DNA of 64,000 bases from Candidatus Oxydemutator sp. (GTDB lineage: Bacteria; Pseudomonadota; Gammaproteobacteria; Poriferisulfidales; Oxydemutatoraceae), in contig OZ241883.1 in NCBI GenBank assembly GCA_965203445.1, forward strand, positions 992,001-1,056,000. The letters are read 5' to 3'. The notes beneath the pieces are model-generated. The model had not been told where the DNA came from. It was given only the letters and a program-made list of their open reading frames with translations, and did no database searches. Of the stretch, positions 1 to 64,000 are shown piece by piece; positions within the stretch are counted from its first letter, which is position 1, and each line of letters starts with the position of its first letter. The translations under genes and the position numbers were made by a program.

Positions 1-141
1 CACGTCTATTACAACCGCCGCCAGTTTCTGGTGGACGACGAGGCGGTGCGCCGCGCGCGCCTGGCGTTGGCCGCGGCCGTGCGCCAGCTGCTGCACAACG
101 GCCTGACGCTGTTGGGCGTATCGGCGCCGGAGAAAATGTGA
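1..141 (+). CDS. argS: Arginyl-tRNA synthetase, C-terminal end (partial)
   Basis: Frame 1 reads [23 protein letters not shown]...[13 protein letters not shown], the typical ArgS C-terminus; followed by a SPOR gene as in many proteobacteria. Confidence 0.9.
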
Positions 142-698
142 CCTCGCCGCGGGACTACAAGGCATCGCGCCCGCGCATGGGCGCGGGCGCTCTCCGCGCG
201 AACGTCGCGGGCGGTCGCCTGCGTTTCGCCGCGGGCGCGGTTTTCGGGCTGTCGTTGGGATTGTGCGCCGCCGTCGCCGTCCACCTGTACCATCGCGCGC
301 AGGCGCCCGCCGACGCGACGGCAACCGCCGACGCCGCCCGCGAAGCGCCGGCGGCCGCCGCCGAGGGCGACGAAATCCACTACGATTTTTTTGACCTGCT
401 ACCCGGCTTCAAGCTGGAGATTCCGCCGCCCGACGGGGACGCGGACGACATACCCGCGGCGCGCGCCGGCAGCAGGTTCATCCTGCAGGCCGGCGCCTTC
501 AAGGAGCGCGAACAGGCGCAGCGGCAGCGGCAGCAACTGGTCGGCATGGGCTACCGCGCCGGCGTGCACAAGTTTCGCGCCGCCGGCGCGGACTGGCATC
601 GCGTCTGGATCGGGCCCTACCCGGAATTGGCGCGCGCCAACGAGGCGCGCCTTGCGCTGAAGGAAAAAGGCATCGAAACCCTGCTGACCGGACATTGA
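138..698 (+). CDS. SPOR domain cell-division protein (FtsN-like)
   Basis: N-terminal [10 protein letters not shown] motif, C-terminal LQAGAF...[13 protein letters not shown] domain; GTG overlaps the argS stop. Confidence 0.85.
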
Positions 699-1669
699 CG
701 GACACCGGTCCGGGCAAGACCGCGACGAGCCACGTGCACGTGACCGACACAAAGAGGGCCGACGGCAGGTACTACACGCGCGGCAATCCTTTCGGCAATA
801 CGCCGTTTCAGGAGTGGGCGCGTCGGGCCGGATTGCCGCGCGGGCGCGTTCTTGAACCGTTTGCGGGCGCCAACGGCCTGATAAAGATGCTTGCTGGCAT
901 GGGGATCTGCGAACGTTCTTCGGCGTTCGATATTTCCCCGGCGGATGCCGACGTCGAGCGACGCGACACGCTGCGGGACTTCCCGCGGGGCTACGACATA
1001 TGCGTTACCAATCCGCCCTGGCTGGCAAAAAACAGCGCCACTGTACGGGGGTTGGCGTTTCCGCAGTGCCAATACGATGATCTGTACAAATACGCGCTCG
1101 GGAAGTGTCTGGACAACTGCTCCTACGTCGCCGCCCTGATCCCCGAATCATTCATCACCGCCAATCTGTTCCAGGACCGATTGCAGTCCTTCGTCTCGCT
1201 GACCGCCAGGATGTTTTGTGAAACGGGGCATCCAGCGGGACTTGCGTTGTTCGTTCCCGATCCGGTTGACGACGTCGAGGTATGGTCCGGCACCGAGCGG
1301 GTCGGCCCATTATCACTGTTGAGAAAGCGCAAGCCACAACCGGAGAAGGACGGTATCAATGTCAAGTTTAACGCCGTCGCCGGCAACGTCGGGCTGATCG
1401 CCCTCGACAATACCCGGGAAGCATCCATACGGTTTTGCGACGTCGCGGAGTTGGCAGGCTACCGAGTCAAACCCACCGGGCGCCATATAACCAAACTGAT
1501 GGTTGACGGCCCGATAAGAATTGCCGAATGGAACGGGATCATCAAAGAGTTTCGGGACAAGACCTGCGACGTGCTGATGACCTGTTACAAGGGGATCAGA
1601 AAAGACGGCAAGTATCGGCGCCGCTGCGATTGGTCGCTTGCGCGTGGCGTTATCCATGATGTCGGCTGA
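695..1669 (+). CDS. Orphan amino (N6-adenine/N4-cytosine) DNA methyltransferase
   Basis: Motif I LEPFAGANG, FDI acidic motif, motif IV VTNPPW. Confidence 0.75.
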   Translation: MTDTGPGKTATSHVHVTDTKRADGRYYTRGNPFGNTPFQEWARRAGLPRGRVLEPFAGANGLIKMLAGMGICERSSAFDISPADADVERRDTLRDFPRGYDICVTNPPWLAKNSATVRGLAFPQCQYDDLYKYALGKCLDNCSYVAALIPESFITANLFQDRLQSFVSLTARMFCETGHPAGLALFVPDPVDDVEVWSGTERVGPLSLLRKRKPQPEKDGINVKFNAVAGNVGLIALDNTREASIRFCDVAELAGYRVKPTGRHITKLMVDGPIRIAEWNGIIKEFRDKTCDVLMTCYKGIRKDGKYRRRCDWSLARGVIHDVG

Positions 1670-1709
1670 ACACGTGCCGAAACTCTGTTCACCGAAGTGC
1701 CTTGCTAAA

Positions 1710-1757
1710 CGCACAAAAACAGTGCACAATTTACTCTGATTGCACTGATATAGTGCA
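1710..1757. promoter_or_regulatory. Two NtrC-binding enhancer sites
   Basis: CGCAC-N7-GTGCA (1710-1726) and TGCAC-N7-GTGCA (1741-1757), 31 bp apart, upstream of glnA. Confidence 0.85.
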
Positions 1758-1830
1758 GATTGCGTCTGTAGCGCCAGTATTGCCGTCTGATTCGGGCCGG
1801 AAGACACTCTGGCACAATGCAAAAAGAGGA

Positions 1831-1848
1831 TTGGCATGATACTCGCTT
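1831..1848 (+). promoter_or_regulatory. Sigma54 -24/-12 promoter of glnA
   Basis: TTGGCATGATACTCGCTT has GG-N10-GC spacing and resembles enteric glnAp2. Confidence 0.85.
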
Positions 1849-1904
1849 AATAATCGTAGAGGAGTATCCCTCCGCAAAAGATCCAATCCCTATCAGGAGT
1901 TGCA

Positions 1905-3314
1905 ATGTCTTCACAAAATGTATTGAAAATGATCGAGGACAACGACGTCAAGTTCGTTGATCTTCGTTTCACCGACACGCGCGGCAAGGAGCAGCACGTG
2001 ACGGTACCCGCGGCCGTCATAGACGAGCGGTTCTTCGTGGACGGCAAGATGTTCGACGGTTCCTCCATTGCCGGCTGGAAGCACATCGAGGAGTCGGACA
2101 TGGTGCTGATACCGGACACCGGCACCGCGGTCATGGATCCGTTCTTCAACGACCCGACGCTGCTTTTGCGGTGCAGCGTCAAGGAACCGAAGACGATGGA
2201 GCCGTACGACAGGGACCCGCGTTCGATCGCGGAACTCGCGGAGCGCTACCTGGCGGACAGCGGTATCGCCGACGTCGCCTACTTCGGCCCCGAACCGGAG
2301 TTTTTCGTGTTCGACGACGTGCGCTGGCACGACAGTTACGGTTCGACCTCGTACATGGTGGATTCCGACGAGGCCGCGTGGAATTCCGGCAAGCCCTATG
2401 AGGAGGGCAACATCGGCCACCGCCCGCCGATCAAGGGCGGTTATTTTCCGGTGCCGCCGGTGGACTCGCTGCAAGACGTGCGCTCGGCGATCTGCACCGT
2501 GCTGGGCGAGATGGGCGTGGTCACCGAGGTGCACCACCACGAGGTCGGCACCGCCGGGCAATGCGAGATCGGCACCAAGTACGACTCGCTGACGCGGCGC
2601 GCCGACATGAACCAGATCCTCAAGTACGTGGTGCTGAACGTCTCGCACAACTACGGCAAGACCGCGACCTTCATGCCCAAGCCCATCGTCGGCGACAACG
2701 GCAGCGGCATGCACGTGCACCAGTCGCTGTTCAAGGACGGCAAGAATCTGTTCGTCGGCGACGGCTACGCCGGATTGTCGGAGACCGCGCTGTTCTACGT
2801 CGGCGGCATCCTCAAGCACGCGCGCACGCTCAACGCCTTCACCAACGCCGCCACCAACAGCTACAAGCGCCTGGTGCCGGGCTTCGAGGCGCCGGCGCTG
2901 CTGGTCTATTCCGAGCGCAACCGCTCGGCGGCGGTGCGCGTACCGCTGGTGCCGCACGCCCAAAGCCGTCGCGTCGAGGTGCGCTTTCCGGACTCCGCCG
3001 GCAACCCGTATCTGACGTTCGCGTCCATGCTGATGGCCGGCCTAGACGGCATCATCAACCGTATCCACCCGGGCGAGGCGCACGGCGAGGACATGTACGC
3101 GCTGACGCCCGAGGAGGAGGCGAAAATTCCGACGGTGTGCGCGACGCTGCACGACGCGCTGCACGAACTCGACGGCGACCGCGAATTTCTGAAGGCCGGC
3201 GGCGTCTTCAGCGACGACGCGATTGACGGCTACATCGAGTTGAAGCGCGACGAAGTGGCGCGCATACGCACCGCGACGCACCCCGCCGAATACGACATGT
3301 ACTACAGCTGCTGA
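1905..3314 (+). CDS. glnA: Glutamine synthetase type I
   Basis: [45 protein letters not shown] motifs. Confidence 0.98.
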
Positions 3315-3336
3315 ACGCGCCGCGCCGAGGAAACGG

Positions 3337-4404
3337 ATGCCTGAGGCGGCCGCTCGCGACGTCGACGAGGCGCACCTGCTACAGCAGCTGTCGTCGCCGG
3401 TGCTGCTGTTCGACCGCGGCCTGAGGCTCAGGTTTCTGAACCCCGCGGCCGAGGATCTGCTCGGCAGCAGCGTGCAGCGCTGCCTCGGGCGCTCGTTGGA
3501 CGAGCTGTTCAACGGCGCCTCCTCGGAGTTGGCGCGTTGCGCGAAGGCGGCGCTCGACAGCGGCGCCACTTATACCGAGCGCGCGTTCGAGATGCCGGTC
3601 GCCCCCGGTTGCGAGACGACCGTGGATTGCACGATCACGCCGCTCACCGACGATCGAGGCGTCGTCGTCGAGCTGGTGTCCCTAGACCGCCAGCTGCAGA
3701 TCCGCCGAGGCGAGGACTGGTTCAACCGCCAAGCGGCGCTGCGCACGCTGTGGCGCGAGATCGCCCACGAGGTCAAGAACCCGCTGGCCGGCATCCGCGG
3801 CGCCGCGCAACTGCTCGAGCGCGAACTTCCCGACGACGACCTGCGCGAATACACCCGCGTCATCATCGGCGAGGTGGATCGTCTGCGCGACCTGGTGGAC
3901 GGGCTGCTGGGGCCGAACCGCCCGCCGAAACTGGGGCGTATCAATCTGCACGAGGCGCTCGAACGGGTACACCTGCTGATCCAGGCCGAGGCGCCGGCGA
4001 CGGTGCGGATCGAGCGCGACTACGACCCGAGCATTCCGCCGTTGCAGGCCGACAAGAACCTGCTGGTGCAGGCATTTATGAACCTCGCCAGAAACGCGTT
4101 GCAGGCCGTCGGCGACGAGGGCCGCGTCACGCTCAAGAGCCGCGTCGAGAGGCAGTTTGTGATTCACGCAAAGCGCCACCGCCTGGTGGCGCGCGCCGCG
4201 GTCGCGGACGACGGCCCCGGCATCCCCGACGACGTCGCCGACCGCATCTTCTACCCGTTGATCTCGAGCCGTGAAAACGGCAGCGGTCTCGGCCTGCCGA
4301 TCGCGCAATCCGCGGTGAGCCAGCACGGCGGCCTGATCGAGTGGCGCTCGCGCCCGGGATGTACCGAGTTCAGCGTGATCCTGCCGATTCCGGAGGCCGC
4401 GTGA
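3337..4404 (+). CDS. glnL: Nitrogen regulation sensor kinase NtrB
   Basis: PAS domain, AHEVKNPLAGIRGAAQLL H-box, DYDPSIP, GSGLGL. Confidence 0.95.
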   Translation: MPEAAARDVDEAHLLQQLSSPVLLFDRGLRLRFLNPAAEDLLGSSVQRCLGRSLDELFNGASSELARCAKAALDSGATYTERAFEMPVAPGCETTVDCTITPLTDDRGVVVELVSLDRQLQIRRGEDWFNRQAALRTLWREIAHEVKNPLAGIRGAAQLLERELPDDDLREYTRVIIGEVDRLRDLVDGLLGPNRPPKLGRINLHEALERVHLLIQAEAPATVRIERDYDPSIPPLQADKNLLVQAFMNLARNALQAVGDEGRVTLKSRVERQFVIHAKRHRLVARAAVADDGPGIPDDVADRIFYPLISSRENGSGLGLPIAQSAVSQHGGLIEWRSRPGCTEFSVILPIPEAA

Positions 4405-5810
4405 GCACCTCGGTCTGGATAGTAGATGACGACCAGTCGCTGCGCTGGGTGCTGGAGCAGGCGTTTCGCAAGGCCGGTATGAATCCGACCGGCTTCGATT
4501 CGGCCAAGCGCGCGCTCGAGGTGCTCGACAAGGAAGGTGCGAACGCCGCGCCCGACGCGGTGCTTGCCGATATTCGCATGCCGGAGATGGACGGCTTCGA
4601 GTTTTTGCGCGAGGTGCGCGGGCGCCTCCCGGAGCTGCCGGTCGTGATCATGACCGCGCACTCGGACTTGGAGAACGCGATTGATTCGTACAAGGGCGGG
4701 GCGTTCGAGTATCTGCCGAAGCCGCTCGACCTCGACCAAGCCGTCGAGATCGCGCGCCGCGCCGCGGCGCGGCGACGCGCCGGTGGCGACGCCGTCGGCG
4801 ACGGCGCGCGTGCGCCGCACTCCGAAATCATCGGCGCGACGCCGGCGATGCAGGAAGTCTTCAAGATCGTCGGGCGCGCCGCGCGCACCGACGTCACGGT
4901 GATGATTACCGGCGAGTCGGGTACCGGCAAGGAGCTGATAGCGCGCGCGCTGCACCAGCACAGCGCGCGTTCCGACAAACCGTTCGTCGCGATCAACAGC
5001 TCGGCGATCCCGCACGATCTGCTCGAATCGGAACTGTTCGGCTACGAGAAAGGCGCGTTCACCGGTGCCCAGGCGCGCCACCCAGGGCGCTTCGAGCAGG
5101 CCGACGGCGGCATCTTGTTCCTGGACGAGATCGGCGACATGCCGGTCACGCTGCAAAGCAAGCTGCTGCGCGTGCTCGAGGACGGCAGTTTCTACCGCAT
5201 CGGCGGGCGCACCGCGGTCAAGGTGGACGTACGCATCGTCTGCGCCACGCACCGCGACCTCGAGCAATGGGTCGCCGACGGCCTGTTCCGCGAGGACTTG
5301 TGGCATCGTCTGAACGTGATCCGCGTCGAGATGCCGCCGTTGCGCGCGCGCCGCGACGACGTGCCGGGCCTGGTCGCACACTTCATGACCGACGCCGCGC
5401 GCCAGCTCGGTGCGGAAGACAAAACGGTGGCGCCGCCGGTGATGGATTATTTGAAGAGTCTGCCGTGGCGCGGCAACGTGCGCCAAGTGCGCAACGTCTG
5501 CACGTGGCTGACCGTGATGACGGTCGGCAAGGAGGTGCACATGCAGGATCTGCCGAAGGAACTGGTCGCCGACGCCGCGCCGCGTCGCCAGGGCGAGAAA
5601 TGGACGCAGGAATTGTTCGAGGCGGCGCGGCAGCGCTTGTCGCGGACCGGCACCGCCGACCTGCTGGACGAACTGCGCCCGATGTTCGAGGCCACCTTGA
5701 TCCGCGCCGCCCTCGAAAAGACCGGCGGCAAAAAAAACGAGGCCGCGGCGCTGCTCGGCTGGGGCCGCAACACCATCACCAAAAAAATACGCGAATTAGC
5801 CCTGGACTGA
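4401..5810 (+). CDS. glnG: Nitrogen regulation response regulator NtrC
   Basis: Receiver domain, [15 protein letters not shown]-terminal [11 protein letters not shown]; GTG start overlaps the ntrB stop. Confidence 0.95.
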
Positions 5811-5963
5811 CCGTCGGTGTTCGCCCATTCGCCGACGGGCGGTTGTTGCGCGACGCGCACCCCGCGCCGTGGTCGCTCAACGCCGTTGCGCCGGCGAATC
5901 AGTGAACTTTTACGGGAATGACGAACCTCAGGGGGCGGGGAGTCGGGGGCGCCGGGGCGCGTG

Positions 5964-6911
5964 TCACTCGTGCAGGCGCAGGGAACCGATCAGGTCGGTG
6001 ACGCGGGCGATGCCGTGCTCGTCCAGGTAGGACGCGATCTCGCGGTTGACGTTCCGGCACAGCAGCGGGTCGTAAAACAGCCCGGTGCCTATGCCGACCG
6101 CACTGGCACCCGCAATCAAAAACTCGATTGCGTCGCGTCCGCAGGTGACGCCGCCCTGGCCGATAATCGGCGTCGCGTGCGCCTTGCACACCTGATACAC
6201 CTCCCACACCTTGAGCAGCGCGATCGGCTTGATCGCGGCCCCCGACAGGCCGCCCCGGTTGCCGCCTAACACCGGCGTGCGGGTGTGCACGTCTATCGCC
6301 AGGCCGGCGACCGTGTTGATCACGGCGAACGCGTCGCTGCCGGCCTCGAGGCAGCGGCGCGCGTTTTCGGCGACGTCGGTCTGGTTCGGCGACAGCTTGG
6401 TGATCAGCGGCTTGCGCGTCGCCCGGCGGCAAGCCTCGACGACCCGCGCCGACGCCTCCGGGTAATTGCCGAACTCGACGCCGCCCTTGCGCACGTTCGG
6501 GCACGAGACGTTGATCTCGATCGCGTCTATCGGCGTGTCGTCGAGACGCCGCGCGATCTCGCCGTACTCCTCGACGGTCGAACCGCAGACGTTGGCGACG
6601 AAGCGCGTCTCGCCGAAGTCGAGCGCCGGCAGAACGTCGTTGATCAGGGCCTCGACCCCCGGGTTTTGCAGGCCGATGGAGTTGAGCAGGCCGTCCGGCG
6701 TCTCCGCCAAGCGGTGCGGTTGGTTGCCGAGCCTGGGTGCGAGCGTCGTTCCCTTCAGGCACACGGCGCCGACGTCGCGGTGCGAGAAACCCGCGACGCG
6801 GGTGTATTCGTCGCCGAACCCGACGCAGCCCGACAGCAGAACCAGCGGACTGCCGAAGTGCAGACCGCAAAAATCAACGGCCAGTTTGGAATAATCGTCG
6901 CCGCGCGCCAT
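5964..6911 (-). CDS. pyrD: Dihydroorotate dehydrogenase, class 1 type
   Basis: LNSIGLQNPG, EINVSCPN, KLSPN, GGLSG.AIKP motifs; start set at MARGDDY. Confidence 0.9.
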   Translation of the reverse strand: MARGDDYSKLAVDFCGLHFGSPLVLLSGCVGFGDEYTRVAGFSHRDVGAVCLKGTTLAPRLGNQPHRLAETPDGLLNSIGLQNPGVEALINDVLPALDFGETRFVANVCGSTVEEYGEIARRLDDTPIDAIEINVSCPNVRKGGVEFGNYPEASARVVEACRRATRKPLITKLSPNQTDVAENARRCLEAGSDAFAVINTVAGLAIDVHTRTPVLGGNRGGLSGAAIKPIALLKVWEVYQVCKAHATPIIGQGGVTCGRDAIEFLIAGASAVGIGTGLFYDPLLCRNVNREIASYLDEHGIARVTDLIGSLRLHE

Positions 6912-6974
6912 CGCCGCGCGCCATGATACCATTGCCGGAGTATTTTCTCCCTCGTCCGAACCAGAATAATTGCC

Positions 6975-8276
6975 ATGAGAAATTTCGACAGAATTGTTTT
7001 TATATTGGCGTTCGTCGCGGCCACCGCGGGCATAATCGCGTTCAGGAGTTTTCTGCCCGCGTACACGTGGGCGCCCGCGGCGTGGGCGGCGCTGGTGCTG
7101 ACGTTGTTGTTCCTGTACACGCTTGCCGATGAAGGAGGCGGCGAGCGCGACGGCGACAACCTGTATTATCTCGGCCTGCTGTTCACGCTGGTGAGTCTCG
7201 GCCATTCGCTGTACATCTACGATTCCGCCGCCGGCGGGTCGGCCCGCGCCATCGTCTCCGGTTTCGGCGTGGCGCTGTCGTCGACCGTGCTGGGCATACT
7301 CTACCGAGCCATCGTGCAATCGTTCCAGACCGATCTGGCGGAGAGCGAAACCCAGGCGCGGCGCGAACTCGGCAACGCGATGGGGCACTTCAGAACCGAG
7401 TTGTACCAGTGGGCCAAGGACGTCGGTTCGTTCCTGCTGGTGACGCGCCAGATGTTCACCGAGATCAACGACATGTTGCAGGAAAACAGTCGCCAGACCT
7501 GCGAGCGCGTGACCGAGGTGGCGGACGGGCTCAAGCAGACGAGCGAACGCCTGCAAGGGTCGTTTGAAAAGCAGCAGCTGCAATTCGCCGAGGACATGGG
7601 TCGCGCGCACGAGGCCATGGAGAAGGTCGCCGCGCAGTTGGGGGCGCTGGTGGACGGTCGCGGCGGCATCGCGGAAAAACTCGACGGCGCCCTCGGGCAG
7701 ATGGAAGACAGAATCAACGACATCGGCGAGACCGTGAAACGCAACCTGGATAAGCAGTTTCAGGGCACGACCGGGGGGCTGGACGCGTTTTTGAAAAAGC
7801 TGAACGTGTTCGCCGACCGGCTGAAGGTGCTCGAAAGCAGCCCCGACGTCATCGCCGGGGAGTTCCGGCAGCTGGCGCAGACGCTGGAGAAATCGCTGTC
7901 GCCGGTGCGCGCCGTGGTCGACGCCGAAACGAAGATGGTCGCCGAGATAGACGAGTTTCTGGAGACGATCCGCAATACCGACGTCACCAGGCTGGCGCAA
8001 TCGGTGGACTTGGCCGCGGCCAAGACCGCCGAGCTGAGCGAGCGGCTCGCGTCCATAGGCGACGAGATGGAGGCGGCGACGCACCGCCTGGTGGAAACGA
8101 TGAAGAACAGCGAGACCGAGGTACAGGGGCACGTCAAGACGTCGGAGAACTTCCGGCGGAGCATGCAGAGCCACCTCGAGGCGTCGCGCGTCATGGTGCG
8201 CGAGGTGCACGAGTCGCTGCTCACCGCGGCGCGGGCGATTCGCAAGGAAATAGATGGCGTCGAATACAAACAATAA
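6975..8276 (+). CDS. MotA/TolQ/ExbB-like membrane protein with long helical tail (ZorA-like)
   Basis: About 4 TM segments including YYLGLLFTLVSL and GFGVALSSTVLGI, then ~310 aa of helical, coiled-coil-like sequence. Confidence 0.6.
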   Translation: MRNFDRIVFILAFVAATAGIIAFRSFLPAYTWAPAAWAALVLTLLFLYTLADEGGGERDGDNLYYLGLLFTLVSLGHSLYIYDSAAGGSARAIVSGFGVALSSTVLGILYRAIVQSFQTDLAESETQARRELGNAMGHFRTELYQWAKDVGSFLLVTRQMFTEINDMLQENSRQTCERVTEVADGLKQTSERLQGSFEKQQLQFAEDMGRAHEAMEKVAAQLGALVDGRGGIAEKLDGALGQMEDRINDIGETVKRNLDKQFQGTTGGLDAFLKKLNVFADRLKVLESSPDVIAGEFRQLAQTLEKSLSPVRAVVDAETKMVAEIDEFLETIRNTDVTRLAQSVDLAAAKTAELSERLASIGDEMEAATHRLVETMKNSETEVQGHVKTSENFRRSMQSHLEASRVMVREVHESLLTAARAIRKEIDGVEYKQ

Positions 8277-8964
8277 AGCGGACGCCGCCTTGCTGAACGG
8301 GCGCTCGTACCGCCGCGGCCTGACGCTGGGGCTGGGGCTGTCGGAATTGCTGGTGGTGGTGCTGTTCCTGCTGCTGCTGTTGGGCGTGCCGTACGCGACG
8401 ACGCGCCCGGCCGCGGAGCAGCCCGCCGACGTGCGCGAGTCGGCCGCGCTGTTGATCGAAAGCCGCAAGGAACTCGCGCGCGTGCAGGCCGAGAACGCCG
8501 CGCTTCGGCAGAGACTGTCGCAGGGCAAGGAGGGGCTGCTCAGGCAGCTCAGGCAGCAGACGCTTGCGATCGCCCACCTGGCCAGGGAAAAAGGCCTCGA
8601 GGCGTCGTGCTGGTACGACTTCGACGAGGCCGGCAAACAGAACCAGGTGTATCTGTTTGACGTCAACATCTATGACGTCGGCATGGAAATCGAGGACCTC
8701 GAGGCACCCCCGCAATACGCCGAGGAGAAGGCGCTGCTGCCGCTCGACCTTCCCTACGGTGAACGCATCAGCGACGACGACTTCCTGCGCGCGACCAAGC
8801 CGCTCCACGAATACGCCAGGACGCGCAAACTGAGGCCGTACCCGTGCGTGTTCTACGTGCGCATACGCGACCGCACTTCGGCGGCGGCGCCGGAGCGCTA
8901 CAAACGGGCCGACGAGCGCGTCGTCGGCCGGCATTTCTACCGCTATCGCTCGCGCACCCGGTAG
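8254..8964 (+). CDS. Single-pass membrane partner protein (MotB/ExbD-like anchor, unknown C-terminal domain)
   Basis: TM LGLSELLVVVLFLLLLL with intramembrane Glu, coiled coil, two-Cys C-terminal domain; overlaps the upstream gene. Confidence 0.55.
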   Translation: MASNTNNKADAALLNGRSYRRGLTLGLGLSELLVVVLFLLLLLGVPYATTRPAAEQPADVRESAALLIESRKELARVQAENAALRQRLSQGKEGLLRQLRQQTLAIAHLAREKGLEASCWYDFDEAGKQNQVYLFDVNIYDVGMEIEDLEAPPQYAEEKALLPLDLPYGERISDDDFLRATKPLHEYARTRKLRPYPCVFYVRIRDRTSAAAPERYKRADERVVGRHFYRYRSRTR

Positions 8965-8976
8965 CGGAACCTCGGC

Positions 8977-9162
8977 GTGAAACGGGTGAACGGGAAAATC
9001 GCGCGCGCCGACTCGTGTGCGCTCGAGATCGCCGACCTGCGCCGTGAGCACAGACTGTTGCGCAAGACGGTCAAGTCGTGGCGGCAGCGGCGGCGCAAGC
9101 TGCTGCTGAAGGAACGGATTTACGGCGCCGTGCACGGCGTGCACGAGGCGCGCGACGACTGA
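8977..9162 (+). CDS. Small basic hypothetical protein
   Basis: 61-aa ORF 12 bp after the membrane pair, filling the gap before the gpsA stop. Confidence 0.3.
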   Translation: MKRVNGKIARADSCALEIADLRREHRLLRKTVKSWRQRRRKLLLKERIYGAVHGVHEARDD

Positions 9163-9183
9163 GCGGCGTCGCGTCGGCGGTGC

Positions 9184-10188
9184 TCATCCGCCGCTCTCGG
9201 CGCGCGCCGGTCTTCGCAGTAGTTCGACGACGGCGTCGTGCACCGTCGTCTCGCCCTGCAACACGCGCTGAACCTGCGTGCAGATCGGCATTTCGACGCC
9301 GTGGCGCGCCGCCAGTCGCAGCGCGATGCCGGTCGTCGGCACGCCCTCGACGACGCCGCCGCATTTGCCGAGCGCGTCGCGCGCCGCGAGTCCCCGCGCC
9401 AGCAGCAAGCCGAGGCGGCGGTTGCGCGACAGGTCGCTGCCGCACGACAGCACGACGTCGCCGAGACCGGCCAGGCCGGTAACGGTCTCCGCGCGCGCGC
9501 CCATCGCCGTCGCCAGTTCCAGAATCTCGTTGAGGCCGCGCGTGACCAGCGCGGCCTTTGCATTTTCGCCCATGCCCAGACCGTCGCACACGCCGACCGC
9601 GATCGCGATGACGTTCTTCAGCGCCCCGCCGATCTCGGCGCCGACCACGTCGTCGGTGGTGTAGGCGCGCAACTTGCCGCCGTGCAGCATCGCCGCGAAA
9701 GCGCGCGCCGCGCCGGCGTCGCGCGAGGCTATGGTGACGGCGGTGGGTTTGCCGGCGGCGACTTCGGCCGCAAACGACGGTCCCGCCAGCACGCACAACG
9801 GCAGCTTGCCGCCGAGCGTCTGCTCGATGACCTCGTGTACCAGGCAGGCGCTCTCGACCTCGATGCCCTTGATCGCGCACACCAGCCCCGTGTGCCTCTT
9901 GCCGACCGCGTCCTTGAGCCGTCCCGCGGTTTTGCGCAGCGCCGCGGTCGGCAGCGCCAGCAGCAGCAGCTCACCCGCGGCCACCGCCTCGTCGAAGTCG
10001 GCGCGCACCGAGACGGCGTCGGCAAGCCGCGCTCCGGGCAGATAGACGTCGTTGCGGCGCGTGTCCGCGAGGCGCGCGAGTAGCGCGCGGTCGCGCCCCC
10101 ACAGGTGCACCGCGTGCCCGTTGTCTGCGAGTTGCGACGCGAGCGCCGTGCCCCAGGCGCCCGCGCCGATCACGGTGATTTGCGTCAT
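9184..10188 (-). CDS. gpsA: NAD(P)H-dependent glycerol-3-phosphate dehydrogenase
   Basis: GAGAWGTALA, GPSFAAEV, GGALKNVIAI, SRNRRLG. Confidence 0.95.
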   Translation of the reverse strand: MTQITVIGAGAWGTALASQLADNGHAVHLWGRDRALLARLADTRRNDVYLPGARLADAVSVRADFDEAVAAGELLLLALPTAALRKTAGRLKDAVGKRHTGLVCAIKGIEVESACLVHEVIEQTLGGKLPLCVLAGPSFAAEVAAGKPTAVTIASRDAGAARAFAAMLHGGKLRAYTTDDVVGAEIGGALKNVIAIAVGVCDGLGMGENAKAALVTRGLNEILELATAMGARAETVTGLAGLGDVVLSCGSDLSRNRRLGLLLARGLAARDALGKCGGVVEGVPTTGIALRLAARHGVEMPICTQVQRVLQGETTVHDAVVELLRRPARAESGG

Positions 10189-10252
10189 GGCTGCTTGCGG
10201 CGGCACCTCGGGCGATGGAAGCGCGGTGGCGGGGTTCGCGCCGGCGCCGGGC

Positions 10253-10729
10253 TCAGTGCGGTTTGCCGATGTCCTGTGGTTCTATCTGCAACGCCTGCTG
10301 TTTCTGGCGATAGACCGCGTCGAAGTTGATCGGCCCCAGCAGCAGCTGCGGAAAACCGCCTTTCGACACCAAGCTGGCTATCGTCTCGCGCACGAACGGA
10401 AACAGTATGTTCGGGCAGTAGGCTTGCAGCACCGCCGTCATTCTCTGCTCGCTGAAGCCGCTCAGCGTGAAGGTGCCGCCCTGCTCGATCTCGACCACGA
10501 AGATGCGCTTGTCCTCCTGCATCGCGGTGATCGTGACGTGCAGCACGACCTCGTACAGGGTGTCGCGGATTTTCTGGCTCGAGCTTTGCAGGTTGATGTC
10601 TATGTGCGGGTGCCATTCCCGTTCGAGCGAATCGGGCGCGTGCAGCGACTCGAACGAGGCGTCTTTCAGATAAACCCGCTTGATTTCAAGGTGGCCCTGC
10701 CGTTGTTCGTTCGACTGCTTCTTTTCCAT
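10253..10729 (-). CDS. secB: Protein-export chaperone SecB
   Basis: RVYLKDASFES, CPNILFPFVRE, GGFPQLLL.PINFDA. Confidence 0.95.
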   Translation of the reverse strand: MEKKQSNEQRQGHLEIKRVYLKDASFESLHAPDSLEREWHPHIDINLQSSSQKIRDTLYEVVLHVTITAMQEDKRIFVVEIEQGGTFTLSGFSEQRMTAVLQAYCPNILFPFVRETIASLVSKGGFPQLLLGPINFDAVYRQKQQALQIEPQDIGKPH

Positions 10730-10754
10730 CGCGTGTTCCGCCGTGAAGGTGCCG

Positions 10755-11036
10755 CTACGGGGAGGCCGGGGGGACGGCGCCGCCCAGCAGCTCGTCGAGT
10801 CTGCCTTCCTGATCGAGTTCGACCATCTCCTGGTAGCCGCCGACGTGGTAATCGCCGATGAAGATCTGCGGCACCGACGTGCGCTTCGCGCGCTGCACCA
10901 TCTCCTCGCGCCGCGCGTCGTCGGCATCCACGCGGAACTCCCGGTATTCGGCCTGCTTGCGGGCGAGCAGTTTCTTCGCCCAGTTGCAGAACGGGCAGTT
11001 CGCCGAGGTATAGAGGTGGATCGGCGGGCTGCTCAT
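10755..11036 (-). CDS. grxC: Glutaredoxin 3
   Basis: CPFC active site, SVPQIFIGD.HVGG; synteny with secB. Confidence 0.92.
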   Translation of the reverse strand: MSSPPIHLYTSANCPFCNWAKKLLARKQAEYREFRVDADDARREEMVQRAKRTSVPQIFIGDYHVGGYQEMVELDQEGRLDELLGGAVPPASP

Positions 11037-11458
11037 TTCGCCAGCGGCAGGTTGGCCTGTTGCCACGCGGCGACGCCGCCTTTCAGGAAGTAAATTCGCG
11101 CAAAGCCGCGCTTGCTCAGCAGTTGGCACGTCTTCTGCGCTTTCAGCCCGTTCGCGCAAAACGCGATGATCGGCTTGTCCTTGATCTTGCCGAGTTCATC
11201 CACCCGCTGCGGCAGCACGCTCGCCGACAGGTGCCGCGCGTTGCGTATCCGCCCCGCCGCCAGCTCCGAGGACTCGCGCACGTCGAGCAGCACGGCGTCG
11301 TCGCGGTTGATCAACTGCACCGCTTCCGCCGGCGTGACGTCGCGGTATCTTTTCAGCAGCCGCTTCATCTCGGTGACGACGATCATCACGACCAGCGCCG
11401 CCAGCACGCCGATCAGGAAGAGGTTGTCCTGTACGAAAATAGTGTAGTCTTTTTGCAC
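11033..11458 (-). CDS. Membrane-anchored rhodanese-like protein (YibN-like)
   Basis: N-terminal TM, LLDVRE, FC, LKGGVAAW; canonical position upstream of grxC-secB. Confidence 0.88.
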   Translation of the reverse strand: MQKDYTIFVQDNLFLIGVLAALVVMIVVTEMKRLLKRYRDVTPAEAVQLINRDDAVLLDVRESSELAAGRIRNARHLSASVLPQRVDELGKIKDKPIIAFCANGLKAQKTCQLLSKRGFARIYFLKGGVAAWQQANLPLAK

Positions 11459-11536
11459 GGAAGTTCACCCGACGGGCTATTATAATAGGAAATTGCGCGA
11501 CCGATCAGCGCGCCGTGATCCGGCGTCCGCCGTTGC

Positions 11537-12301
11537 GTGACTGCCATCCGCTCTTGGCAAATGAATACCGCCGCCCGACCCGCAATCCTCGTTCTTCAGC
11601 ACGTAGCAGTCGAAGATCTCGGTTATTTGCAGGACTTGCTGTTGCGCGACGGCTTTGTCCTGACCACCGTGCGCCTCGACTTGGGCGAGAAGATCCCGCC
11701 CGACTTGCGCGCGTTCGACGCGATGTTCTCGATGGGCGGACCGATGGACACCTGGATGGGGCGCGCGTTCCCGTGGTTGGCGGACGAGAGGCGCGCCATC
11801 GGCGAGTTCGTCACCGGCCTGCACAAACCTTTCATCGGGTTTTGCCTGGGATGCCAGTTGTTGGGGGAGGCGTTGGGGGGAGACGTGGTGCGGTGTTCGT
11901 CGCCGGAGGTGGGTATTTTCGACGTCCGCCTGGCCGCCGCGGCCGCGAACGACGGGATCTTTTCGGGGTTTCCCGCGACCTTCAGGGCGCTGCACTGGCA
12001 TTCGTGGGAGGTCGCCAATTTGGAGGCGAACGCCGACGTGACCCTGCTGGGCTCGTCCGACGCGGTCAAATACCAGCTGTTCAAATACCGCGAACACGCG
12101 TACGGTATCCAGTTTCACCTGGAGATAAAGGAGCACACGGTGGCCGCGTGGGGCGGCGTCCCCGAATACCGCGAGGCGTTGCACCGCAGCCTCGGCGAAA
12201 ACGGACTGGACGTGTTCGACGCCGCCGCCAGGGACAGCCTGAAAGACATCAACCGTTGCGCGGACGTTCTGTACCAGGGATTCAAGGGGATGCTGAAGTG
12301 A
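11537..12301 (+). CDS. Type 1 glutamine amidotransferase (GMP synthase-like)
   Basis: MGGPM, GFCLGCQ nucleophile elbow, QFHLE; start could be ATG at 11561. Confidence 0.85.
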   Translation: MTAIRSWQMNTAARPAILVLQHVAVEDLGYLQDLLLRDGFVLTTVRLDLGEKIPPDLRAFDAMFSMGGPMDTWMGRAFPWLADERRAIGEFVTGLHKPFIGFCLGCQLLGEALGGDVVRCSSPEVGIFDVRLAAAAANDGIFSGFPATFRALHWHSWEVANLEANADVTLLGSSDAVKYQLFKYREHAYGIQFHLEIKEHTVAAWGGVPEYREALHRSLGENGLDVFDAAARDSLKDINRCADVLYQGFKGMLK

Positions 12302-12405
12302 GCGCTATGCAACCGTTCCGCTCGCGTGGACGGCCGCGGCCGGCGCAAGAAACGCCGGCGCGGCGCCGTGCTGCATTCGATTTCCCCCTGCTATAAAATA
12401 CGACG

Positions 12406-12945
12406 ATGGCCAAACGGAAAATTCTGACCTACCCCGACCCGAGGTTGCGCAAAAAAGCGGTGCCGGTCGAGTCCTTTGGCGCCGAAACGGCGCAAATAGC
12501 GGACGACCTGCTGGAAACCATGTACGACGAGCAGGGAATCGGCCTGGCGGCGACGCAAGTGGATATTCAGAAAGCGATTCTGGTAACCGACGTGTCGCGC
12601 GACCGCGACCACCCGCAATGCCTCGTCAACCCGCGCATCGTCGAGGCGCACGGCGTCGAGGAAATGGAGGAAGGCTGCCTGTCGGTGCCCGGCATCTACG
12701 CCAACGTCAGGCGCGCCGAGCGCATCCGCGTGCGCGCGCTTGATCGCGACGGCGGGCTGCTCGATATCGAGGCCGACGGCCTGCTCGCGGTCTGCATACA
12801 GCACGAGATGGATCATCTGCGCGGCAAGCTGTTCGTGGATTATCTGTCGCCGGAAAACCGCCGCCGCGCGCTCGAGAAGATCAAGGAAATAAAGCGCACC
12901 GGCAGACTGCCGAAGCGCGAAAAAGTGCCTTACGATCTGGTCTGA
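12406..12945 (+). CDS. def: Peptide deformylase
   Basis: [19 protein letters not shown]. Confidence 0.97.
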
Positions 12946-12962
12946 CCGATCCGCGCACGGTC

Positions 12963-13910
12963 TTGTCCCATTCCTCCCGCCGGATCGTATTCGCCGGAAC
13001 GCCGGATTTTGCGCTGCCGGTGCTGGAGGAGATCGCGGCGCGGCACCGCGCCGGCGATCATCGCCTGGTCGCGGTCTATACGCGCCCCGACCGCCCCTCG
13101 GGACGCGGGCGCAGGTTGCGCGCGAGTCCGGTCAAGCACTATGCGGAACGTTACGGCTTGGCGCTCGAACAGCCCGAAGTCTTCGACGCCGCCGCCGAGC
13201 GTCGTCTCGCCGCCTACGCTCCCGACCTGCTGGTAACGATGGCCTACGGTCTGCTGCTGCCGGCCTCGACGCTTGCGATCCCGGCGCTCGGCTGTGTCAA
13301 CGTCCACACCTCGCTGCTGCCGCGCTGGCGCGGCGCGGCGCCGGTCGCGCGCGCAATCGAGAGCGGCGACGCGCAAAGCGGCGTCAGCCTGATGCGGATG
13401 ACTAGGGAGCTCGACGCCGGCCCGATCATCAGTCGCCGTGTTTGCCCCGTCGCCGGCGAAGACACGACCGCGACGCTGTCGCGCAAGCTCGGCGAACTGG
13501 GCGCGCGCGAGGTCGCCGGGTTTCTCCAGCAGCTGGTCGGGGGCCGCGTTGCGGCGCAGCCGCAGGCAAGCGACGGCGCGTGCTACGCGGCCAGGCTCAG
13601 CAAGCGGGAGGCGTGGATCGAGTGGCGCGATCCGGCCGCGGCCGTCGCTCGCAAGGTGCGCGCGCTGAACCCGTGGCCGGTGGCCCAAGGAAGCCTGGGA
13701 GGAAAAGTTCTGCGGATATGGAACGCGGTCGAGTGCGCCGACGTCGGCGCGCCCGGGGAAGTGTTGGCGGCGGGCGCCGGCGGCGTCGTCGTGGCCTGCG
13801 GCGACGGCGCCCTGCGCCTGCTGTCGGTGCAGTTGCCGGGCGGCAGGGTCATGAGCGGCGCGGCGTTCGCCAACGGCCACCGCGTCGCCGGCCGGCGCTT
13901 TGCGGCGTGA
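12963..13910 (+). CDS. fmt: Methionyl-tRNA formyltransferase
   Basis: FAGTPDFA, NVHTSLLPRWRGAAP, LDAGP. Confidence 0.95.
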   Translation: MSHSSRRIVFAGTPDFALPVLEEIAARHRAGDHRLVAVYTRPDRPSGRGRRLRASPVKHYAERYGLALEQPEVFDAAAERRLAAYAPDLLVTMAYGLLLPASTLAIPALGCVNVHTSLLPRWRGAAPVARAIESGDAQSGVSLMRMTRELDAGPIISRRVCPVAGEDTTATLSRKLGELGAREVAGFLQQLVGGRVAAQPQASDGACYAARLSKREAWIEWRDPAAAVARKVRALNPWPVAQGSLGGKVLRIWNAVECADVGAPGEVLAAGAGGVVVACGDGALRLLSVQLPGGRVMSGAAFANGHRVAGRRFAA

Positions 13911-13943
13911 GCGTCGGGAATGACGCGGGGGCGCCGGAATTGT

Positions 13944-13952
13944 TGTTATAAT
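13944..13952 (+). promoter_or_regulatory. Possible extended -10 promoter element
   Basis: TGtTATAAT 11 bp upstream of the DUF4390 start in a GC-rich background. Confidence 0.4.
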
Positions 13953-13963
13953 CTTGACCCGTC

Positions 13964-14539
13964 ATGTCCGCCGCCCCCTTGTCGTTGCTGATATTGTCGC
14001 TGCTTGCGGCGCCCGCGTGCGCGCAGGAACGGGCCGCCGGTTCCGACGACGACCAAGCCATCGTCATAGGCGGCATCCACGCCGCCGAACGCGACGGCCG
14101 GATTCATATAAACGCGCAGGCGAGCTTCACGTTTCCGCCGGCGGTGGCAACCGCGCTCAACAAGGAAGAGGAGCTGGTGTTCGTCACCGAGATCCAGGTG
14201 TTGCGCGAGCGCGAGTTTCTGCCCGCCGACGGCGTCATTGACCTCAGCATAAACCGGCGTCTTGCGTTCCACGCGCTGACGCGCAAATACATCGTCGACG
14301 ATCTGACCTTCTCGAGGCATGCGGTTTTCGACTCGCTCGACGAGGCGCTCGAGGAGCTTGGCCGCTACCGCGACCTTGCGGTCGTGGACAAGATGCTGGC
14401 GGTCGGTTCCGGCGCCACCCATATGCGGATGCGGCTCAGGCTGTCGCGCCGCCACCTGCCCCCGTTGTTGCGCGCCCGCAGCCTGGTGTCCCCGGACTGG
14501 TGGCGGATGTCGTCGGATTGGTACCGGTGGCCGCTGTAG
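13964..14539 (+). CDS. DUF4390-like exported protein
   Basis: Signal peptide, LAFHALTRKY, LPPLLR, W...SDWYRW ending; position between fmt and trkA. Confidence 0.75.
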   Translation: MSAAPLSLLILSLLAAPACAQERAAGSDDDQAIVIGGIHAAERDGRIHINAQASFTFPPAVATALNKEEELVFVTEIQVLREREFLPADGVIDLSINRRLAFHALTRKYIVDDLTFSRHAVFDSLDEALEELGRYRDLAVVDKMLAVGSGATHMRMRLRLSRRHLPPLLRARSLVSPDWWRMSSDWYRWPL

Positions 14540-14599
14540 CTTCCGCGCCCGCTTAGAGAAGGCGGGCGCGGACGACGCCCCGGATACCGCAGCCCCCCG

Positions 14600-15982
14600 A
14601 TGAAAGTCATCATCCTCGGCGCGAGCCACTTCGGCGCTTCGCTGGCGTTGAGCCTGATCGAGGAGGACAACGAGGTCACGCTGATAGACGAGGACGCGGC
14701 GCGCCTGCACGACATTCGCCATCGTTTCGATCTGCGCACGCTGATCGGGCGCGGTTCGCACCCGGACGTGTTGCAGCGCGCCGACGCCGACGACGCCGAC
14801 ATGCTGATCGCGCTGGCCGAGGACGACGAGGTCAACATCATCGCCTGCCGCGTCGCGCACACGATCTTCAACGTCCCGACCAAGATCGCGCTGGTCAGGA
14901 CGCCGGCCTACCTGAAGGAGCGCGACAAACTGTTCGGCGAGGAGGCCATTCCGATTGACGTGCTGGTCAGCCCGGAGCAGGTCGTCTCGCGCAACATCAG
15001 CCTGTTGATCGAGCATCCGGGCGCGTTGCAGGTGGCCGAGTTCGGCGGTGGGCGCCTGCTTTTGGTGTGCGCCGTCGCGCGCCGGGGCGGGCGCCTGATC
15101 GGGCGCGCCCTGCATGAACTGCCGCAAATATTGTCGGGACTGCCGCTGCGCGTAGCCGCGCTGTACCGCGGCGACAAGGCGATTTTCCCGGAGGGCGAGA
15201 CGCGCCTCGAGGCCGGCGACGAGGTGTTTTTCATCGCGCCGCGCGAGCGCATGGACGCGGTGACCGAGGCGCTCGGCTGGCAGGAGAAGCCGTACCGCAG
15301 AATCGTCGTCGCCGGCGGCGGGCACATCGGCGGCCACTTGGCGGAGCTGCTGCAAGGCGGCCACCACGTCAAGCTGATCGAGCCGGACGCCAACCGCGCG
15401 CGCGCGCTGGCCGAACGCTTCGACAAGGTCGTCGTGCTGAACGGCGACGCCACCAACGAGACCCTGCTGCTCGAGGAGAACGTCGCCCATACCGACATGT
15501 TTTGCGCGGTAACCGGCGACGACGAGGACAACATCCTGTCGGCGATGCTGGCCAAGCAGCTCGGCGCGCGCAAAGTGCTGGCGCTGGTCAACCGTACCAG
15601 CTACGTCGAGATGCTGCGCGGCAACCGCGTCAGCATAGACGTCGCGCTGTTCGCGCAACAGGCGTCGCTCGGCCAGCTGCTGCGCTACCTGCGCAAGGGC
15701 GACACCGTGGCCGTGCATTCGCTGCGCCGCGGCCAGGCCGAGGCGCTCGAAATCGTCGCCCACGGCGACGCGCGCACGTCGCGCGTCGTCGGGCGCAACC
15801 TGGGGCGCCTGCGCCTGCCGCCGGAGACCGCCGTAGGCGCCGTCGTGCGCGGCGACGAGGTGCTGATGGCGACGCGCGAGCTGGTGATCGAGTCCGGCGA
15901 CCACGTCGTCATCTTCGTGGATGAGAAAAAGCGCATTCCCGACATCGAGAAACTGTTCCAGGTCGGCGCGACGTTCCTATGA
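14600..15982 (+). CDS. trkA: Trk potassium uptake regulatory subunit
   Basis: MKVIILGA, tandem RCK domains, GGGHIG, EKLFQVGATFL end. Confidence 0.95.
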   Translation: MKVIILGASHFGASLALSLIEEDNEVTLIDEDAARLHDIRHRFDLRTLIGRGSHPDVLQRADADDADMLIALAEDDEVNIIACRVAHTIFNVPTKIALVRTPAYLKERDKLFGEEAIPIDVLVSPEQVVSRNISLLIEHPGALQVAEFGGGRLLLVCAVARRGGRLIGRALHELPQILSGLPLRVAALYRGDKAIFPEGETRLEAGDEVFFIAPRERMDAVTEALGWQEKPYRRIVVAGGGHIGGHLAELLQGGHHVKLIEPDANRARALAERFDKVVVLNGDATNETLLLEENVAHTDMFCAVTGDDEDNILSAMLAKQLGARKVLALVNRTSYVEMLRGNRVSIDVALFAQQASLGQLLRYLRKGDTVAVHSLRRGQAEALEIVAHGDARTSRVVGRNLGRLRLPPETAVGAVVRGDEVLMATRELVIESGDHVVIFVDEKKRIPDIEKLFQVGATFL

Positions 15983-16048
15983 CCGGCGCAAGGCCCCTTG
16001 CCCCCGCTCCCGCGGCCGCGGGGACGAAGACCTGACGGGCGGCCGCCG

Positions 16049-17503
16049 ATGACGTCTCTGCTCCCGGTGCAGCGCGTGCTGGGCATCCTGCTGATGTTGT
16101 TCAGCCTGACGATGTTGGTGCCGGCGGCCGTGGATCTGTGGTACCGGGAAGGCAGCGCGCGCTCCTTCGTCGTCTCGTTCGCGTTGTTGCTGGGCGTCGG
16201 CCTGCTGGCGTGGTCGCCGGCGCGCCACTGCCGCGCCGGCCTCAACCTGAAAGAGGCTTTTTTGATCGTCGTGCTGGCGTGGAGCGTCATCGGCGTCGCC
16301 GGCGCCCTGCCGCTGTATCTGCTGCCCGAACCGCGTCTGGCGCCGTCCGACGCGGTCTTCGAGGCGATCTCGGGGCTTACGACCACCGGCGCCACGGTGT
16401 TGCAGGGGCTGGACTCGCTGCCGCGCGCGGTGTTGTTCTACCGCCAGTTTCTGCAATGGCTGGGAGGGCTGGGCATCATCGTCATCGCCATCGCCATCGC
16501 GCCGGTGCTCGGTATCGGCGGCATGCAGTTGTACCGCACCAACCTGCTGTCCGACGCCGGCGACACCAGGCTGATGCCGCGCATCGGCGACACCGCGCGC
16601 GGCCTGATGAGCGTGTACCTGCTGCTGACGGTGCTGTGCGCGGGCGCCTACCTGCTCGCCGGGATGCCCGCGTTCGACGCGGTCGGGCATGCGTTCTCGA
16701 CCATTGCGATCGGCGGTTTTTCGACGCACGACGCCAACTTTGGCCACTACGCCGAGCGTCCGGCGGTGCTGGCCACGGCCATCGTCTTCATGCTGATCGC
16801 CGGCATGAATTTCGGTCTGCACTTCATCGCCTGGCGGCGGCGCACGGTCGCCTGCTACCTCAGGGACACCGAGTGGCGCGTGTTCCTGTCGGTGATCGTC
16901 GCCATCGCGCTGGTGACGGTCGCCTATCTGGCGGTGGTCGGGAATTACGGCGTCGGCGACTCGCTCCTGCTGGGCGCGTTCCACGCGATCTCGATCACGA
17001 CGACCACCGGCTTCACCGCCGCGCCGCACCACGCGTGGCCCGGATTCATACCGATGCTGCTGTTGTTCGCCAGTTTCATCGGCGGCTGCGCCGGCTCGAC
17101 CGGCGGCGGCATCAAGGTCATCCGCTTCTGGCTGCTGCTGAAGCAGGGGCTGGCGGAAATGGTGCAACTGGTGCACCCGGACGCGAAGGTGCCTGTCAAG
17201 GTCAACAACAAGGCGCTCGACGGCAGGGTCGTGCGCGCGGTGTGGGGGTTTTTCTCGGCCTACGTGGGTTCGTTGATCGTCGTTGCGCTGTTGCTGATGG
17301 GCGCCGGGCTCGACCAGGAGACCGCCTTTTCCGCCGCCGCCGCCTCGATCAACAACCTGGGCCCGGGTCTCGGCGACGTCGCGCAGAATTACGCCGGCGT
17401 CAACACGTTCTGCAAGTGGGTGCTGTGTTTCTCGATGCTGCTTGGCCGGCTAGAGGTGTTTGCGCTGTTGATCCTGTTCACGCCGACGTTCTGGCGAAAG
17501 TAG
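16049..17503 (+). CDS. trkH: Trk potassium uptake membrane protein
   Basis: SGLTTTGAT, QWLGGLG, GSTGGGIK, NNLGPGLG, MLLGRLE. Confidence 0.95.
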   Translation: MTSLLPVQRVLGILLMLFSLTMLVPAAVDLWYREGSARSFVVSFALLLGVGLLAWSPARHCRAGLNLKEAFLIVVLAWSVIGVAGALPLYLLPEPRLAPSDAVFEAISGLTTTGATVLQGLDSLPRAVLFYRQFLQWLGGLGIIVIAIAIAPVLGIGGMQLYRTNLLSDAGDTRLMPRIGDTARGLMSVYLLLTVLCAGAYLLAGMPAFDAVGHAFSTIAIGGFSTHDANFGHYAERPAVLATAIVFMLIAGMNFGLHFIAWRRRTVACYLRDTEWRVFLSVIVAIALVTVAYLAVVGNYGVGDSLLLGAFHAISITTTTGFTAAPHHAWPGFIPMLLLFASFIGGCAGSTGGGIKVIRFWLLLKQGLAEMVQLVHPDAKVPVKVNNKALDGRVVRAVWGFFSAYVGSLIVVALLLMGAGLDQETAFSAAAASINNLGPGLGDVAQNYAGVNTFCKWVLCFSMLLGRLEVFALLILFTPTFWRK

Positions 17504-17619
17504 CCCCCTGTGGTATCCTTACGGTATGTGCCTGGTTTCGTGGACGGCCATGCAACGGACGCCATGGCGGGCGGCATAAGTATCATAAAAACCGTTATTC
17601 AGAGGAGTCGAAACAAACA

Positions 17620-18324
17620 GTGAACAAGAATTTCAAACTGAAAAAATCCAGCAGTCTGGTCTCTGCGGCGCTGGCGGGCGGTCTGGCCGTCACCGGGAGC
17701 GTCGGCGCCGAAGAGGGAAGCCTGTTCGTAGCCGACGAATTGCCCGTGGGCTATATGTACGCCGACGCCCATGGAGCCGAAGGCAAGTGCGGCGAAGGCA
17801 AGTGCGGCGAGGGCAAGTGCGGCGAGGGTATGCGTAAGGCCAAAGGTATGGAAGGCAGATGCGGCGAGGACAAGCACAAGGCAGGCATGCACAAGGCCAA
17901 GGACGCGGAAGGCAAGTGTGGCGAGGGCAAGTGCGGCGAGGGCAAGTGCGGCGAAAGCATGCACAAGGCCAAGGGCATGGAAGGCAGATGCGGCGAGGAC
18001 GAGCACAAGGCGGGCATGCACAAGGCCAAGGACGCGGAAGGCAAGTGTGGCGAAGGCAAATGCGGCGAGGGCAAGTGCGGCGAAAGCATGCACAAGACCG
18101 AGGGCATGAGCGGCAAAGCCAAGGGTATGGAAGGCAAATGCGGTGAGGGCAAGTGCGGCGAAGGCAAATGTGGCGAAGGCAAGTGCGGCGAGGGCAAGTG
18201 CGGTGAGGGCAAATGTGGCGAAGGCAAGTGCGGCGAGGGCAAGTGCGGTGAGGGCAAATGTGGCGAAGGCAAGTGCGGCGAGGGCAAATGTGGCGAAGGC
18301 AAGTGCGGCGAGGACAAGAAATAG
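17620..18324 (+). CDS. HvfA-family EGKCG-repeat secreted RiPP precursor / putative metal-binding protein
   Basis: GTG start after GAGGAG, signal peptide, F...L..GY leader motif, 21 EGKCG plus 2 EGRCG repeats. Confidence 0.85.
   Translation: MNKNFKLKKSSSLVSAALAGGLAVTGSVGAEEGSLFVADELPVGYMYADAHGAEGKCGEGKCGEGKCGEGMRKAKGMEGRCGEDKHKAGMHKAKDAEGKCGEGKCGEGKCGESMHKAKGMEGRCGEDEHKAGMHKAKDAEGKCGEGKCGEGKCGESMHKTEGMSGKAKGMEGKCGEGKCGEGKCGEGKCGEGKCGEGKCGEGKCGEGKCGEGKCGEGKCGEGKCGEGKCGEDKK
17779..18309 (+). repeat. Nested coding repeats: 15-bp units within 129-bp units, plus 12 x 15-bp tandem run
   Basis: 129-bp units start at 17779, 17908, 18037 (third partial); 12 tandem EGKCG units at 18130-18309. Confidence 0.95.
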
Positions 18325-18353
18325 AAAGCCGCTAATAATTTCCCTCGACCATC

Positions 18354-18388
18354 GAACTGCCTCCCCTGTGCGGGAGGCAGTTCTTTTT
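18354..18388 (+). terminator. Rho-independent terminator
   Basis: GAACTGCCTCCC-ctgtgc-GGGAGGCAGTTC perfect 12-bp stem followed by TTTTT. Confidence 0.85.
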
Positions 18389-18435
18389 CGGGGTTCTTTC
18401 GGGGGCCAGTTCTTAGGCCCGACTAGGCCCGACGC

Positions 18436-19038
18436 TTATCGGTAAATCAGCTCCACCCGCCGGTTCAAGGCGCTTCCCTGTTTGCCGTCTTCGCGGGCCG
18501 CCGGCTGTTCTTCGCCGAGGCCGACGGTCTCGATTTGCGACGGGGATGCCCCCATCTGGATCAACACCTGCGCGACGGCCTGTGCCCGGCGCATAGACAG
18601 GCGTTTGTTGTAGTCGTCCGGCGCGACCGAATCCGTGTGGCCTTCCAGGCGCACGCTCAGATCGGGGTTGGCCTGCAAGTACTGCGCGTGCAGTTGCAGG
18701 ACGTTCAGGCCGTTCGCGCCCACGGTCTCGCTCTTATAGTCGAAGTAGATCGCGTCCTGACGCGGTGTACCGGCGCGCGTGGCCTCATCGTCCGCCAGCG
18801 GTTCGTCGCCGTATTCGTCGCCCTCTACATCATCATCCACGAACTCGTCCTCTCCAAAGTCCTCCTCGAATTCCTCTTCTTCGAGTTCTTCCTCGAGCTC
18901 CTCCTCTTCCAGCGCATCCGCGTCCGCAACCACTTCTTCTTCGTCGTCGGACAGCCAGTCCCACGTTTTGGACATGGCGGAGCAGCCCGCGAGGGCGAAA
19001 GCCGTCAGCGTGATGATCAAAAGTCTTTTTGTGTCCAT
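18436..19038 (-). CDS. OmpA-family (Pal-like) lipoprotein with acidic linker
   Basis: Lipobox LAGC, IYFDY, LEGHTD...YNKRLSMRRA, NRRVEL. Confidence 0.88.
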   Translation of the reverse strand: MDTKRLLIITLTAFALAGCSAMSKTWDWLSDDEEEVVADADALEEEELEEELEEEEFEEDFGEDEFVDDDVEGDEYGDEPLADDEATRAGTPRQDAIYFDYKSETVGANGLNVLQLHAQYLQANPDLSVRLEGHTDSVAPDDYNKRLSMRRAQAVAQVLIQMGASPSQIETVGLGEEQPAAREDGKQGSALNRRVELIYR

Positions 19039-19213
19039 TGGGTTTCCTTTTTCTGTTCGAGGCGCGTTCGCGCGCCGTCTTGTGGAACCGAGGGTCCGTC
19101 GCTATAATGCGAATTATAGCGCGCTTCGCTGAAACTGGGAAACAGACACGCGGAGTGCGCCGGTTCCGGTCTGGGGCGCCACCGCGCGGCCGACGGTTCC
19201 GTGCATATATCCG

Positions 19214-21064
19214 TTGGGGGCTGCATTGTTCAAGGCGCTTAACAGAATCTTCATCTTGCTGGGCAAACGCGGCACGTTGCAGACGGGTGCCGTGTCGCTG
19301 GTGCTTTTGTCCGGCACGTTTTTGCAATTCCTGCCCATTCTGGTGGTGCTGCCCATCATACGCATCATCACCAGGCCGGGCGAGCCGCTTTCTCCGCGCC
19401 TGCTGGAGATCATTCCCGAGGGTTGGCAGGGGTTTATCAACAACCTGCTGACGCAGACGGATTATCAGACGCTGGTTGTCGGCATGGTTTTGTTCGCGGT
19501 GGTCGTGCAGCTGGTGGAGGGGTTTTTCTCTATCTGGTTGAACAATTTCCAGCACTCGTTTTTGTTCAGAAAAAAACTCGGTTTGTCGAAGGAGATGTTC
19601 CGAAGATATCTGGCCACCCCGCGCATCAGCCACCGCGACCCGGTCAACGACATCGAGGACGGCAGCGGCAGCCTCGGTATGATACTGGCAAATATCATGA
19701 GCATATTTCAAAACGGTATTTTATTTATGGCCTCGTTTGCCACGATTGTGTTCCTGTACCCTCTTCCCGGGCTGGCCGGGTTCGTGTTTTTGATAATTAC
19801 CGCGCTGTTTGTGTTGTTGATGTTCAAGCCGATGTTGCAGAACTTTGGCGAGCAAAAAATCAGGAGACTCGAGAAAAGGCGCTATGGCTTGGGTGATGAA
19901 ATGATGGCCATCAAGGAAATCAAGGTGCTCGGTCGTGAGAAGCGTTTTTTCGACAGTTTTGTCGAAAACGCGACGATACGCGAGAGGAATACCCGCATAA
20001 GGGCGGTGATAGACCACTCCTCGGGCGCGATATTTGCGAGCCTGCGTTTTTTGAGTCTGCTCATCGGTTTTTTTGTCGCGTTGTTGCAGGGTTTGTCGAG
20101 CACCGCGCTGGTGTCTTTTCTGTTCGCCTATACCATCGTGATTATGAGGGCGGGCGGATATCTCAGTGCCGTCATCGGCGCCGTAATCGGCATAAAAACC
20201 ACCAGCAGCCGTTTCAATTTGTGCTACGAGACCCTGGAGAAGCTCAAGGTCTCGGAAGTAGAACAAGCCGGTGCGCCGCTGAATTTCCGCGAAAGCATCG
20301 AATTGAAGGAGGCGTCATACCGCTATCCCGCCGCCCGCGGGAGCGCTTTGGAGCAGGTCAGTCTGCGCATCCGCAAGGGAGAATGTATCGGCATCATCGG
20401 TAGAAACGGTTCCGGAAAAACGACGCTGATAGACGTCATAACGGGTTTGGCGCGGCCCAGCGACGGCATGGTGCTGATCGACGGCGTCGAGTTGGCGCCG
20501 GAGAACGTGCGCGACTGGCAAAGACGCATTGGTTACGTGGTGCAGAACCCGCACGTTATAGACAATACGGTGTTCGCCAATATAGCGCTCGGCTTGAATC
20601 CGGAGGAAGTGGACGACAAACGTATGCAGGAAGTCGTCGAAATCACGAAACTCGACGAGGTCGTCCGCGAACTGCCGAACGGTCTGCAAACCGTCGTCGG
20701 GCAGAAAGGTTCGAGGCTTTCGGGAGGCCAGGCGCAACGCTTGGGCATCGCCCGCGCCCTCTACCGCGAGACGGAGATCATCATCCTCGACGAGGCGACA
20801 AAATCCATAGATCCGCAAAACGAGGCCGACATCATAGACAACGTCGCGCACCGGAGGGACGCGAGGACCATCATCATGGTGACGCACAAACCGCAGACCT
20901 TGCGGCGCTGCGACAGGGTGTACGTGCTTGAGGGCGGCCGCATTGCCAGACAGGGAAGCTACCGGGAAGTGGTGGGGGACGACCCCGCGCTGAGACGCGC
21001 CATGCAGGACGATGGTGCGGCGCCCGCGCCCCCGCCCGGTGCCGCTGCCTTGCAGGGCGTCTGA
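19214..21064 (+). CDS. ABC exporter, fused permease/ATPase (PglK/WlaB-like)
   Basis: N-terminal TM helices, GRNGSGKT, LSGGQAQR, IILDEAT, VTH. Confidence 0.85.
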   Translation: MGAALFKALNRIFILLGKRGTLQTGAVSLVLLSGTFLQFLPILVVLPIIRIITRPGEPLSPRLLEIIPEGWQGFINNLLTQTDYQTLVVGMVLFAVVVQLVEGFFSIWLNNFQHSFLFRKKLGLSKEMFRRYLATPRISHRDPVNDIEDGSGSLGMILANIMSIFQNGILFMASFATIVFLYPLPGLAGFVFLIITALFVLLMFKPMLQNFGEQKIRRLEKRRYGLGDEMMAIKEIKVLGREKRFFDSFVENATIRERNTRIRAVIDHSSGAIFASLRFLSLLIGFFVALLQGLSSTALVSFLFAYTIVIMRAGGYLSAVIGAVIGIKTTSSRFNLCYETLEKLKVSEVEQAGAPLNFRESIELKEASYRYPAARGSALEQVSLRIRKGECIGIIGRNGSGKTTLIDVITGLARPSDGMVLIDGVELAPENVRDWQRRIGYVVQNPHVIDNTVFANIALGLNPEEVDDKRMQEVVEITKLDEVVRELPNGLQTVVGQKGSRLSGGQAQRLGIARALYRETEIIILDEATKSIDPQNEADIIDNVAHRRDARTIIMVTHKPQTLRRCDRVYVLEGGRIARQGSYREVVGDDPALRRAMQDDGAAPAPPPGAAALQGV

Positions 21065-21102
21065 TTGACTCTCCCCCCGGATCCCGGCAGGCACAAAAAC
21101 GA

Positions 21103-21549
21103 CTACTTGTCTTTACCGCGTCTGCGCCGCCGCCGGCCTTCGTAGCGCCCGATTCCGCGCACGACTTCGCCGAAAGGCAGCCTCTCGAGATTGCCGAAAC
21201 GAGTCGCGGCGGTGCTGACGAGATCGTGCACGTCGCAGCATTGCCGCTGCTCGAGAACCTCGCGTATTCCCGTCAGGCCGCCGTTTTGCACCTTGATCTC
21301 GTGGCCGTGCGGCAGCAGGCCGGCGTCGGTGCGTCCGAGCGCGAAACGCGCCTTGTCCCTGAGCAGCCGCAGCGCCTCACCGCATTGCCGGTGGTGCGCG
21401 GGCGAGCGGCAGGCGACGCCTTCGCGGTCGGCAAGGTTGAAGCGGTGCGACTGGGCGCAGCGGAACACGCGCGAGTTGAGCGCTTTTTCAAAGTGGCAGC
21501 GTCGCCGGTTGACGACGGCGTAGATGCGCCGGAATTCTTTCTCATCCAT
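21103..21549 (-). CDS. Cys-containing hypothetical protein
   Basis: C.FEKA, C, EGVAC..., LPH..EIKVQ.GGL; last gene of the soe-ugd run. Confidence 0.65.
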   Translation of the reverse strand: MDEKEFRRIYAVVNRRRCHFEKALNSRVFRCAQSHRFNLADREGVACRSPAHHRQCGEALRLLRDKARFALGRTDAGLLPHGHEIKVQNGGLTGIREVLEQRQCCDVHDLVSTAATRFGNLERLPFGEVVRGIGRYEGRRRRRRGKDK

Positions 21550-21588
21550 CGCCCGGTGCCACTTGCGCGCCGGCGGCCCCGGCGCGGC

Positions 21589-21834
21589 TTATTTCTCCCA
21601 TTCCCGCAGAATCGGCGCTTCGCGTTTTGCGGACAGCAGGTCCGCGGCCTCGGTCTCGTCGGCCGCGAACACCATCCTGACGACGCAATCGTCGTCGTCG
21701 CTCTCGTCCGCCGCCAGTTGCGCGCGCAGTCGGCGCGCCTGTAATTTGGCCTCCTGGAAAGCGTCGAAGCGGGTGATGTACTCGAGCGCCGACAAGCCGG
21801 CGCGCTGATGGATTTTGTACAGAAAATACGGCAC
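21589..21834 (-). CDS. Small hypothetical protein
   Basis: 81 aa MPYFLYKI...VRMVFAADE.EA..LL...RE; GTG start 2 bp after the ugd stop. Confidence 0.65.
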   Translation of the reverse strand: MPYFLYKIHQRAGLSALEYITRFDAFQEAKLQARRLRAQLAADESDDDDCVVRMVFAADETEAADLLSAKREAPILREWEK

Positions 21835-21836
21835 GT

Positions 21837-23186
21837 TCAGGTCTCCCGAGGCGTCTTTGGCGTCGGCGCGGGCGGCGCGCCCACCGAATAATAGCGAAAT
21901 CCGATCGCGCGCATGCGCGCGCCGTCGCACAGGTTTCTAAAATCATACACGAGGTCGCCGTCCATCGCGTTCTTGACGCGCCGCCAGTCGAGGGCGCGGA
22001 ACTCGTCCCAGTCGGTGACCAACACCAGCGCGTCGGCGCCCGTGGCCGCGTCCAACGCGTCGTCGCAGTAGCGCGCGCCGGGTGCGACGCGCCGCGCCGC
22101 CGCGCCGCCGGCGGGGTCGTAGGCCGCCACCGAGGCGCCGCCTTGTTGCAGGCCGGCGATCAGGTCGAGGCTGGGCGACGAACGCACGTCGTCGGTGCCG
22201 GGCTTGAAGGTCAGCCCCAACACCGCGACGCTCCTGCCGGACAAGCCACCGAGCGCGTGCGCGACCCTGCCGGCCAGTCCCTTTCTCCTGGCTTCGTTTG
22301 CCCGCACCGCGCTCTCGAGTATCGAGAGCGCGACGCCGTGATCGCGCCCGGCGGCCAACAAGCCGCGCGTGTCCTTCGGAAAGCACGAGCCGCCGTAACC
22401 GGGGCCGGCCCGCAGAAAATCCGCGCCGATGCGCGGATCGAGGCCGATGCCCTGGGCCACGCCGCCTACGTCGAGGCCGAGCGCCTCACACAGATCGGCG
22501 ATCTCGTTGATGAAGCCGAGCTTGGTCGCAAGAAAGGCGTTGGCGCCGTATTTGATCAATTCGGCGCCGGCGGTGCCGGTGTACACGAACGCGACGCCCT
22601 GCTTGTGCAGCGGTTCATACAAAGCGTCCATGACGCGGCGGCCGGCGTCGCCGTCGGCGCCTATGACGACGCGGTGAGGGCGCATGAAATCTCCGACCGC
22701 GGTGCCCTCCCTCAGAAACTCGGGGTTGGCCACCATGTCGAAACGTGCGCCGGCGTCGCCGTTGTGCGCCGCCGCGCGCGCGACGATCTCGCGCAGCGCC
22801 TCGCAGGTCCCGACCGGCACCGTGGACTTCACCGCGACCACCGTGTGATCGCCGAACGCGGGCACCGCGGCCGCGGCCGCGGCCGTCACCATCGCCGCAT
22901 CGGGATAGCCGTCGCTGCCGGGCGGCGTGTCCACCGCGAGCAGGATCACCTGCGCGGCTTTTGCGCGCTCGTTGTGGCAACTGCCGCAAAAGGACAGGCG
23001 TCCGGCACCGACGTTGGCGGCGACCAGCTCGGCGAGACGTGGTTCGTGCACGGGCACGTCGCCGGCGGCGAGGCGGCGCACCTTGTCGGCGTCCTTGTCG
23101 ACGCAGACGACGGTGTTGCCCCACTCGGCGAGGCACGCGCCCGAGACCAGCCCGACGTAACCGGCCCCGACGACGACGACCTTCAT
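21837..23186 (-). CDS. ugd: UDP-glucose/GDP-mannose dehydrogenase family protein
   Basis: GAGYVGL, KSTVPVGT, NPEFLREG, GYGGSCFPKD. Confidence 0.92.
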   Translation of the reverse strand: MKVVVVGAGYVGLVSGACLAEWGNTVVCVDKDADKVRRLAAGDVPVHEPRLAELVAANVGAGRLSFCGSCHNERAKAAQVILLAVDTPPGSDGYPDAAMVTAAAAAAVPAFGDHTVVAVKSTVPVGTCEALREIVARAAAHNGDAGARFDMVANPEFLREGTAVGDFMRPHRVVIGADGDAGRRVMDALYEPLHKQGVAFVYTGTAGAELIKYGANAFLATKLGFINEIADLCEALGLDVGGVAQGIGLDPRIGADFLRAGPGYGGSCFPKDTRGLLAAGRDHGVALSILESAVRANEARRKGLAGRVAHALGGLSGRSVAVLGLTFKPGTDDVRSSPSLDLIAGLQQGGASVAAYDPAGGAAARRVAPGARYCDDALDAATGADALVLVTDWDEFRALDWRRVKNAMDGDLVYDFRNLCDGARMRAIGFRYYSVGAPPAPTPKTPRET

Positions 23187-23187
23187 G

Positions 23188-24138
23188 TCAGGTACGTTGC
23201 GCGCCGTGGTACAGATTGACGACGTGGCGCGCTTCGGCGAAGAACAACCAGCGCTCGATAAAGATGCCGGCGACGGACGACAGCAGCGCGAACAAGGCGA
23301 CGGGCCAGTGCGCCGCCCGCGCCAGGGCGATGGTGATCAGCAGCGCCGGCAGCGCGAAGCCGAACACGAACACCAGCCGGCGCAGTAGCGCGCTTTGTTC
23401 CCGCGCCAGGCGGTAGCCGAACTCCTCGGTCAGGAAGGTTCCGGCGCCGTGGCCCACGTCGAGCAGGCGCACGGTCGCGCGCGTGAAGCCGGTCGCGGTG
23501 TTGATCGTGGGGCCTTGCGCCGCGCGCTGCGCGGGCGAGGTCCACGCATAGTAGATGAGTTTCATCAGCGCCGCGAGCGCCAGCAGGCCGAGCGCGATCT
23601 CGAACTCGTAGGCCGAAACGCCGGCGCCGGCAAGGTCCTCAATCGTCAGCAGCAACAGGTGGCCGGGCACCAGCGACAACAGGATGTAGTTGGCCGGCGT
23701 CAGCGGCGTGTGCCACTGGCGGATGGTCTTGAGGCAGGCGTAGATCATGCCGGTCGAGAAGATCGTCGCCAGCGCGGCGCCGCCGGTCAGCAGCGACGCC
23801 AGCACCCACAGCGGGTTCGCAAGGTCGTTGCCCTGCGTCCACCACAGCGCCGCGTACGCCAGCGCCAGCGGATAGAAGGTGACCGCGAGCACGCCCTCGC
23901 GCGCGAGCCACGAAGTCTTGAAACGGCTGAACGCGCGCCACGCGTTCCTCGGATTGGCAAGATGGAAGGTCGAGGAGACGAGGCCCACCGTGATCAATAC
24001 GAGACCGGTTATGCAGGCGGCCGCGGCCGTGTCCGCGGACGGTCTTCCGAACAGGCCGGCGACCGACAACACGATGAACAGACCGAAGCCGGTGCCGGAG
24101 ACGACCGTGAAAAAAATGATGGACAGGGCCGGCTGCAT
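23188..24138 (-). CDS. soeC: Sulfite dehydrogenase membrane anchor (DmsC-like)
   Basis: MQPALSIIFFT, HLANPRNAWRAFS..SWLARE, ERWLFFAEARH. Confidence 0.88.
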   Translation of the reverse strand: MQPALSIIFFTVVSGTGFGLFIVLSVAGLFGRPSADTAAAACITGLVLITVGLVSSTFHLANPRNAWRAFSRFKTSWLAREGVLAVTFYPLALAYAALWWTQGNDLANPLWVLASLLTGGAALATIFSTGMIYACLKTIRQWHTPLTPANYILLSLVPGHLLLLTIEDLAGAGVSAYEFEIALGLLALAALMKLIYYAWTSPAQRAAQGPTINTATGFTRATVRLLDVGHGAGTFLTEEFGYRLAREQSALLRRLVFVFGFALPALLITIALARAAHWPVALFALLSSVAGIFIERWLFFAEARHVVNLYHGAQRT

Positions 24139-24169
24139 GGCTGCGCGTAGCGAGGGCGGGTCGGTCGGC

Positions 24170-24889
24170 CTATCGTGTCACGGCGCGGTTGACCCAGTTT
24201 TTGACTCTGGCCGCCAGGCTCTGGCCGTCGTCCGCAAGTTCGGGCTTGGGCGGCGCATCGTGCGCCGGCGCCTTTGCGGTCTCGCGCGGACGCAGGTAGA
24301 TGTTGGTCGGGTTGTAGCCGAGTTCCGGCATCAACTGCTCGCCGCCGCGCTCGCGCACCAGCGTCGCGACTTCGGATTGCGGATCGTCGAGGTCGCCGAA
24401 GAAGCGGGCGTGGGTCGGGCACGTCATCACGCAGGCCGGCTGGCGCTCTTGCTCCGGCAGTTCGTCGTCGTAGATGCGGTCCACGCACAGCGTGCATTTT
24501 TTCATCACGCCGTCCTCGCGGTCGAGTTCGCGCGCGCCGTACGGGCACGCCCACGCGCAGTAGTTGCAGCCCATGCACTTGTCCTGGTCGACGAGCACGA
24601 TGCCGTCCTCGGGGCGCTTGTACGACGCGCCGGTCGGACACACGGTGACGCAGTCGGCGTCCTCGCAGTGCATGCACGACATCGGGAAATGCACGGTCTT
24701 GTTGACCGGATAGTCGCCCACCTCGTAGTGACGGATGCGGTTGAACCAGACGCCGGACGGGTCTTTGCCGAACGGCCGGTAATCGGACAACGGCCCGGTG
24801 GTGCCGGACGTGTTCCACTGTTTGCACGCGACCGCGCAGGCGTTGCAGCCGACGCAAACGTCGAGGTCTATGACCAGCCCCAGTTTCAT
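24170..24889 (-). CDS. soeB: Sulfite dehydrogenase 4Fe-4S subunit
   Basis: LVIDLDVCVGC.AC..ACKQWNT, four Fe-S Cys clusters. Confidence 0.88.
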   Translation of the reverse strand: MKLGLVIDLDVCVGCNACAVACKQWNTSGTTGPLSDYRPFGKDPSGVWFNRIRHYEVGDYPVNKTVHFPMSCMHCEDADCVTVCPTGASYKRPEDGIVLVDQDKCMGCNYCAWACPYGARELDREDGVMKKCTLCVDRIYDDELPEQERQPACVMTCPTHARFFGDLDDPQSEVATLVRERGGEQLMPELGYNPTNIYLRPRETAKAPAHDAPPKPELADDGQSLAARVKNWVNRAVTR

Positions 24890-27846
24890 GCGCCTCTCCT
24901 CAGGACGTCGCGGAACGCGCGCCTGAGATTGACCGCGCGGTGCGTCTGGTAGCGCAGCGGCGGCGCGTCTTGGGCCGCGGCGGCGGCGCCGGCGGCGCGC
25001 CCGAACAGCGGCCACGTACGGTTTTCATCGTCGCCGGCCGGGGTGATTTTGACGCGCAGATCGTACCACGCCGCCTGGCCGGTGATCGGATCCGAATTGG
25101 TGACGGCGGGCGCGTCGCCGTCGGTGGACGGATCGCGCGGCAGCAGCTCGCCGATCAGGTGGTTCATCAGAAAGCCCTGGTTCGATTCGTTGGCGTCGGC
25201 GGACAGCCCCCAGGTGCCGCGCTCCTTGCCGATCGCGTTCCACGTCCACACGGTGTCTTCCTGCACGCCCTCCATCCATTGCACGCGCACGCGCACCTTG
25301 CCGTTGTGCGACTCCATCCATACCCACGAACCGTCGGCGATGCCCATGCGCTCGGCCTGGGCGCGGTTCATGTAGAGGCGGTTCTGGGTGTGTATCTGGC
25401 GCAGCCACGCGTTTTGCGAATCCCACGAGTGGTACATCGCCATCGGGCGTTGCGTGATCGCGTAAAACGGGTACTCGTCGCCGCTGGTCAGCGATTGTTC
25501 GAGCGGCCGGTAATAGAACGGCAGCGGCTCGAAGAACGCGCGGATGCGCGCGCGCTGGTATTCGTGCGGCGGCTGCGGGCCGTCGTACAGGCCTTGCGCC
25601 GCGAGCCGGAATTTTTGCAGCGGTTCGGAATACAGTTCGAGCACAATCGGATCGTCGCAGGCGTTGAAGCCGGCTTCCTTGGCGAACGCAAGGTAGTCCT
25701 TGTTGGCGAAGCGGTAAAAGCGCATATGGGGCGGCAATTCGTGGCGGAAGAAACAGCCGTTCTCGATGTATCGCTCCCATTGCCTCGGGTTCGGCGCGCC
25801 GCGCAGCGGGGTGTCGCCGTCCGCGCCACGCCAGCCGGCGAGGAAGCCGATACCCGGCGCCTTCTCGAAGCGCACGACGAAATCCTTGTAGTCCTTGTAC
25901 TTGGGGCTGCCGTCGTCGTTGACAAACGCCGGAAAGCGCAGGCGCGCGGCCAACTCGACCATGACCTCCTGCCACGGGCGCGCGTTGCGGTCGGGCGCCA
26001 TCACCGGCGCGCGGATCGAGTCGCACACGGCGTCGGGTTCGGAAATCGGGCGGTCGAGCAGCGAGATCGTATCGTAGCGTTCGAGATAGGTCGTATCCGG
26101 CAGCACCAGGTCGGCGAAGCGCACCATCTCGGAATCGAAGGCGTCAATCACGACCAGGAACGGGATCTTGTATTCGCCGCCCGCGTCCTTCGCCTTCAGC
26201 ATCTCGCGCACCTTGGCGGTGTTCATCGTCGAGTTCCAACTCATATTGGCCATGAACATCATCAGCGTGTCCACGGGATAGGGGTCGCCGTTGACCGCGT
26301 TGGTGATGACCATGTGCATCAGTCCGTGGTTGGCGAGCGGCGCGTCCCACGAGTAGGCCTTGTCTATGCGCAGCGGATTGCCGCGCGCGTCCACCGCCAA
26401 GTCCTCGGGCGCGGTCGGGAAGCCGAGCGGCGGCGCCGCCAGCGGCTTGCCCGCGGCGGTTGCGGTCGCCGGCTTCAGCGGCGGCGGGATATGGCGCGGG
26501 AACGGCGCTTTCGCGCGGTGGCCGCCGGGGCAGTCAATCGCGCCCAACAGTATCTGCAACAGATGGATCGCGCGGCAGGTCTGAAAACCGTTCGAGTGCG
26601 CCGATATGCCGCGCATCGCGTGCATCGAGACCGGACGCCCGACAAAACGGTCGTGTTTGCGCCCGGCGGAATCGGTCCACTCGCACGCCACCTCTATCGT
26701 CTCCTTGAACGCGACGTGCGCGATTTCGAGCGCCAGACGCTCGATGACGTCGGCGCCGATGCCGCATACTTTGGCCGCGTTTGCGGGCGCGTAGCACGGA
26801 TCGAGGTATTTCTCGGCGAGCAGCGTGAACACGGTTTTGGCGGTCTCGCCGTCGGGCGTGCGATATTCGCCGAACAGCGCCGGTCGCGTGCCGGTCGCGG
26901 TGCCGTCTGCGAGCGCGCCGCTCGCAAGGTCGTGAATCTGCGGACGACCCTCGGGGTCGCGGCAGATCAGCCCGTCGCCTTTCTCGCCGGGCTTTTGCAG
27001 CACCAGATAGGGCGCGTTGGTGTAGCGCACGAGGAATTCCCAATCGAACAGCTCGCGCGCGAGCAGCACGTGGATCATCGAGAGCGCCAGCATCGCGTCG
27101 GTGCCGGGCTTGATCGGCAGCCACTCGTCGGCGATGGCCTGGTAGCCGGTGCGCACCGGGTTGATCGCGACGAACTTGCCGCCGCGCCGCTTCAGCTTTT
27201 CCAGCCCGATCTTGATCGGATTGGACGAGTGATCCTCGGCCACGCCCCACAGCAGAAAGTATCTGGTGCGCTCCCAGTCCGGGTCGCCGAACTCCCAGAA
27301 CGAATGGCCGAGTGTGTACAGCCCCGCCGCCGCCATGTTGACCGAGCAGAAGCCGCCGTGCGCGGCCCAGTTGACGGTGCCGAACTGCTGCGCCCACAGC
27401 CCGGTGAGCGCCTGCATCTGGTCGCGCCCGGTAAAGTAGGCGAGCTTGGTCGGGTCGGTGGCGCGGATTTTCTCCAGGCGCGCGACGAGGAGGTCGAGCG
27501 CGCGCTCCCACGAAATCTCCTCGAACTCGCCGGCGCCGCGCTCGGCGCCGGGCTTGCGCAACAGCGGGCTTTTCAGTTTCGCCGGCGACATCTGCTTCAT
27601 GATGCCGGCGTTGCCCTTCGCGCACAGCACGCCGCGGTTGATCGGATGGTCGGGATTGCCCTGGATGAAGCGGATTTTGTCGTCCTCGAGCGTGACCTTG
27701 ATACCGCAGCGGCACGCGCACATGTAGCAGGTGGTGTATTTGACTTCCTGCGCCGCGTGATCCTCGAAGCGCGGCAGAGCGGCGCCTTCGTTGGCGCTGT
27801 CCGGCGTCGTTTCGGGCCTCGCTTCGGGTTTGGCCGGCAGCGGCAT
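24886..27846 (-). CDS. soeA: Sulfite dehydrogenase molybdopterin subunit
   Basis: TTCYMCACRCGI, NWAAHGGFCSVNMAA, MYHSWDSQNAWLRQI; no Tat signal seen. Confidence 0.9.
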   Translation of the reverse strand: MPLPAKPEARPETTPDSANEGAALPRFEDHAAQEVKYTTCYMCACRCGIKVTLEDDKIRFIQGNPDHPINRGVLCAKGNAGIMKQMSPAKLKSPLLRKPGAERGAGEFEEISWERALDLLVARLEKIRATDPTKLAYFTGRDQMQALTGLWAQQFGTVNWAAHGGFCSVNMAAAGLYTLGHSFWEFGDPDWERTRYFLLWGVAEDHSSNPIKIGLEKLKRRGGKFVAINPVRTGYQAIADEWLPIKPGTDAMLALSMIHVLLARELFDWEFLVRYTNAPYLVLQKPGEKGDGLICRDPEGRPQIHDLASGALADGTATGTRPALFGEYRTPDGETAKTVFTLLAEKYLDPCYAPANAAKVCGIGADVIERLALEIAHVAFKETIEVACEWTDSAGRKHDRFVGRPVSMHAMRGISAHSNGFQTCRAIHLLQILLGAIDCPGGHRAKAPFPRHIPPPLKPATATAAGKPLAAPPLGFPTAPEDLAVDARGNPLRIDKAYSWDAPLANHGLMHMVITNAVNGDPYPVDTLMMFMANMSWNSTMNTAKVREMLKAKDAGGEYKIPFLVVIDAFDSEMVRFADLVLPDTTYLERYDTISLLDRPISEPDAVCDSIRAPVMAPDRNARPWQEVMVELAARLRFPAFVNDDGSPKYKDYKDFVVRFEKAPGIGFLAGWRGADGDTPLRGAPNPRQWERYIENGCFFRHELPPHMRFYRFANKDYLAFAKEAGFNACDDPIVLELYSEPLQKFRLAAQGLYDGPQPPHEYQRARIRAFFEPLPFYYRPLEQSLTSGDEYPFYAITQRPMAMYHSWDSQNAWLRQIHTQNRLYMNRAQAERMGIADGSWVWMESHNGKVRVRVQWMEGVQEDTVWTWNAIGKERGTWGLSADANESNQGFLMNHLIGELLPRDPSTDGDAPAVTNSDPITGQAAWYDLRVKITPAGDDENRTWPLFGRAAGAAAAAQDAPPLRYQTHRAVNLRRAFRDVLRRGA

Positions 27847-27942
27847 CTGTTTCGGTCGCGTGTTTCTGGTCGTCGGAGGGATGAAAGGTGCAGTGTACAA
27901 CAAAAGCCCGGTGGCTTCTATGTATAGAAGCCTCCAAAAGCA

Positions 27943-29808
<1,866 letters not shown>

Positions 29809-30003
29809 GGCGCTATGGTCGGGTATCGGTTGCCGGGATGACGGGGCGATGGGCTGAAATTCAGTGTACAACAGAAGCGCCGCGTCTACTATATTTATGC
29901 CTTCACTGTTATTCTGATTATAATTGGTCGGTGCGTCGCCGCCGGGCAACCCGTCCTCGATGTACCTGCTGTAAAAAACAAAATCATAACCAGAATATGG
30001 ATT

Positions 30004-31212
30004 TTGATAGTGCTTATTTCTGAACTTCGAGAGATACTGGCCCAGCCTGAGAACTCCAGGGTGGAGTTCAAGTCTGCCGTCAATGCCGAGAATCTTGCGA
30101 AATCAATCGTTGGTTTTGCCAATACGCACGGCGGCAAACTGTTCATCGGCGTCAACGATGACCGTACCATTTGCGGCATTGACAGGGATGACATGCAAAC
30201 CTGGGTGATGGATACGGTAATCAGGCGTTACATCCATCCTTCCATTATTCCCGCCTACGAAGAGGTCAATATTGACGGCAGGCGGGTTGTGGCCATAGAA
30301 GTGCCGCAGGGCGCCTATAAGCCCTACGTCGTGAGAAGAAGCGACAGGGAAGATATATACATCCGATTCGGCGACACGACGCAACTGGCATCGCGCGAAC
30401 AAATTGCGCGTCTGTTCGAGAGCGGCGGGCTTATTTCCGTGGAGAAATTGCCGGTATCGCATAATTGCCGTGAGGATGAACTGGATATGCGTCTTATAAA
30501 AGACTATTTCTCGAACATTCTTGGAGAGGAGGACGTCGGCGATCTGGAGGTTCTTCTCTACAGCAGGGACCTCATGGTACGCCCCGACGAACGCGCCCCG
30601 CTTGTCTGCACGTACGCCGGCCAGCTTCTTTTTGGCAAAAAGCCTCGCAGATGGCTGCCGCAGGCGGGTATCCGCCTGGTGATATTCGGGGGCGAGGATA
30701 AGGATTCTTTTCCAGTGTTGGATGGCGTGCTGGACCAGGCTTTTGTCGGTTTCAGGGGAAGAAGCGATCGCAAGGAGCTCCAACAACCGTCATTGCCCGG
30801 CAGGTTATTGCACTATATGAAACTGCACGCCTATAAAGAACAGGTAACGGATATGCAAAGGGAGAGACACTGGGATTACCCCGTTGACGTTATCCGCGAA
30901 CTGGTGGTCAATGCATATGCGCATAGAGACTGGACCAAGAACGCCGACGTCGAGATCGGCGTGTATGCAAACCGCATGGAAGTAATCAGCCCGGGCGCCC
31001 TCCCGAACGGCTGCACCGTCGAAAAGGTAAAGGCGGGATTGCGCGTTCCGAGAAACTCCAACATGGTAAATATATTGCGCGACTACGGTTTCATGGAGCA
31101 TTTGGGGACGGGCATACGCCGCAAGGTGATTCCGTTGATGAAGGAACACAATGGCACCGAACCTGAGTTCGAAGCGACCGAGGATTATTTCAAGGTAACC
31201 CTGTGGCAGTGA
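30004..31212 (+). CDS. AlbA_2 (Schlafen-like) plus HATPase_c_4 domain protein
   Basis: [49 protein letters not shown]. Confidence 0.85.
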
Positions 31213-31249
31213 CCCGAGAATCTTCCGTCGAAGTCTTTGCGATCCTGGC

Positions 31250-31936
31250 TTGCGAGATTAGAAGACGTGGTTCTTGTATCCTTAGTGCGCTTAGTCTTGC
31301 TTTATTGTGCGGCGCGCGTCCGCGTCCTTATGCCGCCGCTTCGCCTCGCTCTATCCCGCCGGTGTCTCGCCCGCCTTTATCGTCGCGTTCTCGTTGTGGC
31401 TGTCGCGTTGCCTGGGCGCCGACACCAAGGCCACATCTACCATCCGCCCACGACGCGCCGCAAGGCCTGCCGCGTCTATCTGCGACAGCAACTCATCGAA
31501 CAGTTTCTTCATCAGGTCGCGCTTCTTCAAACGCTCCCGGAACACCCGTATCGTCTTTGCGTCCGGCACCCGTCCCTCCGGCGGCAAACCCAAAAAACGA
31601 CAAAAACTGCGGCGGTCGCGGATCTGAAACTCCGTTTGCTCATCCGACAGATTGTAGAGATGCTGCAATACCAGCACTTTGAACATCAAGACCGCATCGA
31701 AGGGCGGACGCCCGCCCTTGCCCACCACCCGCTTCTTGTATACCCCGGTCAGCAGCGGACGAAATTTTTCCCAGGCAATGGAGCGTTCCAATTTGGGCAG
31801 CGGATCGCCCAGTCTTTCAAGCACCCTGAGACGGTCTTCATGGTTGAAAAGCCGGGTTGCATCAGAGCGACCTCCGAGTCAAAGCAATGGCGGGAACTTC
31901 AATGATAACTGATAAAGGGGTCTTTTATAGATTCTC
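31250..31936 (-). mobile_element. Degenerate IS5-family element (transposase pseudogene with one terminal repeat)
   Basis: GGRPPFD..LMFKVLVLQ.LYNLSD, VPDAKT, GYKNH; frameshift after ATG 31862, several stops from 31351; end sequence GAGAATCTATAAAAGACCCC at 31936; left limit approximate. Confidence 0.85.
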
Positions 31937-31939
31937 TTA

Positions 31940-32000
31940 TACACGTCCGCAGTGCTTGTGCGCACCGGCGCTACTTGGCCAGTACGATGTGACGATTCAC
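31940..32000 (-). pseudogene. Probable HEPN gene N-terminal remnant
   Basis: GTG overlapping the MNT stop reads MNRHIVLAK*RRCAQALRT, then is cut by the IS end. Confidence 0.45.
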
Positions 32001-32350
32001 AGGACGGACACCCCGTCGCGCTCGATTGCCTCCCGGTAGGGCGACCGCAGGGCCTTGAGTCGGTCCCATTCGGCCTGCGTATACGCCATGATGGAGGGTA
32101 CGGCATATGATACCGCGGCCAAGTCGTATCCGATCTCCCGCAATGGAATCTTGAGGTGGCCGGCGCCGTCCCTGACCACGAGAAGGACGTCCAGGTCGCT
32201 GTCTTCCCGGGCGTCGCCACGCGCTTTCGAGCCGTATATGACCATGCGCAAGACCGTGCCGGGGTGTCGTTCGTCGAGCACCTTCCGGTATTCGTCCAGC
32301 CAAGTTTGTTCTTCGGGATGGAGCGTCAGCATTGTTCTATACCTCGACAT
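31997..32350 (-). CDS. Minimal nucleotidyltransferase (MNT) domain protein
   Basis: YGSKARGD...DSDLDVL motif, IERDG ending. Confidence 0.88.
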   Translation of the reverse strand: MSRYRTMLTLHPEEQTWLDEYRKVLDERHPGTVLRMVIYGSKARGDAREDSDLDVLLVVRDGAGHLKIPLREIGYDLAAVSYAVPSIMAYTQAEWDRLKALRSPYREAIERDGVSVL

Positions 32351-32381
32351 TGTAGTCTTGCGACGTGTCGTTGCTTATGCC

Positions 32382-32419
32382 GTCGGCAATAATCAATGGA
32401 AACGCCGACGAACGGTATC
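32382..32419. repeat. 38-bp direct repeat, copy 1
   Basis: GTCGGCAATAATCAATGGAAACGCCGACGAACGGTATC, 34/38 identical to 48585-48622. Confidence 0.8.
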
Positions 32420-32446
32420 AAGCCGTGCACCATGCGGTCGTTCGCG

Positions 32447-35431
32447 TCAGGCGAAAATCGCTTGGGGGGTGGCGTGCCAATAGCGGCGGTACTCCTCGGC
32501 GGGTTGTTTGTCCGCATCGGGGTTGAAAAGCACGAGGTCCACGCTTACGTTCAGCGCCGGGCGGGTGCTGGTTTGGAACGTGCGGCATCGCCCGTTTTCC
32601 CGGAACAGTTTTGAGTAGCCGTCTATCTTGCGATAGGCGGCGGTGTGGGCCATGCCTTTGGGGTCGACGAAAACGATCCGGTATTCGTTTCCTCTGCACA
32701 TCCAGAAAACGAAGTCGGGCAGGAAACGGCGGTACGCGTTCACGGAACGGTCGTAATACGGGACGTGGACGTCGTCCAAAACCTCGTCAATTTTGCTGAA
32801 CATCCAGGCGTCCCATGGCGGTTTGTTTTCTCTCAGCCAGTCTTCCAGCTGGGTGAGAAAATTCACTTCGCTTGCCGTTTTTACGACGTGGCGGATAAAG
32901 TCGGCCTTGCCGCTTTTTGCGATGATAATCGGCAGGTAATAATGCTCGGCGATGTATTTGATCGTCAGCCCTTTGAAGGAAGTTTCGGATTTCCCGCTTG
33001 TCAATTCCTCGAACTTTTCCGTGGTGAGCTTGCCGGCGCCGTATTCTCCCGCCAGGCGCCGGTATTCCTCCACCGAAATCCCGCCCTTCGCCGTCCGCCT
33101 TATTTTCTCGTTCAGATCGTTGCGATCTTCATAAGACAAATGCGCCCGGATTTCGCGGAAATGCACGATGTCGTTCTCCTCGTCGAGTTCGCGCACCCCG
33201 TCGCTTGCTTTCTGATGGGAATGAAGATGGTTCACGAGGCGGCTTTGCAGAAACAGGAGGTCGGTGTAATCCCTGCCCGACTCCAGCGAAAGATTTTCCC
33301 GCCGCGCGACCAACCCGCGCAAACCGGTTATCTGCTCCGGCGGCAGATCGTCCCTGACTGCAAGCAGCGAATCGGACGTTCCCTCAAGCTGGGTCGTCAG
33401 CTTGCGCAAGGAGTTTTCGCCGACCGCGAAGTTTTCCCGGGTCGCGGCGTCGCTCGGCACTTCTTTGTACACGGGGACGAACAGCGGCATCTGGCAGCCG
33501 TGGATTGTCGGCCTTTCGGATCTTTTGAAGTTTTCCAGCTTCTCGAACGCGCCGCTTTTCTCCGGCGTCAGGCCCTCCAGGACATGGGAAACCGCGCTTC
33601 GGTTGGTGGCGAACAGTGCAAGGGTTTCCACTGGCGCGACCAGGTTTTGCAACGGCTGGAGTGCCCGTCGTTTCTCTTTGCTCAGGGACGACGCCCGCAG
33701 CAATTCGGCGAGGCGTTGCCGGTGGTTTTGCAGCGGTTCGATCCGGACGCCGCGCCCGACCGACTGCACGACAAACTTCTTTGCGTCGCTGCCGCCGATG
33801 TTGATGAAGTTGATCACGTTGGGGCGGTTGGAGTCCCAGCTTTCAAAGAACGAGCGCGAACCCATCAGTATCGTGATCGGACTTTTCTCCAGTGCGTCGA
33901 AGAACGATTTTTCGCGCAACGCCGTGACTTCCTCGAAGTCCGCCAGGAGCATATTGCGCCATTTGGACGTGTTGCCGATGCGGATCAGCGCAAAAGGGGC
34001 GTCGGCGTTTTTCATCTGAAAAGCCAGCTCCTTGTCGTCCTTGCTGCGTATGAATTGCAGAGCGCCCCGCCTGCGGCTTGAAAATACCGCCTCGCGCAAG
34101 TCGGTTATTTTCATGTTCTTGAGCAATGCCGTATCGGTTTCGGCAACGCCGTCGCCACCCCCAAAAAACAGCCGCCCCCGCATCCAATCGCGTGCCAGCT
34201 CATCCCTGCTCGCCCGGAACAGTTTCTCGTCCACTTCGCCGGAGGCGATTTTGCGCAACGTCGAGAAAAACGCCCACAAGTCGTTGCCTTCGTTCTGAAC
34301 GTCGGTGTTGACCGAGTTGACCAGAGTCAGCATCAGCGGCAGGTGGTAGAGGTCGTCGCTTGCGGCCTTCGCGCGCAATTCGAGGGCGCGCATTTTTGCG
34401 CAGGCCAGCGTGAGCAGCGATTTCAGCACGATTTTTGTTTTTTCGCGCCCGCTGATTTCCTCGCCGCGTTCCTTGAAGGCGCTGTATTCGACTTCGTTCA
34501 GGTGGATGTTTTTGCCGTGCCCGTTTTTGATGAACTCTTCCAGGTTGTATTTCTTGACGGTGGTGGCGATGTCTTGCGGGTCGGTGAAGGTCGCCGAGAA
34601 GTTGAACAGAAACCCGGCGCGCGCCATCAGCGCATAATACGCCTGCCGCCTGGAACCCTCCTTGCCGCCCTTGTGCGCCTCGTCGAGCAGCACGTACCAT
34701 CTGCCGTCGTTTTCGTATCGGCGGTAGTCGGTGAGCGCCTCTTTCTGCACGTCGGAGATATTGTCGCTGCGGTGGTAATAGACCGTTTCCACGTCGCCCA
34801 AGCGCCCCTGGCGACGCTCGCCGTCGCGCAGCGGCACGAAGTCCACGTGCAGTCCGGTGCTCGCGTTGAACTCCTCTATCGTGCGGCGTATCTGCCCGAT
34901 CAGGTGGTTGCTCGGCGCGAGCACGAGGATATTGTGGGGCGGGATCTGCCGGTGCCGTTTCAGCCGGTGCAGGTATTCGATGATCTTGACCATCACTAAA
35001 GTCTTGCCGCTGCCGGTCGCCATCCAGAAACACATGCGGTTGATGAGATGGTGATACGGGATGACGTCGCCCTGCGGCGTTATGTATTCGGCGAGGATTT
35101 TGAAGATGGGGTTTTGTCTCCGGTTTCTCCGGTCGGCGTTGCCGTCGTAGCGGTGTATCGCAAACTCGGCCGTCTGATTCGCGTAGTAGCGGTCGGCGAA
35201 GTTTTGTTTGCGCCGGCTATCTGCTTGGGTGGGTTCGGCGGGTTGCCAAGCGTGCTCCTCGCCGTAGTAGAGATACAGCGCCCGCGCCGCGTTTTTCAGC
35301 GCGTCGGTCTGGTAATCGTAGAGCGATTTTTGTGCCGAGAAACGCCCGCTCTCCGGCACCTGCCAGGTTTCGGGCAGGTCGTCGTAGGGCAGGGACCGGG
35401 CGGTGGATTCGAGGATGGGCGGTGTGCTCAT
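32447..35431 (-). CDS. res: Type III restriction enzyme Res subunit (SF2 helicase plus PD-(D/E)xK nuclease)
   Basis: FWMATGSGKT, LLDEAHK, FSATF, QSVGRGVR, C-terminal FLPDF...FVDPKG. Confidence 0.88.
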   Translation of the reverse strand: MSTPPILESTARSLPYDDLPETWQVPESGRFSAQKSLYDYQTDALKNAARALYLYYGEEHAWQPAEPTQADSRRKQNFADRYYANQTAEFAIHRYDGNADRRNRRQNPIFKILAEYITPQGDVIPYHHLINRMCFWMATGSGKTLVMVKIIEYLHRLKRHRQIPPHNILVLAPSNHLIGQIRRTIEEFNASTGLHVDFVPLRDGERRQGRLGDVETVYYHRSDNISDVQKEALTDYRRYENDGRWYVLLDEAHKGGKEGSRRQAYYALMARAGFLFNFSATFTDPQDIATTVKKYNLEEFIKNGHGKNIHLNEVEYSAFKERGEEISGREKTKIVLKSLLTLACAKMRALELRAKAASDDLYHLPLMLTLVNSVNTDVQNEGNDLWAFFSTLRKIASGEVDEKLFRASRDELARDWMRGRLFFGGGDGVAETDTALLKNMKITDLREAVFSSRRRGALQFIRSKDDKELAFQMKNADAPFALIRIGNTSKWRNMLLADFEEVTALREKSFFDALEKSPITILMGSRSFFESWDSNRPNVINFINIGGSDAKKFVVQSVGRGVRIEPLQNHRQRLAELLRASSLSKEKRRALQPLQNLVAPVETLALFATNRSAVSHVLEGLTPEKSGAFEKLENFKRSERPTIHGCQMPLFVPVYKEVPSDAATRENFAVGENSLRKLTTQLEGTSDSLLAVRDDLPPEQITGLRGLVARRENLSLESGRDYTDLLFLQSRLVNHLHSHQKASDGVRELDEENDIVHFREIRAHLSYEDRNDLNEKIRRTAKGGISVEEYRRLAGEYGAGKLTTEKFEELTSGKSETSFKGLTIKYIAEHYYLPIIIAKSGKADFIRHVVKTASEVNFLTQLEDWLRENKPPWDAWMFSKIDEVLDDVHVPYYDRSVNAYRRFLPDFVFWMCRGNEYRIVFVDPKGMAHTAAYRKIDGYSKLFRENGRCRTFQTSTRPALNVSVDLVLFNPDADKQPAEEYRRYWHATPQAIFA

Positions 35432-35507
35432 GGTGTCGGTTTGGAATGCAACCGGGATGGCGTCGGGATCGCGGCGTCGGATTCTTCCCGGCAGTTTTCG
35501 ATGGTTT

Positions 35508-36497
35508 TCATGGGTTTTCGTTCAGTCGCTCGATGATTGTATTCGCCAGGTTTCTGAAATCTTCGTGGCAACTCGCCGCGGCCCTTTGATAGGCGCCTAT
35601 GACGCCGTCGGCGGGCTTCAACCGGAACATCGGCTTGTTCGCCTCCTGCGCCATCGGCATCAGCGCGCTGTAGTCCTTCAAATGCGCCAGAAGATTGCGG
35701 TCGTCGGCGTCCTCGCCGGAAGGTGCGCCCGCCTCTCCGATGACACACCTGGCGTACTCCCCCGGCATCTTTCCAATCCAATGCTCGAACGCCATGGCGG
35801 GTCGGTCCAGTCTGATTGTACGATGCATGACAATGTAGCCGAGCGGTGCCATTCTGCCCGCCGGCAGCTCGATGTCCAACTCCGGCGGCTTCTGCCCGAT
35901 GCGCTTGCGCCAATCATCCCGCCATTTTCTCAAGGTAGGCCCGACGTTGCGCAACCCCTGCAAGGAAAATAAATCCGGGGCCAGCGGCATCACCACGTGA
36001 TCGCTGGCGATCAGGGCGGTTCGGTTGATCGCTCCCAGATTCGGGCCGACGTCCACCAACGCCAGATCCGCCTCGAATTGTTCCCCGGCGCGCGCGATCA
36101 GTCGTGCGAAAGCAGTCGTAACGCGAAAGGCGCGCGCGTCGCCGTCCAGACATGCAGGCCACTGTGTGGAGAGTTCCTCTTCCCGTTTGGAGAGGGCCAA
36201 GTCGCCCACCAATAGTCCGATGCGCTCGCTGACCTTCTCTACGTGGGGGGATTCGACAATGTCCCCGGTGCCCTCGAACAAGGGGGAGATACTTCCCTCG
36301 ATGGTTTTCCTGCCGTCGCCTCCCCATGTTTCTTCGGGTTTCTTCTCGCCTGAAAATGCCTCGCTCAGGCTGGCCTGGGGGTCCAGGTCCGCGCTTAAGA
36401 CACGGTGCCCAAGCTCATCCAGCATCCAGGCCAGATGATAGACAAGCGAAGTCGTGCCGACGCCGCCCTTGTTGTTAAAAAAAGCGATGGTCTTCAC
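35508..36497 (-). CDS. ParA-family ATPase with altered Walker A
   Basis: FFNNKGGVGTTS, DLDPQ, DVGPNLGAINR, PDLFSLQG; GTG overlaps the upstream stop. Confidence 0.85.
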   Translation of the reverse strand: MKTIAFFNNKGGVGTTSLVYHLAWMLDELGHRVLSADLDPQASLSEAFSGEKKPEETWGGDGRKTIEGSISPLFEGTGDIVESPHVEKVSERIGLLVGDLALSKREEELSTQWPACLDGDARAFRVTTAFARLIARAGEQFEADLALVDVGPNLGAINRTALIASDHVVMPLAPDLFSLQGLRNVGPTLRKWRDDWRKRIGQKPPELDIELPAGRMAPLGYIVMHRTIRLDRPAMAFEHWIGKMPGEYARCVIGEAGAPSGEDADDRNLLAHLKDYSALMPMAQEANKPMFRLKPADGVIGAYQRAAASCHEDFRNLANTIIERLNENP

Positions 36498-37684
36498 GGT
36501 CGCCTCCCGATGGTGGCGAAGACGAACGTGTCTCCGACGGCGAAGTCGGGCGGCGGATTGCCGTTTTCCGCAAGTGCCCGACGCGCCGTCGGGATGCCCC
36601 TCCCGAAGCGCTCCATAAAGCCCTGGCTTTTCATGGCCTCGGCGATGGATGGATTGCGGTAACTGGTGACGTCTGGCTTTCCGAAATTCTGTTTTGTCAC
36701 CTCTCCGTACACGCTGCCCGGGCTGCTGATTTGTACGCGGTCGTTGAACCACGTGATCCGCACGGGCGTGTTCGAGTTCTGATAATTCCGGTGGATGACC
36801 GCGTTGCGGACGAGTTCGCGCAGCGCTTCCAGCGGATAGTCCGGTTTCTCGATGTTCCTGTCCTCTCGCGTGTCCAGTACAGTAGAAACTTGCAGTTTCA
36901 GCAGTTGATCCACCTCGCGCAGCTGATCCGGAAGCGCACCTTTCAGTTCGGACTGATCCACAATGGGGGAAGGGATCTCCTCGCCGTCGTAGCGAACGAA
37001 CTGGATGTAGGCACCGGGGAACCAGATGCGCGGATTTTTGCCGAGCATGAGAATCGCCGTGACGGTCGGCGTGCCGTCTCGCGTGACAAGACGCAACGCC
37101 TTCATCTGCTCGCGTTCATCGCGCTCGTTCTGCGCCAACACCTCGGGGGAAACCGTGGCGGGGAGATACTCGTTCCTGAACCTCTGCACGTCCAAGTCGT
37201 CTTCGACGGTGGCGCCGGCAACGCCTTGCATGTCGTAGGGAACGTTCCCCCAGCGTCTCTTTTCGGTGAGACGGCGCTCCTCCTCAGGGTTGGCCTGGGC
37301 GCGGCGCGGGCCGGTGCGAATCCAGCAACGGCCATCCATTTTTACCGGCGGATTGTCCGACGGTGCCACCTGGATTACCGCAACGTCGCAACCGCCCAAG
37401 TTTCTTTTGGCAACCTCCATAACGGGGAAAGGAAGTATCTTGCCGTCGCCCCGAAGCCCGCCGAGTTTTTGCAGCAGCTCATCATCAACGACCACGTCGG
37501 CACAACGCCCGTCATCTTCCAACCCGACAAAGAGAATGCCCGGCTTCTCGTGGCGCGGCAAGTCGTTGGCGAACGCGCAAATCGCCTTCCGCAGCTTGTC
37601 CAGATCTTTCACCGCACCCGTGAACTCCACACGGTCGCTTTCGCCGCCTTCGATCAGGCGTATAAGTTCTTCATCGTTCAGCAT
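36494..37684 (-). CDS. AlbA_2 plus HATPase_c_4 domain protein
   Basis: ESDRVEF, ICAFANDL, RELVRNAVIHRNY, YRNP.IA, ERFGRGI. Confidence 0.85.
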   Translation of the reverse strand: MLNDEELIRLIEGGESDRVEFTGAVKDLDKLRKAICAFANDLPRHEKPGILFVGLEDDGRCADVVVDDELLQKLGGLRGDGKILPFPVMEVAKRNLGGCDVAVIQVAPSDNPPVKMDGRCWIRTGPRRAQANPEEERRLTEKRRWGNVPYDMQGVAGATVEDDLDVQRFRNEYLPATVSPEVLAQNERDEREQMKALRLVTRDGTPTVTAILMLGKNPRIWFPGAYIQFVRYDGEEIPSPIVDQSELKGALPDQLREVDQLLKLQVSTVLDTREDRNIEKPDYPLEALRELVRNAVIHRNYQNSNTPVRITWFNDRVQISSPGSVYGEVTKQNFGKPDVTSYRNPSIAEAMKSQGFMERFGRGIPTARRALAENGNPPPDFAVGDTFVFATIGRRP

Positions 37685-37780
37685 GGTGTTTGCGTGCCGT
37701 GTTGTCTTACCGGTTTGGTTATTTTCGCAGGATCACCCGCTAAAATCTCCAGTTTTCCGCCTGCATGAATCCTACAAGAT

Positions 37781-37936
37781 TTACACATTGGATATTATAG
37801 TTCCTGCAACTGAAACGATTCGTTGTTCATATACAAGCGCGTCGAAGTTTTTCCACAGAGTCGGGAATACATCCCTATCGTAAATTCCGTCCCGAAATAA
37901 TGTGATAAAAGCACTTGTGTCGAAAATATATCTCAT
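37781..37936 (-). pseudogene. Truncated DUF4411-like (PIN) gene
   Basis: MRYIFDTSAFI...YDRDVFPTLW..FD.L....IVS stops after 51 aa; starts 5 bp after the ImmA/IrrE stop. Confidence 0.65.
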
Positions 37937-37941
37937 CCGCG

Positions 37942-39120
37942 CTATGCAAATTGCTTGTTCACGAGATACTCCTCGAGCTTCTCGACGTTCTTTATTTTCA
38001 TATTCAATATGTCGGCCGTCTCATATTCACCAATTTTGTTCTGATACCGGGCTTGCAGCACGTTGTGCAAAAATGCTTTTCCCCAGTAGGACAGCTGGTT
38101 CGAGTAATAATCCCCGCCACCTTCTTTGGGGTAGCCACCGCCCGCTTCCGAACGACTTGCCATCAAGGATTCTTTCATATCTGTATAAACGCCGTAAGGA
38201 ATTAAATCGGCTGACATACATCTCACCAGGAACATCGAGGAACTGACTTTGTAGCACTTTGCCTGGTGGGTGTAAAAATCTTTATCGCTGATATTGCCCC
38301 TGGCTATCTGTTTTCTCAGATCATCCTCCGGCACAAGCACGGCACCGGCAATATAGTCAATGTCATGCTCATCCCCTTGTCGGGAAATTTCCAGTCCGTC
38401 CTTGGCCAGAGTCACGCTGCTCTCTCCACGCAACAGGTGAACCCATTCGTGCATCATGGTGAAAATTTGCCGGCCTTTGGCCTCTTTGCTATCGAGGCAG
38501 ATAACGGGAAACTCCTCATCGTAGAGACAAAATCCGGATATATGCTCCGACTGGAATGGCCAGCGAAAGACAAAAATTCCCTGCCCCTCTATCGCATCTC
38601 TCCAGGCCCAAAGCGCGTCCATGTAGGTGTTCCACTCTTGCTGCTCCTCTAAAGAGACGTTCAGAAATTTTTCACTTCGCAATTCCGAGACCAGGGATTC
38701 AATGTCTCCGTTCACGGGCAAGTTCAGATTTGTGTGCAGCGGATGCGATACAGGGTTAATCCCGTCATTGATTTCCTTCAATGCCATTTGCGTGGCCTGC
38801 ACCCGGTGGATGACGTTCAGGGTTTCAGGCGGGATCGAATCCAGGTCGAACCCGGGAACGCTTCTCAGTGAGGCGGCCGCGTCTTCAATTTCCGGCGGCT
38901 CCGGGAAGAAAAACACCGCAATCGGCACCTTGTAGCAATCTGCCAATTTCTCCAGCTGCGGGTAGGTCGGTGCTTTTCTGCCCGTCTCCCAATCGGTAAG
39001 AATCTCTTCAGACTTGATATGCAGCTTCCTGACAACGGCGACAGGGTCGTAGTTCATGCGCTCCCTGGCCCATTGCAAGACGGAAGGATTGATATTTTGT
39101 ACTGAGGCCCTTGCCATCAT
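37942..39120 (-). CDS. XRE-HTH plus ImmA/IrrE zinc metallopeptidase
   Basis: N-terminal HTH (WARE...WETG.KAPT..QL), RQIFTMMHEWVH HEXXH motif. Confidence 0.9.
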   Translation of the reverse strand: MMARASVQNINPSVLQWARERMNYDPVAVVRKLHIKSEEILTDWETGRKAPTYPQLEKLADCYKVPIAVFFFPEPPEIEDAAASLRSVPGFDLDSIPPETLNVIHRVQATQMALKEINDGINPVSHPLHTNLNLPVNGDIESLVSELRSEKFLNVSLEEQQEWNTYMDALWAWRDAIEGQGIFVFRWPFQSEHISGFCLYDEEFPVICLDSKEAKGRQIFTMMHEWVHLLRGESSVTLAKDGLEISRQGDEHDIDYIAGAVLVPEDDLRKQIARGNISDKDFYTHQAKCYKVSSSMFLVRCMSADLIPYGVYTDMKESLMASRSEAGGGYPKEGGGDYYSNQLSYWGKAFLHNVLQARYQNKIGEYETADILNMKIKNVEKLEEYLVNKQFA

Positions 39121-39174
39121 TTTGCGGTACTCACCGTACCGTTCGCCTTTCGCAGGACTGTTCCCACGTTAGTG

Positions 39175-39345
39175 CTATCGCTTGAGATCAGGCATGGTTA
39201 TGGGAGACACATATTCCTGCTTTTTCAGCAGTCCCCTGGCCCTGAGGTCGTCAATTTTCTTTTGCACGCGCCGAAGCTTTTCAGCACGACCCGGGGCAAT
39301 GGAGGCCTTAGCCATATCTATGGCCTTCTGGTACTTATTTTTCAT
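39175..39345 (-). CDS. Small basic hypothetical protein
   Basis: 56-aa ORF MKNKYQKAID...; co-oriented with the cassette; start uncertain. Confidence 0.4.
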   Translation of the reverse strand: MKNKYQKAIDMAKASIAPGRAEKLRRVQKKIDDLRARGLLKKQEYVSPITMPDLKR

Positions 39346-39551
39346 AGTATTCATTCTTCTCGCAGTAATTCTACAAATTTCCGAAAGACTTTTTGCTCTG
39401 CTGTCGGTCGTCTTTGATGGATAATCTGTGCGATTGTCCTGGCCAAGTATACATGACCCTATGCTTCCGATAAGCCACCACGGTTCAGGCATTCCGGCGA
39501 GCTATCCTGGTGTAAGGGCTTAGGCCATGGCTTATAGGGGGGTAGTTCCCT

Positions 39552-40055
39552 TCAGTTCTTTTCTCTTATTCGGATTGCTTCTTCTACTGCATTAGACAAA
39601 TGTTTAGAAATCCAAGCATAAATTTCTTTGCTGTTACTGCCCTGAGGGTTATAGCAATTGGCTATTGAGGATAATTTCCTCCCGCTTCCTCCATATTTTA
39701 TGTAATCAAGAGGGTTATCTCCTTGAAAGGATGTATATCCCGTTCGATCTTCCAGGCCGTGGATATGAATGCCAACAACGCCCATATTATCGTTCCACGC
39801 CTTAATTATTTCATAGTTTATCCATTTTCTGTTTGCGGTGTTGCTCCCGACAAGAACCACAGCGCATGACCTATAGTTCATCTGTTTGTTTATCCATCGC
39901 TTAATTGCTTCATTACCTCCTCCTTTAATCGTCTCCCAATCATTGTCAGAAACAGGATTATTGCCTTCAATCACACCTATATTGCGAACCTGCGATGCAC
40001 GCCAGCTATCCGGCTGATAGTGGAAGCTGTAAAACACTTGTCTTTTTGTTGCCAT
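39552..40055 (-). CDS. TIR domain protein (DUF1863 / ThsB-like)
   Basis: VFYSFHY, SCAVVLVG..TA.RKWINYEI with catalytic Glu, GVVGI.IH. Confidence 0.9.
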   Translation of the reverse strand: MATKRQVFYSFHYQPDSWRASQVRNIGVIEGNNPVSDNDWETIKGGGNEAIKRWINKQMNYRSCAVVLVGSNTANRKWINYEIIKAWNDNMGVVGIHIHGLEDRTGYTSFQGDNPLDYIKYGGSGRKLSSIANCYNPQGSNSKEIYAWISKHLSNAVEEAIRIREKN

Positions 40056-40066
40056 GTTCAGTCTCC

Positions 40067-40507
40067 TTATCTTCCTGCTTGTCGAGCAGCTTTTTCTATC
40101 CAGTCGCCCATGTTCTTGTAGCCATCATCTTTATTCCATAAGTAGAATGGATAGCCTTGGGGTATTTTGTCACATCGTTGGCTAGTATTCCTATCAAGAT
40201 CCTTGATTTTGCTTATGTCTATGCCCAAAAGTCCGTTGCCAATTTGGCGGCTTTTTTCAATTTCATATTTTACCCAACGACTATTGCAAGTATTTTGTCC
40301 GACCAAGACAACTGTTACAGAAGTGCCTATTAGTTGGTTATCAATCCAGTACTGGATTGCTCTATCGCCTTGTCTTTTAATTTCTTCAAAATCCGCTGCA
40401 TCTATAAAACCCGCGGCTTCTTTGCCTTGGGCAACCCAACTGTTTCTGACAACCATTGCCCTTGAAACATCATCTTTATACTTAAAACTGAAAAAGACTT
40501 TTCTCAT
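40067..40507 (-). CDS. TIR domain protein (DUF1863 / ThsB-like)
   Basis: KVFFSF.Y, TSVTVVLVG..T..SRWVKYEI, GLLGI. Confidence 0.9.
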   Translation of the reverse strand: MRKVFFSFKYKDDVSRAMVVRNSWVAQGKEAAGFIDAADFEEIKRQGDRAIQYWIDNQLIGTSVTVVLVGQNTCNSRWVKYEIEKSRQIGNGLLGIDISKIKDLDRNTSQRCDKIPQGYPFYLWNKDDGYKNMGDWIEKAARQAGR

Positions 40508-40526
40508 TATTCAATTCCTCCGAATT

Positions 40527-40937
40527 TTATTTGAGAATAAAAAACACTCCGAATACAAACAGAACTTCAATTCCATAGAATAGATTCAGCGTTACGGAGA
40601 ACATAGAAGCTATCCAGTTGCACTTCGGTTTGTTTTTATGTTTCATGACATTCATTGCAAAATCTGTAGTTTCTTGCTTTCTCATGTCATCATAAACTTT
40701 ACGAAACAATCGCTCTTGCCATAGAAAATAACCGTCTAAAATCCAGAAACCAGCTACAGGAACAAGAAATGTCAATATGATCCACTCTGACAGAGTCCCA
40801 CTCCGTACAATAAGAACTATTCCGGCGGCTAAAATAGTCATGCTCCAGCCTTTTATCAGAAAGGAGTCATGTCCCAAGCGATTGATAACGCCTTGTATCA
40901 TCTCCAAATGTTTTATTACTTGTTCTTTGCCGTTCAT
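40527..40937 (-). CDS. Small multi-pass membrane protein (candidate effector)
   Basis: HLEMIQGVINRL...SFLIKGW, about 3 hydrophobic helices, WILDGYFL.QERLFR. Confidence 0.75.
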   Translation of the reverse strand: MNGKEQVIKHLEMIQGVINRLGHDSFLIKGWSMTILAAGIVLIVRSGTLSEWIILTFLVPVAGFWILDGYFLWQERLFRKVYDDMRKQETTDFAMNVMKHKNKPKCNWIASMFSVTLNLFYGIEVLFVFGVFFILK

Positions 40938-40959
40938 TTGAGACCTCTACCGTACATGG

Positions 40960-41628
40960 TTAATCGGATATAGTTTTCACAACATCGTAATCTTCGATAT
41001 TGCCATTTATATATTCTGCCTTTTTAAGATACTTCTCACTATCTGCTATAAAGTCATACCATTTTACTGAATCTATGTATGAATGGAATCCAGTGTAAAC
41101 TGTTCTAGGCGAATGATATTTACAATCTGAAAAGGTCGGAGCTTTCACATTGAACATGTTGTTCCTTAGTATTCCGAACAAAGTGTCTATTTTCAATGTT
41201 CTGCAATTACAGTGGAGGCAAGTATTTTCTTTAAGATAGTACCTGTAATCAGAGTTATAGTCTGGCAACACTATCGCCAGCATCGCATTGGCGTGACTTG
41301 TGCGGTCATTGCGTGAAATTTCTTTGAGAGAGTATGAAACTTCCCAAGGTATCCACTGGTCAGATTCGTTGTTATAAGGATCTTTCATACAGGGCGAAAT
41401 AAAAACGAGTGTCATACTGCTATCGTATATCTTATCTTTCAGATGAGTGGCAATAGTTTCATCTTTGAATTGGCTCAGGTCTTCATTGCCTTCTCCCTTG
41501 TAGATTTCATCTCCTTTGAATAACTTGATTAACTCGTCCACATAGCCGCGTGCAGTAGTGGCTATACCGTTCAAAGGTGCAACGGTGCTATCGTTATGCT
41601 TGTACGTAACGAATATCTTTCTAGCCAT
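40960..41628 (-). CDS. TIR domain protein (DUF1863 / ThsB-like) with C-terminal extension
   Basis: RKIFVTYKH, IYDSSMTLVFIS, QWIPWEVSYSL with catalytic Glu; CLHCNC in the extension. Confidence 0.85.
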   Translation of the reverse strand: MARKIFVTYKHNDSTVAPLNGIATTARGYVDELIKLFKGDEIYKGEGNEDLSQFKDETIATHLKDKIYDSSMTLVFISPCMKDPYNNESDQWIPWEVSYSLKEISRNDRTSHANAMLAIVLPDYNSDYRYYLKENTCLHCNCRTLKIDTLFGILRNNMFNVKAPTFSDCKYHSPRTVYTGFHSYIDSVKWYDFIADSEKYLKKAEYINGNIEDYDVVKTISD

Positions 41629-41640
41629 TTTTATTTTCCT

Positions 41641-41724
41641 TTACTCCCCCCACCACAAATAGGGTTTGAGCAGGGCTATGAAGTGTTGTTTTTCTTCTGC
41701 GGTCATTTTGGCGGGGTTGATTTT
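41641..41724 (-). repeat. 84-bp copy of the mod gene 3' end
   Basis: 80/84 identical to 43606-43689; encodes KINPAKMTAEEKQHFIALLKPYLWWGE*. Confidence 0.95.
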
Positions 41725-43601
41725 CAGAGTTTAGCATTACTTGAAGCTTGGGCTTCAGCTTCCGCTGGAATTATTTCCTTCAACAAATCAAATATTACTT
41801 GGAAATGTTTGAAGTCATCAGGTGTTCCATTCTCGCAAAGCCAGTTACAAAGATTGTCCTTTTCATGCTCGTTGATATTCCATTCCTCCGGGATTATTTT
41901 TTCTTCTCCTCGTTCGATCTTTGGGTGTTCCGGAGTAATGTCTATGAATGCAGGTTTGCTTTCTATTGCCTTTTGCAAGGTTGCTTTCTCGAATAGATTT
42001 TCAATACCTTTCTTCAAGGGATGATCTTTCTGTTCAGGAATGTTTAGTCTAATTACATTCCCCTCGGCTTCCTCTTTCGGTTCATCACAATCATAGAGAA
42101 GCATTACCTTCTTATGCTCAATTATTTCGGAAAGTTTAGAAGAACGTCTGTATTTCCAAATATTACTCAAATTCCCATGCCCGCCTCCGTCTTTTAATTG
42201 AACCCTTTCCAGGAACTCTTTTTCATTAAGCAATTCTGCCGCTCGCTCCAAATATTTTATGTCAGTCTTTCCCTCCATGAATACAATGGGGTTTTGGGCC
42301 TCGCGGATCGCTTGTTGAATGGCATCCAAAAATGTTTTGGTCCTGGTAAGGGAATCATAGGCGTTGCCAAATTCGCCGAATTCCTCCGGACTGATCTGCC
42401 GCCCCTGGGGCAACTCGTACAGGGCGAACCCATCTGTCCCTAAGGCTTTTTCCATTCCGAGTACAAACAACGGGGAATGGGTGGTAACAATGAATTGAAC
42501 CCGTGGAAACATTTGTATCAGTTTAGGCAGCACTTTATATTGGTGAACAGCATGCAAGTGCAGGTCAATCTCATCAACAACGACAATGCCACGCACGTTG
42601 TCGGCGTTAGTAAAAGATGCTTTAGATAAATCAAAATCCCGGAGGATGGATAAGAACAGATTCAACAGCGAAGTTTCTCCACTGGATAATTGGAAAATAT
42701 TTGGGACAAGAGTTTGATTGTTATGCATCAAAGAAACTTGTCTGTTCTGCCTATTGCCAATTCCTAACCGTAAATTTTCATCCGCCTGAAAGATAACCTG
42801 AATAATACTAAGGACAATTGCATAAAGAGAATTTGCCGGTCCCTGGTATCCAAGCAATAGAGGCAGATTCACACTATGCGCGGGCTGATTGTTAGAATGT
42901 TTTGGATTAGCAACGGATACAGAGACAGGCCGGGTATGCATTTCAAAAACAGAATAGTCGTAAATCAGATCAAATAACCAGTTTCGATTATGGGAGAGAG
43001 GGGAATACTGAATAATTCTGCGATCGGTATATCCTTGCATATGCCTCATATCTGTATATTCAGCTTTGCTTCTTAAGTTCTCTTTATTCAGCCATGCGGG
43101 TTCCTCAAATCTATCAGGCGGGAAATAGAGAATACAGCTACTTTCAAAAATCTTTTTTAGAGCATCATTTTGAGTAGAAATGCTCCCATCGATCCAATCT
43201 GCTCCCGCATCAGAGATACCACTCCATAATTGATCAATGCTATCAGCACAAAATGAAGGCTTTTGAGAAAAATCTTTCTTTGATCGAATTAAACATAATT
43301 CTTGAAGATATAAATTTTGTTCGAAATCCACTTTTGCATAGGAATATTCATCTCCTAACCTGATGTAGAAAGGAGACCGTAGCTTGTACACTCTATTCTG
43401 TTCCATCTCGCTATTTTCAGGATAAATGACGCTTTGCGCTGACATCAAACCATTGACAATATGAGACAAGAGAATGCTTTTGCCCGAACCATTTTTACCA
43501 ACCAGTAAAACCGGTTGGGGATTGTCCCCGGCGAAAGGGAAGGTAATATCAAGATGGTCAATCGGACCATAGTTTTCTATTTGAATTCTTTTGGTGTACA
43601 T
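41724..43601 (-). CDS. ABC-type ATPase with C-terminal TOPRIM-like domain (OLD-like nuclease)
   Basis: GKNGSGKS, LSSGE, VVDEIDLHLH, TTHSP; C-terminal VFMEGKTD and LYDCD. Confidence 0.8.
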   Translation of the reverse strand: MYTKRIQIENYGPIDHLDITFPFAGDNPQPVLLVGKNGSGKSILLSHIVNGLMSAQSVIYPENSEMEQNRVYKLRSPFYIRLGDEYSYAKVDFEQNLYLQELCLIRSKKDFSQKPSFCADSIDQLWSGISDAGADWIDGSISTQNDALKKIFESSCILYFPPDRFEEPAWLNKENLRSKAEYTDMRHMQGYTDRRIIQYSPLSHNRNWLFDLIYDYSVFEMHTRPVSVSVANPKHSNNQPAHSVNLPLLLGYQGPANSLYAIVLSIIQVIFQADENLRLGIGNRQNRQVSLMHNNQTLVPNIFQLSSGETSLLNLFLSILRDFDLSKASFTNADNVRGIVVVDEIDLHLHAVHQYKVLPKLIQMFPRVQFIVTTHSPLFVLGMEKALGTDGFALYELPQGRQISPEEFGEFGNAYDSLTRTKTFLDAIQQAIREAQNPIVFMEGKTDIKYLERAAELLNEKEFLERVQLKDGGGHGNLSNIWKYRRSSKLSEIIEHKKVMLLYDCDEPKEEAEGNVIRLNIPEQKDHPLKKGIENLFEKATLQKAIESKPAFIDITPEHPKIERGEEKIIPEEWNINEHEKDNLCNWLCENGTPDDFKHFQVIFDLLKEIIPAEAEAQASSNAKL

Positions 43602-43605
43602 CTTC

Positions 43606-46230
43606 TTACTCCCCCCACCACAAATAGGGTTTGAGCAGGGTTATGAAGTGTTGTTTTTCTTCGGCGGTCATTTTAGCGGGGTTGGTTTTTTCGGTGGTGC
43701 CGTCGGCGAAGGTTACCTGGTCGGCGGTGCGGCGGCGGATGGGTTTGCCGAGGGCGTTGGAGAAGGATTCGGCGATGTCCAAGTCGGGGTACAGGTCGTG
43801 GAGGTTGATTTCGAGCCTTTCTTTGTTCACCACTTGGACGGCGTGGGCGAGTTTGTCGTCGTTGAAGAAGACGTATTGCTCGAACGGGGATTTGAGGCTG
43901 TCTATTTCTATTTGTTCGCCGTCTTTGTAGTGCGAGTTTTTGAGGGTTTCCTCGTATTGTTCCAGGGTGTAGTACTTGAGGCAGTGGCTGCTGCCTTCAC
44001 GCGATACAGGCTGGCCGTCTTTCCAGTCTTTGGAATATACGACTTTCTTGATGCGCGGGAGCAGGACGGTATGGAAGTAATCGCCCATTTCGACGAGCAG
44101 GTATTTGCGGTTGCCGCCGTCTTCTCTGTTCAGGTTGATGACGGCATGGGCGGTGGTGCCGGAACCGGCGAAAAAATCTAAAACCACCTCCTTATCCTCG
44201 TGAACGCAAGACTTTATACAGTCCTCAACGTTATAAATTGATTTTGGATAAGAAAAAGTGCCTGCTTTACCCATGATGGCGGTAAGAAGATTACTTCCAT
44301 GCACACCAGCGTTATACTTTTTGTCAGTCCAGTTACTAAAAATTGGTCGCCGTCGGTCAGTTTCCTCAATGAGTTGGTAAATGGACATACCATTTTTGCA
44401 GATAATGTTCCCTTTCTTATTTTCATTGAGAAAAGATTTGTAGGAACGACGCCATACACGTTCTGTTCCGTCCGTGCCAATGGGATATATGCGAATCCAC
44501 CCCTCAGATGTGTTTTCTTCAGGATAGTCAGCGCCCTGTGGAGGCTCTTCGGCACCCATGACCTTGAAATTTTTGGGGTTCACCAGGATCGCATAAAAGC
44601 TATTCGGACGGCCAATACGCAAATTACTTTCGGCTGTACCAGTTCGGACAAAGCCGCGCTCAGTCTGTCCTATGTCTTTCTTTTCTCCTCGTAGTATCTT
44701 TACATCCGGTGGGGTCATAAAAATCGCATACTCGTGGGTACAAGATATGTTTGTTCCCTCTAGTCCCGCTCCGGCCGGATGATGATTGACAACTACCATA
44801 TTCCGTTCCCACATTGGCAAGCAAATTTCCAAAAGGTGGGAAAGAAGTACCATTTCGGTATCATCAATTGCTGCAATAAAGACGCCTTCAGTCATTAAGG
44901 TGGATGCCGAATGAACGATTCTATTCTCCAGCAATGTTATCCATGAAGAATTTTTGTATCCGTTTTTGTAGGCAATTTCAGATGCGTCGGTGTTATACGG
45001 CGGATCAATATAAATGCACTTCACCTTCCCCCGATACCGCCTCTGCAAAGTGTTCAGCGCCTGCCAATTTTCGCTGTGCACGAGTTCGCCGTCCAGGGCT
45101 TCGTCCAGGTTGCCGAGGGCGTCTAAAATCTCCAGTTCCAAATCTTTGAAATGTCTGGTGTCCAGGGGGAGGTGTTGCCATTTTTCCTTCGCCCCTGCCC
45201 CTTTCCCAGAGGGAGATAAGTTGAATCCGTTCTCCACCATGCCCAGTTGGCGCCATTCTTTTGTCTGCGCTTTGATGCCCTTGTGTTCGGTGATTTTCTT
45301 CAGTAGTTTGGCGGGCAGTTTGTCCAGCGTCACCACGTAATGCACGCCGCGCACGAACTTCGGTTTTTCCCACGCGCGCCGCAGTTCATCCTCGAACTGG
45401 GCGATGAAGTCTATGACGTCGTAGGCGGTTTTCTGGATCGCCTGTAATTGCTTGACCCTTTCCGCCTCGAAGATGCTTTCCTCTCTGAACATGAATTGAT
45501 ACAGCCACAGGTCGAACTGCTCGCGCAGAAAGCCGCGCGCGTCCTTGTTGATAAAGAAGTCCACTTCGGTCTGCCCGCGGAAGACGCGAAAGGCCTTTTC
45601 CAGTTCATCCTCGCTCAGCCGCAGGCGGCTTTTGCGCGCCTGTCTGATAATGTCGTCGGACTTGGTCTTTTTTCCTTTCTCGGAGTAGGAGACTTTCAGG
45701 TGCAGAACCGGCCATCCGTCTGCGTCGTCCACTTTGTCGAACGCAAACACGAACTCGCGCTTTTCGTTGTTGCGCTTGTGCTCGATTTCGGTGGCGTCGA
45801 AGTAAAACCGCCTGATGTCTCCCAAGTGGTCGCGTTCGGGCAGCTTCACCGGCATCGAGCGCACCAGCACGTCGGACTTTACGTAGTAGAGCATCTGCGT
45901 TTTCCACGCCAGGGCCACGTCCTTGTCGTCGGCATAGACGCGCTCGTACGTCTTGGCGAAGGCCGGCAGGTGGCGGAAATAGATCGAGCCGCTCTCGCTG
46001 AAATAACGCCTGAAGAACGTCCATAGCTTGTCGAACAATTCCTCGCGGAAACTGGTTTCCGGTGCGGCGCGTCGGTCTATGGCCGCCATCAGCATGGGCT
46101 GGATGGACTCGAAGTATTGGCGCTTGATGCGCATCAGATTGACGAAGCCGGAGTCGCCTTCCACCTCGGCCCCGATGAACAGCGCCTCGAGCGCGTCTAA
46201 AAACCGTTTTTCTTTGTGTCCGATGGCCAT
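43606..46230 (-). CDS. mod: Type III R-M DNA methyltransferase Mod subunit
   Basis: SENWQAL, IYIDPPYNT before VLDFFAGSGTT (beta order) with an intervening TRD. Confidence 0.9.
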   Translation of the reverse strand: MAIGHKEKRFLDALEALFIGAEVEGDSGFVNLMRIKRQYFESIQPMLMAAIDRRAAPETSFREELFDKLWTFFRRYFSESGSIYFRHLPAFAKTYERVYADDKDVALAWKTQMLYYVKSDVLVRSMPVKLPERDHLGDIRRFYFDATEIEHKRNNEKREFVFAFDKVDDADGWPVLHLKVSYSEKGKKTKSDDIIRQARKSRLRLSEDELEKAFRVFRGQTEVDFFINKDARGFLREQFDLWLYQFMFREESIFEAERVKQLQAIQKTAYDVIDFIAQFEDELRRAWEKPKFVRGVHYVVTLDKLPAKLLKKITEHKGIKAQTKEWRQLGMVENGFNLSPSGKGAGAKEKWQHLPLDTRHFKDLELEILDALGNLDEALDGELVHSENWQALNTLQRRYRGKVKCIYIDPPYNTDASEIAYKNGYKNSSWITLLENRIVHSASTLMTEGVFIAAIDDTEMVLLSHLLEICLPMWERNMVVVNHHPAGAGLEGTNISCTHEYAIFMTPPDVKILRGEKKDIGQTERGFVRTGTAESNLRIGRPNSFYAILVNPKNFKVMGAEEPPQGADYPEENTSEGWIRIYPIGTDGTERVWRRSYKSFLNENKKGNIICKNGMSIYQLIEETDRRRPIFSNWTDKKYNAGVHGSNLLTAIMGKAGTFSYPKSIYNVEDCIKSCVHEDKEVVLDFFAGSGTTAHAVINLNREDGGNRKYLLVEMGDYFHTVLLPRIKKVVYSKDWKDGQPVSREGSSHCLKYYTLEQYEETLKNSHYKDGEQIEIDSLKSPFEQYVFFNDDKLAHAVQVVNKERLEINLHDLYPDLDIAESFSNALGKPIRRRTADQVTFADGTTEKTNPAKMTAEEKQHFITLLKPYLWWGE

Positions 46231-46268
46231 CTGCCTTACCCTAAGTTTTCAAGCACGTCCTCTTAAAA

Positions 46269-46287
46269 GGAATTATCAGAGGTTCCC
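46269..46287. mobile_element. Isolated IS5-like terminal repeat
   Basis: GGAATTATCAGAGGTTCCC, similar to the end at 46703-46722. Confidence 0.55.
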
Positions 46288-46293
46288 TTGCGC

Positions 46294-46599
46294 TTAACGC
46301 CAATAATTATTGGCGATGGCGATAGTTTTGAATTCTATGGCGACCAGCTCCGTTGCCTGCATCAACAATGCAGGATCATCCTGGTATTTCTGGCGGACCG
46401 CCATTTTTATGCCTGAGTCTCGCTGAATGGTGCCTATGGTTTTTCTGACTATTTTTATAGCGAGCATGCGTCCCTCAAGGGGCGTTTTGGTAATGAGGCT
46501 CGGCATGTAATCCGCAGGTTTCTTGGCCTCTTCGGCATATCCGATGGTTCCGACGAACAAAAAAGGCAGGATAAATATGGTTTTCAGCATACGACGCAT
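46294..46599 (-). CDS. Hexameric tyrosine-coordinated heme protein (HTHP) family, with signal peptide
   Basis: PSLITKTP.EG..LA.K..R, Q.D, R..Y..D (Tyr ligand), F.TIA.AN.YW match the HTHP pattern. Confidence 0.8.
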   Translation of the reverse strand: MRRMLKTIFILPFLFVGTIGYAEEAKKPADYMPSLITKTPLEGRMLAIKIVRKTIGTIQRDSGIKMAVRQKYQDDPALLMQATELVAIEFKTIAIANNYWR

Positions 46600-46635
46600 T
46601 GTGTACTCTCCTATAGTTCTGGTTTGGGAATTGCA

Positions 46636-46722
46636 GGGAATCTCTAAAAACCCCCTGTATCAGTTTTCATTATAAGCCCTTGCCATTACTCGACTTGAAA
46701 AAGGAATTCTCAAGAGGTTCCC
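46636..46722. mobile_element. 87-bp MITE-like IS5 derivative
   Basis: Starts GGGAATCTCT, ends AGAGGTTCCC (imperfect inverted repeats); first ~60 bp resemble the reverse complement of the IS end at 31877-31936. Confidence 0.65.
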
Positions 46723-46784
46723 GCTAATCCTTCGCGGATTTTTCGTTGTGCTTGCGCGGCCGGATCAGCCTGGTCTTGATGGTG

Positions 46785-48494
46785 TCAGTTTTCGCCATTG
46801 GTTGAATCTCCCGAGATCTGCTTCAGGCGTTTTTTTCCTGCCTGCGTCAGGCGGTAGCGCTGCTTGCTGCTGCGCGGCTTGTCCGGGATGGTCATTTCGA
46901 TCAGGCCGGCTTGCAAGGCAGGGAGCAGATAGACTTCGCTGAAGTGCTCCCGGTGTTTCAGGCCAAGAGCCTCCTGGAGGCTTTGCCTGGTCATTTCCCC
47001 CGACAGCATCCGTAGTAGTCGGACTTCCGGAGTATCCTGCTCGGCGACTTGTCCGGTGACTTGCTCGGTGACTTGCTCGGTGACTTGCCCGGTGACTTGC
47101 CCGGTGACTTGCCCGGTGACTTGCCCGGTGACTTGCCCGGTCACTTGCTCGGTGACTTGCTCGGTGACTTGTCCGGTGGCTTGCTCGGTGGCTTGCTCGG
47201 CGACTTGTCCGGTGACTTGCTCGGTAGCTTGTCCGGTGACTTGTCCGGTGACTTGTCCGGTGACTCGTCCGGTGGCTTCCGGGGAGACTTCCGGGGGCAC
47301 TTGAGGGGTAGTTTGGGGGACGACTTCCGGGGTCGCCCGATCCTCCCCCGATACCTCCTGAATCTCCCGAACTTCTGGGTTCGGGCGGAAGGTGACGGTG
47401 ACGAAATTGCCGGCCACGAACTCCGGCTTCGGGCAGTCCTGCGCCTTCGCGCCGTCCCGGATGCGACGGATCCCCGTGCCCGCTTTCTCGATGAAGTCAA
47501 TGCGGTGGAGCAGGTCGGCGATGAGCGGGTTGCGGCGGATGCTCATGCGCCCGAGGTCGGTCAGGGCCAGGCCCTTGGGCAGGCCGCCGGGGCTGATCAC
47601 CTCGATCCGATCCGCGTAGACCTCGACGAAGACGTTGGCGCCGTCGAAGAACCAGTCGCGGTGCATGACCGCGTTGGTGATCGCCTCGCGCACCGCCTCC
47701 ATCGGGTACTCCGGGATGTTCTGTCGCCGCAAGCCCTCGATGCGGTAGGCGGTGCGGGTGTTGCGCTCGACGAAGCGCATGGCGTCCTCGACGTCGGCCA
47801 CGATGCCGCCGTCGAAGTCTTTGCGGTCCAGGATGTGCACCTTGTCGGTGCCCCGCCCCAGCAGGCAGGTGACGTACGCCTCCGGGAAGAAACGACGCAC
47901 TTTCCTGGCGAAGAAGAGCACGCCCGCGTTGCGGAAGAGCAGCCCGTCGCCGGTGCGCTCGGCGACCTCGATGTTGACCAGCACGTCCTCGACCGGCGGC
48001 TTTCCGGTGATGCCGGACAGGGCGAGCCAGGCGTCGAACTTCTCGCGGTCGAAATCCTCCGGGTAGCGGAAGCGGGGGCAGGGGGAGAGATCGAACCGGA
48101 TCACGCCCTCGGTGCGGAAGAAATCGCGGATCTTGTCACGGCTCATCTTCTGGGTCATCGCTCCTTGACGCCAGAAGAAGCCGTCTCTGCACTGCACCGG
48201 CTTGGCGTCGCTCTCGCGGACGTGGACCACGAGCACCCCGGCCACCGGCTCCACCAGCACCTTCACCGCCGGATCGCAGTTGCGGGCGATGTCCTGGACG
48301 CGGGCGCGCAGGGCGTTGGTGTCATTCGCCCCGATCACGTCGCCGTCGTCACGCACGCCGAGGAGGATCTTCCCGCCGACAGTGTTGGCCAGAGCCACGA
48401 CCTCGCGCGCGAACGACGAAGACAGGCGTTCCTTGAACTCCAGCGTGGTGCCTTCGCCCTGCTGGACAAGAATTGCAAGATCGGTCGGTTTCAT
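46785..48494 (-). CDS. AlbA_2 plus HATPase_c_4 protein with tetrapeptide-repeat linker and C-terminal HTH
   Basis: [58 protein letters not shown]. Confidence 0.85.
47037..47276 (-). repeat. 12-bp coding tandem repeat, about 20 units
   Basis: Units encode [VA][TA][GE]Q ([12 protein letters not shown]). Confidence 0.95.
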
Positions 48495-48584
48495 GAGAAT
48501 TTCCGCGCTCCTCCGATAACTGTATGTCTCAGCACTTCCCGGATACGTCCGGAAGCAACCTCGAGGACGCAATGTTATCGCATT

Positions 48585-48622
48585 GTCGGCAATAATCAGT
48601 GGAAATTCCGACGAACGGCATC
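48585..48622. repeat. 38-bp direct repeat, copy 2
   Basis: GTCGGCAATAATCAGTGGAAATTCCGACGAACGGCATC. Confidence 0.8.
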
Positions 48623-48709
48623 GGAACCAAGCCGACTATGTAGAAAGCATGGATGCGCGGCATTTTGCCCGTCGCTGCCGCTTCTGGTCTTTGCGGCGAA
48701 TCGGGTAGT

Positions 48710-50458
48710 TCAGGCTTCGCCCGTGCGCGGCTTCGCCTCGCCTGCGACGCGCACAATCGCCTCCAATTTTTCGCGGATTTCCGGGTCAATCTCGTTTGCG
48801 GGCACGTGCCGGGCGAGTTCGTAGAAACTATTTTTGGCCATCGCGTTCGGAAGCCCTGTTTTTTGGAAGTAGGCACGGAACAGGGGGGTCAGAAAGTCAT
48901 TGCTCGCCTTGGTGCCGGCGTCCCAGGGGGAGCCTTTGCCAAGTTTCTCCATTGCCTCGGTGATTTCAGTGATGGCCTCGCGCATGGCCTTCATGCGCTT
49001 TTCGGTTTCGGATTGAGAATACAATGTATCCTCGCCGAAGTCCGTCCGTACGGACGCCAGCACGTATGCCTCCAAAGTGGCCGGCGAGCACAGGTAGTTT
49101 TCGATCTCCCGCCGTCGCCACGTCAGGCAGGCGACGGACTTTATGTCGGGCTCCACTTTCAGCCGATCAAAAAGAGCCACGCCTTTCAAATCCGGCCATG
49201 CCTCGCGCAAGCCGTGATAATGCGAGATGGCTTTCTTCGGCTTATCCTCCACGTAGTGCACAAACGGCTTGCGCAGTGCTTCTATCGCTTCGCCGTATTC
49301 GAGACGTTCGGCGAAAGCCTGCAACACCGCAAGGTCGGTCGAACCTTCGAGGTAGAGAACCCAGCCGGTCTGCTAGGCCTGGTAGTACTGCTCGAACCCG
49401 ATCTTTCTCAGCGCCTTCAGAACCTGGCCGCCGCGATCGGCAATCCGGTGCGGCTTGCCGACGAAGGCGATGACCAGGTCTTTGCCCGCCGCCTCGTTCA
49501 GCAGCACCTCGGAGTGGCTTGCGATTATGATCTGGCTGCCGCTGTCCGCGGCCGCGTCCGCAAGCAGCTTGTAGGTCTGCCGCTGGCGCAGAATCTCAAG
49601 GTGCGCGTCGGGTTCGTCCAACAGCAGCACCGCGCCGGGGTTGGCATACAGATAGGCCAGCAACAGCAGGGTCTGTTGCAGCCCGCGGCCGCTGGACGAG
49701 AGATCGAGGCTGACGGCCCGTTCCCGATATTCGCGGTAGCTCATCGCAATCTCGCCGCGCTCCCGAATGTAGCGCGCGTCGTCGAGTTCCGCCCCGAAGA
49801 GGTCCTTTATCCGGCTTTTTAATTCTTTCCATTTGTCCGGCTGTCTCTCCTGAATGCGGAAGCACAAATTGCGCAGCACCTCGGCCGTGCGGCCTTCGCC
49901 GACGCGTACGTTCATCGCCCCGTCGTCCAGGCGCGTCTCGGTCGCCGCGAGGCCGGACATCGGCGGCAGGAAGGCGATCCGGGTGGCGACGGCATCTTCC
50001 GGCACCGGCATCCGCGAGTCGCCCTTGTCATCCAATCGCAAAGGCCGGCAGTAGAAAGACTCCGGGTTCGCATAATCGAACTCCAGACCGCATTTCCACC
50101 GCCGGCCTTTGGCGGTTCCTTCGACGATGACGTCAATCCGGACGTTGTCGGTCTTTTGTTTGCCGCCGACTTTCTGCGTATTCCGCACGTGCAGCCCCTG
50201 CCACAGCAGATTCGCGTCCGGCACCGGAACGGCGACGAGGTCCTGGCGGTTGACGGTGACGCCGGGGCGCTTTTCCGGCGCGCTTTTGCCTGCGCGTTTC
50301 TCGCTCCAGCGCTTCGCCCCGACGTCCCACAACGCCAGCGCCTGCATGGCCGAGGTCTTGCCCGAATTGTTCGGCCCGATGAACACGACCGGGTTGCCCA
50401 ATTCGATCTCGACCTCGCCGAAGCATTTGAAATTGCGGATGGTGATTCTGGTGAGCAT
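48710..50458 (-). pseudogene. ABC-ATPase/TOPRIM-like (OLD-like) gene interrupted by one in-frame TAG
   Basis: GPNNSGKT, SGRG, LLDEPDAHL, ASHS; YYQA*QTGWVLYLEGSTD continues in frame across the TAG at 49373-49375. Confidence 0.8.
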
Positions 50459-50539
50459 CGGAAAGCGGATTATATACTTGCGGCCCGAACCGACGCCCGG
50501 CGTTGGCCAATCCGGTTATTTTCCCGTACACTTCGCACC

Positions 50540-51541
50540 ATGCTCGACCCAAAAGAGAAAAAGAAGATCGCAATCCTTGTTGCTGGAATGCACCGGAGCG
50601 GTACGTCGGCGCTCACGCGCGTGCTGAACCTGTCGGGGTGCGATTTGCCGAAGACCATACCGGGGCCGGACCCTTATAATCCGAAAGGCTACTGGGAGTC
50701 GCCGAGGTTCATGGACTTGAACGACGACATCCTCGCGTCCATAGGCGCGATTTGGTACGATTTTCACTCCTCCTTCGATTCGTCCTGGTATGCCTCGCCC
50801 GTGGCCGATGCTTTCCGCAAACGTGCCCTGGCGGATCTCTACCATGAGTTTGGGGAAAGTCGCCTGTTCGTGCTGAAGGACCCCCGCATATGCCGCCTGC
50901 TGCCTTTCTGGATTGAGGCACTGAATGCTTTCGATGCCGAAGTGCGGATTGTCTTGCCACTGCGAAGCCCGCTTGACGTCGTGGCGTCCTTGAGAAGCCG
51001 AAGCCACCCACGGGGGCTTCCCCCTGCTTTCGGCCATTTGCTGTGGCTGCGGTATGTTCTCGAAACCGAGGCGGCTTCGCGTGGCTTCAAGCGTGTCTGG
51101 CTGCGTTACGACACATTCTTGGAGAAGCCCCATGAAAGCATAGACAGGATCAGTGCTGCGCTCAACCTCCCTTATCTAAAGCAGGCATCCGCGCGGAGCA
51201 AGGTCGAACTATTCCTCTCCCGAGACCTGCGCCACCATCGCAGCGGTGACGCTTGGCTTCTGGCGCCTCCCGAGGTTCTGCACCCCCAGATTAAATCGAG
51301 TTTTGAGATTCTCGATCGCTGGTGCCGCGATGACGTTTCCTCGGCCGATACGACGACACTTGATATGATTAAATCTACCTTCGACGCAATGACTCTACCC
51401 TTTTCGTATATCTTGCAGCAGGAAAAGGAGAAACACGCGTGTGAACTTGCAGAACTGCTCGCTTCCAAGAGTTGGCGGATAACCGCCCCACTCCGCTGGT
51501 TGCGCAGGAATTTTTTCAACAGGCCTACGACGCCAGCCTGA
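50540..51541 (+). CDS. Sulfotransferase-family protein
   Basis: GMHRSGTS PAPS-binding loop, N.KGYWE, LKDPR, R.P..V..SL, SKSWRITAPLR. Confidence 0.8.
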   Translation: MLDPKEKKKIAILVAGMHRSGTSALTRVLNLSGCDLPKTIPGPDPYNPKGYWESPRFMDLNDDILASIGAIWYDFHSSFDSSWYASPVADAFRKRALADLYHEFGESRLFVLKDPRICRLLPFWIEALNAFDAEVRIVLPLRSPLDVVASLRSRSHPRGLPPAFGHLLWLRYVLETEAASRGFKRVWLRYDTFLEKPHESIDRISAALNLPYLKQASARSKVELFLSRDLRHHRSGDAWLLAPPEVLHPQIKSSFEILDRWCRDDVSSADTTTLDMIKSTFDAMTLPFSYILQQEKEKHACELAELLASKSWRITAPLRWLRRNFFNRPTTPA

Positions 51542-51551
51542 CTATTCAACT

Positions 51552-52298
51552 ATGCCCGACCCGTTCATCCAGGGCGTCGTCGTCGAAAACAGGCACTGGA
51601 CCGACCAGCTGTACTCGTTCAAGATAGACGCCGATGTCAAGCCGTTCACGCCCGGCCAGTTCGGCAGGGTGGCGCTGGACGTCGGCGACAAGCGGGTGGC
51701 GCGGCCTTATTCGTTCGTCAACGCGCCCGGCGAGGCGCACCATGAGTTTTACTCGATCATCGTGCCGGAGGGCTTGTTGTCGCTGCGCCTGCACGCGCTT
51801 GTGCCTGGCGACAAGGTGTGGGTGGCGTCGTCCGCGGCCGGGTTTTTTACGCTCGACGAGGTGCGCGCCGGCAACGAGTTGTGGATGTTGTCCACCGGCA
51901 CCGCGCTCGGTCCGTTTTTGTCCATCCTGAAGAGCGACGAGGTCTGGCGGCGGTTCGTGCGCATCGTGCTGGTGCACGCGGTGCGCAGGGTCGAGGAACT
52001 GACCTACCGCGACGTGATTGCAGGCTTCGAGAAGCGCGACGCCGAGCGTTTTGTGATGGTTCCGTTCGTAAGCCGCGAGGCGTGCGACTTTGCGTTGGGC
52101 GGGCGCGTGCCGGCGGCGGTTGAGAGCGGGGCGCTTGAGGAGCGCGCCGCAACAAAGTTCGACGCGGCGACTTCGCAGGTGATGATCTGCGGCAACCCGG
52201 GCATGGTCGAGGATACCAGCCGCGTGCTGAAGGCGCGCGGCTTCAAGAAGAATCGCCGCCGCGATCCCGGCAATATCACGACCGAGAATTACTGGTAG
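51552..52298 (+). CDS. fpr: Ferredoxin/flavodoxin-NADP+ reductase
   Basis: RPYS, STGTALGPF, MICGNPGM, ENYW end. Confidence 0.93.
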   Translation: MPDPFIQGVVVENRHWTDQLYSFKIDADVKPFTPGQFGRVALDVGDKRVARPYSFVNAPGEAHHEFYSIIVPEGLLSLRLHALVPGDKVWVASSAAGFFTLDEVRAGNELWMLSTGTALGPFLSILKSDEVWRRFVRIVLVHAVRRVEELTYRDVIAGFEKRDAERFVMVPFVSREACDFALGGRVPAAVESGALEERAATKFDAATSQVMICGNPGMVEDTSRVLKARGFKKNRRRDPGNITTENYW

Positions 52299-52325
52299 GC
52301 GCCGCCGCCCGTCGCGTCCCCGCCG

Positions 52326-53240
52326 TCACTCCCCTTTGCCGCCGCCCCCGTCCGCCGCGACGATGCGGTTCGCCAGTTTGCCGACGCTCTCGACCTCGCA
52401 TTCGATCAGATCGCCCGGTTGCAGATATTCCGGCGGGTTGCGCGCGTAGCCGACGCCGTCCGGGGTGCCGGTCGAGATCACCATGCCCGGTTCCAGCGCT
52501 AGGCCGCGCGACAGGATGGCGATCACCGTCGCGACGTCGAAAATCTGCGAGGCGGTCGTGGAGTTCTGTTTGATGACGCCGTTCAACGTGCTCGAGAGCG
52601 CCAGGTTTTGGGGGTCGGGAATCTCGTCGGCGGTGACGATGCACGGCCCCATCGGGCACGAACCGGGCAGGCTCTTGCCGATGAAAAACTGCCTGTGTCT
52701 TTTTTGCAGGTCGCGCGCGGTGACGTCGTTGATCACGGTGTAGCCGAAGACGTGCGCAAGCGCCTCGTGCTTGCCGACCTTGCGCGCGCCGCGTCCGATA
52801 ACGACCCCCAGTTCGACCTCCCAGTCCATCCGCCGCGACACGTCGGCGTCGTACACAAAGTCGTCGTAGGGGCCGGCGACGCTCGACGCGTCCTTTGTGA
52901 ACACGACCGGATGCTCCGGCAGTTTGCTCTCGCGCCCGGCCTTGGCCGCGGTCTCCTGGACGTGGTCGGCGTAGTTCCAGCCGAGGCAGATGACGTTCTG
53001 GCGCGGGCGTGGGATCGGCGCCAGCAGGCGCACGTCGCGCCCGGCGACCGCGATGCTGGCGCCGGCCGCGGCGATGAACTCGCGCACCTCGTCCAGGCCG
53101 CGCGCGCCGGCGTCTATCAGCGCCAGCATATCGGGATAGCGCGCGCGCCAGTCGCGGTGCAACGCCGGCAACAGCGCACGCTCGCCGTCCATCACGCCTA
53201 TATGCGTTTTGTTCCGGTAGCGGCAGGTGATGAGTCTCAT
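52326..53240 (-). CDS. Fumarylacetoacetate hydrolase family protein
   Basis: GWNY.DH, DWEVELG, NDVTARDLQ, TGTPDGVG. Confidence 0.9.
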   Translation of the reverse strand: MRLITCRYRNKTHIGVMDGERALLPALHRDWRARYPDMLALIDAGARGLDEVREFIAAAGASIAVAGRDVRLLAPIPRPRQNVICLGWNYADHVQETAAKAGRESKLPEHPVVFTKDASSVAGPYDDFVYDADVSRRMDWEVELGVVIGRGARKVGKHEALAHVFGYTVINDVTARDLQKRHRQFFIGKSLPGSCPMGPCIVTADEIPDPQNLALSSTLNGVIKQNSTTASQIFDVATVIAILSRGLALEPGMVISTGTPDGVGYARNPPEYLQPGDLIECEVESVGKLANRIVAADGGGGKGE

Positions 53241-53250
53241 CGGATGGGCC

Positions 53251-54954
53251 TCATTGCTCGGACGGGCGCCGTGCGGACGGCGGCAGTTGCGCGAAGTAAT
53301 CGCCGATGTAGCGCTCGAGGGTGCGCTCGTCTTCGTTTTCTATTTCGGTCTGGCGGCGGTGGCTGTCTTGCGCGATACGGTCGAACGCCTCGCGTTGCGC
53401 GTCGTCGGGGGAACGCGCCTTATAGTGGCTGCGAAAGCGCGCCGCCTGGTTCTCGACGAAGCCGACGAAACTCCAGCCGCCCTCGTGCATCGTGTCGAGC
53501 ATCCGCGCCGACGGGCACAGCGAGGAATGCCGGAACTTGTCCATCTGTTCGCGCAGCGCCGCCGCGTAACTGACGGCGCCGTCGCGGCTGTCGCCATCGT
53601 TGTCGTCGTCGCCCGCGGCCCCGCCGTTCGTGTCCCCGCTCGCGCCGCCGTCGAACAATTCGCACACCGGCCACAGCCGCTCGCAGATCTCCAGCCCCCA
53701 TTCGCGCAGCGCGATCGTCCGCCCGTCGCGGCTGAGCCCAAGGCCCGACCGCCGCCCCTCGTGCGCGGTTATGATCTCGTTGTGGTCTATTTCCTTGCGC
53801 GCGGCGTCGTCCATCGCCGGGCTTCGCGCGAGCAGGCAGAAAAACGCGAGCATCTCGATGAACTTCAGTTGCGCCTCGCCGACGCCGGCGGGCTGGAAGA
53901 CGTCGACGTCGAGCGAGCGCAACTCGACGTACTCGACGCCGCCGCGGTAGAGCGCGGCGAGCGGCATCTCGTCTTTTGCCGAAGTGCGCTTGGGGCGCAT
54001 CGTGCCGTAGTACTCGTTCTCGATTTGCAGTATGCAGGCGTTGATCTGGCGGTATTCGCCGCTGACTTTGACGCCGACCTCGCGGTACGGCGGGTGCTCG
54101 GTCGTCACCGCGCGCGCGAGACTTGCGACGTAACCGTCGAGGCTGTTGTAATCGGCGCGTAGGCCGATGGCGGCCTCCTGGTTGTTCTGGTAGCCGATGT
54201 CGCCCATGCGCAGCGAAGTGGCGTGGCGCCCGTAGAGCGTCGTCTCGTCGAATTTCTCGAGCCGGCGATGCGCCGACGAACCGAGAAAAGAGCGGCAGAT
54301 CGCGGGAGACACGCCGAACAGGTACGGAATCATCCAGCCGATGCGCAGGAAGTTGCGGATCATCCCCATGTAGCGCGCCGAGCGAAACGCCGCGCTCGCC
54401 TCGCCGTCGCGCGCGCCCGAACCCGGCAGCGCGGCCAGCGCGCGCCAGCAGTCGTCGCCTGGCGAGTAGTTGAAGTGGACGCCGGCGATGACCTGCATCG
54501 TGCGCCCGTAACGATAGCCGAGGCCGCGCCGGTAGATCGTCTTCATGCGCCCGACGTTCGACGCGCCGTAGCGCGCGAGCGGTATTTCGGTCTCGTCCTT
54601 GACGATGCACGGCATGCTCGCCGGCCACAGCAGTTCGCCGTCGAGCCGCGCATAGACGTGGGCGTGGCTTTGTTCGAGAAACGCGAGCGCGTCGCGCGCG
54701 CCCGGCAGCGGCGGCGTTACGAACTCGATCATCGCCTCGGAGAAGTCGGTGGTGATGGACGGGTGCGTCAGCGCCGAGCCGAGCGCGCGCGGGTGCGGCG
54801 TCTTTGCGAGCAGCCCGCGCGGGCCGACGCGCAGTGCCTCCTTCTCGAGGCCGATGCGCCGTCCGGCGCGCACCAGACGCGCGCCACCGCTTGCGGCGAG
54901 CGCCGCGGCGTGCTTTTCGACTTCGTGGTAGCGTTCCACGTCAGCGCCGAGCAA
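53251..54954 (-). CDS. gshA: Glutamate-cysteine ligase
   Basis: GLEKEALR, ITTDFSE, YGRTMQ.IAGVHFNYS, LQIENEYY; start uncertain. Confidence 0.93.
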   Translation of the reverse strand: MLGADVERYHEVEKHAAALAASGGARLVRAGRRIGLEKEALRVGPRGLLAKTPHPRALGSALTHPSITTDFSEAMIEFVTPPLPGARDALAFLEQSHAHVYARLDGELLWPASMPCIVKDETEIPLARYGASNVGRMKTIYRRGLGYRYGRTMQVIAGVHFNYSPGDDCWRALAALPGSGARDGEASAAFRSARYMGMIRNFLRIGWMIPYLFGVSPAICRSFLGSSAHRRLEKFDETTLYGRHATSLRMGDIGYQNNQEAAIGLRADYNSLDGYVASLARAVTTEHPPYREVGVKVSGEYRQINACILQIENEYYGTMRPKRTSAKDEMPLAALYRGGVEYVELRSLDVDVFQPAGVGEAQLKFIEMLAFFCLLARSPAMDDAARKEIDHNEIITAHEGRRSGLGLSRDGRTIALREWGLEICERLWPVCELFDGGASGDTNGGAAGDDDNDGDSRDGAVSYAAALREQMDKFRHSSLCPSARMLDTMHEGGWSFVGFVENQAARFRSHYKARSPDDAQREAFDRIAQDSHRRQTEIENEDERTLERYIGDYFAQLPPSARRPSEQ

Positions 54955-55519
54955 GCCCGGCCGCGGCCAGCCGCCCCCAATCGAAGAAATCGCCCGGGTC
55001 GGTCTTGCGCCCGGGCGCTACGTCGCTGTGGCCGACGACGCGCTTCGCGTCCAGCGTCGGATAGGCGTCCATCAACGCGCGCAGCATCTCGATCAGGCGC
55101 TCGTATTGCGCGGGTTCGTAAGGTTCGGAGTCGCTGCCCTCGAGTTCGATGCCGATCGAGAAATCGTTGCATTGCTCGCGGCCGCGGTAACTGGACTCGC
55201 CGCAGTGCCACGCGCGCCCGTCGAACGGCACGAACTGCACGATCTCGCCGTCGCGCCGGATGAACAGGTGCGCCGATACGCGCAGGTCGTGCAATTCCTG
55301 ATAAAGCGCGTGCGCCTCCTCGGGGGCTTGCGCGTCCGGCGCCTCGAGCGTGTTTGTGAACAGCCGTTCGATACCGTCGCCGCCGTATTCGCGCGGCGGC
55401 ACGCTGATGCCGTGGATGACGATCAGCTCGGGCACGACTCCGTCGGGGCGTTCGTCGGCGTTTGGCGACGGCACGTAGCGCGCCTCCGCGAGCAGGTGGC
55501 TTTCGGCGTCAATTCTCAC
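54941..55519 (-). CDS. ampD: 1,6-anhydro-N-acetylmuramyl-L-alanine amidase
   Basis: SPNADERP, VSAH, RAWHCGES, GHSDVAPGRKTDPG. Confidence 0.93.
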   Translation of the reverse strand: MRIDAESHLLAEARYVPSPNADERPDGVVPELIVIHGISVPPREYGGDGIERLFTNTLEAPDAQAPEEAHALYQELHDLRVSAHLFIRRDGEIVQFVPFDGRAWHCGESSYRGREQCNDFSIGIELEGSDSEPYEPAQYERLIEMLRALMDAYPTLDAKRVVGHSDVAPGRKTDPGDFFDWGRLAAAGLARR

Positions 55520-55524
55520 GTCGT

Positions 55525-56043
55525 CTATTCGGAGGGCTGCTTCAGGCTGCGGCGATAGAGGTCGAGCATTTCGTCGCCGAAACAGACGAAGATGATTTCG
55601 AGGTCGGCGGGCGCGTGTTCGGCGCAGGTTGCGACCGCGACCGCGGCCGCCCGCTCCGGCGGGTAGCCGTAGATGCCGCAGCTGATCGCCGGAAAAGCGA
55701 CGTGTCGCAGCGAGTGCTCCGCCGCCAGCCGCAGGCAGTCGCGGTAACAGGATGCGAGCAGTTCGGCTTCGCCTTTATCGCCGCCGCGCCAGACGGGGCC
55801 TACGGTATGGATGACGTGGCGTGCCGGCAGGCGGTGGCCGGACGTGATGCGTGCCTGGCCGGTCGGGCAGCCGCCGATGCGCCGGCATTCCTCGAGCAGT
55901 CCGGGCCCGGCGGCGCGGTGGATCGCGCCGTCCACGCCGCCGCCGCCCAACAGCGACTCGTTGGCCGCGTTGACGATGGCATCCACCGCGAGGGTCGTGA
56001 TGTCGCCCTCGAGCGCACGCCAGTTTCTGGTAACCGAACCCAT
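55525..56043 (-). CDS. Macro domain protein (O-acetyl-ADP-ribose deacetylase, YmdB-like)
   Basis: [41 protein letters not shown]. Confidence 0.9.
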
Positions 56044-56123
56044 CGCTACAAGTCCGCAAAGCGGGAGCAAATTATATGCCGTAATCCGCCCGCCTGCCCA
56101 CCGCCCTTGGTTCTGCAACCCGC

Positions 56124-56154
56124 AAAAGAAAGCCCCGCGTTTGCGGGGCTTTCT
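56124..56154 (-). terminator. Rho-independent terminator after groEL
   Basis: AGAAAGCCCCGC-gttt-GCGGGGCTTTCT hairpin with a T-run on the minus strand. Confidence 0.85.
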
Positions 56155-56175
56155 CCTAAGTCACCTCGGGAGCGC

Positions 56176-57864
<1,689 letters not shown>

Positions 57865-58155
57865 TCAGGACTCGATGACGGCCATGATGTCGTCTTCGCG
57901 CATCACCACCAGATCGTCCCCGTCCAGCCTGACTTCGGTGCCGGAATACTTGCCGAACAGCACCGTTTCGCCGACTTTGACGGTAACCGCGCGCACTTCG
58001 CCGTTGTCCATGACGCGGCCGTCGCCGACCGCCAGGACTTCGCCCTTCATCGGCTTCTCAGTGGCGTTGTCCGGGATCACGATACCGCCCGGGCTGGTTC
58101 TTTCTTCTTCCATGCGTTTGACCACAACGCGGTCGTATAAAGGTCGAATCTTCAT
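57865..58155 (-). CDS. groS: Co-chaperonin GroES
   Basis: [23 protein letters not shown]. Confidence 0.98.
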
Positions 58156-58263
58156 CGCTGAGATTCCTCCGAGTCTTTTTGTTCTTATGTTGATTTTGAC
58201 GGATGAATTTCACTGACCGTGCGGCTTCGAGAGCGCCGCTTGGGACAGCAATGCAAGCCCACT

Positions 58264-58291
58264 ATATAGGGACGGGCCTCAGAAAATCAAG
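58264..58291 (-). promoter_or_regulatory. Sigma32-type heat-shock promoter of groES
   Basis: Minus strand CTTGAT-N14-CCCTATAT versus consensus CTTGAA-N13/15-CCCCATnT. Confidence 0.65.
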
Positions 58292-58320
58292 GCAGGCGGG
58301 TGTAACTTATTGTCATGGAG

Positions 58321-58794
58321 TTATTTTTTTGTAGTTCCCGAATCGGGGTCGCGGCGCCGGTATTCGCCCTCGATCACGTTCGGGCCGCGCGCGTGGCCGT
58401 GCCCTCGGTCATAGCGGCGCACGACCCAGGTCCACGGCAGCCACGGCAGCAGAAAGCGAATCAGGAAGGCGCGGCTCGCCGGCAGCAGGCACGACAGCCC
58501 GAGGGCATCGGTGAAGAAGCCGGGCGTCAGCATCAGCGCCCCGCCGGCCAGCACGAACGCGCCGGTGAGCAGCTCTTGCGCCGGCGACTCGCCGCCGGAC
58601 ATTGCCATCCCCAGCCTGACGAGGACTTCCGGCCCCTGCCGGCGCAACAGCGAGACGCCGACGGCCGCCGTCGCCAGCGTCAGCAGCACCGTCGCAAATA
58701 CGCCGATCTCGCCGCCGACCGAGATAAACAGCGAAATCTCGACGAGCGGCACGAGAAAGAACACGATGAGCAACAACAACGGTTTCATGCGCAA
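58321..58794 (-). CDS. fxsA: FxsA family membrane protein
   Basis: PLVEI, PGFFTD, VIEGEY; upstream of groES. Confidence 0.88.
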   Translation of the reverse strand: MRMKPLLLLIVFFLVPLVEISLFISVGGEIGVFATVLLTLATAAVGVSLLRRQGPEVLVRLGMAMSGGESPAQELLTGAFVLAGGALMLTPGFFTDALGLSCLLPASRAFLIRFLLPWLPWTWVVRRYDRGHGHARGPNVIEGEYRRRDPDSGTTKK

Positions 58795-58878
58795 CCCCCT
58801 GGGGGGAATTATAGATTAGTTTTCCTTTTCTAAAGGGTTGCCTGCCAACCCCCTTATTTCCCCTATAATCCCACGGTC

Positions 58879-59217
58879 ATGAAAAACACGCCCGATGCAA
58901 GCCTCGAGGAGCTGCTGCTGGTGCAGACGACCGTCGGGGAGGCCGAGCAGGCCGAGACTATCGGCAAGTTGCTGGTCGAGGAAAACCTGTGCGCCTGCGT
59001 GCAGGTCGGCGGGCCGGTCTCGTCGGTTTATCGTTGGCGCGGGCGCGTCGAGAATGAGCGCGAATACCTGCTGACGGCGAAGACGACGCGCCCGCGCTAC
59101 GCCGAGCTGCGCGCCCGCCTGTTGCAAGTCCATCCGTACGAGCTGCCCGAGATCGTCGTGGTCGCGGTGCGGGCCGACGCCGCTTATGCCGGCTGGGTTC
59201 AGGAGCAATGCCGATGA
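58879..59217 (+). CDS. cutA: Divalent-cation tolerance protein CutA
   Basis: L.ACVQ, SVYRW.G, HPYELPEI. Confidence 0.92.
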   Translation: MKNTPDASLEELLLVQTTVGEAEQAETIGKLLVEENLCACVQVGGPVSSVYRWRGRVENEREYLLTAKTTRPRYAELRARLLQVHPYELPEIVVVAVRADAAYAGWVQEQCR

Positions 59218-61181
59218 ACGTGCGGCGCGCCCTCGCGGAAGCCGTCGTCTTGTGCGCCCTCGCGTTGCCGTCGGCGGTGTTCGCGCAACTGCCGCTCTCC
59301 CAGATCGGCGGGCAGAGCGGCGGCGAGTTCCTGCCGCCCGAGCAGGCCTTCGTGCTGTCGCTCGCGCGCGCCGACGGCGAACGCTTCGTCGCGCGCTGGC
59401 GCATCGCCGACGGCTATTACCTCTACCGCGACAAGACCGCGTTGGTGGCGAACGGCGAGGCCGTGGCGCTGGACAAGCCGCAAGGCGAAATGATCAACGA
59501 CCCCTATTTCGGCGACATCGAGATCTGGCGCCATCAGGTCGCGGTGCATTTCGAGACCGCGGCGCGCACGGCCGAACTGACGTGGCAGGGTTGCGCCGAC
59601 GCCGGCCTGTGCTACCCGCCGATTACGCGCCAGGTGCGGTTCGACGACGTCGCCGTTGCCGCCGCCGCCGTGCCGGGCGCGCCCGAAGCCGCCGCCGCCG
59701 CACCACGCCGGTCGGAGCAGGATCGACTCGCCGACTACTTGGCGGACGCGCGCCTCGGCCTCGCCGTGCTGGTCTTTTTCGGGCTGGGCCTGTTGCTCGC
59801 GTTCACGCCGTGCGTGTGGCCGATGCTCCCGATTCTGTCCGCGGTCATCGCGCCCCCCGCGCGTGAACGCGGCGCGACCTCGCGGATGCCCGCAAAGAAG
59901 GCATTCGCATTGTCGTCGGTCTACGTGTTGGCGATGGCCTCGACTTACAGCGCCGCCGGCGTCGCCGTCGCCGTCTCCGGCCAGAACTTGCAGCTCTGGT
60001 TCCAGCGTCCCGCGGTCATCGTGCCGTTCGCGGCCGTGTTCGTGCTGTTGGCGCTTTCGATGTTCGGTCTCTACCGGCTCGAGTTGCCGGCGTCGCTGCA
60101 AACGCGGTTGTCCGGCGTTGGCGAGCGGCGCCGCGGCCGCTACGCCGGGGCCGCGGTCATGGGGGTGTTGTCGGCGCTGGTCGCAAGCCCGTGCGTAACC
60201 GCGCCGCTGATCGGCGCGTTGCTGTTCGTCGCGCGCACCGGCGACGCCGCCACCGGCGGTCTCGCGTTGTTCAGTCTGGCGCTCGGCATGGGGGCGCCGC
60301 TGCTGGCGTTCGGCACGTCGCTGGCACGGTTCATGCCGAAGCCGGGGCCGTTTCTGAACGCGGTGCAGACCTTGCTCGGCTTCGTCCTGGTGGGGTTCGC
60401 AATCTGGCTGCTCGACCGGATCATATTGGGCCACGTTACGATGTTGCTCGCGGCCATGCTGCTCGGCGCGGCTTCCGTCTGGCTGTTCGGCGTCCTGCGC
60501 GGCGTCACCGGTGTCCGGGCGGTCGTCGGCGGGACGCTCAACGCGCTGCTGATGGCCTATGCGGTGCTGCTCGCCGCCAACGCCTCGATCGGCGGCGAGC
60601 ACTGGCTGCGGCCGTGGCATTTCGAGGCGCGCTACGCCGCCGCGCACGCGCACGCGCTTGCGTTCGAGCGCCACCGCACAATCGGCGACGTCAACCGCGC
60701 GATCGCCTCGGCCGCCGACCGAGGCCAACACACGATGCTGGTGTTCTACGCCGACTGGTGCGTCAGCTGCAAGGAACTGGAGGCGTTCACGTTCAGCGAC
60801 GCCGGCGTGCGGCGCGCGTTGGACGGCGTCGCGCTGCTCGAGGCCGACGTCACCGACGCCACCGAACAAAGCACGGAACTGCTGCGAGAGTTTTCGCTGT
60901 TCGGCCCGCCGGCGCTGTTGTTCTTCGACCGCGACGCGCGCGAAGTCGCATGGGCGCGCCTCGTCGGTTTTATAGACGCCGACGATTTCACCGAACACCT
61001 CGGCCGGGTGTTCGGCTTACAGCAAAGTATCAAGCCGCTCGATCAGCTCGGTCTTCGACAGTTCGCCGGCCTTGACGAAACGGATGACGCCGTCGCGGTC
61101 CACGAGCACGCTGTAGGGCAGACCGCCGCTGCGGTTGCCGAGAGCGCGGCTGAGCGCCATCGCGTCGTTGTAGCCGATTAG
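59214..61181 (+). CDS. dsbD: Thiol:disulfide interchange protein DsbD
   Basis: GYYLYR, QGCADAGLCYPP, FTPCV.PM, SPC..AP, YADWCVSCKE; the 3' end runs into the convergent gene. Confidence 0.92.
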   Translation: MNVRRALAEAVVLCALALPSAVFAQLPLSQIGGQSGGEFLPPEQAFVLSLARADGERFVARWRIADGYYLYRDKTALVANGEAVALDKPQGEMINDPYFGDIEIWRHQVAVHFETAARTAELTWQGCADAGLCYPPITRQVRFDDVAVAAAAVPGAPEAAAAAPRRSEQDRLADYLADARLGLAVLVFFGLGLLLAFTPCVWPMLPILSAVIAPPARERGATSRMPAKKAFALSSVYVLAMASTYSAAGVAVAVSGQNLQLWFQRPAVIVPFAAVFVLLALSMFGLYRLELPASLQTRLSGVGERRRGRYAGAAVMGVLSALVASPCVTAPLIGALLFVARTGDAATGGLALFSLALGMGAPLLAFGTSLARFMPKPGPFLNAVQTLLGFVLVGFAIWLLDRIILGHVTMLLAAMLLGAASVWLFGVLRGVTGVRAVVGGTLNALLMAYAVLLAANASIGGEHWLRPWHFEARYAAAHAHALAFERHRTIGDVNRAIASAADRGQHTMLVFYADWCVSCKELEAFTFSDAGVRRALDGVALLEADVTDATEQSTELLREFSLFGPPALLFFDRDAREVAWARLVGFIDADDFTEHLGRVFGLQQSIKPLDQLGLRQFAGLDETDDAVAVHEHAVGQTAAAVAESAAERHRVVVAD

Positions 61182-61559
61182 GTGCGGATAGCGCACGTGC
61201 GGCATTTGCGCCAGGAAATCCTTGATGTTGTCCTCCTCGTCCAACGCGATGCCGACGACCTCGAAGCCTTGGTCGCGGTAGAACTCGCGCACCTCGCTCA
61301 GATCCGGGATCTCGCGCCGGCACGGCGGGCACCACGCCGCCCAGAAGTTGTATAGCACGATCTGCCCGTCCCAGGTCGAAGACGACGTCAGCGTACCGTC
61401 GCCCAAGGCGCGCAGCCTGAAGTCCGGACGTTTGGTGCCGACCGGCGGCGCTTCCCCACCGGCCGCTTGCGGCACCGAATGCTGCTGCACGTAGTAGGCC
61501 GAGAAAGCACCAATCGCGGCGGCCAGCACCGCGGTCATGATCAGAAATTTGGTGCGCAT
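61017..61559 (-). CDS. TlpA-family thiol-disulfide oxidoreductase
   Basis: N-terminal TM, NFWAAWCPPCRREIP, GLPYS. Confidence 0.9.
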   Translation of the reverse strand: MRTKFLIMTAVLAAAIGAFSAYYVQQHSVPQAAGGEAPPVGTKRPDFRLRALGDGTLTSSSTWDGQIVLYNFWAAWCPPCRREIPDLSEVREFYRDQGFEVVGIALDEEDNIKDFLAQMPHVRYPHLIGYNDAMALSRALGNRSGGLPYSVLVDRDGVIRFVKAGELSKTELIERLDTLL

Positions 61560-61782
61560 TGCGGCGCAATCATACCATTGCCCGTAGGGCGGCAGCCGGG
61601 ATGGCCGGGAAACTGGGTCGGATTCGGATAATACGCCGAGCAAGCACCGATCACGGCGGCCGACGCATATGGCATAGTCTCGATGACGGCCTCTTGCACG
61701 GAACCGGTCCGTCAATGATGAACCGGCGGTGGCCGATGGCGGGCCGGGGAAAGTATGAACGACGGCCGGTTCGGGCATTTCC

Positions 61783-61811
61783 TTGCAAGCGGGGGCATAC
61801 TGTTGTAAGTT
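61783..61811 (+). promoter_or_regulatory. Possible sigma70 promoter of aroQ-accBC
   Basis: TTGCAA-N17-TAAGTT. Confidence 0.4.
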
Positions 61812-61864
61812 GAGGGGTAATGCCGCCATGATGTGGATAGATCGAAGCAGTTGGCGACACAATT

Positions 61865-62305
61865 ATGCCGAAACTATTGCTTATCAACGGCCCGAACCTG
61901 AATCTGCTAGGGCGGCGTGAGCCGGAGATCTACGGCACGAAGACGCTCGCCGAAATCGTCGCCGACGCGGGCGAAGTGGCCGCAGGCCGCGGCGCCGAGC
62001 TGGATCATTTTCAGTCCAACGGCGAGGGCGAGATTATCGGGCGCATCCAACGGACGATGGACGACGGCAGCGATTTTCTGATCATCAACCCGGGCGCGTT
62101 CACGCACACCAGCATCGCAATGCGCGACGCGCTGCTTGGCGTCTCCAAGCCGTTTATCGAAGTTCACCTGTCCAACGTGTTCGCGCGCGAGGAGTTTCGC
62201 CGGCGCTCGTATCTGTCCGATATTGCAGTCGCGGTGATTTCGGGCGCGGGCGCCAAGGGCTACGAGTTGGCGGTGCTGGCGGCGCTCGAGCGGCTCGCAA
62301 AGTAG
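61865..62305 (+). CDS. aroQ: Type II 3-dehydroquinate dehydratase
   Basis: [30 protein letters not shown]. Confidence 0.97.
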
Positions 62306-62317
62306 CGCGGCGCGAAG

Positions 62318-62755
62318 ATGGACATACGCAAAGTCAAGAAACTGATCGAACTGCTCGAGGAGTCGGGTGTCGCCGAGATAGAGATCAAGGAAGGCGAGGA
62401 GTCGGTTCGCATCAGCCGTTCGAGCGGCGTCGCCGCGCCGCCGCCCGCGGTGCCGTTGCAAGCGCCGCCCCCGGCCGCGCCGCAACCGGCGCAAGCGCCC
62501 GCCGCCGACAAGCCGCCGGGCCGCGTCGTCGAATCGCCGATGGTCGGCACTTTCTACCGCGCGCCGACGCCCGACGCCCGACCGTTCGTCGAGGAAGGCG
62601 ACGAGGTCGCCGCCGGCGACACCTTGTGCATCATCGAGGCGATGAAGATGATGAACCGCATCGAGGCACCGGTTGGCGGCGTCGTGCGCAAGATCCTGGT
62701 CGAGAACGGCAACCCCGTCGAATTCGGCCAGCCGCTGCTTACGATAGACGCCTGA
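62318..62755 (+). CDS. accB: Acetyl-CoA carboxylase biotin carboxyl carrier protein
   Basis: [25 protein letters not shown]. Confidence 0.97.
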
Positions 62756-62773
62756 CGCGCGGGGCGCTGCGCG

Positions 62774-64000
62774 GTGCTCGACAAGGTAGTAATCGCCAAC
62801 CGAGGGGAAATCGCGTTGCGCATACTGCGCGCGTGCCGCGAACTGGGCATAAAGACCGTCGCCGTCTATTCACAAGCCGACATCGGCCTGATGCACGTCA
62901 AGCTGGCCGACGAGTCGGTCTGCATCGGCCCGCCGGCGGCCGCGGACAGTTACCTGAACATCCCGGCCATCCTGAGCGCCGCCGAGGTCACCGACGCGGT
63001 CGCGATTCATCCGGGCTACGGCTTTTTGTCCGAGAACGCCGACTTCGCCGAGCAGGTCGAGACCAGCGGTTTTCTGTTCATCGGCCCGCCGGCGGCGGCG
63101 ATCCGCCTGATGGGCGATAAAATTTCGGCGAAGCGGGCGATGCGCGAGGCCGGCGTTCCGTGCGTGCCGGGCACCGAACGCGCGCTCGACGACGACCCCG
63201 ACGAAAACCTGGCGTTGGCGCGCGACATCGGCTATCCGGTGATCTTGAAGGCCGCCGCTGGCGGCGGCGGGCGCGGTATGCGCGCGATACACGCCGAGGG
63301 CGCGCTGCTGAACGCGATTCAGCTGACGCGCGCCGAGGCCAGGGCGGCGTTCGGCGACGACGGCATATACATGGAGAAGTTTCTCGAGAAGCCGCGCCAC
63401 GTAGAGTTCCAGGTGTTGGCCGACGCGCACGGCAACGTCATCCACCTGGGCGAGCGCGACTGCTCGATGCAGCGCAAGCACCAGAAGGTGGTCGAGGAGG
63501 CGCCGGCGCCCGGCATCAGCGACGAGCAGCGCCGCGACACCGGCGAGCGGGTGTGCGAGGCGTGCCGGCGCATCGGCTACCGAGGCGCCGGCACTTTCGA
63601 GTTTTTGTACGAGGACGGCCGCTTTTACTTCATCGAGATGAACACGCGCGTGCAGGTCGAGCATCCGGTTACCGAGATGGTGACCGGCGTCGACCTCGTG
63701 CGCCAGCAGTTGCTGGTGGCGGCCGGCGAGCGGCTCGGCATCGCCCAGCGCGACGTGCGCATCGAGGGGCACGCGATCGAGTGCCGCATCAACGCCGAGC
63801 ACCCGAAGACCTTCCACCCGTCGCCGGGCACGATCGAGCGCTCGCATTTTCCGGGCGGCCCGGGCATCCGCTGCGATTCGCACGTGTACGACGGCTACAA
63901 GGTGCCGCCGTACTACGATTCGCTGATCGGCAAGCTGATCGCGCACGGCGACGACCGCACGATCGCGATACGGCGCATGCAAAACGCGCTCGATGAGATC
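62774..64000 (+). CDS. accC: Acetyl-CoA carboxylase biotin carboxylase (partial, runs off the window)
   Basis: [42 protein letters not shown]. Confidence 0.95.

What the first reader, a model, noticed from the sequence alone, without database searches (positions are those of the whole stretch)
6975..9162. ZorAB-like ion-motor pair with no OmpA domain and no effectors
Seen: a 433-aa protein whose TMs echo MotA/TolQ/ExbB signatures (LGLLFTLVSL, GFGVALSSTVLG) followed by a ~310-aa helical tail. It overlaps a single-TM partner carrying S-E-L-L where MotB/ZorB carry the essential Asp. The partner's C-terminal domain (SCWY...YLFDV...CVFYVRIRD) lacks the OmpA peptidoglycan-binding motif. Established: Zorya ZorA is a MotA-like head plus long cytoplasmic tail, ZorB has an OmpA domain, and ZorC/D/E lie adjacent. 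Here the pair sits between pyrD and gpsA with only a 61-aa basic ORF. Inference: an uncharacterised family of ion-driven membrane motor or sensor.
Basis: partly seen in the sequence, partly recalled or inferred. Interest (0 to 1): 0.7.

Follow-up and report, generated by a model that had tools for sequence, protein, structure and literature searches.

The report
Glutamate ion-motor pair missing its partners
Two overlapping genes encode membrane proteins predicted to form an ion-driven rotary motor that has glutamate where related motors need aspartate; elsewhere they are the last half of an unnamed four-gene operon, often next to exported DNA-cutting enzymes, that likely guards the cell envelope, while this bacterial genus has kept only the motor half.

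The parts
6975..8276 (+). Gene A, 433 aa: four-helix membrane head (residues 3-117) of MotA/TolQ/ExbB/ZorA type plus all-helical tail (121-433)
7185..7187 (+). A Thr71, invariant in 89 of 89 homologues; aligns with the pore-lining Thr of type II ZorA (8vvi)
7284..7286 (+). A Thr104, invariant in 89 of 89; aligns with the second pore-lining Ser of type II ZorA
7155..7169 (+). A Asp61-Asn-Leu-Tyr64-Tyr65 family signature (D61, Y64, Y65 invariant in 89 of 89, as is Arg111 at 7305-7307); not matched in the aligned ZorA
7335..8273 (+). Helical tail of A, inferred cytoplasmic; low model confidence (block pLDDT 39-71)
8254..8964 (+). Gene B, 236 aa: basic N-terminus, one membrane helix (27-45), helix 59-112, periplasmic alpha/beta domain
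8344..8346 (+). B Glu31, invariant in 78 of 78 aligned family members; inferred counterpart of the MotB/ExbD/ZorB Asp
8590..8961 (+). C-terminal domain of B; best structural matches TolR and ExbD periplasmic domains; Cys119 and Cys198 invariant in 38 of 38 (inferred disulfide)
8977..9162 (+). 61-aa basic ORF, found only in the 4 genomes of this genus among 26 searched, dN/dS 0.19-0.32; inferred third gene of the reduced cassette
5964..6923 (-). pyrD (flanking, divergent; not part of the module)
9184..10188 (-). gpsA (flanking, convergent; not part of the module)

Best explanation
A and B likely assemble in the inner membrane as a ZorAB/TolQR-type five-plus-two motor in which protons would pass via Glu31 of B and the Thr71/Thr104 ring of A, with B's predicted TolR/ExbD-like domain bracing in the periplasm and A's long tail likely carrying the movement into the cytoplasm as an envelope-damage signal. 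Shown: the architecture, the fold of A's head, the invariant residues, the coupling of the two genes, and that they descend from a mobile four-gene operon X-Y-A-B that often sits with exported nucleases. Inferred: complex formation and 5:2 ratio (about 0.85), ion flux through the Glu (about 0.65), an envelope-sensing, anti-phage or anti-plasmid role for the full operon (about 0.55). In this genus X and Y were lost, the cassette was fixed between gpsA and pyrD and kept under selection, so the motor would work with the 61-aa ORF or with partners encoded elsewhere; whether it still defends is the weakest step.
Confidence: 0.5

Rival explanations
1. Same 5:2 ion motor, but a TolQR/ExbBD-style energiser with no defence role: it pulls on a periplasmic or outer-membrane partner (Y, a membrane-anchored vWA-like protein, in the full operon), perhaps for envelope upkeep, adhesion or use of extracellular DNA as food, and was domesticated in this genus for such a job.
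For: TolR/ExbD-like fold of B's domain; membrane-tethered vWA proteins are proposed force transducers of TolQ-like motors (PMC12204202, passages) and Y's nearest named Atlas clusters are vWA (TM 0.63-0.69); stable chromosomal site and purifying selection; exported SNase could serve DNA scavenging (inference).
Against: Ton/Tol A subunits have no such long helical tail (established knowledge); Y shows no conserved polar residue in its membrane helix, unlike the SHLS/His transducers; OmpA-type relatives are closest to ZorB; distribution is patchy and mobile; this genome has its own tolQR and exbBD.
Confidence: 0.3
2. A-B alone is a complete defence: a gated ion channel that opens on envelope damage and depolarises the cell, so X, Y and nucleases are dispensable add-ons.
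For: A-B without X-Y occurs in three separate places: this genus, L025 and L076; X and Y were not found in 4 of 4 genus genomes while A and B stay under selection.
Against: Solo pairs are rare (2 of 74 genome loci with enough upstream DNA); Zorya II protection needs its effector ZorE (PMC11890865, passage).
Confidence: 0.12
3. A decaying or non-conducting relic of the four-gene operon.
For: X and Y lost; B has the shortest helix-to-domain linker of the family (108-109 against 140-321 residues) and Thr28 to Gly; long branch in the tree.
Against: Intact frames in 4 of 4 genus genomes at 59-62% identity, dN/dS like gpsA, Glu31, T71, T104 and both cysteines kept.
Confidence: 0.05
4. A is a chemoreceptor-like signalling protein, as some database names of homologues say.
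For: Source names 'methyl-accepting chemotaxis protein' for 2 of 89 homologues and 2 plasmid records; tail hits MCP structures.
Against: The same tail profile hits 1266 unrelated helical sequences, apolipoproteins first; no MCPsignal match in Pfam; the head is MotA/ZorA-like and always paired with B.
Confidence: 0.03

Closest known systems
ZorAB core of Zorya (type II, PDB 8vvi; type I, 8qyd/8vvn)
   Same: MotA-like head followed by a long helical tail; pore-lining Thr/Ser pair; single-helix partner encoded directly downstream; in 35 of 80 relatives an OmpA domain that scores best against ZorB2/ZorB1 where tested (4 of 4).
   Different: Glu instead of Asp; four membrane helices and a D-N-x-Y-Y signature in A; query B has no OmpA domain; no ZorC/D/E; usual partners are two unannotated membrane proteins X and Y and exported rather than cytoplasmic nucleases; all ZorA/ZorB profile scores far below NCBIfam cut-offs.
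TolQR and ExbBD (Tol-Pal and Ton motors)
   Different: Long tail on A; 50-250-residue helical stalk and a cysteine pair in B; no TolA/TonB gene alongside; no detectable sequence likeness to ExbD/TolR; Glu for Asp.
MotAB flagellar stator
   Same: Four-helix A subunit, single-helix B with an acidic residue near the start of the helix; 3-4 relatives have a MotB-like OmpA end (by eye).
   Different: No large cytoplasmic torque domain between helices 2 and 3 (loop of about 5 residues), no flagellar context.
TolQ-like motors with membrane-tethered vWA proteins (PMC12204202)
   Same: Motor genes next to a membrane-anchored vWA-type gene (Y) in the full operon.
   Different: There the vWA protein carries the SHLS/His motif or the Asp helix itself; here Y has neither, a separate B carries the acid, and the window's genus has no Y.

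Membership tests
Zorya (ZorAB) | ZorA: MotA/TolQ/ExbB-type membrane head with long cytoplasmic helical tail | tested here: met
Zorya (ZorAB) | Score above curated ZorA/ZorB family cut-offs | tested here: not met
   ZorA_1 24.7 bits against 190, ZorA_4 21.5 against 500; B no ZorB hit
Zorya (ZorAB) | Thr/Ser ring in the A pore | tested here: met
   T71, T104 invariant 89/89 and aligned to ZorA Thr/Ser in a weak (E 1.8) alignment
Zorya (ZorAB) | Essential Asp in the B membrane helix | tested here: not met
   No Asp in the helix; Glu31 invariant 78/78; equivalence of position inferred
Zorya (ZorAB) | OmpA-like peptidoglycan-binding domain in B | tested here: not met
   No OmpA hit for the window's B; present in 35 of 80 relatives (31 of 77 by Pfam)
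Zorya (ZorAB) | Adjacent ZorC/D, ZorE or ZorF/G genes | tested here: not met
   Neighbours are pyrD, a 61-aa ORF and gpsA; in 80 relatives only X and Y recur and they hit no Zorya model. Genome-wide ZorC-type search was inconclusive
Zorya (ZorAB) | A5B2 complex, ion flux, phage protection | not testable with these tools
   Needs cryo-EM, flux assays and phage challenge
TolQR / ExbBD | B periplasmic domain of ExbD/TolR fold | tested here: inconclusive
TolQR / ExbBD | Pfam MotA_ExbB and ExbD above cut-off | tested here: not met
   15 bits against 22.9 for A; no ExbD hit for B
TolQR / ExbBD | TolA/TonB transducer encoded alongside | tested here: not met
   None in the window locus or recurring in 80 loci
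MotAB stator | Cytoplasmic torque domain in A, plug plus OmpA domain in B, flagellar context | tested here: not met
   Short loop between helices 2 and 3, no OmpA, housekeeping neighbours

The most novel reading that the evidence does not exclude
X-Y-A-B is an undescribed branch of 5:2 ion motors that naturally runs on glutamate and works as an outward-facing counterpart of Zorya: its B subunit swaps between TolR/ExbD-like and ZorB-like peptidoglycan anchors and carries or recruits nucleases in the periplasm, cutting incoming phage or plasmid DNA before it reaches the cytoplasm; the window holds a minimal, genus-fixed A-B form showing that the motor can be split off and put to new use.
Probability: 0.25. 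Interest if true: 0.85.

Novelty: new variant of a known kind. Interest (0 to 1): 0.62.

Why it matters
The membrane Asp of MotB, ExbD, TolR and ZorB is called universally conserved and tolerates Glu poorly; a family of over a thousand sequence clusters with invariant Glu gives a natural test of how these motors couple ion binding to rotation. One A family paired with two different periplasmic anchors links the ExbD/TolR and MotB/ZorB branches. Nucleases fused to the periplasmic end of B point to a possible defence step at the envelope. A culturable host with the whole operon exists (Rhizobium johnstonii 3841, pRL11), so this is directly testable.

Tried and rejected
Complex prediction with four A heads and two B helices (the tool holds six chains, so 5:2 could not be folded): no verdict, scores 0.10 and 0.08, no controls folded; not evidence either way. 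Foldseek of the B model against PDB: nothing at E under 0.001. Bleomycin hydrolase hit of the B-domain profile (E 2e-4): rejected, a single eukaryotic protease family unsupported by the model's matches. hhalign of B's domain against ExbD/TolR, OmpA-type, SNase, Y and HNH alignments: none significant. Profile searches of Y (0 hits), full B (coiled-coil noise) and the B helix against PDB sequences: uninformative. ZorA/MCP/apolipoprotein hits of A's tail treated as helical low-complexity noise. ZorC-type EH_Signature search in 3 genomes: 0, but no control genome rang. No sigma-70-like promoter in 6600-9400; 2 terminator-like sites against 2.3 expected. Viral contigs: 1 locus, so not a phage gene. 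61-aa ORF: no homologue beyond itself in the protein search. Tree was the quick version, the careful search did not finish; L037 and L064 left out. Literature searches that did not return a description of this operon: (open full text only; supplements with candidate-system lists were not examined and could list it).

Full report
Observation. The window holds gene A (6975-8276, 433 aa), gene B (8254-8964, 236 aa, 23-nt overlap) and a 61-aa ORF (8977-9162), all on +, between pyrD and gpsA on -. Codon-position GC matches the neighbours. The genome is one 2.38-Mb contig with a single copy of each gene. Family libraries give only weak hits: MotA_ExbB E 0.022, ZorA models E 5e-6 to 1e-4, mostly in the tail, and nothing significant for B.

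The family. A scan of species genomes confirmed 200 relatives of A and returned the best 80. A B-type gene follows A in 79 of 80; X and Y precede it in 75 of 80, or 72 of 74 with at least 2.6 kb upstream. Of 81 metagenome and viral loci, 33 of 34 with enough upstream DNA have X and Y and 34 of 34 with enough downstream DNA have B. X (about 480 aa) has about four membrane helices between coiled coils; Y (about 255 aa) has one helix, two invariant cysteines and a domain nearest to vWA clusters; neither hits Pfam, PADLOC or NCBIfam meaningfully. B ends in the query-type domain in 40 loci, an OmpA-type domain in 35, never both, and neither profile in 4. The four OmpA-type proteins tested score best against ZorB2/ZorB1 (E to 5e-61), below curated cut-offs. 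On a quick tree of 79 A heads the B type changes three times, but strongly supported branches force only one change. Members span seven phyla in that tree and 24 plasmid records.

Context of the full operon. 35 of 80 loci carry an SNase or GmrSD_C/HNH domain: 13 fused to B, hence periplasmic by topology, and 22 separate SNase genes, most with a hydrophobic leader (37 by a looser count). Five host genomes hold 15 SNase matches in 22.2 Mb, so about one would be expected in the 1.44 Mb of loci; kin are not independent and my profiles were built from some of these genes. Of 126 nearest neighbours from 67 loci (13 loci dropped as own genus, near-duplicates, cut or without a called X), 13 are transposases, integrases or a resolvase and 6 are clear defence genes; of 119 second neighbours 7 match PADLOC models over their length. 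That is 8 of 67 loci and 13 of 245 genes (5%), against about 1.5% of genes quoted in a review (PMC13434031, search listing only). The enrichment is modest and has no matched control. No ZorC/D/E-like gene recurs.

The window's lineage. A is in 4 of 4 genomes of the genus (59-62% identity), 0 of 15 other genomes of the family, and 1 of 34 further genomes of the order, which has the whole operon. Profiles of X and Y find nothing significant in the four genus genomes (three at least 98% complete). pyrD-A-B-orf61-gpsA is kept in G000, G001 and G003, whereas in five other genera gpsA runs into pyrD with 24-860 bp between the matches: the cassette entered at that junction in the genus ancestor (inference). 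dN/dS is 0.19-0.38 for A, 0.18-0.43 for B and 0.19-0.32 for the 61-aa ORF, against 0.16-0.31 for gpsA (three genomes; the 41-codon B helix alone gave 0.52 and 1.13, too short to weigh). The ORF is found only in the genus (4 of 26 genomes). The genome has separate tolQR and exbBD, and its one SNase match lies elsewhere, in another frame over a methyltransferase-like gene. B here has the shortest stalk of the family.

Mechanism. Most likely five A and two B form a motor: protons would reach Glu31 through the Thr ring, B would hold at the cell wall through its TolR/ExbD-like domain, and A with its tail would turn or shift. In the full operon the ZorB-like anchors, tail, mobility and exported nucleases suggest envelope surveillance against incoming DNA; a Ton/Tol-like energiser is the main rival. 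Asp-to-Glu nearly inactivates ExbD and MotB (bioRxiv 2022.09.26.509584, passages), so the family must either have a reshaped pore (the invariant D61/Y64/Y65/R111 are candidates) or run differently. None of complex, flux or function was shown.

Verdict. Real, conserved and undescribed in the papers searched. It works like ZorAB/TolQR but fails the Zorya membership tests (Asp, OmpA, effectors, cut-offs). New variant of a known kind; interest 0.62.

Noticed in passing
window 39555-41628 (-): Three TIR-like genes (PADLOC ThsB1, E to 4e-76) around a PDC-M50A-like small membrane gene, inside a larger defence island (PtuA-like ATPase, type III methyltransferase, AriA/NsnB-like ATPase, 41727-50458) about 30 kb from the pair.
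   Followed up: partly
L005, L019, L021, L023, L030, L073, L080; L013, L015, L026, L027, L031, L046: B proteins with OmpA domain plus a C-terminal SNase (7) or GmrSD_C/HNH (6) domain; catalytic motifs look intact by eye.
   Followed up: partly
L076:8127-13323: A-B without X-Y in Rubrimonas, directly behind a 606-aa gene with a Walker A motif that looks like a conjugative coupling protein (by eye, not scanned).
   Followed up: no
L214:5673-10828 (NC_008384.1): Full X-Y-A-B(OmpA) operon with a convergent thermonuclease gene and an upstream PBP1A gene on pRL11 of Rhizobium johnstonii 3841.
   Followed up: partly
G000:C1:1552056-1554347, 1868894-1871683, 2170332-2175289: Three more non-canonical MotA/TolQ-like clusters in the same genome, each followed by single-helix partners that appear to carry Asp.
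   Followed up: no
window 17620-18324 (+): Signal-peptide protein made largely of Gly-Lys-Cys-Gly-Glu repeats; resembles metal-binding or modified-peptide precursors (recalled, not tested).
   Followed up: no
window 695-1669 (+): Lower-GC methyltransferase-like gene (weak Eco57I hit) that lies before glnA here but next to pyrD in G003 and is missing from the G001 stretch, so a mobile gene in this region.
   Followed up: no

Follow-up and report, generated by a model that had tools for sequence, protein, structure and literature searches.

Within the 64,000-nucleotide stretch of Candidatus Oxydemutator sp. DNA that was analyzed (hereafter, the window), our analysis identified a module of four genes, encoding three TIR proteins and one small membrane protein (Table 1), which we regard, with a probability of roughly 65%, as a system of the Thoeris class whose membrane effector is gated by a ligand and works like that of type V. 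The sequence-only reading had already proposed a TIR signaling module with the small membrane protein as its output, and this is still the best reading, as no alternative effector was found and the layout with several TIRs recurs. Its further suggestion that the system is undescribed does not stand. The membrane protein (hereafter, the TM protein) matches the PADLOC v2 model PDC-M50A over nearly its full length (E-value 3.5e-37, residues 5-131), and the adjacent TIR-B and TIR-C match PDC-M50B (5e-48 and 1.5e-64, respectively), so the gene pair is already catalogued as the candidate PDC-M50. In addition, the idea of a three-helix effector has already been validated for another family, the type V effector ThsF/DUF2270 (Yirmiya et al., bioRxiv 10.64898/2025.12.03.692087).

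Table 1. Genes of the TIR-TM module, in order of transcription (positions counted from the first nucleotide of the window).
Gene	Position	Strand	Description
TIR-A, 222 aa	40960..41628	-	ThsB-type TIR; putative catalytic E96; C-terminal extension with conserved Cys cluster
TM protein, 136 aa	40527..40937	-	three-helix membrane protein, PDC-M50A family; proposed effector
TIR-B, 146 aa	40067..40507	-	ThsB-type TIR; putative catalytic E82
TIR-C, 167 aa	39552..40055	-	ThsB-type TIR; putative catalytic E82

The ORF listing of the window places the four genes on the minus strand at 39552-41628, with gaps of 22 nt (TIR-A/TM), 19 nt (TM/TIR-B) and 11 nt (TIR-B/TIR-C) that suggest co-translation; gene order, sizes and gaps are exactly those claimed from the sequence alone. 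The module was also said to be AT-rich, and this is borne out: the three consecutive 1-kb bins between 39 and 42 kb have GC contents of 0.456, 0.389, and 0.393, compared with 0.60-0.70 over most of the window and ~65% for the genome. The four genes probably represent low-GC DNA that was acquired horizontally and lies within a type III restriction-modification locus. As promoter-like sites occurred at chance level (7 found, 6.6 expected) and all 10 terminator-like sites lay on the plus strand, opposite to the module, these scans yield no operon boundary. The nearest upstream gene encodes a 625-aa ATPase and ends at 41724, 95 nt from TIR-A. This ATPase was considered as a component of the system and rejected, since a homologue is present in 0 of 80 related loci and it is therefore not a conserved partner.

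All three TIR proteins match the Pfam ThsB_TIR family (PF08937), TIR-B and TIR-C clearly (7.6e-23 and 4.9e-27) and TIR-A barely above the 21.2-bit cut-off (3.2e-4, 21.5 bits). The PADLOC ThsB models are matched by TIR-B (4.7e-57), TIR-C (3.6e-69), and, over the full length of the model (1-219 of 219), by TIR-A (PDLC00428; 3.7e-76). TIR-A matches ThsB models only and not PDC-M50B; the TIRs of the module belong to two ThsB subfamilies. Among solved structures, TIR-A matches PDB 9vyl_A, deposited as "Putative cyclic ADP-D-ribose synthase TIR1" (1.8e-78, residues 1-219), which we take to be a Bacillus dafuensis protein; TIR-B matches the ThsB chains 9b7d_A and 6lhy_A (2.5e-24), and TIR-C matches 8wcf_A (7.1e-38) and 6lhy_A (2.3e-21). 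A literature search on PDB entries 9VYL and 8WCF returned nothing useful.

Each of the three TIRs carries the W..[YW]E motif (E96 in TIR-A, E82 in TIR-B, and E82 in TIR-C), which in alignments with the solved ThsB/TIR chains falls on their WV(R/K)YE or WIPWE stretch; in B. cereus ThsB, the catalytic Glu is presumably E85. Judged from these alignments, the three proteins are bona fide ThsB relatives that retain the predicted catalytic Glu, as the sequence-only reading had stated. It had likewise noticed a Cys-containing extension in the first TIR, and this extension is real: C137, C140, C142, and C169 are conserved in 76-90% of 29 aligned homologues and are also found in 9vyl_A.

The neighbors of TIR-A homologues link this clade to more than one type of effector. 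On three of the four plasmids inspected, homologues with 52-59% identity to TIR-A lie directly 3' of annotated SIR2-family genes, which encode 482-485-aa proteins in Paenibacillus larvae and Cupriavidus and a 315-aa protein in B. cereus. The TIR-A homologues of V. chagasii and L. plantarum, at 45-50% identity, instead adjoin the TM protein. Going by these gene neighborhoods, the TIR-A clade appears to swap effectors, pairing with SIR2-family genes in some replicons and with the TM protein in others.

The TM protein matched no Pfam or NCBIfam family. The PDC-M50A family to which it belongs is large, with at least 4771 clusters at 50% identity, and the copy in the window has most of its closest relatives in sponge-type metagenome bacteria. 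The sequence-only reading had described a protein with ~3 transmembrane segments, in agreement with three hydrophobic segments in a hydropathy scan (window centers 34-43, 54-65, and 116-129) and with three long helices in the AF2 model (3-46, 53-86, and 115-135; pLDDT 74.9); the charge pattern follows the positive-inside rule. Residues H10, Q15, R20, D68, E75, R76, R79, Y82, R86, T91, and F93 are invariant in the family. When four copies were folded together, the median ipSAE was 0.43, compared with 0.00 for the best control, although one of the three runs scored only 0.17 (the other two, 0.43 and 0.48); the runs agreed in at least 65% of contacts, with a partner pLDDT of at least 73. In calibration, 20 of 30 proteins solved as pairs and 1 of 23 solved as single chains attained the ipSAE mark, which, having been set with two copies and their own alignments, is only roughly valid for a four-copy fold. 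The predicted interface is head-to-tail, with residues 92-94 of one copy facing residues 8, 11, and 86 of the next, and these residues lie among the invariant columns of the family. This modeling supports self-association of the TM protein.

Further insight into the TM module came from family members with an additional N-terminal region of ~230-245 aa, found in 2 of the 150 family representatives listed. In one of them (P0246) this region is a SLOG domain (Pfam LD_cluster2, 1.7e-15) that also matches the NCBIfam model for Thoeris type III ThcA below the cut-off (1.2e-8); in the other (P0216) the region has no family match, and its printed sequence resembles that of P0246 by eye. Such SLOG-TM fusions imply that the TM module is a ligand-controlled output module. 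Seven long "TM" ORFs of 199-343 aa from high-GC metagenome contigs (L102, L103, L117, L119, L148, L156, and L172) were also considered as SLOG fusions and rejected; since only their C-terminal ~125-145 residues align to P0246 and P0216, we read their N-terminal extensions as ORF-calling artefacts.

We then considered whether TM and TIR genes co-occur in other replicons. A TIR gene lies within 150 nt of the TM gene on the same strand in 48 of 80 genome loci, and a same-strand TIR adjoins it by the chain criterion in 49 of 80; among the genome loci that extend at least 700 nt to either side, the TM gene is TIR-linked in 47 of 77. In a more divergent and independent metagenome set, linkage was found in 49 of 80 loci (48 of 80 by the chain criterion) and in 27 of the 36 with sufficient flanks. 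Over the 160 loci, same-strand adjacency therefore stands at ~60%. The depositors' own annotation places a TIR gene near the TM homologue in all seven annotated plasmid or phage records inspected, which represent six bacterial or archaeal genera and a phage: plasmids of Priestia, Klebsiella, E. coli, Vibrio chagasii, Rhodococcus, and the archaeon Haladaptatus, and a tectivirus-like record from Vibrio. The two genes adjoin in six of these records and lie ~0.5 kb apart on opposite strands in the Rhodococcus plasmid. All three plasmid TM homologues scanned are PDC-M50A, and all four neighboring TIR proteins match ThsB models.

One TM family is paired with at least four different TIR families, and its linkage to TIRs is far beyond chance across these families, in bacteria and archaea, and on plasmids and phages. 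Two or three adjacent TIRs are present in 18 of the 49 genome loci and 13 of the 48 metagenome loci in which the TM gene is TIR-linked; several TIRs around one effector is therefore a recurring layout. In two lineages, HIT-domain genes lie between the TIR and TM genes, a hint of signal processing.

A rather unlikely alternative, and still the strongest one, is that the TM protein is autonomous, or promiscuous in its partners, and simply tends to travel with TIR genes in defense islands, either as a stand-alone abortive-infection gene or as a generic effector of non-TIR sensors, while the TIRs act alone, for example by depleting NAD+. In keeping with this, about a third of the genome loci (25 of 80) have no TIR within ~6 kb of the TM gene, and the closest homologue of the TM protein (L001, 74% identity) sits alone between orthologues of the Mod and Res genes of the window. 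Among five genomes with TIR-less TM loci, two have no ThsB_TIR (PF08937) match, and one of these two (G154) matches neither PF08937 nor TIR_2 (PF13676), which indicates that the TM protein can persist without a detectable TIR. AAA_21 ATPases and FRG proteins also recur nearby. However, the neighbors of TIR-less TM genes are mixed (among 118 proteins: TPR, 6; AAA_21, 5; HD, 4; FRG, 4; PIN, 4), with no single alternative partner conserved in these loci. The frequency of TIR adjacency in both locus sets and in the annotated records, the short gaps in the module described here, and the control by ligand that the SLOG fusions imply also argue against a TM protein that acts independently of TIRs.

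We next compared the TM protein with named families of membrane effectors. Neither the TM protein nor seven of its homologues matched DUF2270 at E-values up to 10, and hhalign gave a probability of 3.4% and 11% for the TM family against DUF2270, a weak test given a DUF2270 alignment of only six sequences. On this basis, DUF2270 was rejected as a demonstrable relative of the TM family. Other families reach similar levels: across 132 diverse TM family members, weak matches to DUF2270 occur in 12 (best E-value 0.0043), sub-threshold matches to DUF3278 in 20 (and in two of eight homologues), and weak matches to 8xMP (PF24838) in nine. SLATT is absent among the 25 Pfam families listed, in order of member count, for the 132 members, so that at most one member could match it, and the TM protein of the window has no SLATT match at E-values up to 10. 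The nearest named cluster by language-model features is 8xMP, or "RipA family octameric membrane protein" (0.87, 179 shared), which has the same helix order as the TM protein; on the other hand, the window TM protein has no Pfam match to 8xMP, and the hhalign results disagree (31.6% with a six-sequence alignment, 2.5% with a larger one). Elsewhere in the same genome, an 8xMP gene lies directly 3' of a TIR-MuF fusion gene. We found no paper describing the 8xMP/RipA octameric family. Foldseek against the PDB returned 0 matches at E-values up to 0.001 (best E-value 4.3), and a profile search of PDB sequences returned 0 matches at E-values up to 10. No homology of the TM protein to a validated effector is therefore demonstrable.

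These comparisons bear on a second, still less probable alternative, in which the module is a divergent type V Thoeris and the TM protein a remote ThsF/DUF2270 homologue missed by the Pfam model. Both proteins share the same layout (a cytoplasmic helix, two transmembrane helices, a conserved basic helix, and a third transmembrane helix), the scattered DUF2270 matches within the family point in the same direction, and the relatives of the TIRs point to 3'cADPR-type systems. Against it stand the low hhalign probabilities, even as a weak test, the blank DUF2270 searches with the TM protein and its homologues, the absence of any DUF2270 (PF10028) match in the whole genome at E-values up to 1, and the fact that DUF3278 is weakly matched more often than DUF2270, with 8xMP close behind.

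We consider it improbable that the TM protein is a regulator or anchor that tethers the TIRs to the membrane or restrains their toxicity in the manner of an antitoxin. Its very small size, the lack of an enzymatic domain, and the position of its gene mid-way among the TIR genes would fit such a role, but pairing with at least four TIR families is more in line with a shared output than with a specific binder, the SLOG-TM fusions have no TIR partner domain, and orphan TM genes persist without TIRs.

To identify known Thoeris effectors outside the module, profile searches were extended to the whole genome, a 2.38-Mb, 100%-complete, single contig. No match was found to ThcA (NF058525) or to the caspase family Peptidase_C14, nor to the STALD SLOG or LD_cluster2 domains, the last two being weak blanks, as control genomes likewise gave no match. 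The only SIR2_2 match is a 1432-aa ORF located 80 kb outside the window and about 120 kb from the module; it is three times the size of ThsA, and the genome has no ThsA-sized SIR2 protein. The Macro match found in the window, at 55525-56118, falls in an ORF that neighbors groEL and encodes a soluble macrodomain on its own; inspection by eye shows no long hydrophobic stretch in it. The sequence-only reading that SIR2-SLOG, TM-Macro, and caspase-like effectors are missing thus extends from the window to the genome, with the STALD and LD_cluster2 blanks weak. It is very improbable that the TIRs act through a distal effector of this genome, with the TM gene as a bystander, given these blanks, the size and distance of the SIR2_2 ORF, and a TM-TIR linkage conserved across phyla, even with five more ThsB_TIR-positive ORFs outside the window and the SIR2_2 ORF itself as possible distal players.

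We return to the favored reading, a Thoeris-class system in which a ligand gates the membrane effector. Here the production and identity of the signal, the binding of a ligand at the protomer interface, the formation of a pore, and defense itself are inferred. The module would act by abortive infection, with the three TIRs as alternative phage sensors; multiple ThsB genes reportedly widen the phage range. Once triggered, the TIRs would convert NAD+ into a cyclic ADP-ribose-type signal, most likely 3'cADPR, because the TIR-A clade also partners SIR2/ThsA-like genes and TIR-B and TIR-C resemble type I ThsB. For the same reasons, a known cADPR isomer is the more economical guess, and the different second messenger that had been suggested finds no support. 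The signal would be read by the PDC-M50A protein, which lacks a separate sensor domain. The N-terminal helix of this protein and the basic loop that follows TM2, which hold almost all the invariant residues, would face the cytoplasm and meet at the predicted protomer-protomer interface. Ligand binding at this site may alter a homo-oligomer shaped like a ring or filament; the membrane would then be breached, and the phage would lose the support of the infected cell.

More broadly, PDC-M50A may be a very widespread, minimal, sensor-less effector that reads TIR-made nucleotides at an inter-protomer pocket, perhaps a shared hub effector, as about a third of its genes have no nearby TIR and one genome has none that is detectable. 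We hold this extension to be doubtful; the trigger of such a hub could act in trans, come from other sensors, or be a signal not yet described. The orphan copies raise the question of whether activation of Thoeris effectors in trans can occur.

If the proposed reading is correct, the Thoeris repertoire gains an abundant effector family that neither Pfam nor NCBIfam covers. As this family is present on conjugative plasmids of E. coli and Klebsiella, on plasmids of archaea, and in a temperate phage of Vibrio, its relevance to the ecology of plasmids and phages would extend well past the sponge-type metagenome bacteria. At 136 aa, the protein would be among the smallest ligand-gated immune effectors, and its size would make it a tractable model for the opening of a membrane assembly by a cADPR-type signal when no dedicated sensor domain is present.

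Part of this is already known, namely the PDC-M50 pair, as a candidate, and recently validated Thoeris types that are similar. Payne et al. (bioRxiv 10.1101/2024.01.29.577857) reported 145 phage defense candidates found by "guilt by embedding"; the name PDC-M50 appeared neither in our literature search nor in the main text of this preprint, whose supplementary tables define the candidates. Yirmiya et al. (bioRxiv 10.64898/2025.12.03.692087) present 29 putative effector types and draw 18 unverified effectors, and the main-text passages covered here do not name the domain of ThsJ; beyond this preprint, our search of the literature on ThsF, ThsH, type V, and type VII found nothing on the PDC-M50A effector family. 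Should PDC-M50A be one of the 18 unverified effectors drawn there, the module described here would be a well-annotated instance with three sensors.

Compared with other Thoeris types, the module differs from type II, in which the effector combines transmembrane helices with a Macro domain, as the TM protein has no Macro match; from type III, as ThcA and LD_cluster2 gave no match in the genome (the LD_cluster2 blank being weak) and only the distant fused relative P0246 has such a SLOG domain; and from type IV, as the genome has no Peptidase_C14 match that would point to a caspase-like protease. It resembles type I in that TIR-B and TIR-C match solved ThsB chains and TIR-A homologues directly follow SIR2-family genes on plasmids, but no ThsA (SIR2 plus STALD, the STALD blank being weak) is present in the genome.

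The SLATT name derives from the association of SLOG with a membrane domain, and the SLOG-TM fusions of the TM family follow the same naming logic. Type VII Thoeris (ThsB plus ThsH/SLATT, with canonical cADPR as signal; also mentioned in a preprint on animal TIR domains, 10.64898/2026.04.20.719644) and the SLATT proteins of CBASS are likewise membrane-spanning effectors tied to SLOG or TIR signaling, while the TM family has no SLATT match among the Pfam families listed for its 132 members and shows three helices with a conserved helix after TM2.

The module is closest to PDC-M50 and type V. In PDC-M50, A is a small membrane protein and B a TIR, encoded side by side as they are here, and the founding examples are embedded in a restriction-modification locus, as is this module; the candidate comprises two genes, whereas the module has three TIRs of two ThsB subfamilies plus the TM gene. 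Type V Thoeris consists of ThsB and ThsF/DUF2270 and uses 3'cADPR as its signal, ThsF being a three-helix membrane protein with basic pockets between protomers and without a separate sensor domain (Yirmiya et al., bioRxiv 10.64898/2025.12.03.692087). By contrast, membership in DUF2270 is not detectable for the TM protein. As in Thoeris systems in general, ThsB-type TIRs with the catalytic Glu share an operon with a conserved non-TIR partner gene, and, as in type V, that partner is a small effector candidate that has three membrane helices but lacks a separate sensor domain. Also as in type V, its predicted homo-oligomer places conserved basic surfaces where protomers meet, and the TIRs come from clades that serve SIR2-SLOG systems as well.

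The four minus-strand genes singled out by the sequence-only reading, encoding TIR-A, a small membrane protein (TM), TIR-B and TIR-C, were confirmed as open reading frames, separated by gaps of 22, 19 and 11 nt. We consider it roughly two-to-one likely (about 0.65) that they constitute a Thoeris-class system, in which three ThsB sensors are paired with a PDC-M50A membrane effector, probably through a known cADPR isomer.

Features of the module, of its host locus and of a second TIR locus (L091) in the same genome
Feature	Coordinates	Strand	Size	Support
595-aa repeat protein	window 46785-48572	-	595 aa	translation
Mod	window 46230..43606	-		PADLOC MTase_III 5.5e-197
PtuA-like ABC ATPase	window 41724-43601	-	625 aa	PADLOC PtuA 2.8e-33; AAA_21/AAA_15
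TIR-A	window 41628..40960	-	222 aa	ORF
TM, small hydrophobic protein	window 40937..40527	-	136 aa	ORF
TIR-B	window 40507..40067	-	146 aa	ORF
TIR-C	window 40055..39552	-	167 aa	ORF
HTH + IrrE/M78 protein	window 37942-39120	-		PADLOC RmrA 5.8e-19; NCBIfam spr1629-type antitoxin 1.7e-7
AlbA_2-like protein	window 36494-37684	-	396 aa	by eye; no NCBIfam match
ParA/MinD-like ATPase	window 35508-36752	-		Walker motif by eye
Helicase/Res-like	window 35431..32447	-	994 aa	
TIR + phage SPP1 gp7/MuF-like fusion	L091 326-1477		383 aa	TIGR01641 1.1e-18
True 8xMP protein	L091 1477-1926		149 aa	PF24838, 4.5e-31
Clp-fold 'SDH' serine protease	L091 2085-2936			

Family searches placed the TM protein in no Pfam or NCBIfam family. 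The PADLOC model PDC-M50A covers nearly its whole length (3.5e-37), and PDC-M50B, the TIR component of the same candidate system, also matches TIR-B and TIR-C. By these profile matches, the module is a predicted PDC-M50 system as PADLOC defines it. According to Payne et al. (bioRxiv 10.1101/2024.01.29.577857), the 145 PDC systems are untested candidates derived from genes that lie inside BREX, DISARM and type I RM loci; our literature search found no paper naming PDC-M50. A 90%-cluster search returned 2302 TM-family proteins at E <= 0.001, and the 120 matches listed of these all lack a Pfam domain and are named no more specifically than 'hypothetical protein'; HMMER against 1.84 billion representatives returned 4771 clusters at E <= 0.001, of which 2823 also pass E <= 1e-10. 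When 41 close homologues are aligned, 15 columns are invariant, almost all of them in two regions, namely the N-terminal helix (H10, Q15, R20) and the stretch beyond the second membrane helix (D68, Y70, L72, W73, E75, F78, Y82, T91, F93). Hydropathy indicates three membrane segments, and the AF2 model (pLDDT 74.9) places helices at 3-46, 53-86 and 115-135. Since charges are distributed as four K/R in residues 1-30, nine K/R vs six D/E in 68-110, and none in the 46-52 loop, we infer from the positive-inside rule that both conserved segments would face the cytoplasm.

Linkage between TM and TIR genes was analyzed with profile HMMs built from the loci themselves. The genome set comprises the best 80 of 236 relatives (53-75% identity) and spans many phyla; its closest loci are mostly from MAGs of Poribacteria, Binatia and Nitrospirales, groups which we take to be typical of sponge symbionts. 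In 48/80 of these loci a TIR gene lies on the same strand within 150 nt of the TM gene; in four a TIR gene is within 3 kb and in three it is farther away, and 25/80 have no TIR gene anywhere in ±6 kb. Under a chain criterion the count is 49/80, or 47/77 where each flank is 700 nt or longer. The metagenome set, an independent and more divergent sample taking 80 of 554 relatives whose sources include soil, sediment and freshwater, gave a linked TIR gene in 49/80, with 48/80 by the chain criterion and 27/36 where both flanks reach at least 700 nt. TIRs adjoining TM fall into four or more sequence families (TIR-A-like at 22 loci, TIR-B/C-like at 37, and two TIR_2-type clusters). Linked loci in the genome and metagenome sets carry one (31 and 35), two (17 and 11) or three (1 and 2) TIR genes, and the gene order of the window is repeated in one related locus (L011). 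Members of the TM family were also located on 136 plasmids, among them 42 from Klebsiella and 36 from Escherichia, and in three Vibrio phage records. In 7/7 annotated records inspected, with TM identity verified by HMM and PADLOC, a depositor-annotated TIR gene adjoins the TM homologue or, in Rhodococcus, lies about 0.5 kb off on the opposite strand. Within E. coli, the TM-TIR pair is present in 10/5426 complete genomes and is plasmid-borne; one such plasmid version (L183) consists of two genes.

Other genes were observed beside TM homologues. PQ189363.1 (L184 1347-2635; Vibrio tectivirus-like) is a temperate Vinavirales element of 14 kb; directly after its integrase it has a ThsB gene, annotated Thoeris__ThsB_Global, that overlaps a PDC-M50A homologue, and the pair is therefore also phage-borne. 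A HIT-domain gene adjoins the TIR gene of a TIR-TM pair on a plasmid of the archaeon Haladaptatus (L185 1895-3435) and stands between the TIR and TM genes on a plasmid of the actinobacterium Rhodococcus (L187 2965-4549); its product could be an accessory that processes or degrades the signal. FRG-domain proteins (Pfam FRG 2.4e-13; PADLOC PDC-S15) recur near TM in L013, L024 and 16 others of the MAG loci L001-L080, with 28 proteins clustering together across the 18 loci, and AAA_21 ATPases of the HEC-01A type likewise recur there. One protein, P0260 (227 aa), is an apparent in-frame read-through from TM into a TIR-C-like sequence and more likely reflects a frameshift or misassembly than a genuine fusion.

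All three TIR proteins match the Pfam ThsB_TIR and PADLOC ThsB models. Solved ThsB chains 6lhy_A and 9b7d_A match TIR-B and TIR-C at 2e-21 to 2.6e-24, 8wcf_A matches TIR-C at 7e-38, and for TIR-A the match is 9vyl_A ('Putative cyclic ADP-D-ribose synthase TIR1'), with 1.8e-78 across residues 1-219, its Cys-rich extension included. The catalytic Glu is retained in each (E96 in TIR-A, E82 in TIR-B, E82 in TIR-C), and E96 is invariant among 29 aligned TIR-A homologues. Because C137, C140, C142 and C169 are conserved in 76-90% of these homologues, the TIR-A Cys cluster is a probable metal site.

Five lines of evidence point to the TM protein as the output of the module. First, an N-terminal region of about 230-245 aa is fused to the TM module in 2 of the 150 representatives listed. 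In P0246 (378 aa) this region is a SLOG domain (LD_cluster2 1.7e-15), with a match to the type III Thoeris effector ThcA at 1.2e-8, under the cut-off; in P0216 (362 aa) it resembles that of P0246 by eye only and has no family match. SLOG domains are the established ligand sensors of ThsA-type effectors, as also noted by Yirmiya et al. (bioRxiv 10.64898/2025.12.03.692087), and both fusions would combine the sensor and effector of the system in one protein. Second, TIR-A homologues of 52-59% identity are encoded immediately after annotated SIR2-family genes on plasmids (485 aa in Paenibacillus larvae, 482 aa in Cupriavidus, 315 aa in B. cereus), and V. chagasii and L. plantarum have others (45-50% identity) next to the TM protein; judged by these neighborhoods, the TIR-A clade appears to swap partners. 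Third, the TM protein is predicted to self-associate: a four-copy fold gave a median ipSAE of 0.43 (runs 0.43, 0.17, 0.48) vs 0.00 for the best control, passing the tool's mark, which in a calibration using two copies and other alignments than here was reached by 20/30 solved pairs and 1/23 single chains. At least 65% of contacts were common between runs, with partner pLDDT of at least 73. Fourth, adjacent copies are predicted to meet head-to-tail, the arrangement of rings or filaments, with residues 92-94 against 8, 11 and 86 of the next copy, and these residues are among the most conserved positions. Finally, the predicted helices and self-association would mirror ThsF, which Yirmiya et al. 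describe as having three membrane helices and forming a circular homo-oligomer with basic inter-protomer pockets, activated by 3'cADPR.

The module sits within a type III restriction-modification locus (window 32447-46230), whose Mod and Res-like genes are about 8 kb apart with the PtuA-like ATPase, the module and the HTH + IrrE/M78, AlbA_2-like and ParA-like genes between them. GC content is 39-46% across 39-45 kb vs 60-70% for most of the window, and this patch is therefore probably foreign DNA. The ATPase has a C-terminal extension of about 200 aa with a faint retron Ec67 endonuclease-type match; PtuB is absent alongside it, and its position beside a TM-TIR module is not conserved in 80 related loci. 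The ATPase gene is probably an embedded defence gene in its own right. Beyond Mod, the 595-aa protein has VTGQ/VTEQ-type tetrapeptides repeated almost perfectly over a long stretch, with an AlbA_2-like region on the N-terminal side and an HTH-like one on the C-terminal side.

A strict dependence of TM on TIR proteins is argued against by the quarter to third of TM loci with no TIR gene. The closest homologue is itself a solo gene within an orthologous RM locus (L001, 3221-9394), flanked by Mod (57% identity) and Res (54-68%) orthologues, each of which is spread over several frames through frameshifts or assembly errors. The neighbors of TIR-less TM loci include no common partner. Among five genomes with such loci, ThsB_TIR genes are found elsewhere in three, TIR_2 genes alone in one, and neither kind in the fifth (G154). 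Orphan TM genes could be remnants, trans-activated effectors, or a sign of an independent role of the protein.

The source genome carries further TIR loci outside the window. In L091 (G000:C1:1440886-1443496), a second TIR and small-membrane-protein pair, the stop of the TIR-MuF gene overlaps the start of the 8xMP gene, and the protease gene is next; the 8xMP protein has the same helix order as the TM protein and matches no PADLOC model. Further TIR-positive ORFs of 451, 521, 440 and 1135 aa were found (G000:C1:909981, 917372, 1209095-1217624); a 1432-aa ORF with a SIR2_2 domain lies about 7 kb from one of them and may form another TIR/SIR2 island with it.

This genome, a single contig of 2.38 Mb that is 100% complete, yielded none of the known Thoeris effectors. 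The proposal of a TIR signalling module with a membrane output is upheld in kind; its novelty was overstated, as PDC-M50 is already catalogued as a candidate and the mechanism is anticipated by Thoeris types V (ThsB with ThsF/DUF2270) and VII (ThsB with ThsH/SLATT), with the effector role being a prediction. The TM protein may yet prove to be one of the 18 unverified effector types of Yirmiya et al., or ThsJ. By language-model features, the nearest named family is 8xMP ('RipA family octameric membrane protein', 0.87), for which profile comparisons conflict. ThsF identity is not demonstrable, with no DUF2270 match to the TM protein, hhalign values of 3.4% and 11%, and weak DUF2270 matches in 12/132 diverse family members; SLATT identity was rejected from the family matches of the same 132. 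Membership in either type was not borne out; in mode of action, the TM module would work like types V and VII Thoeris.
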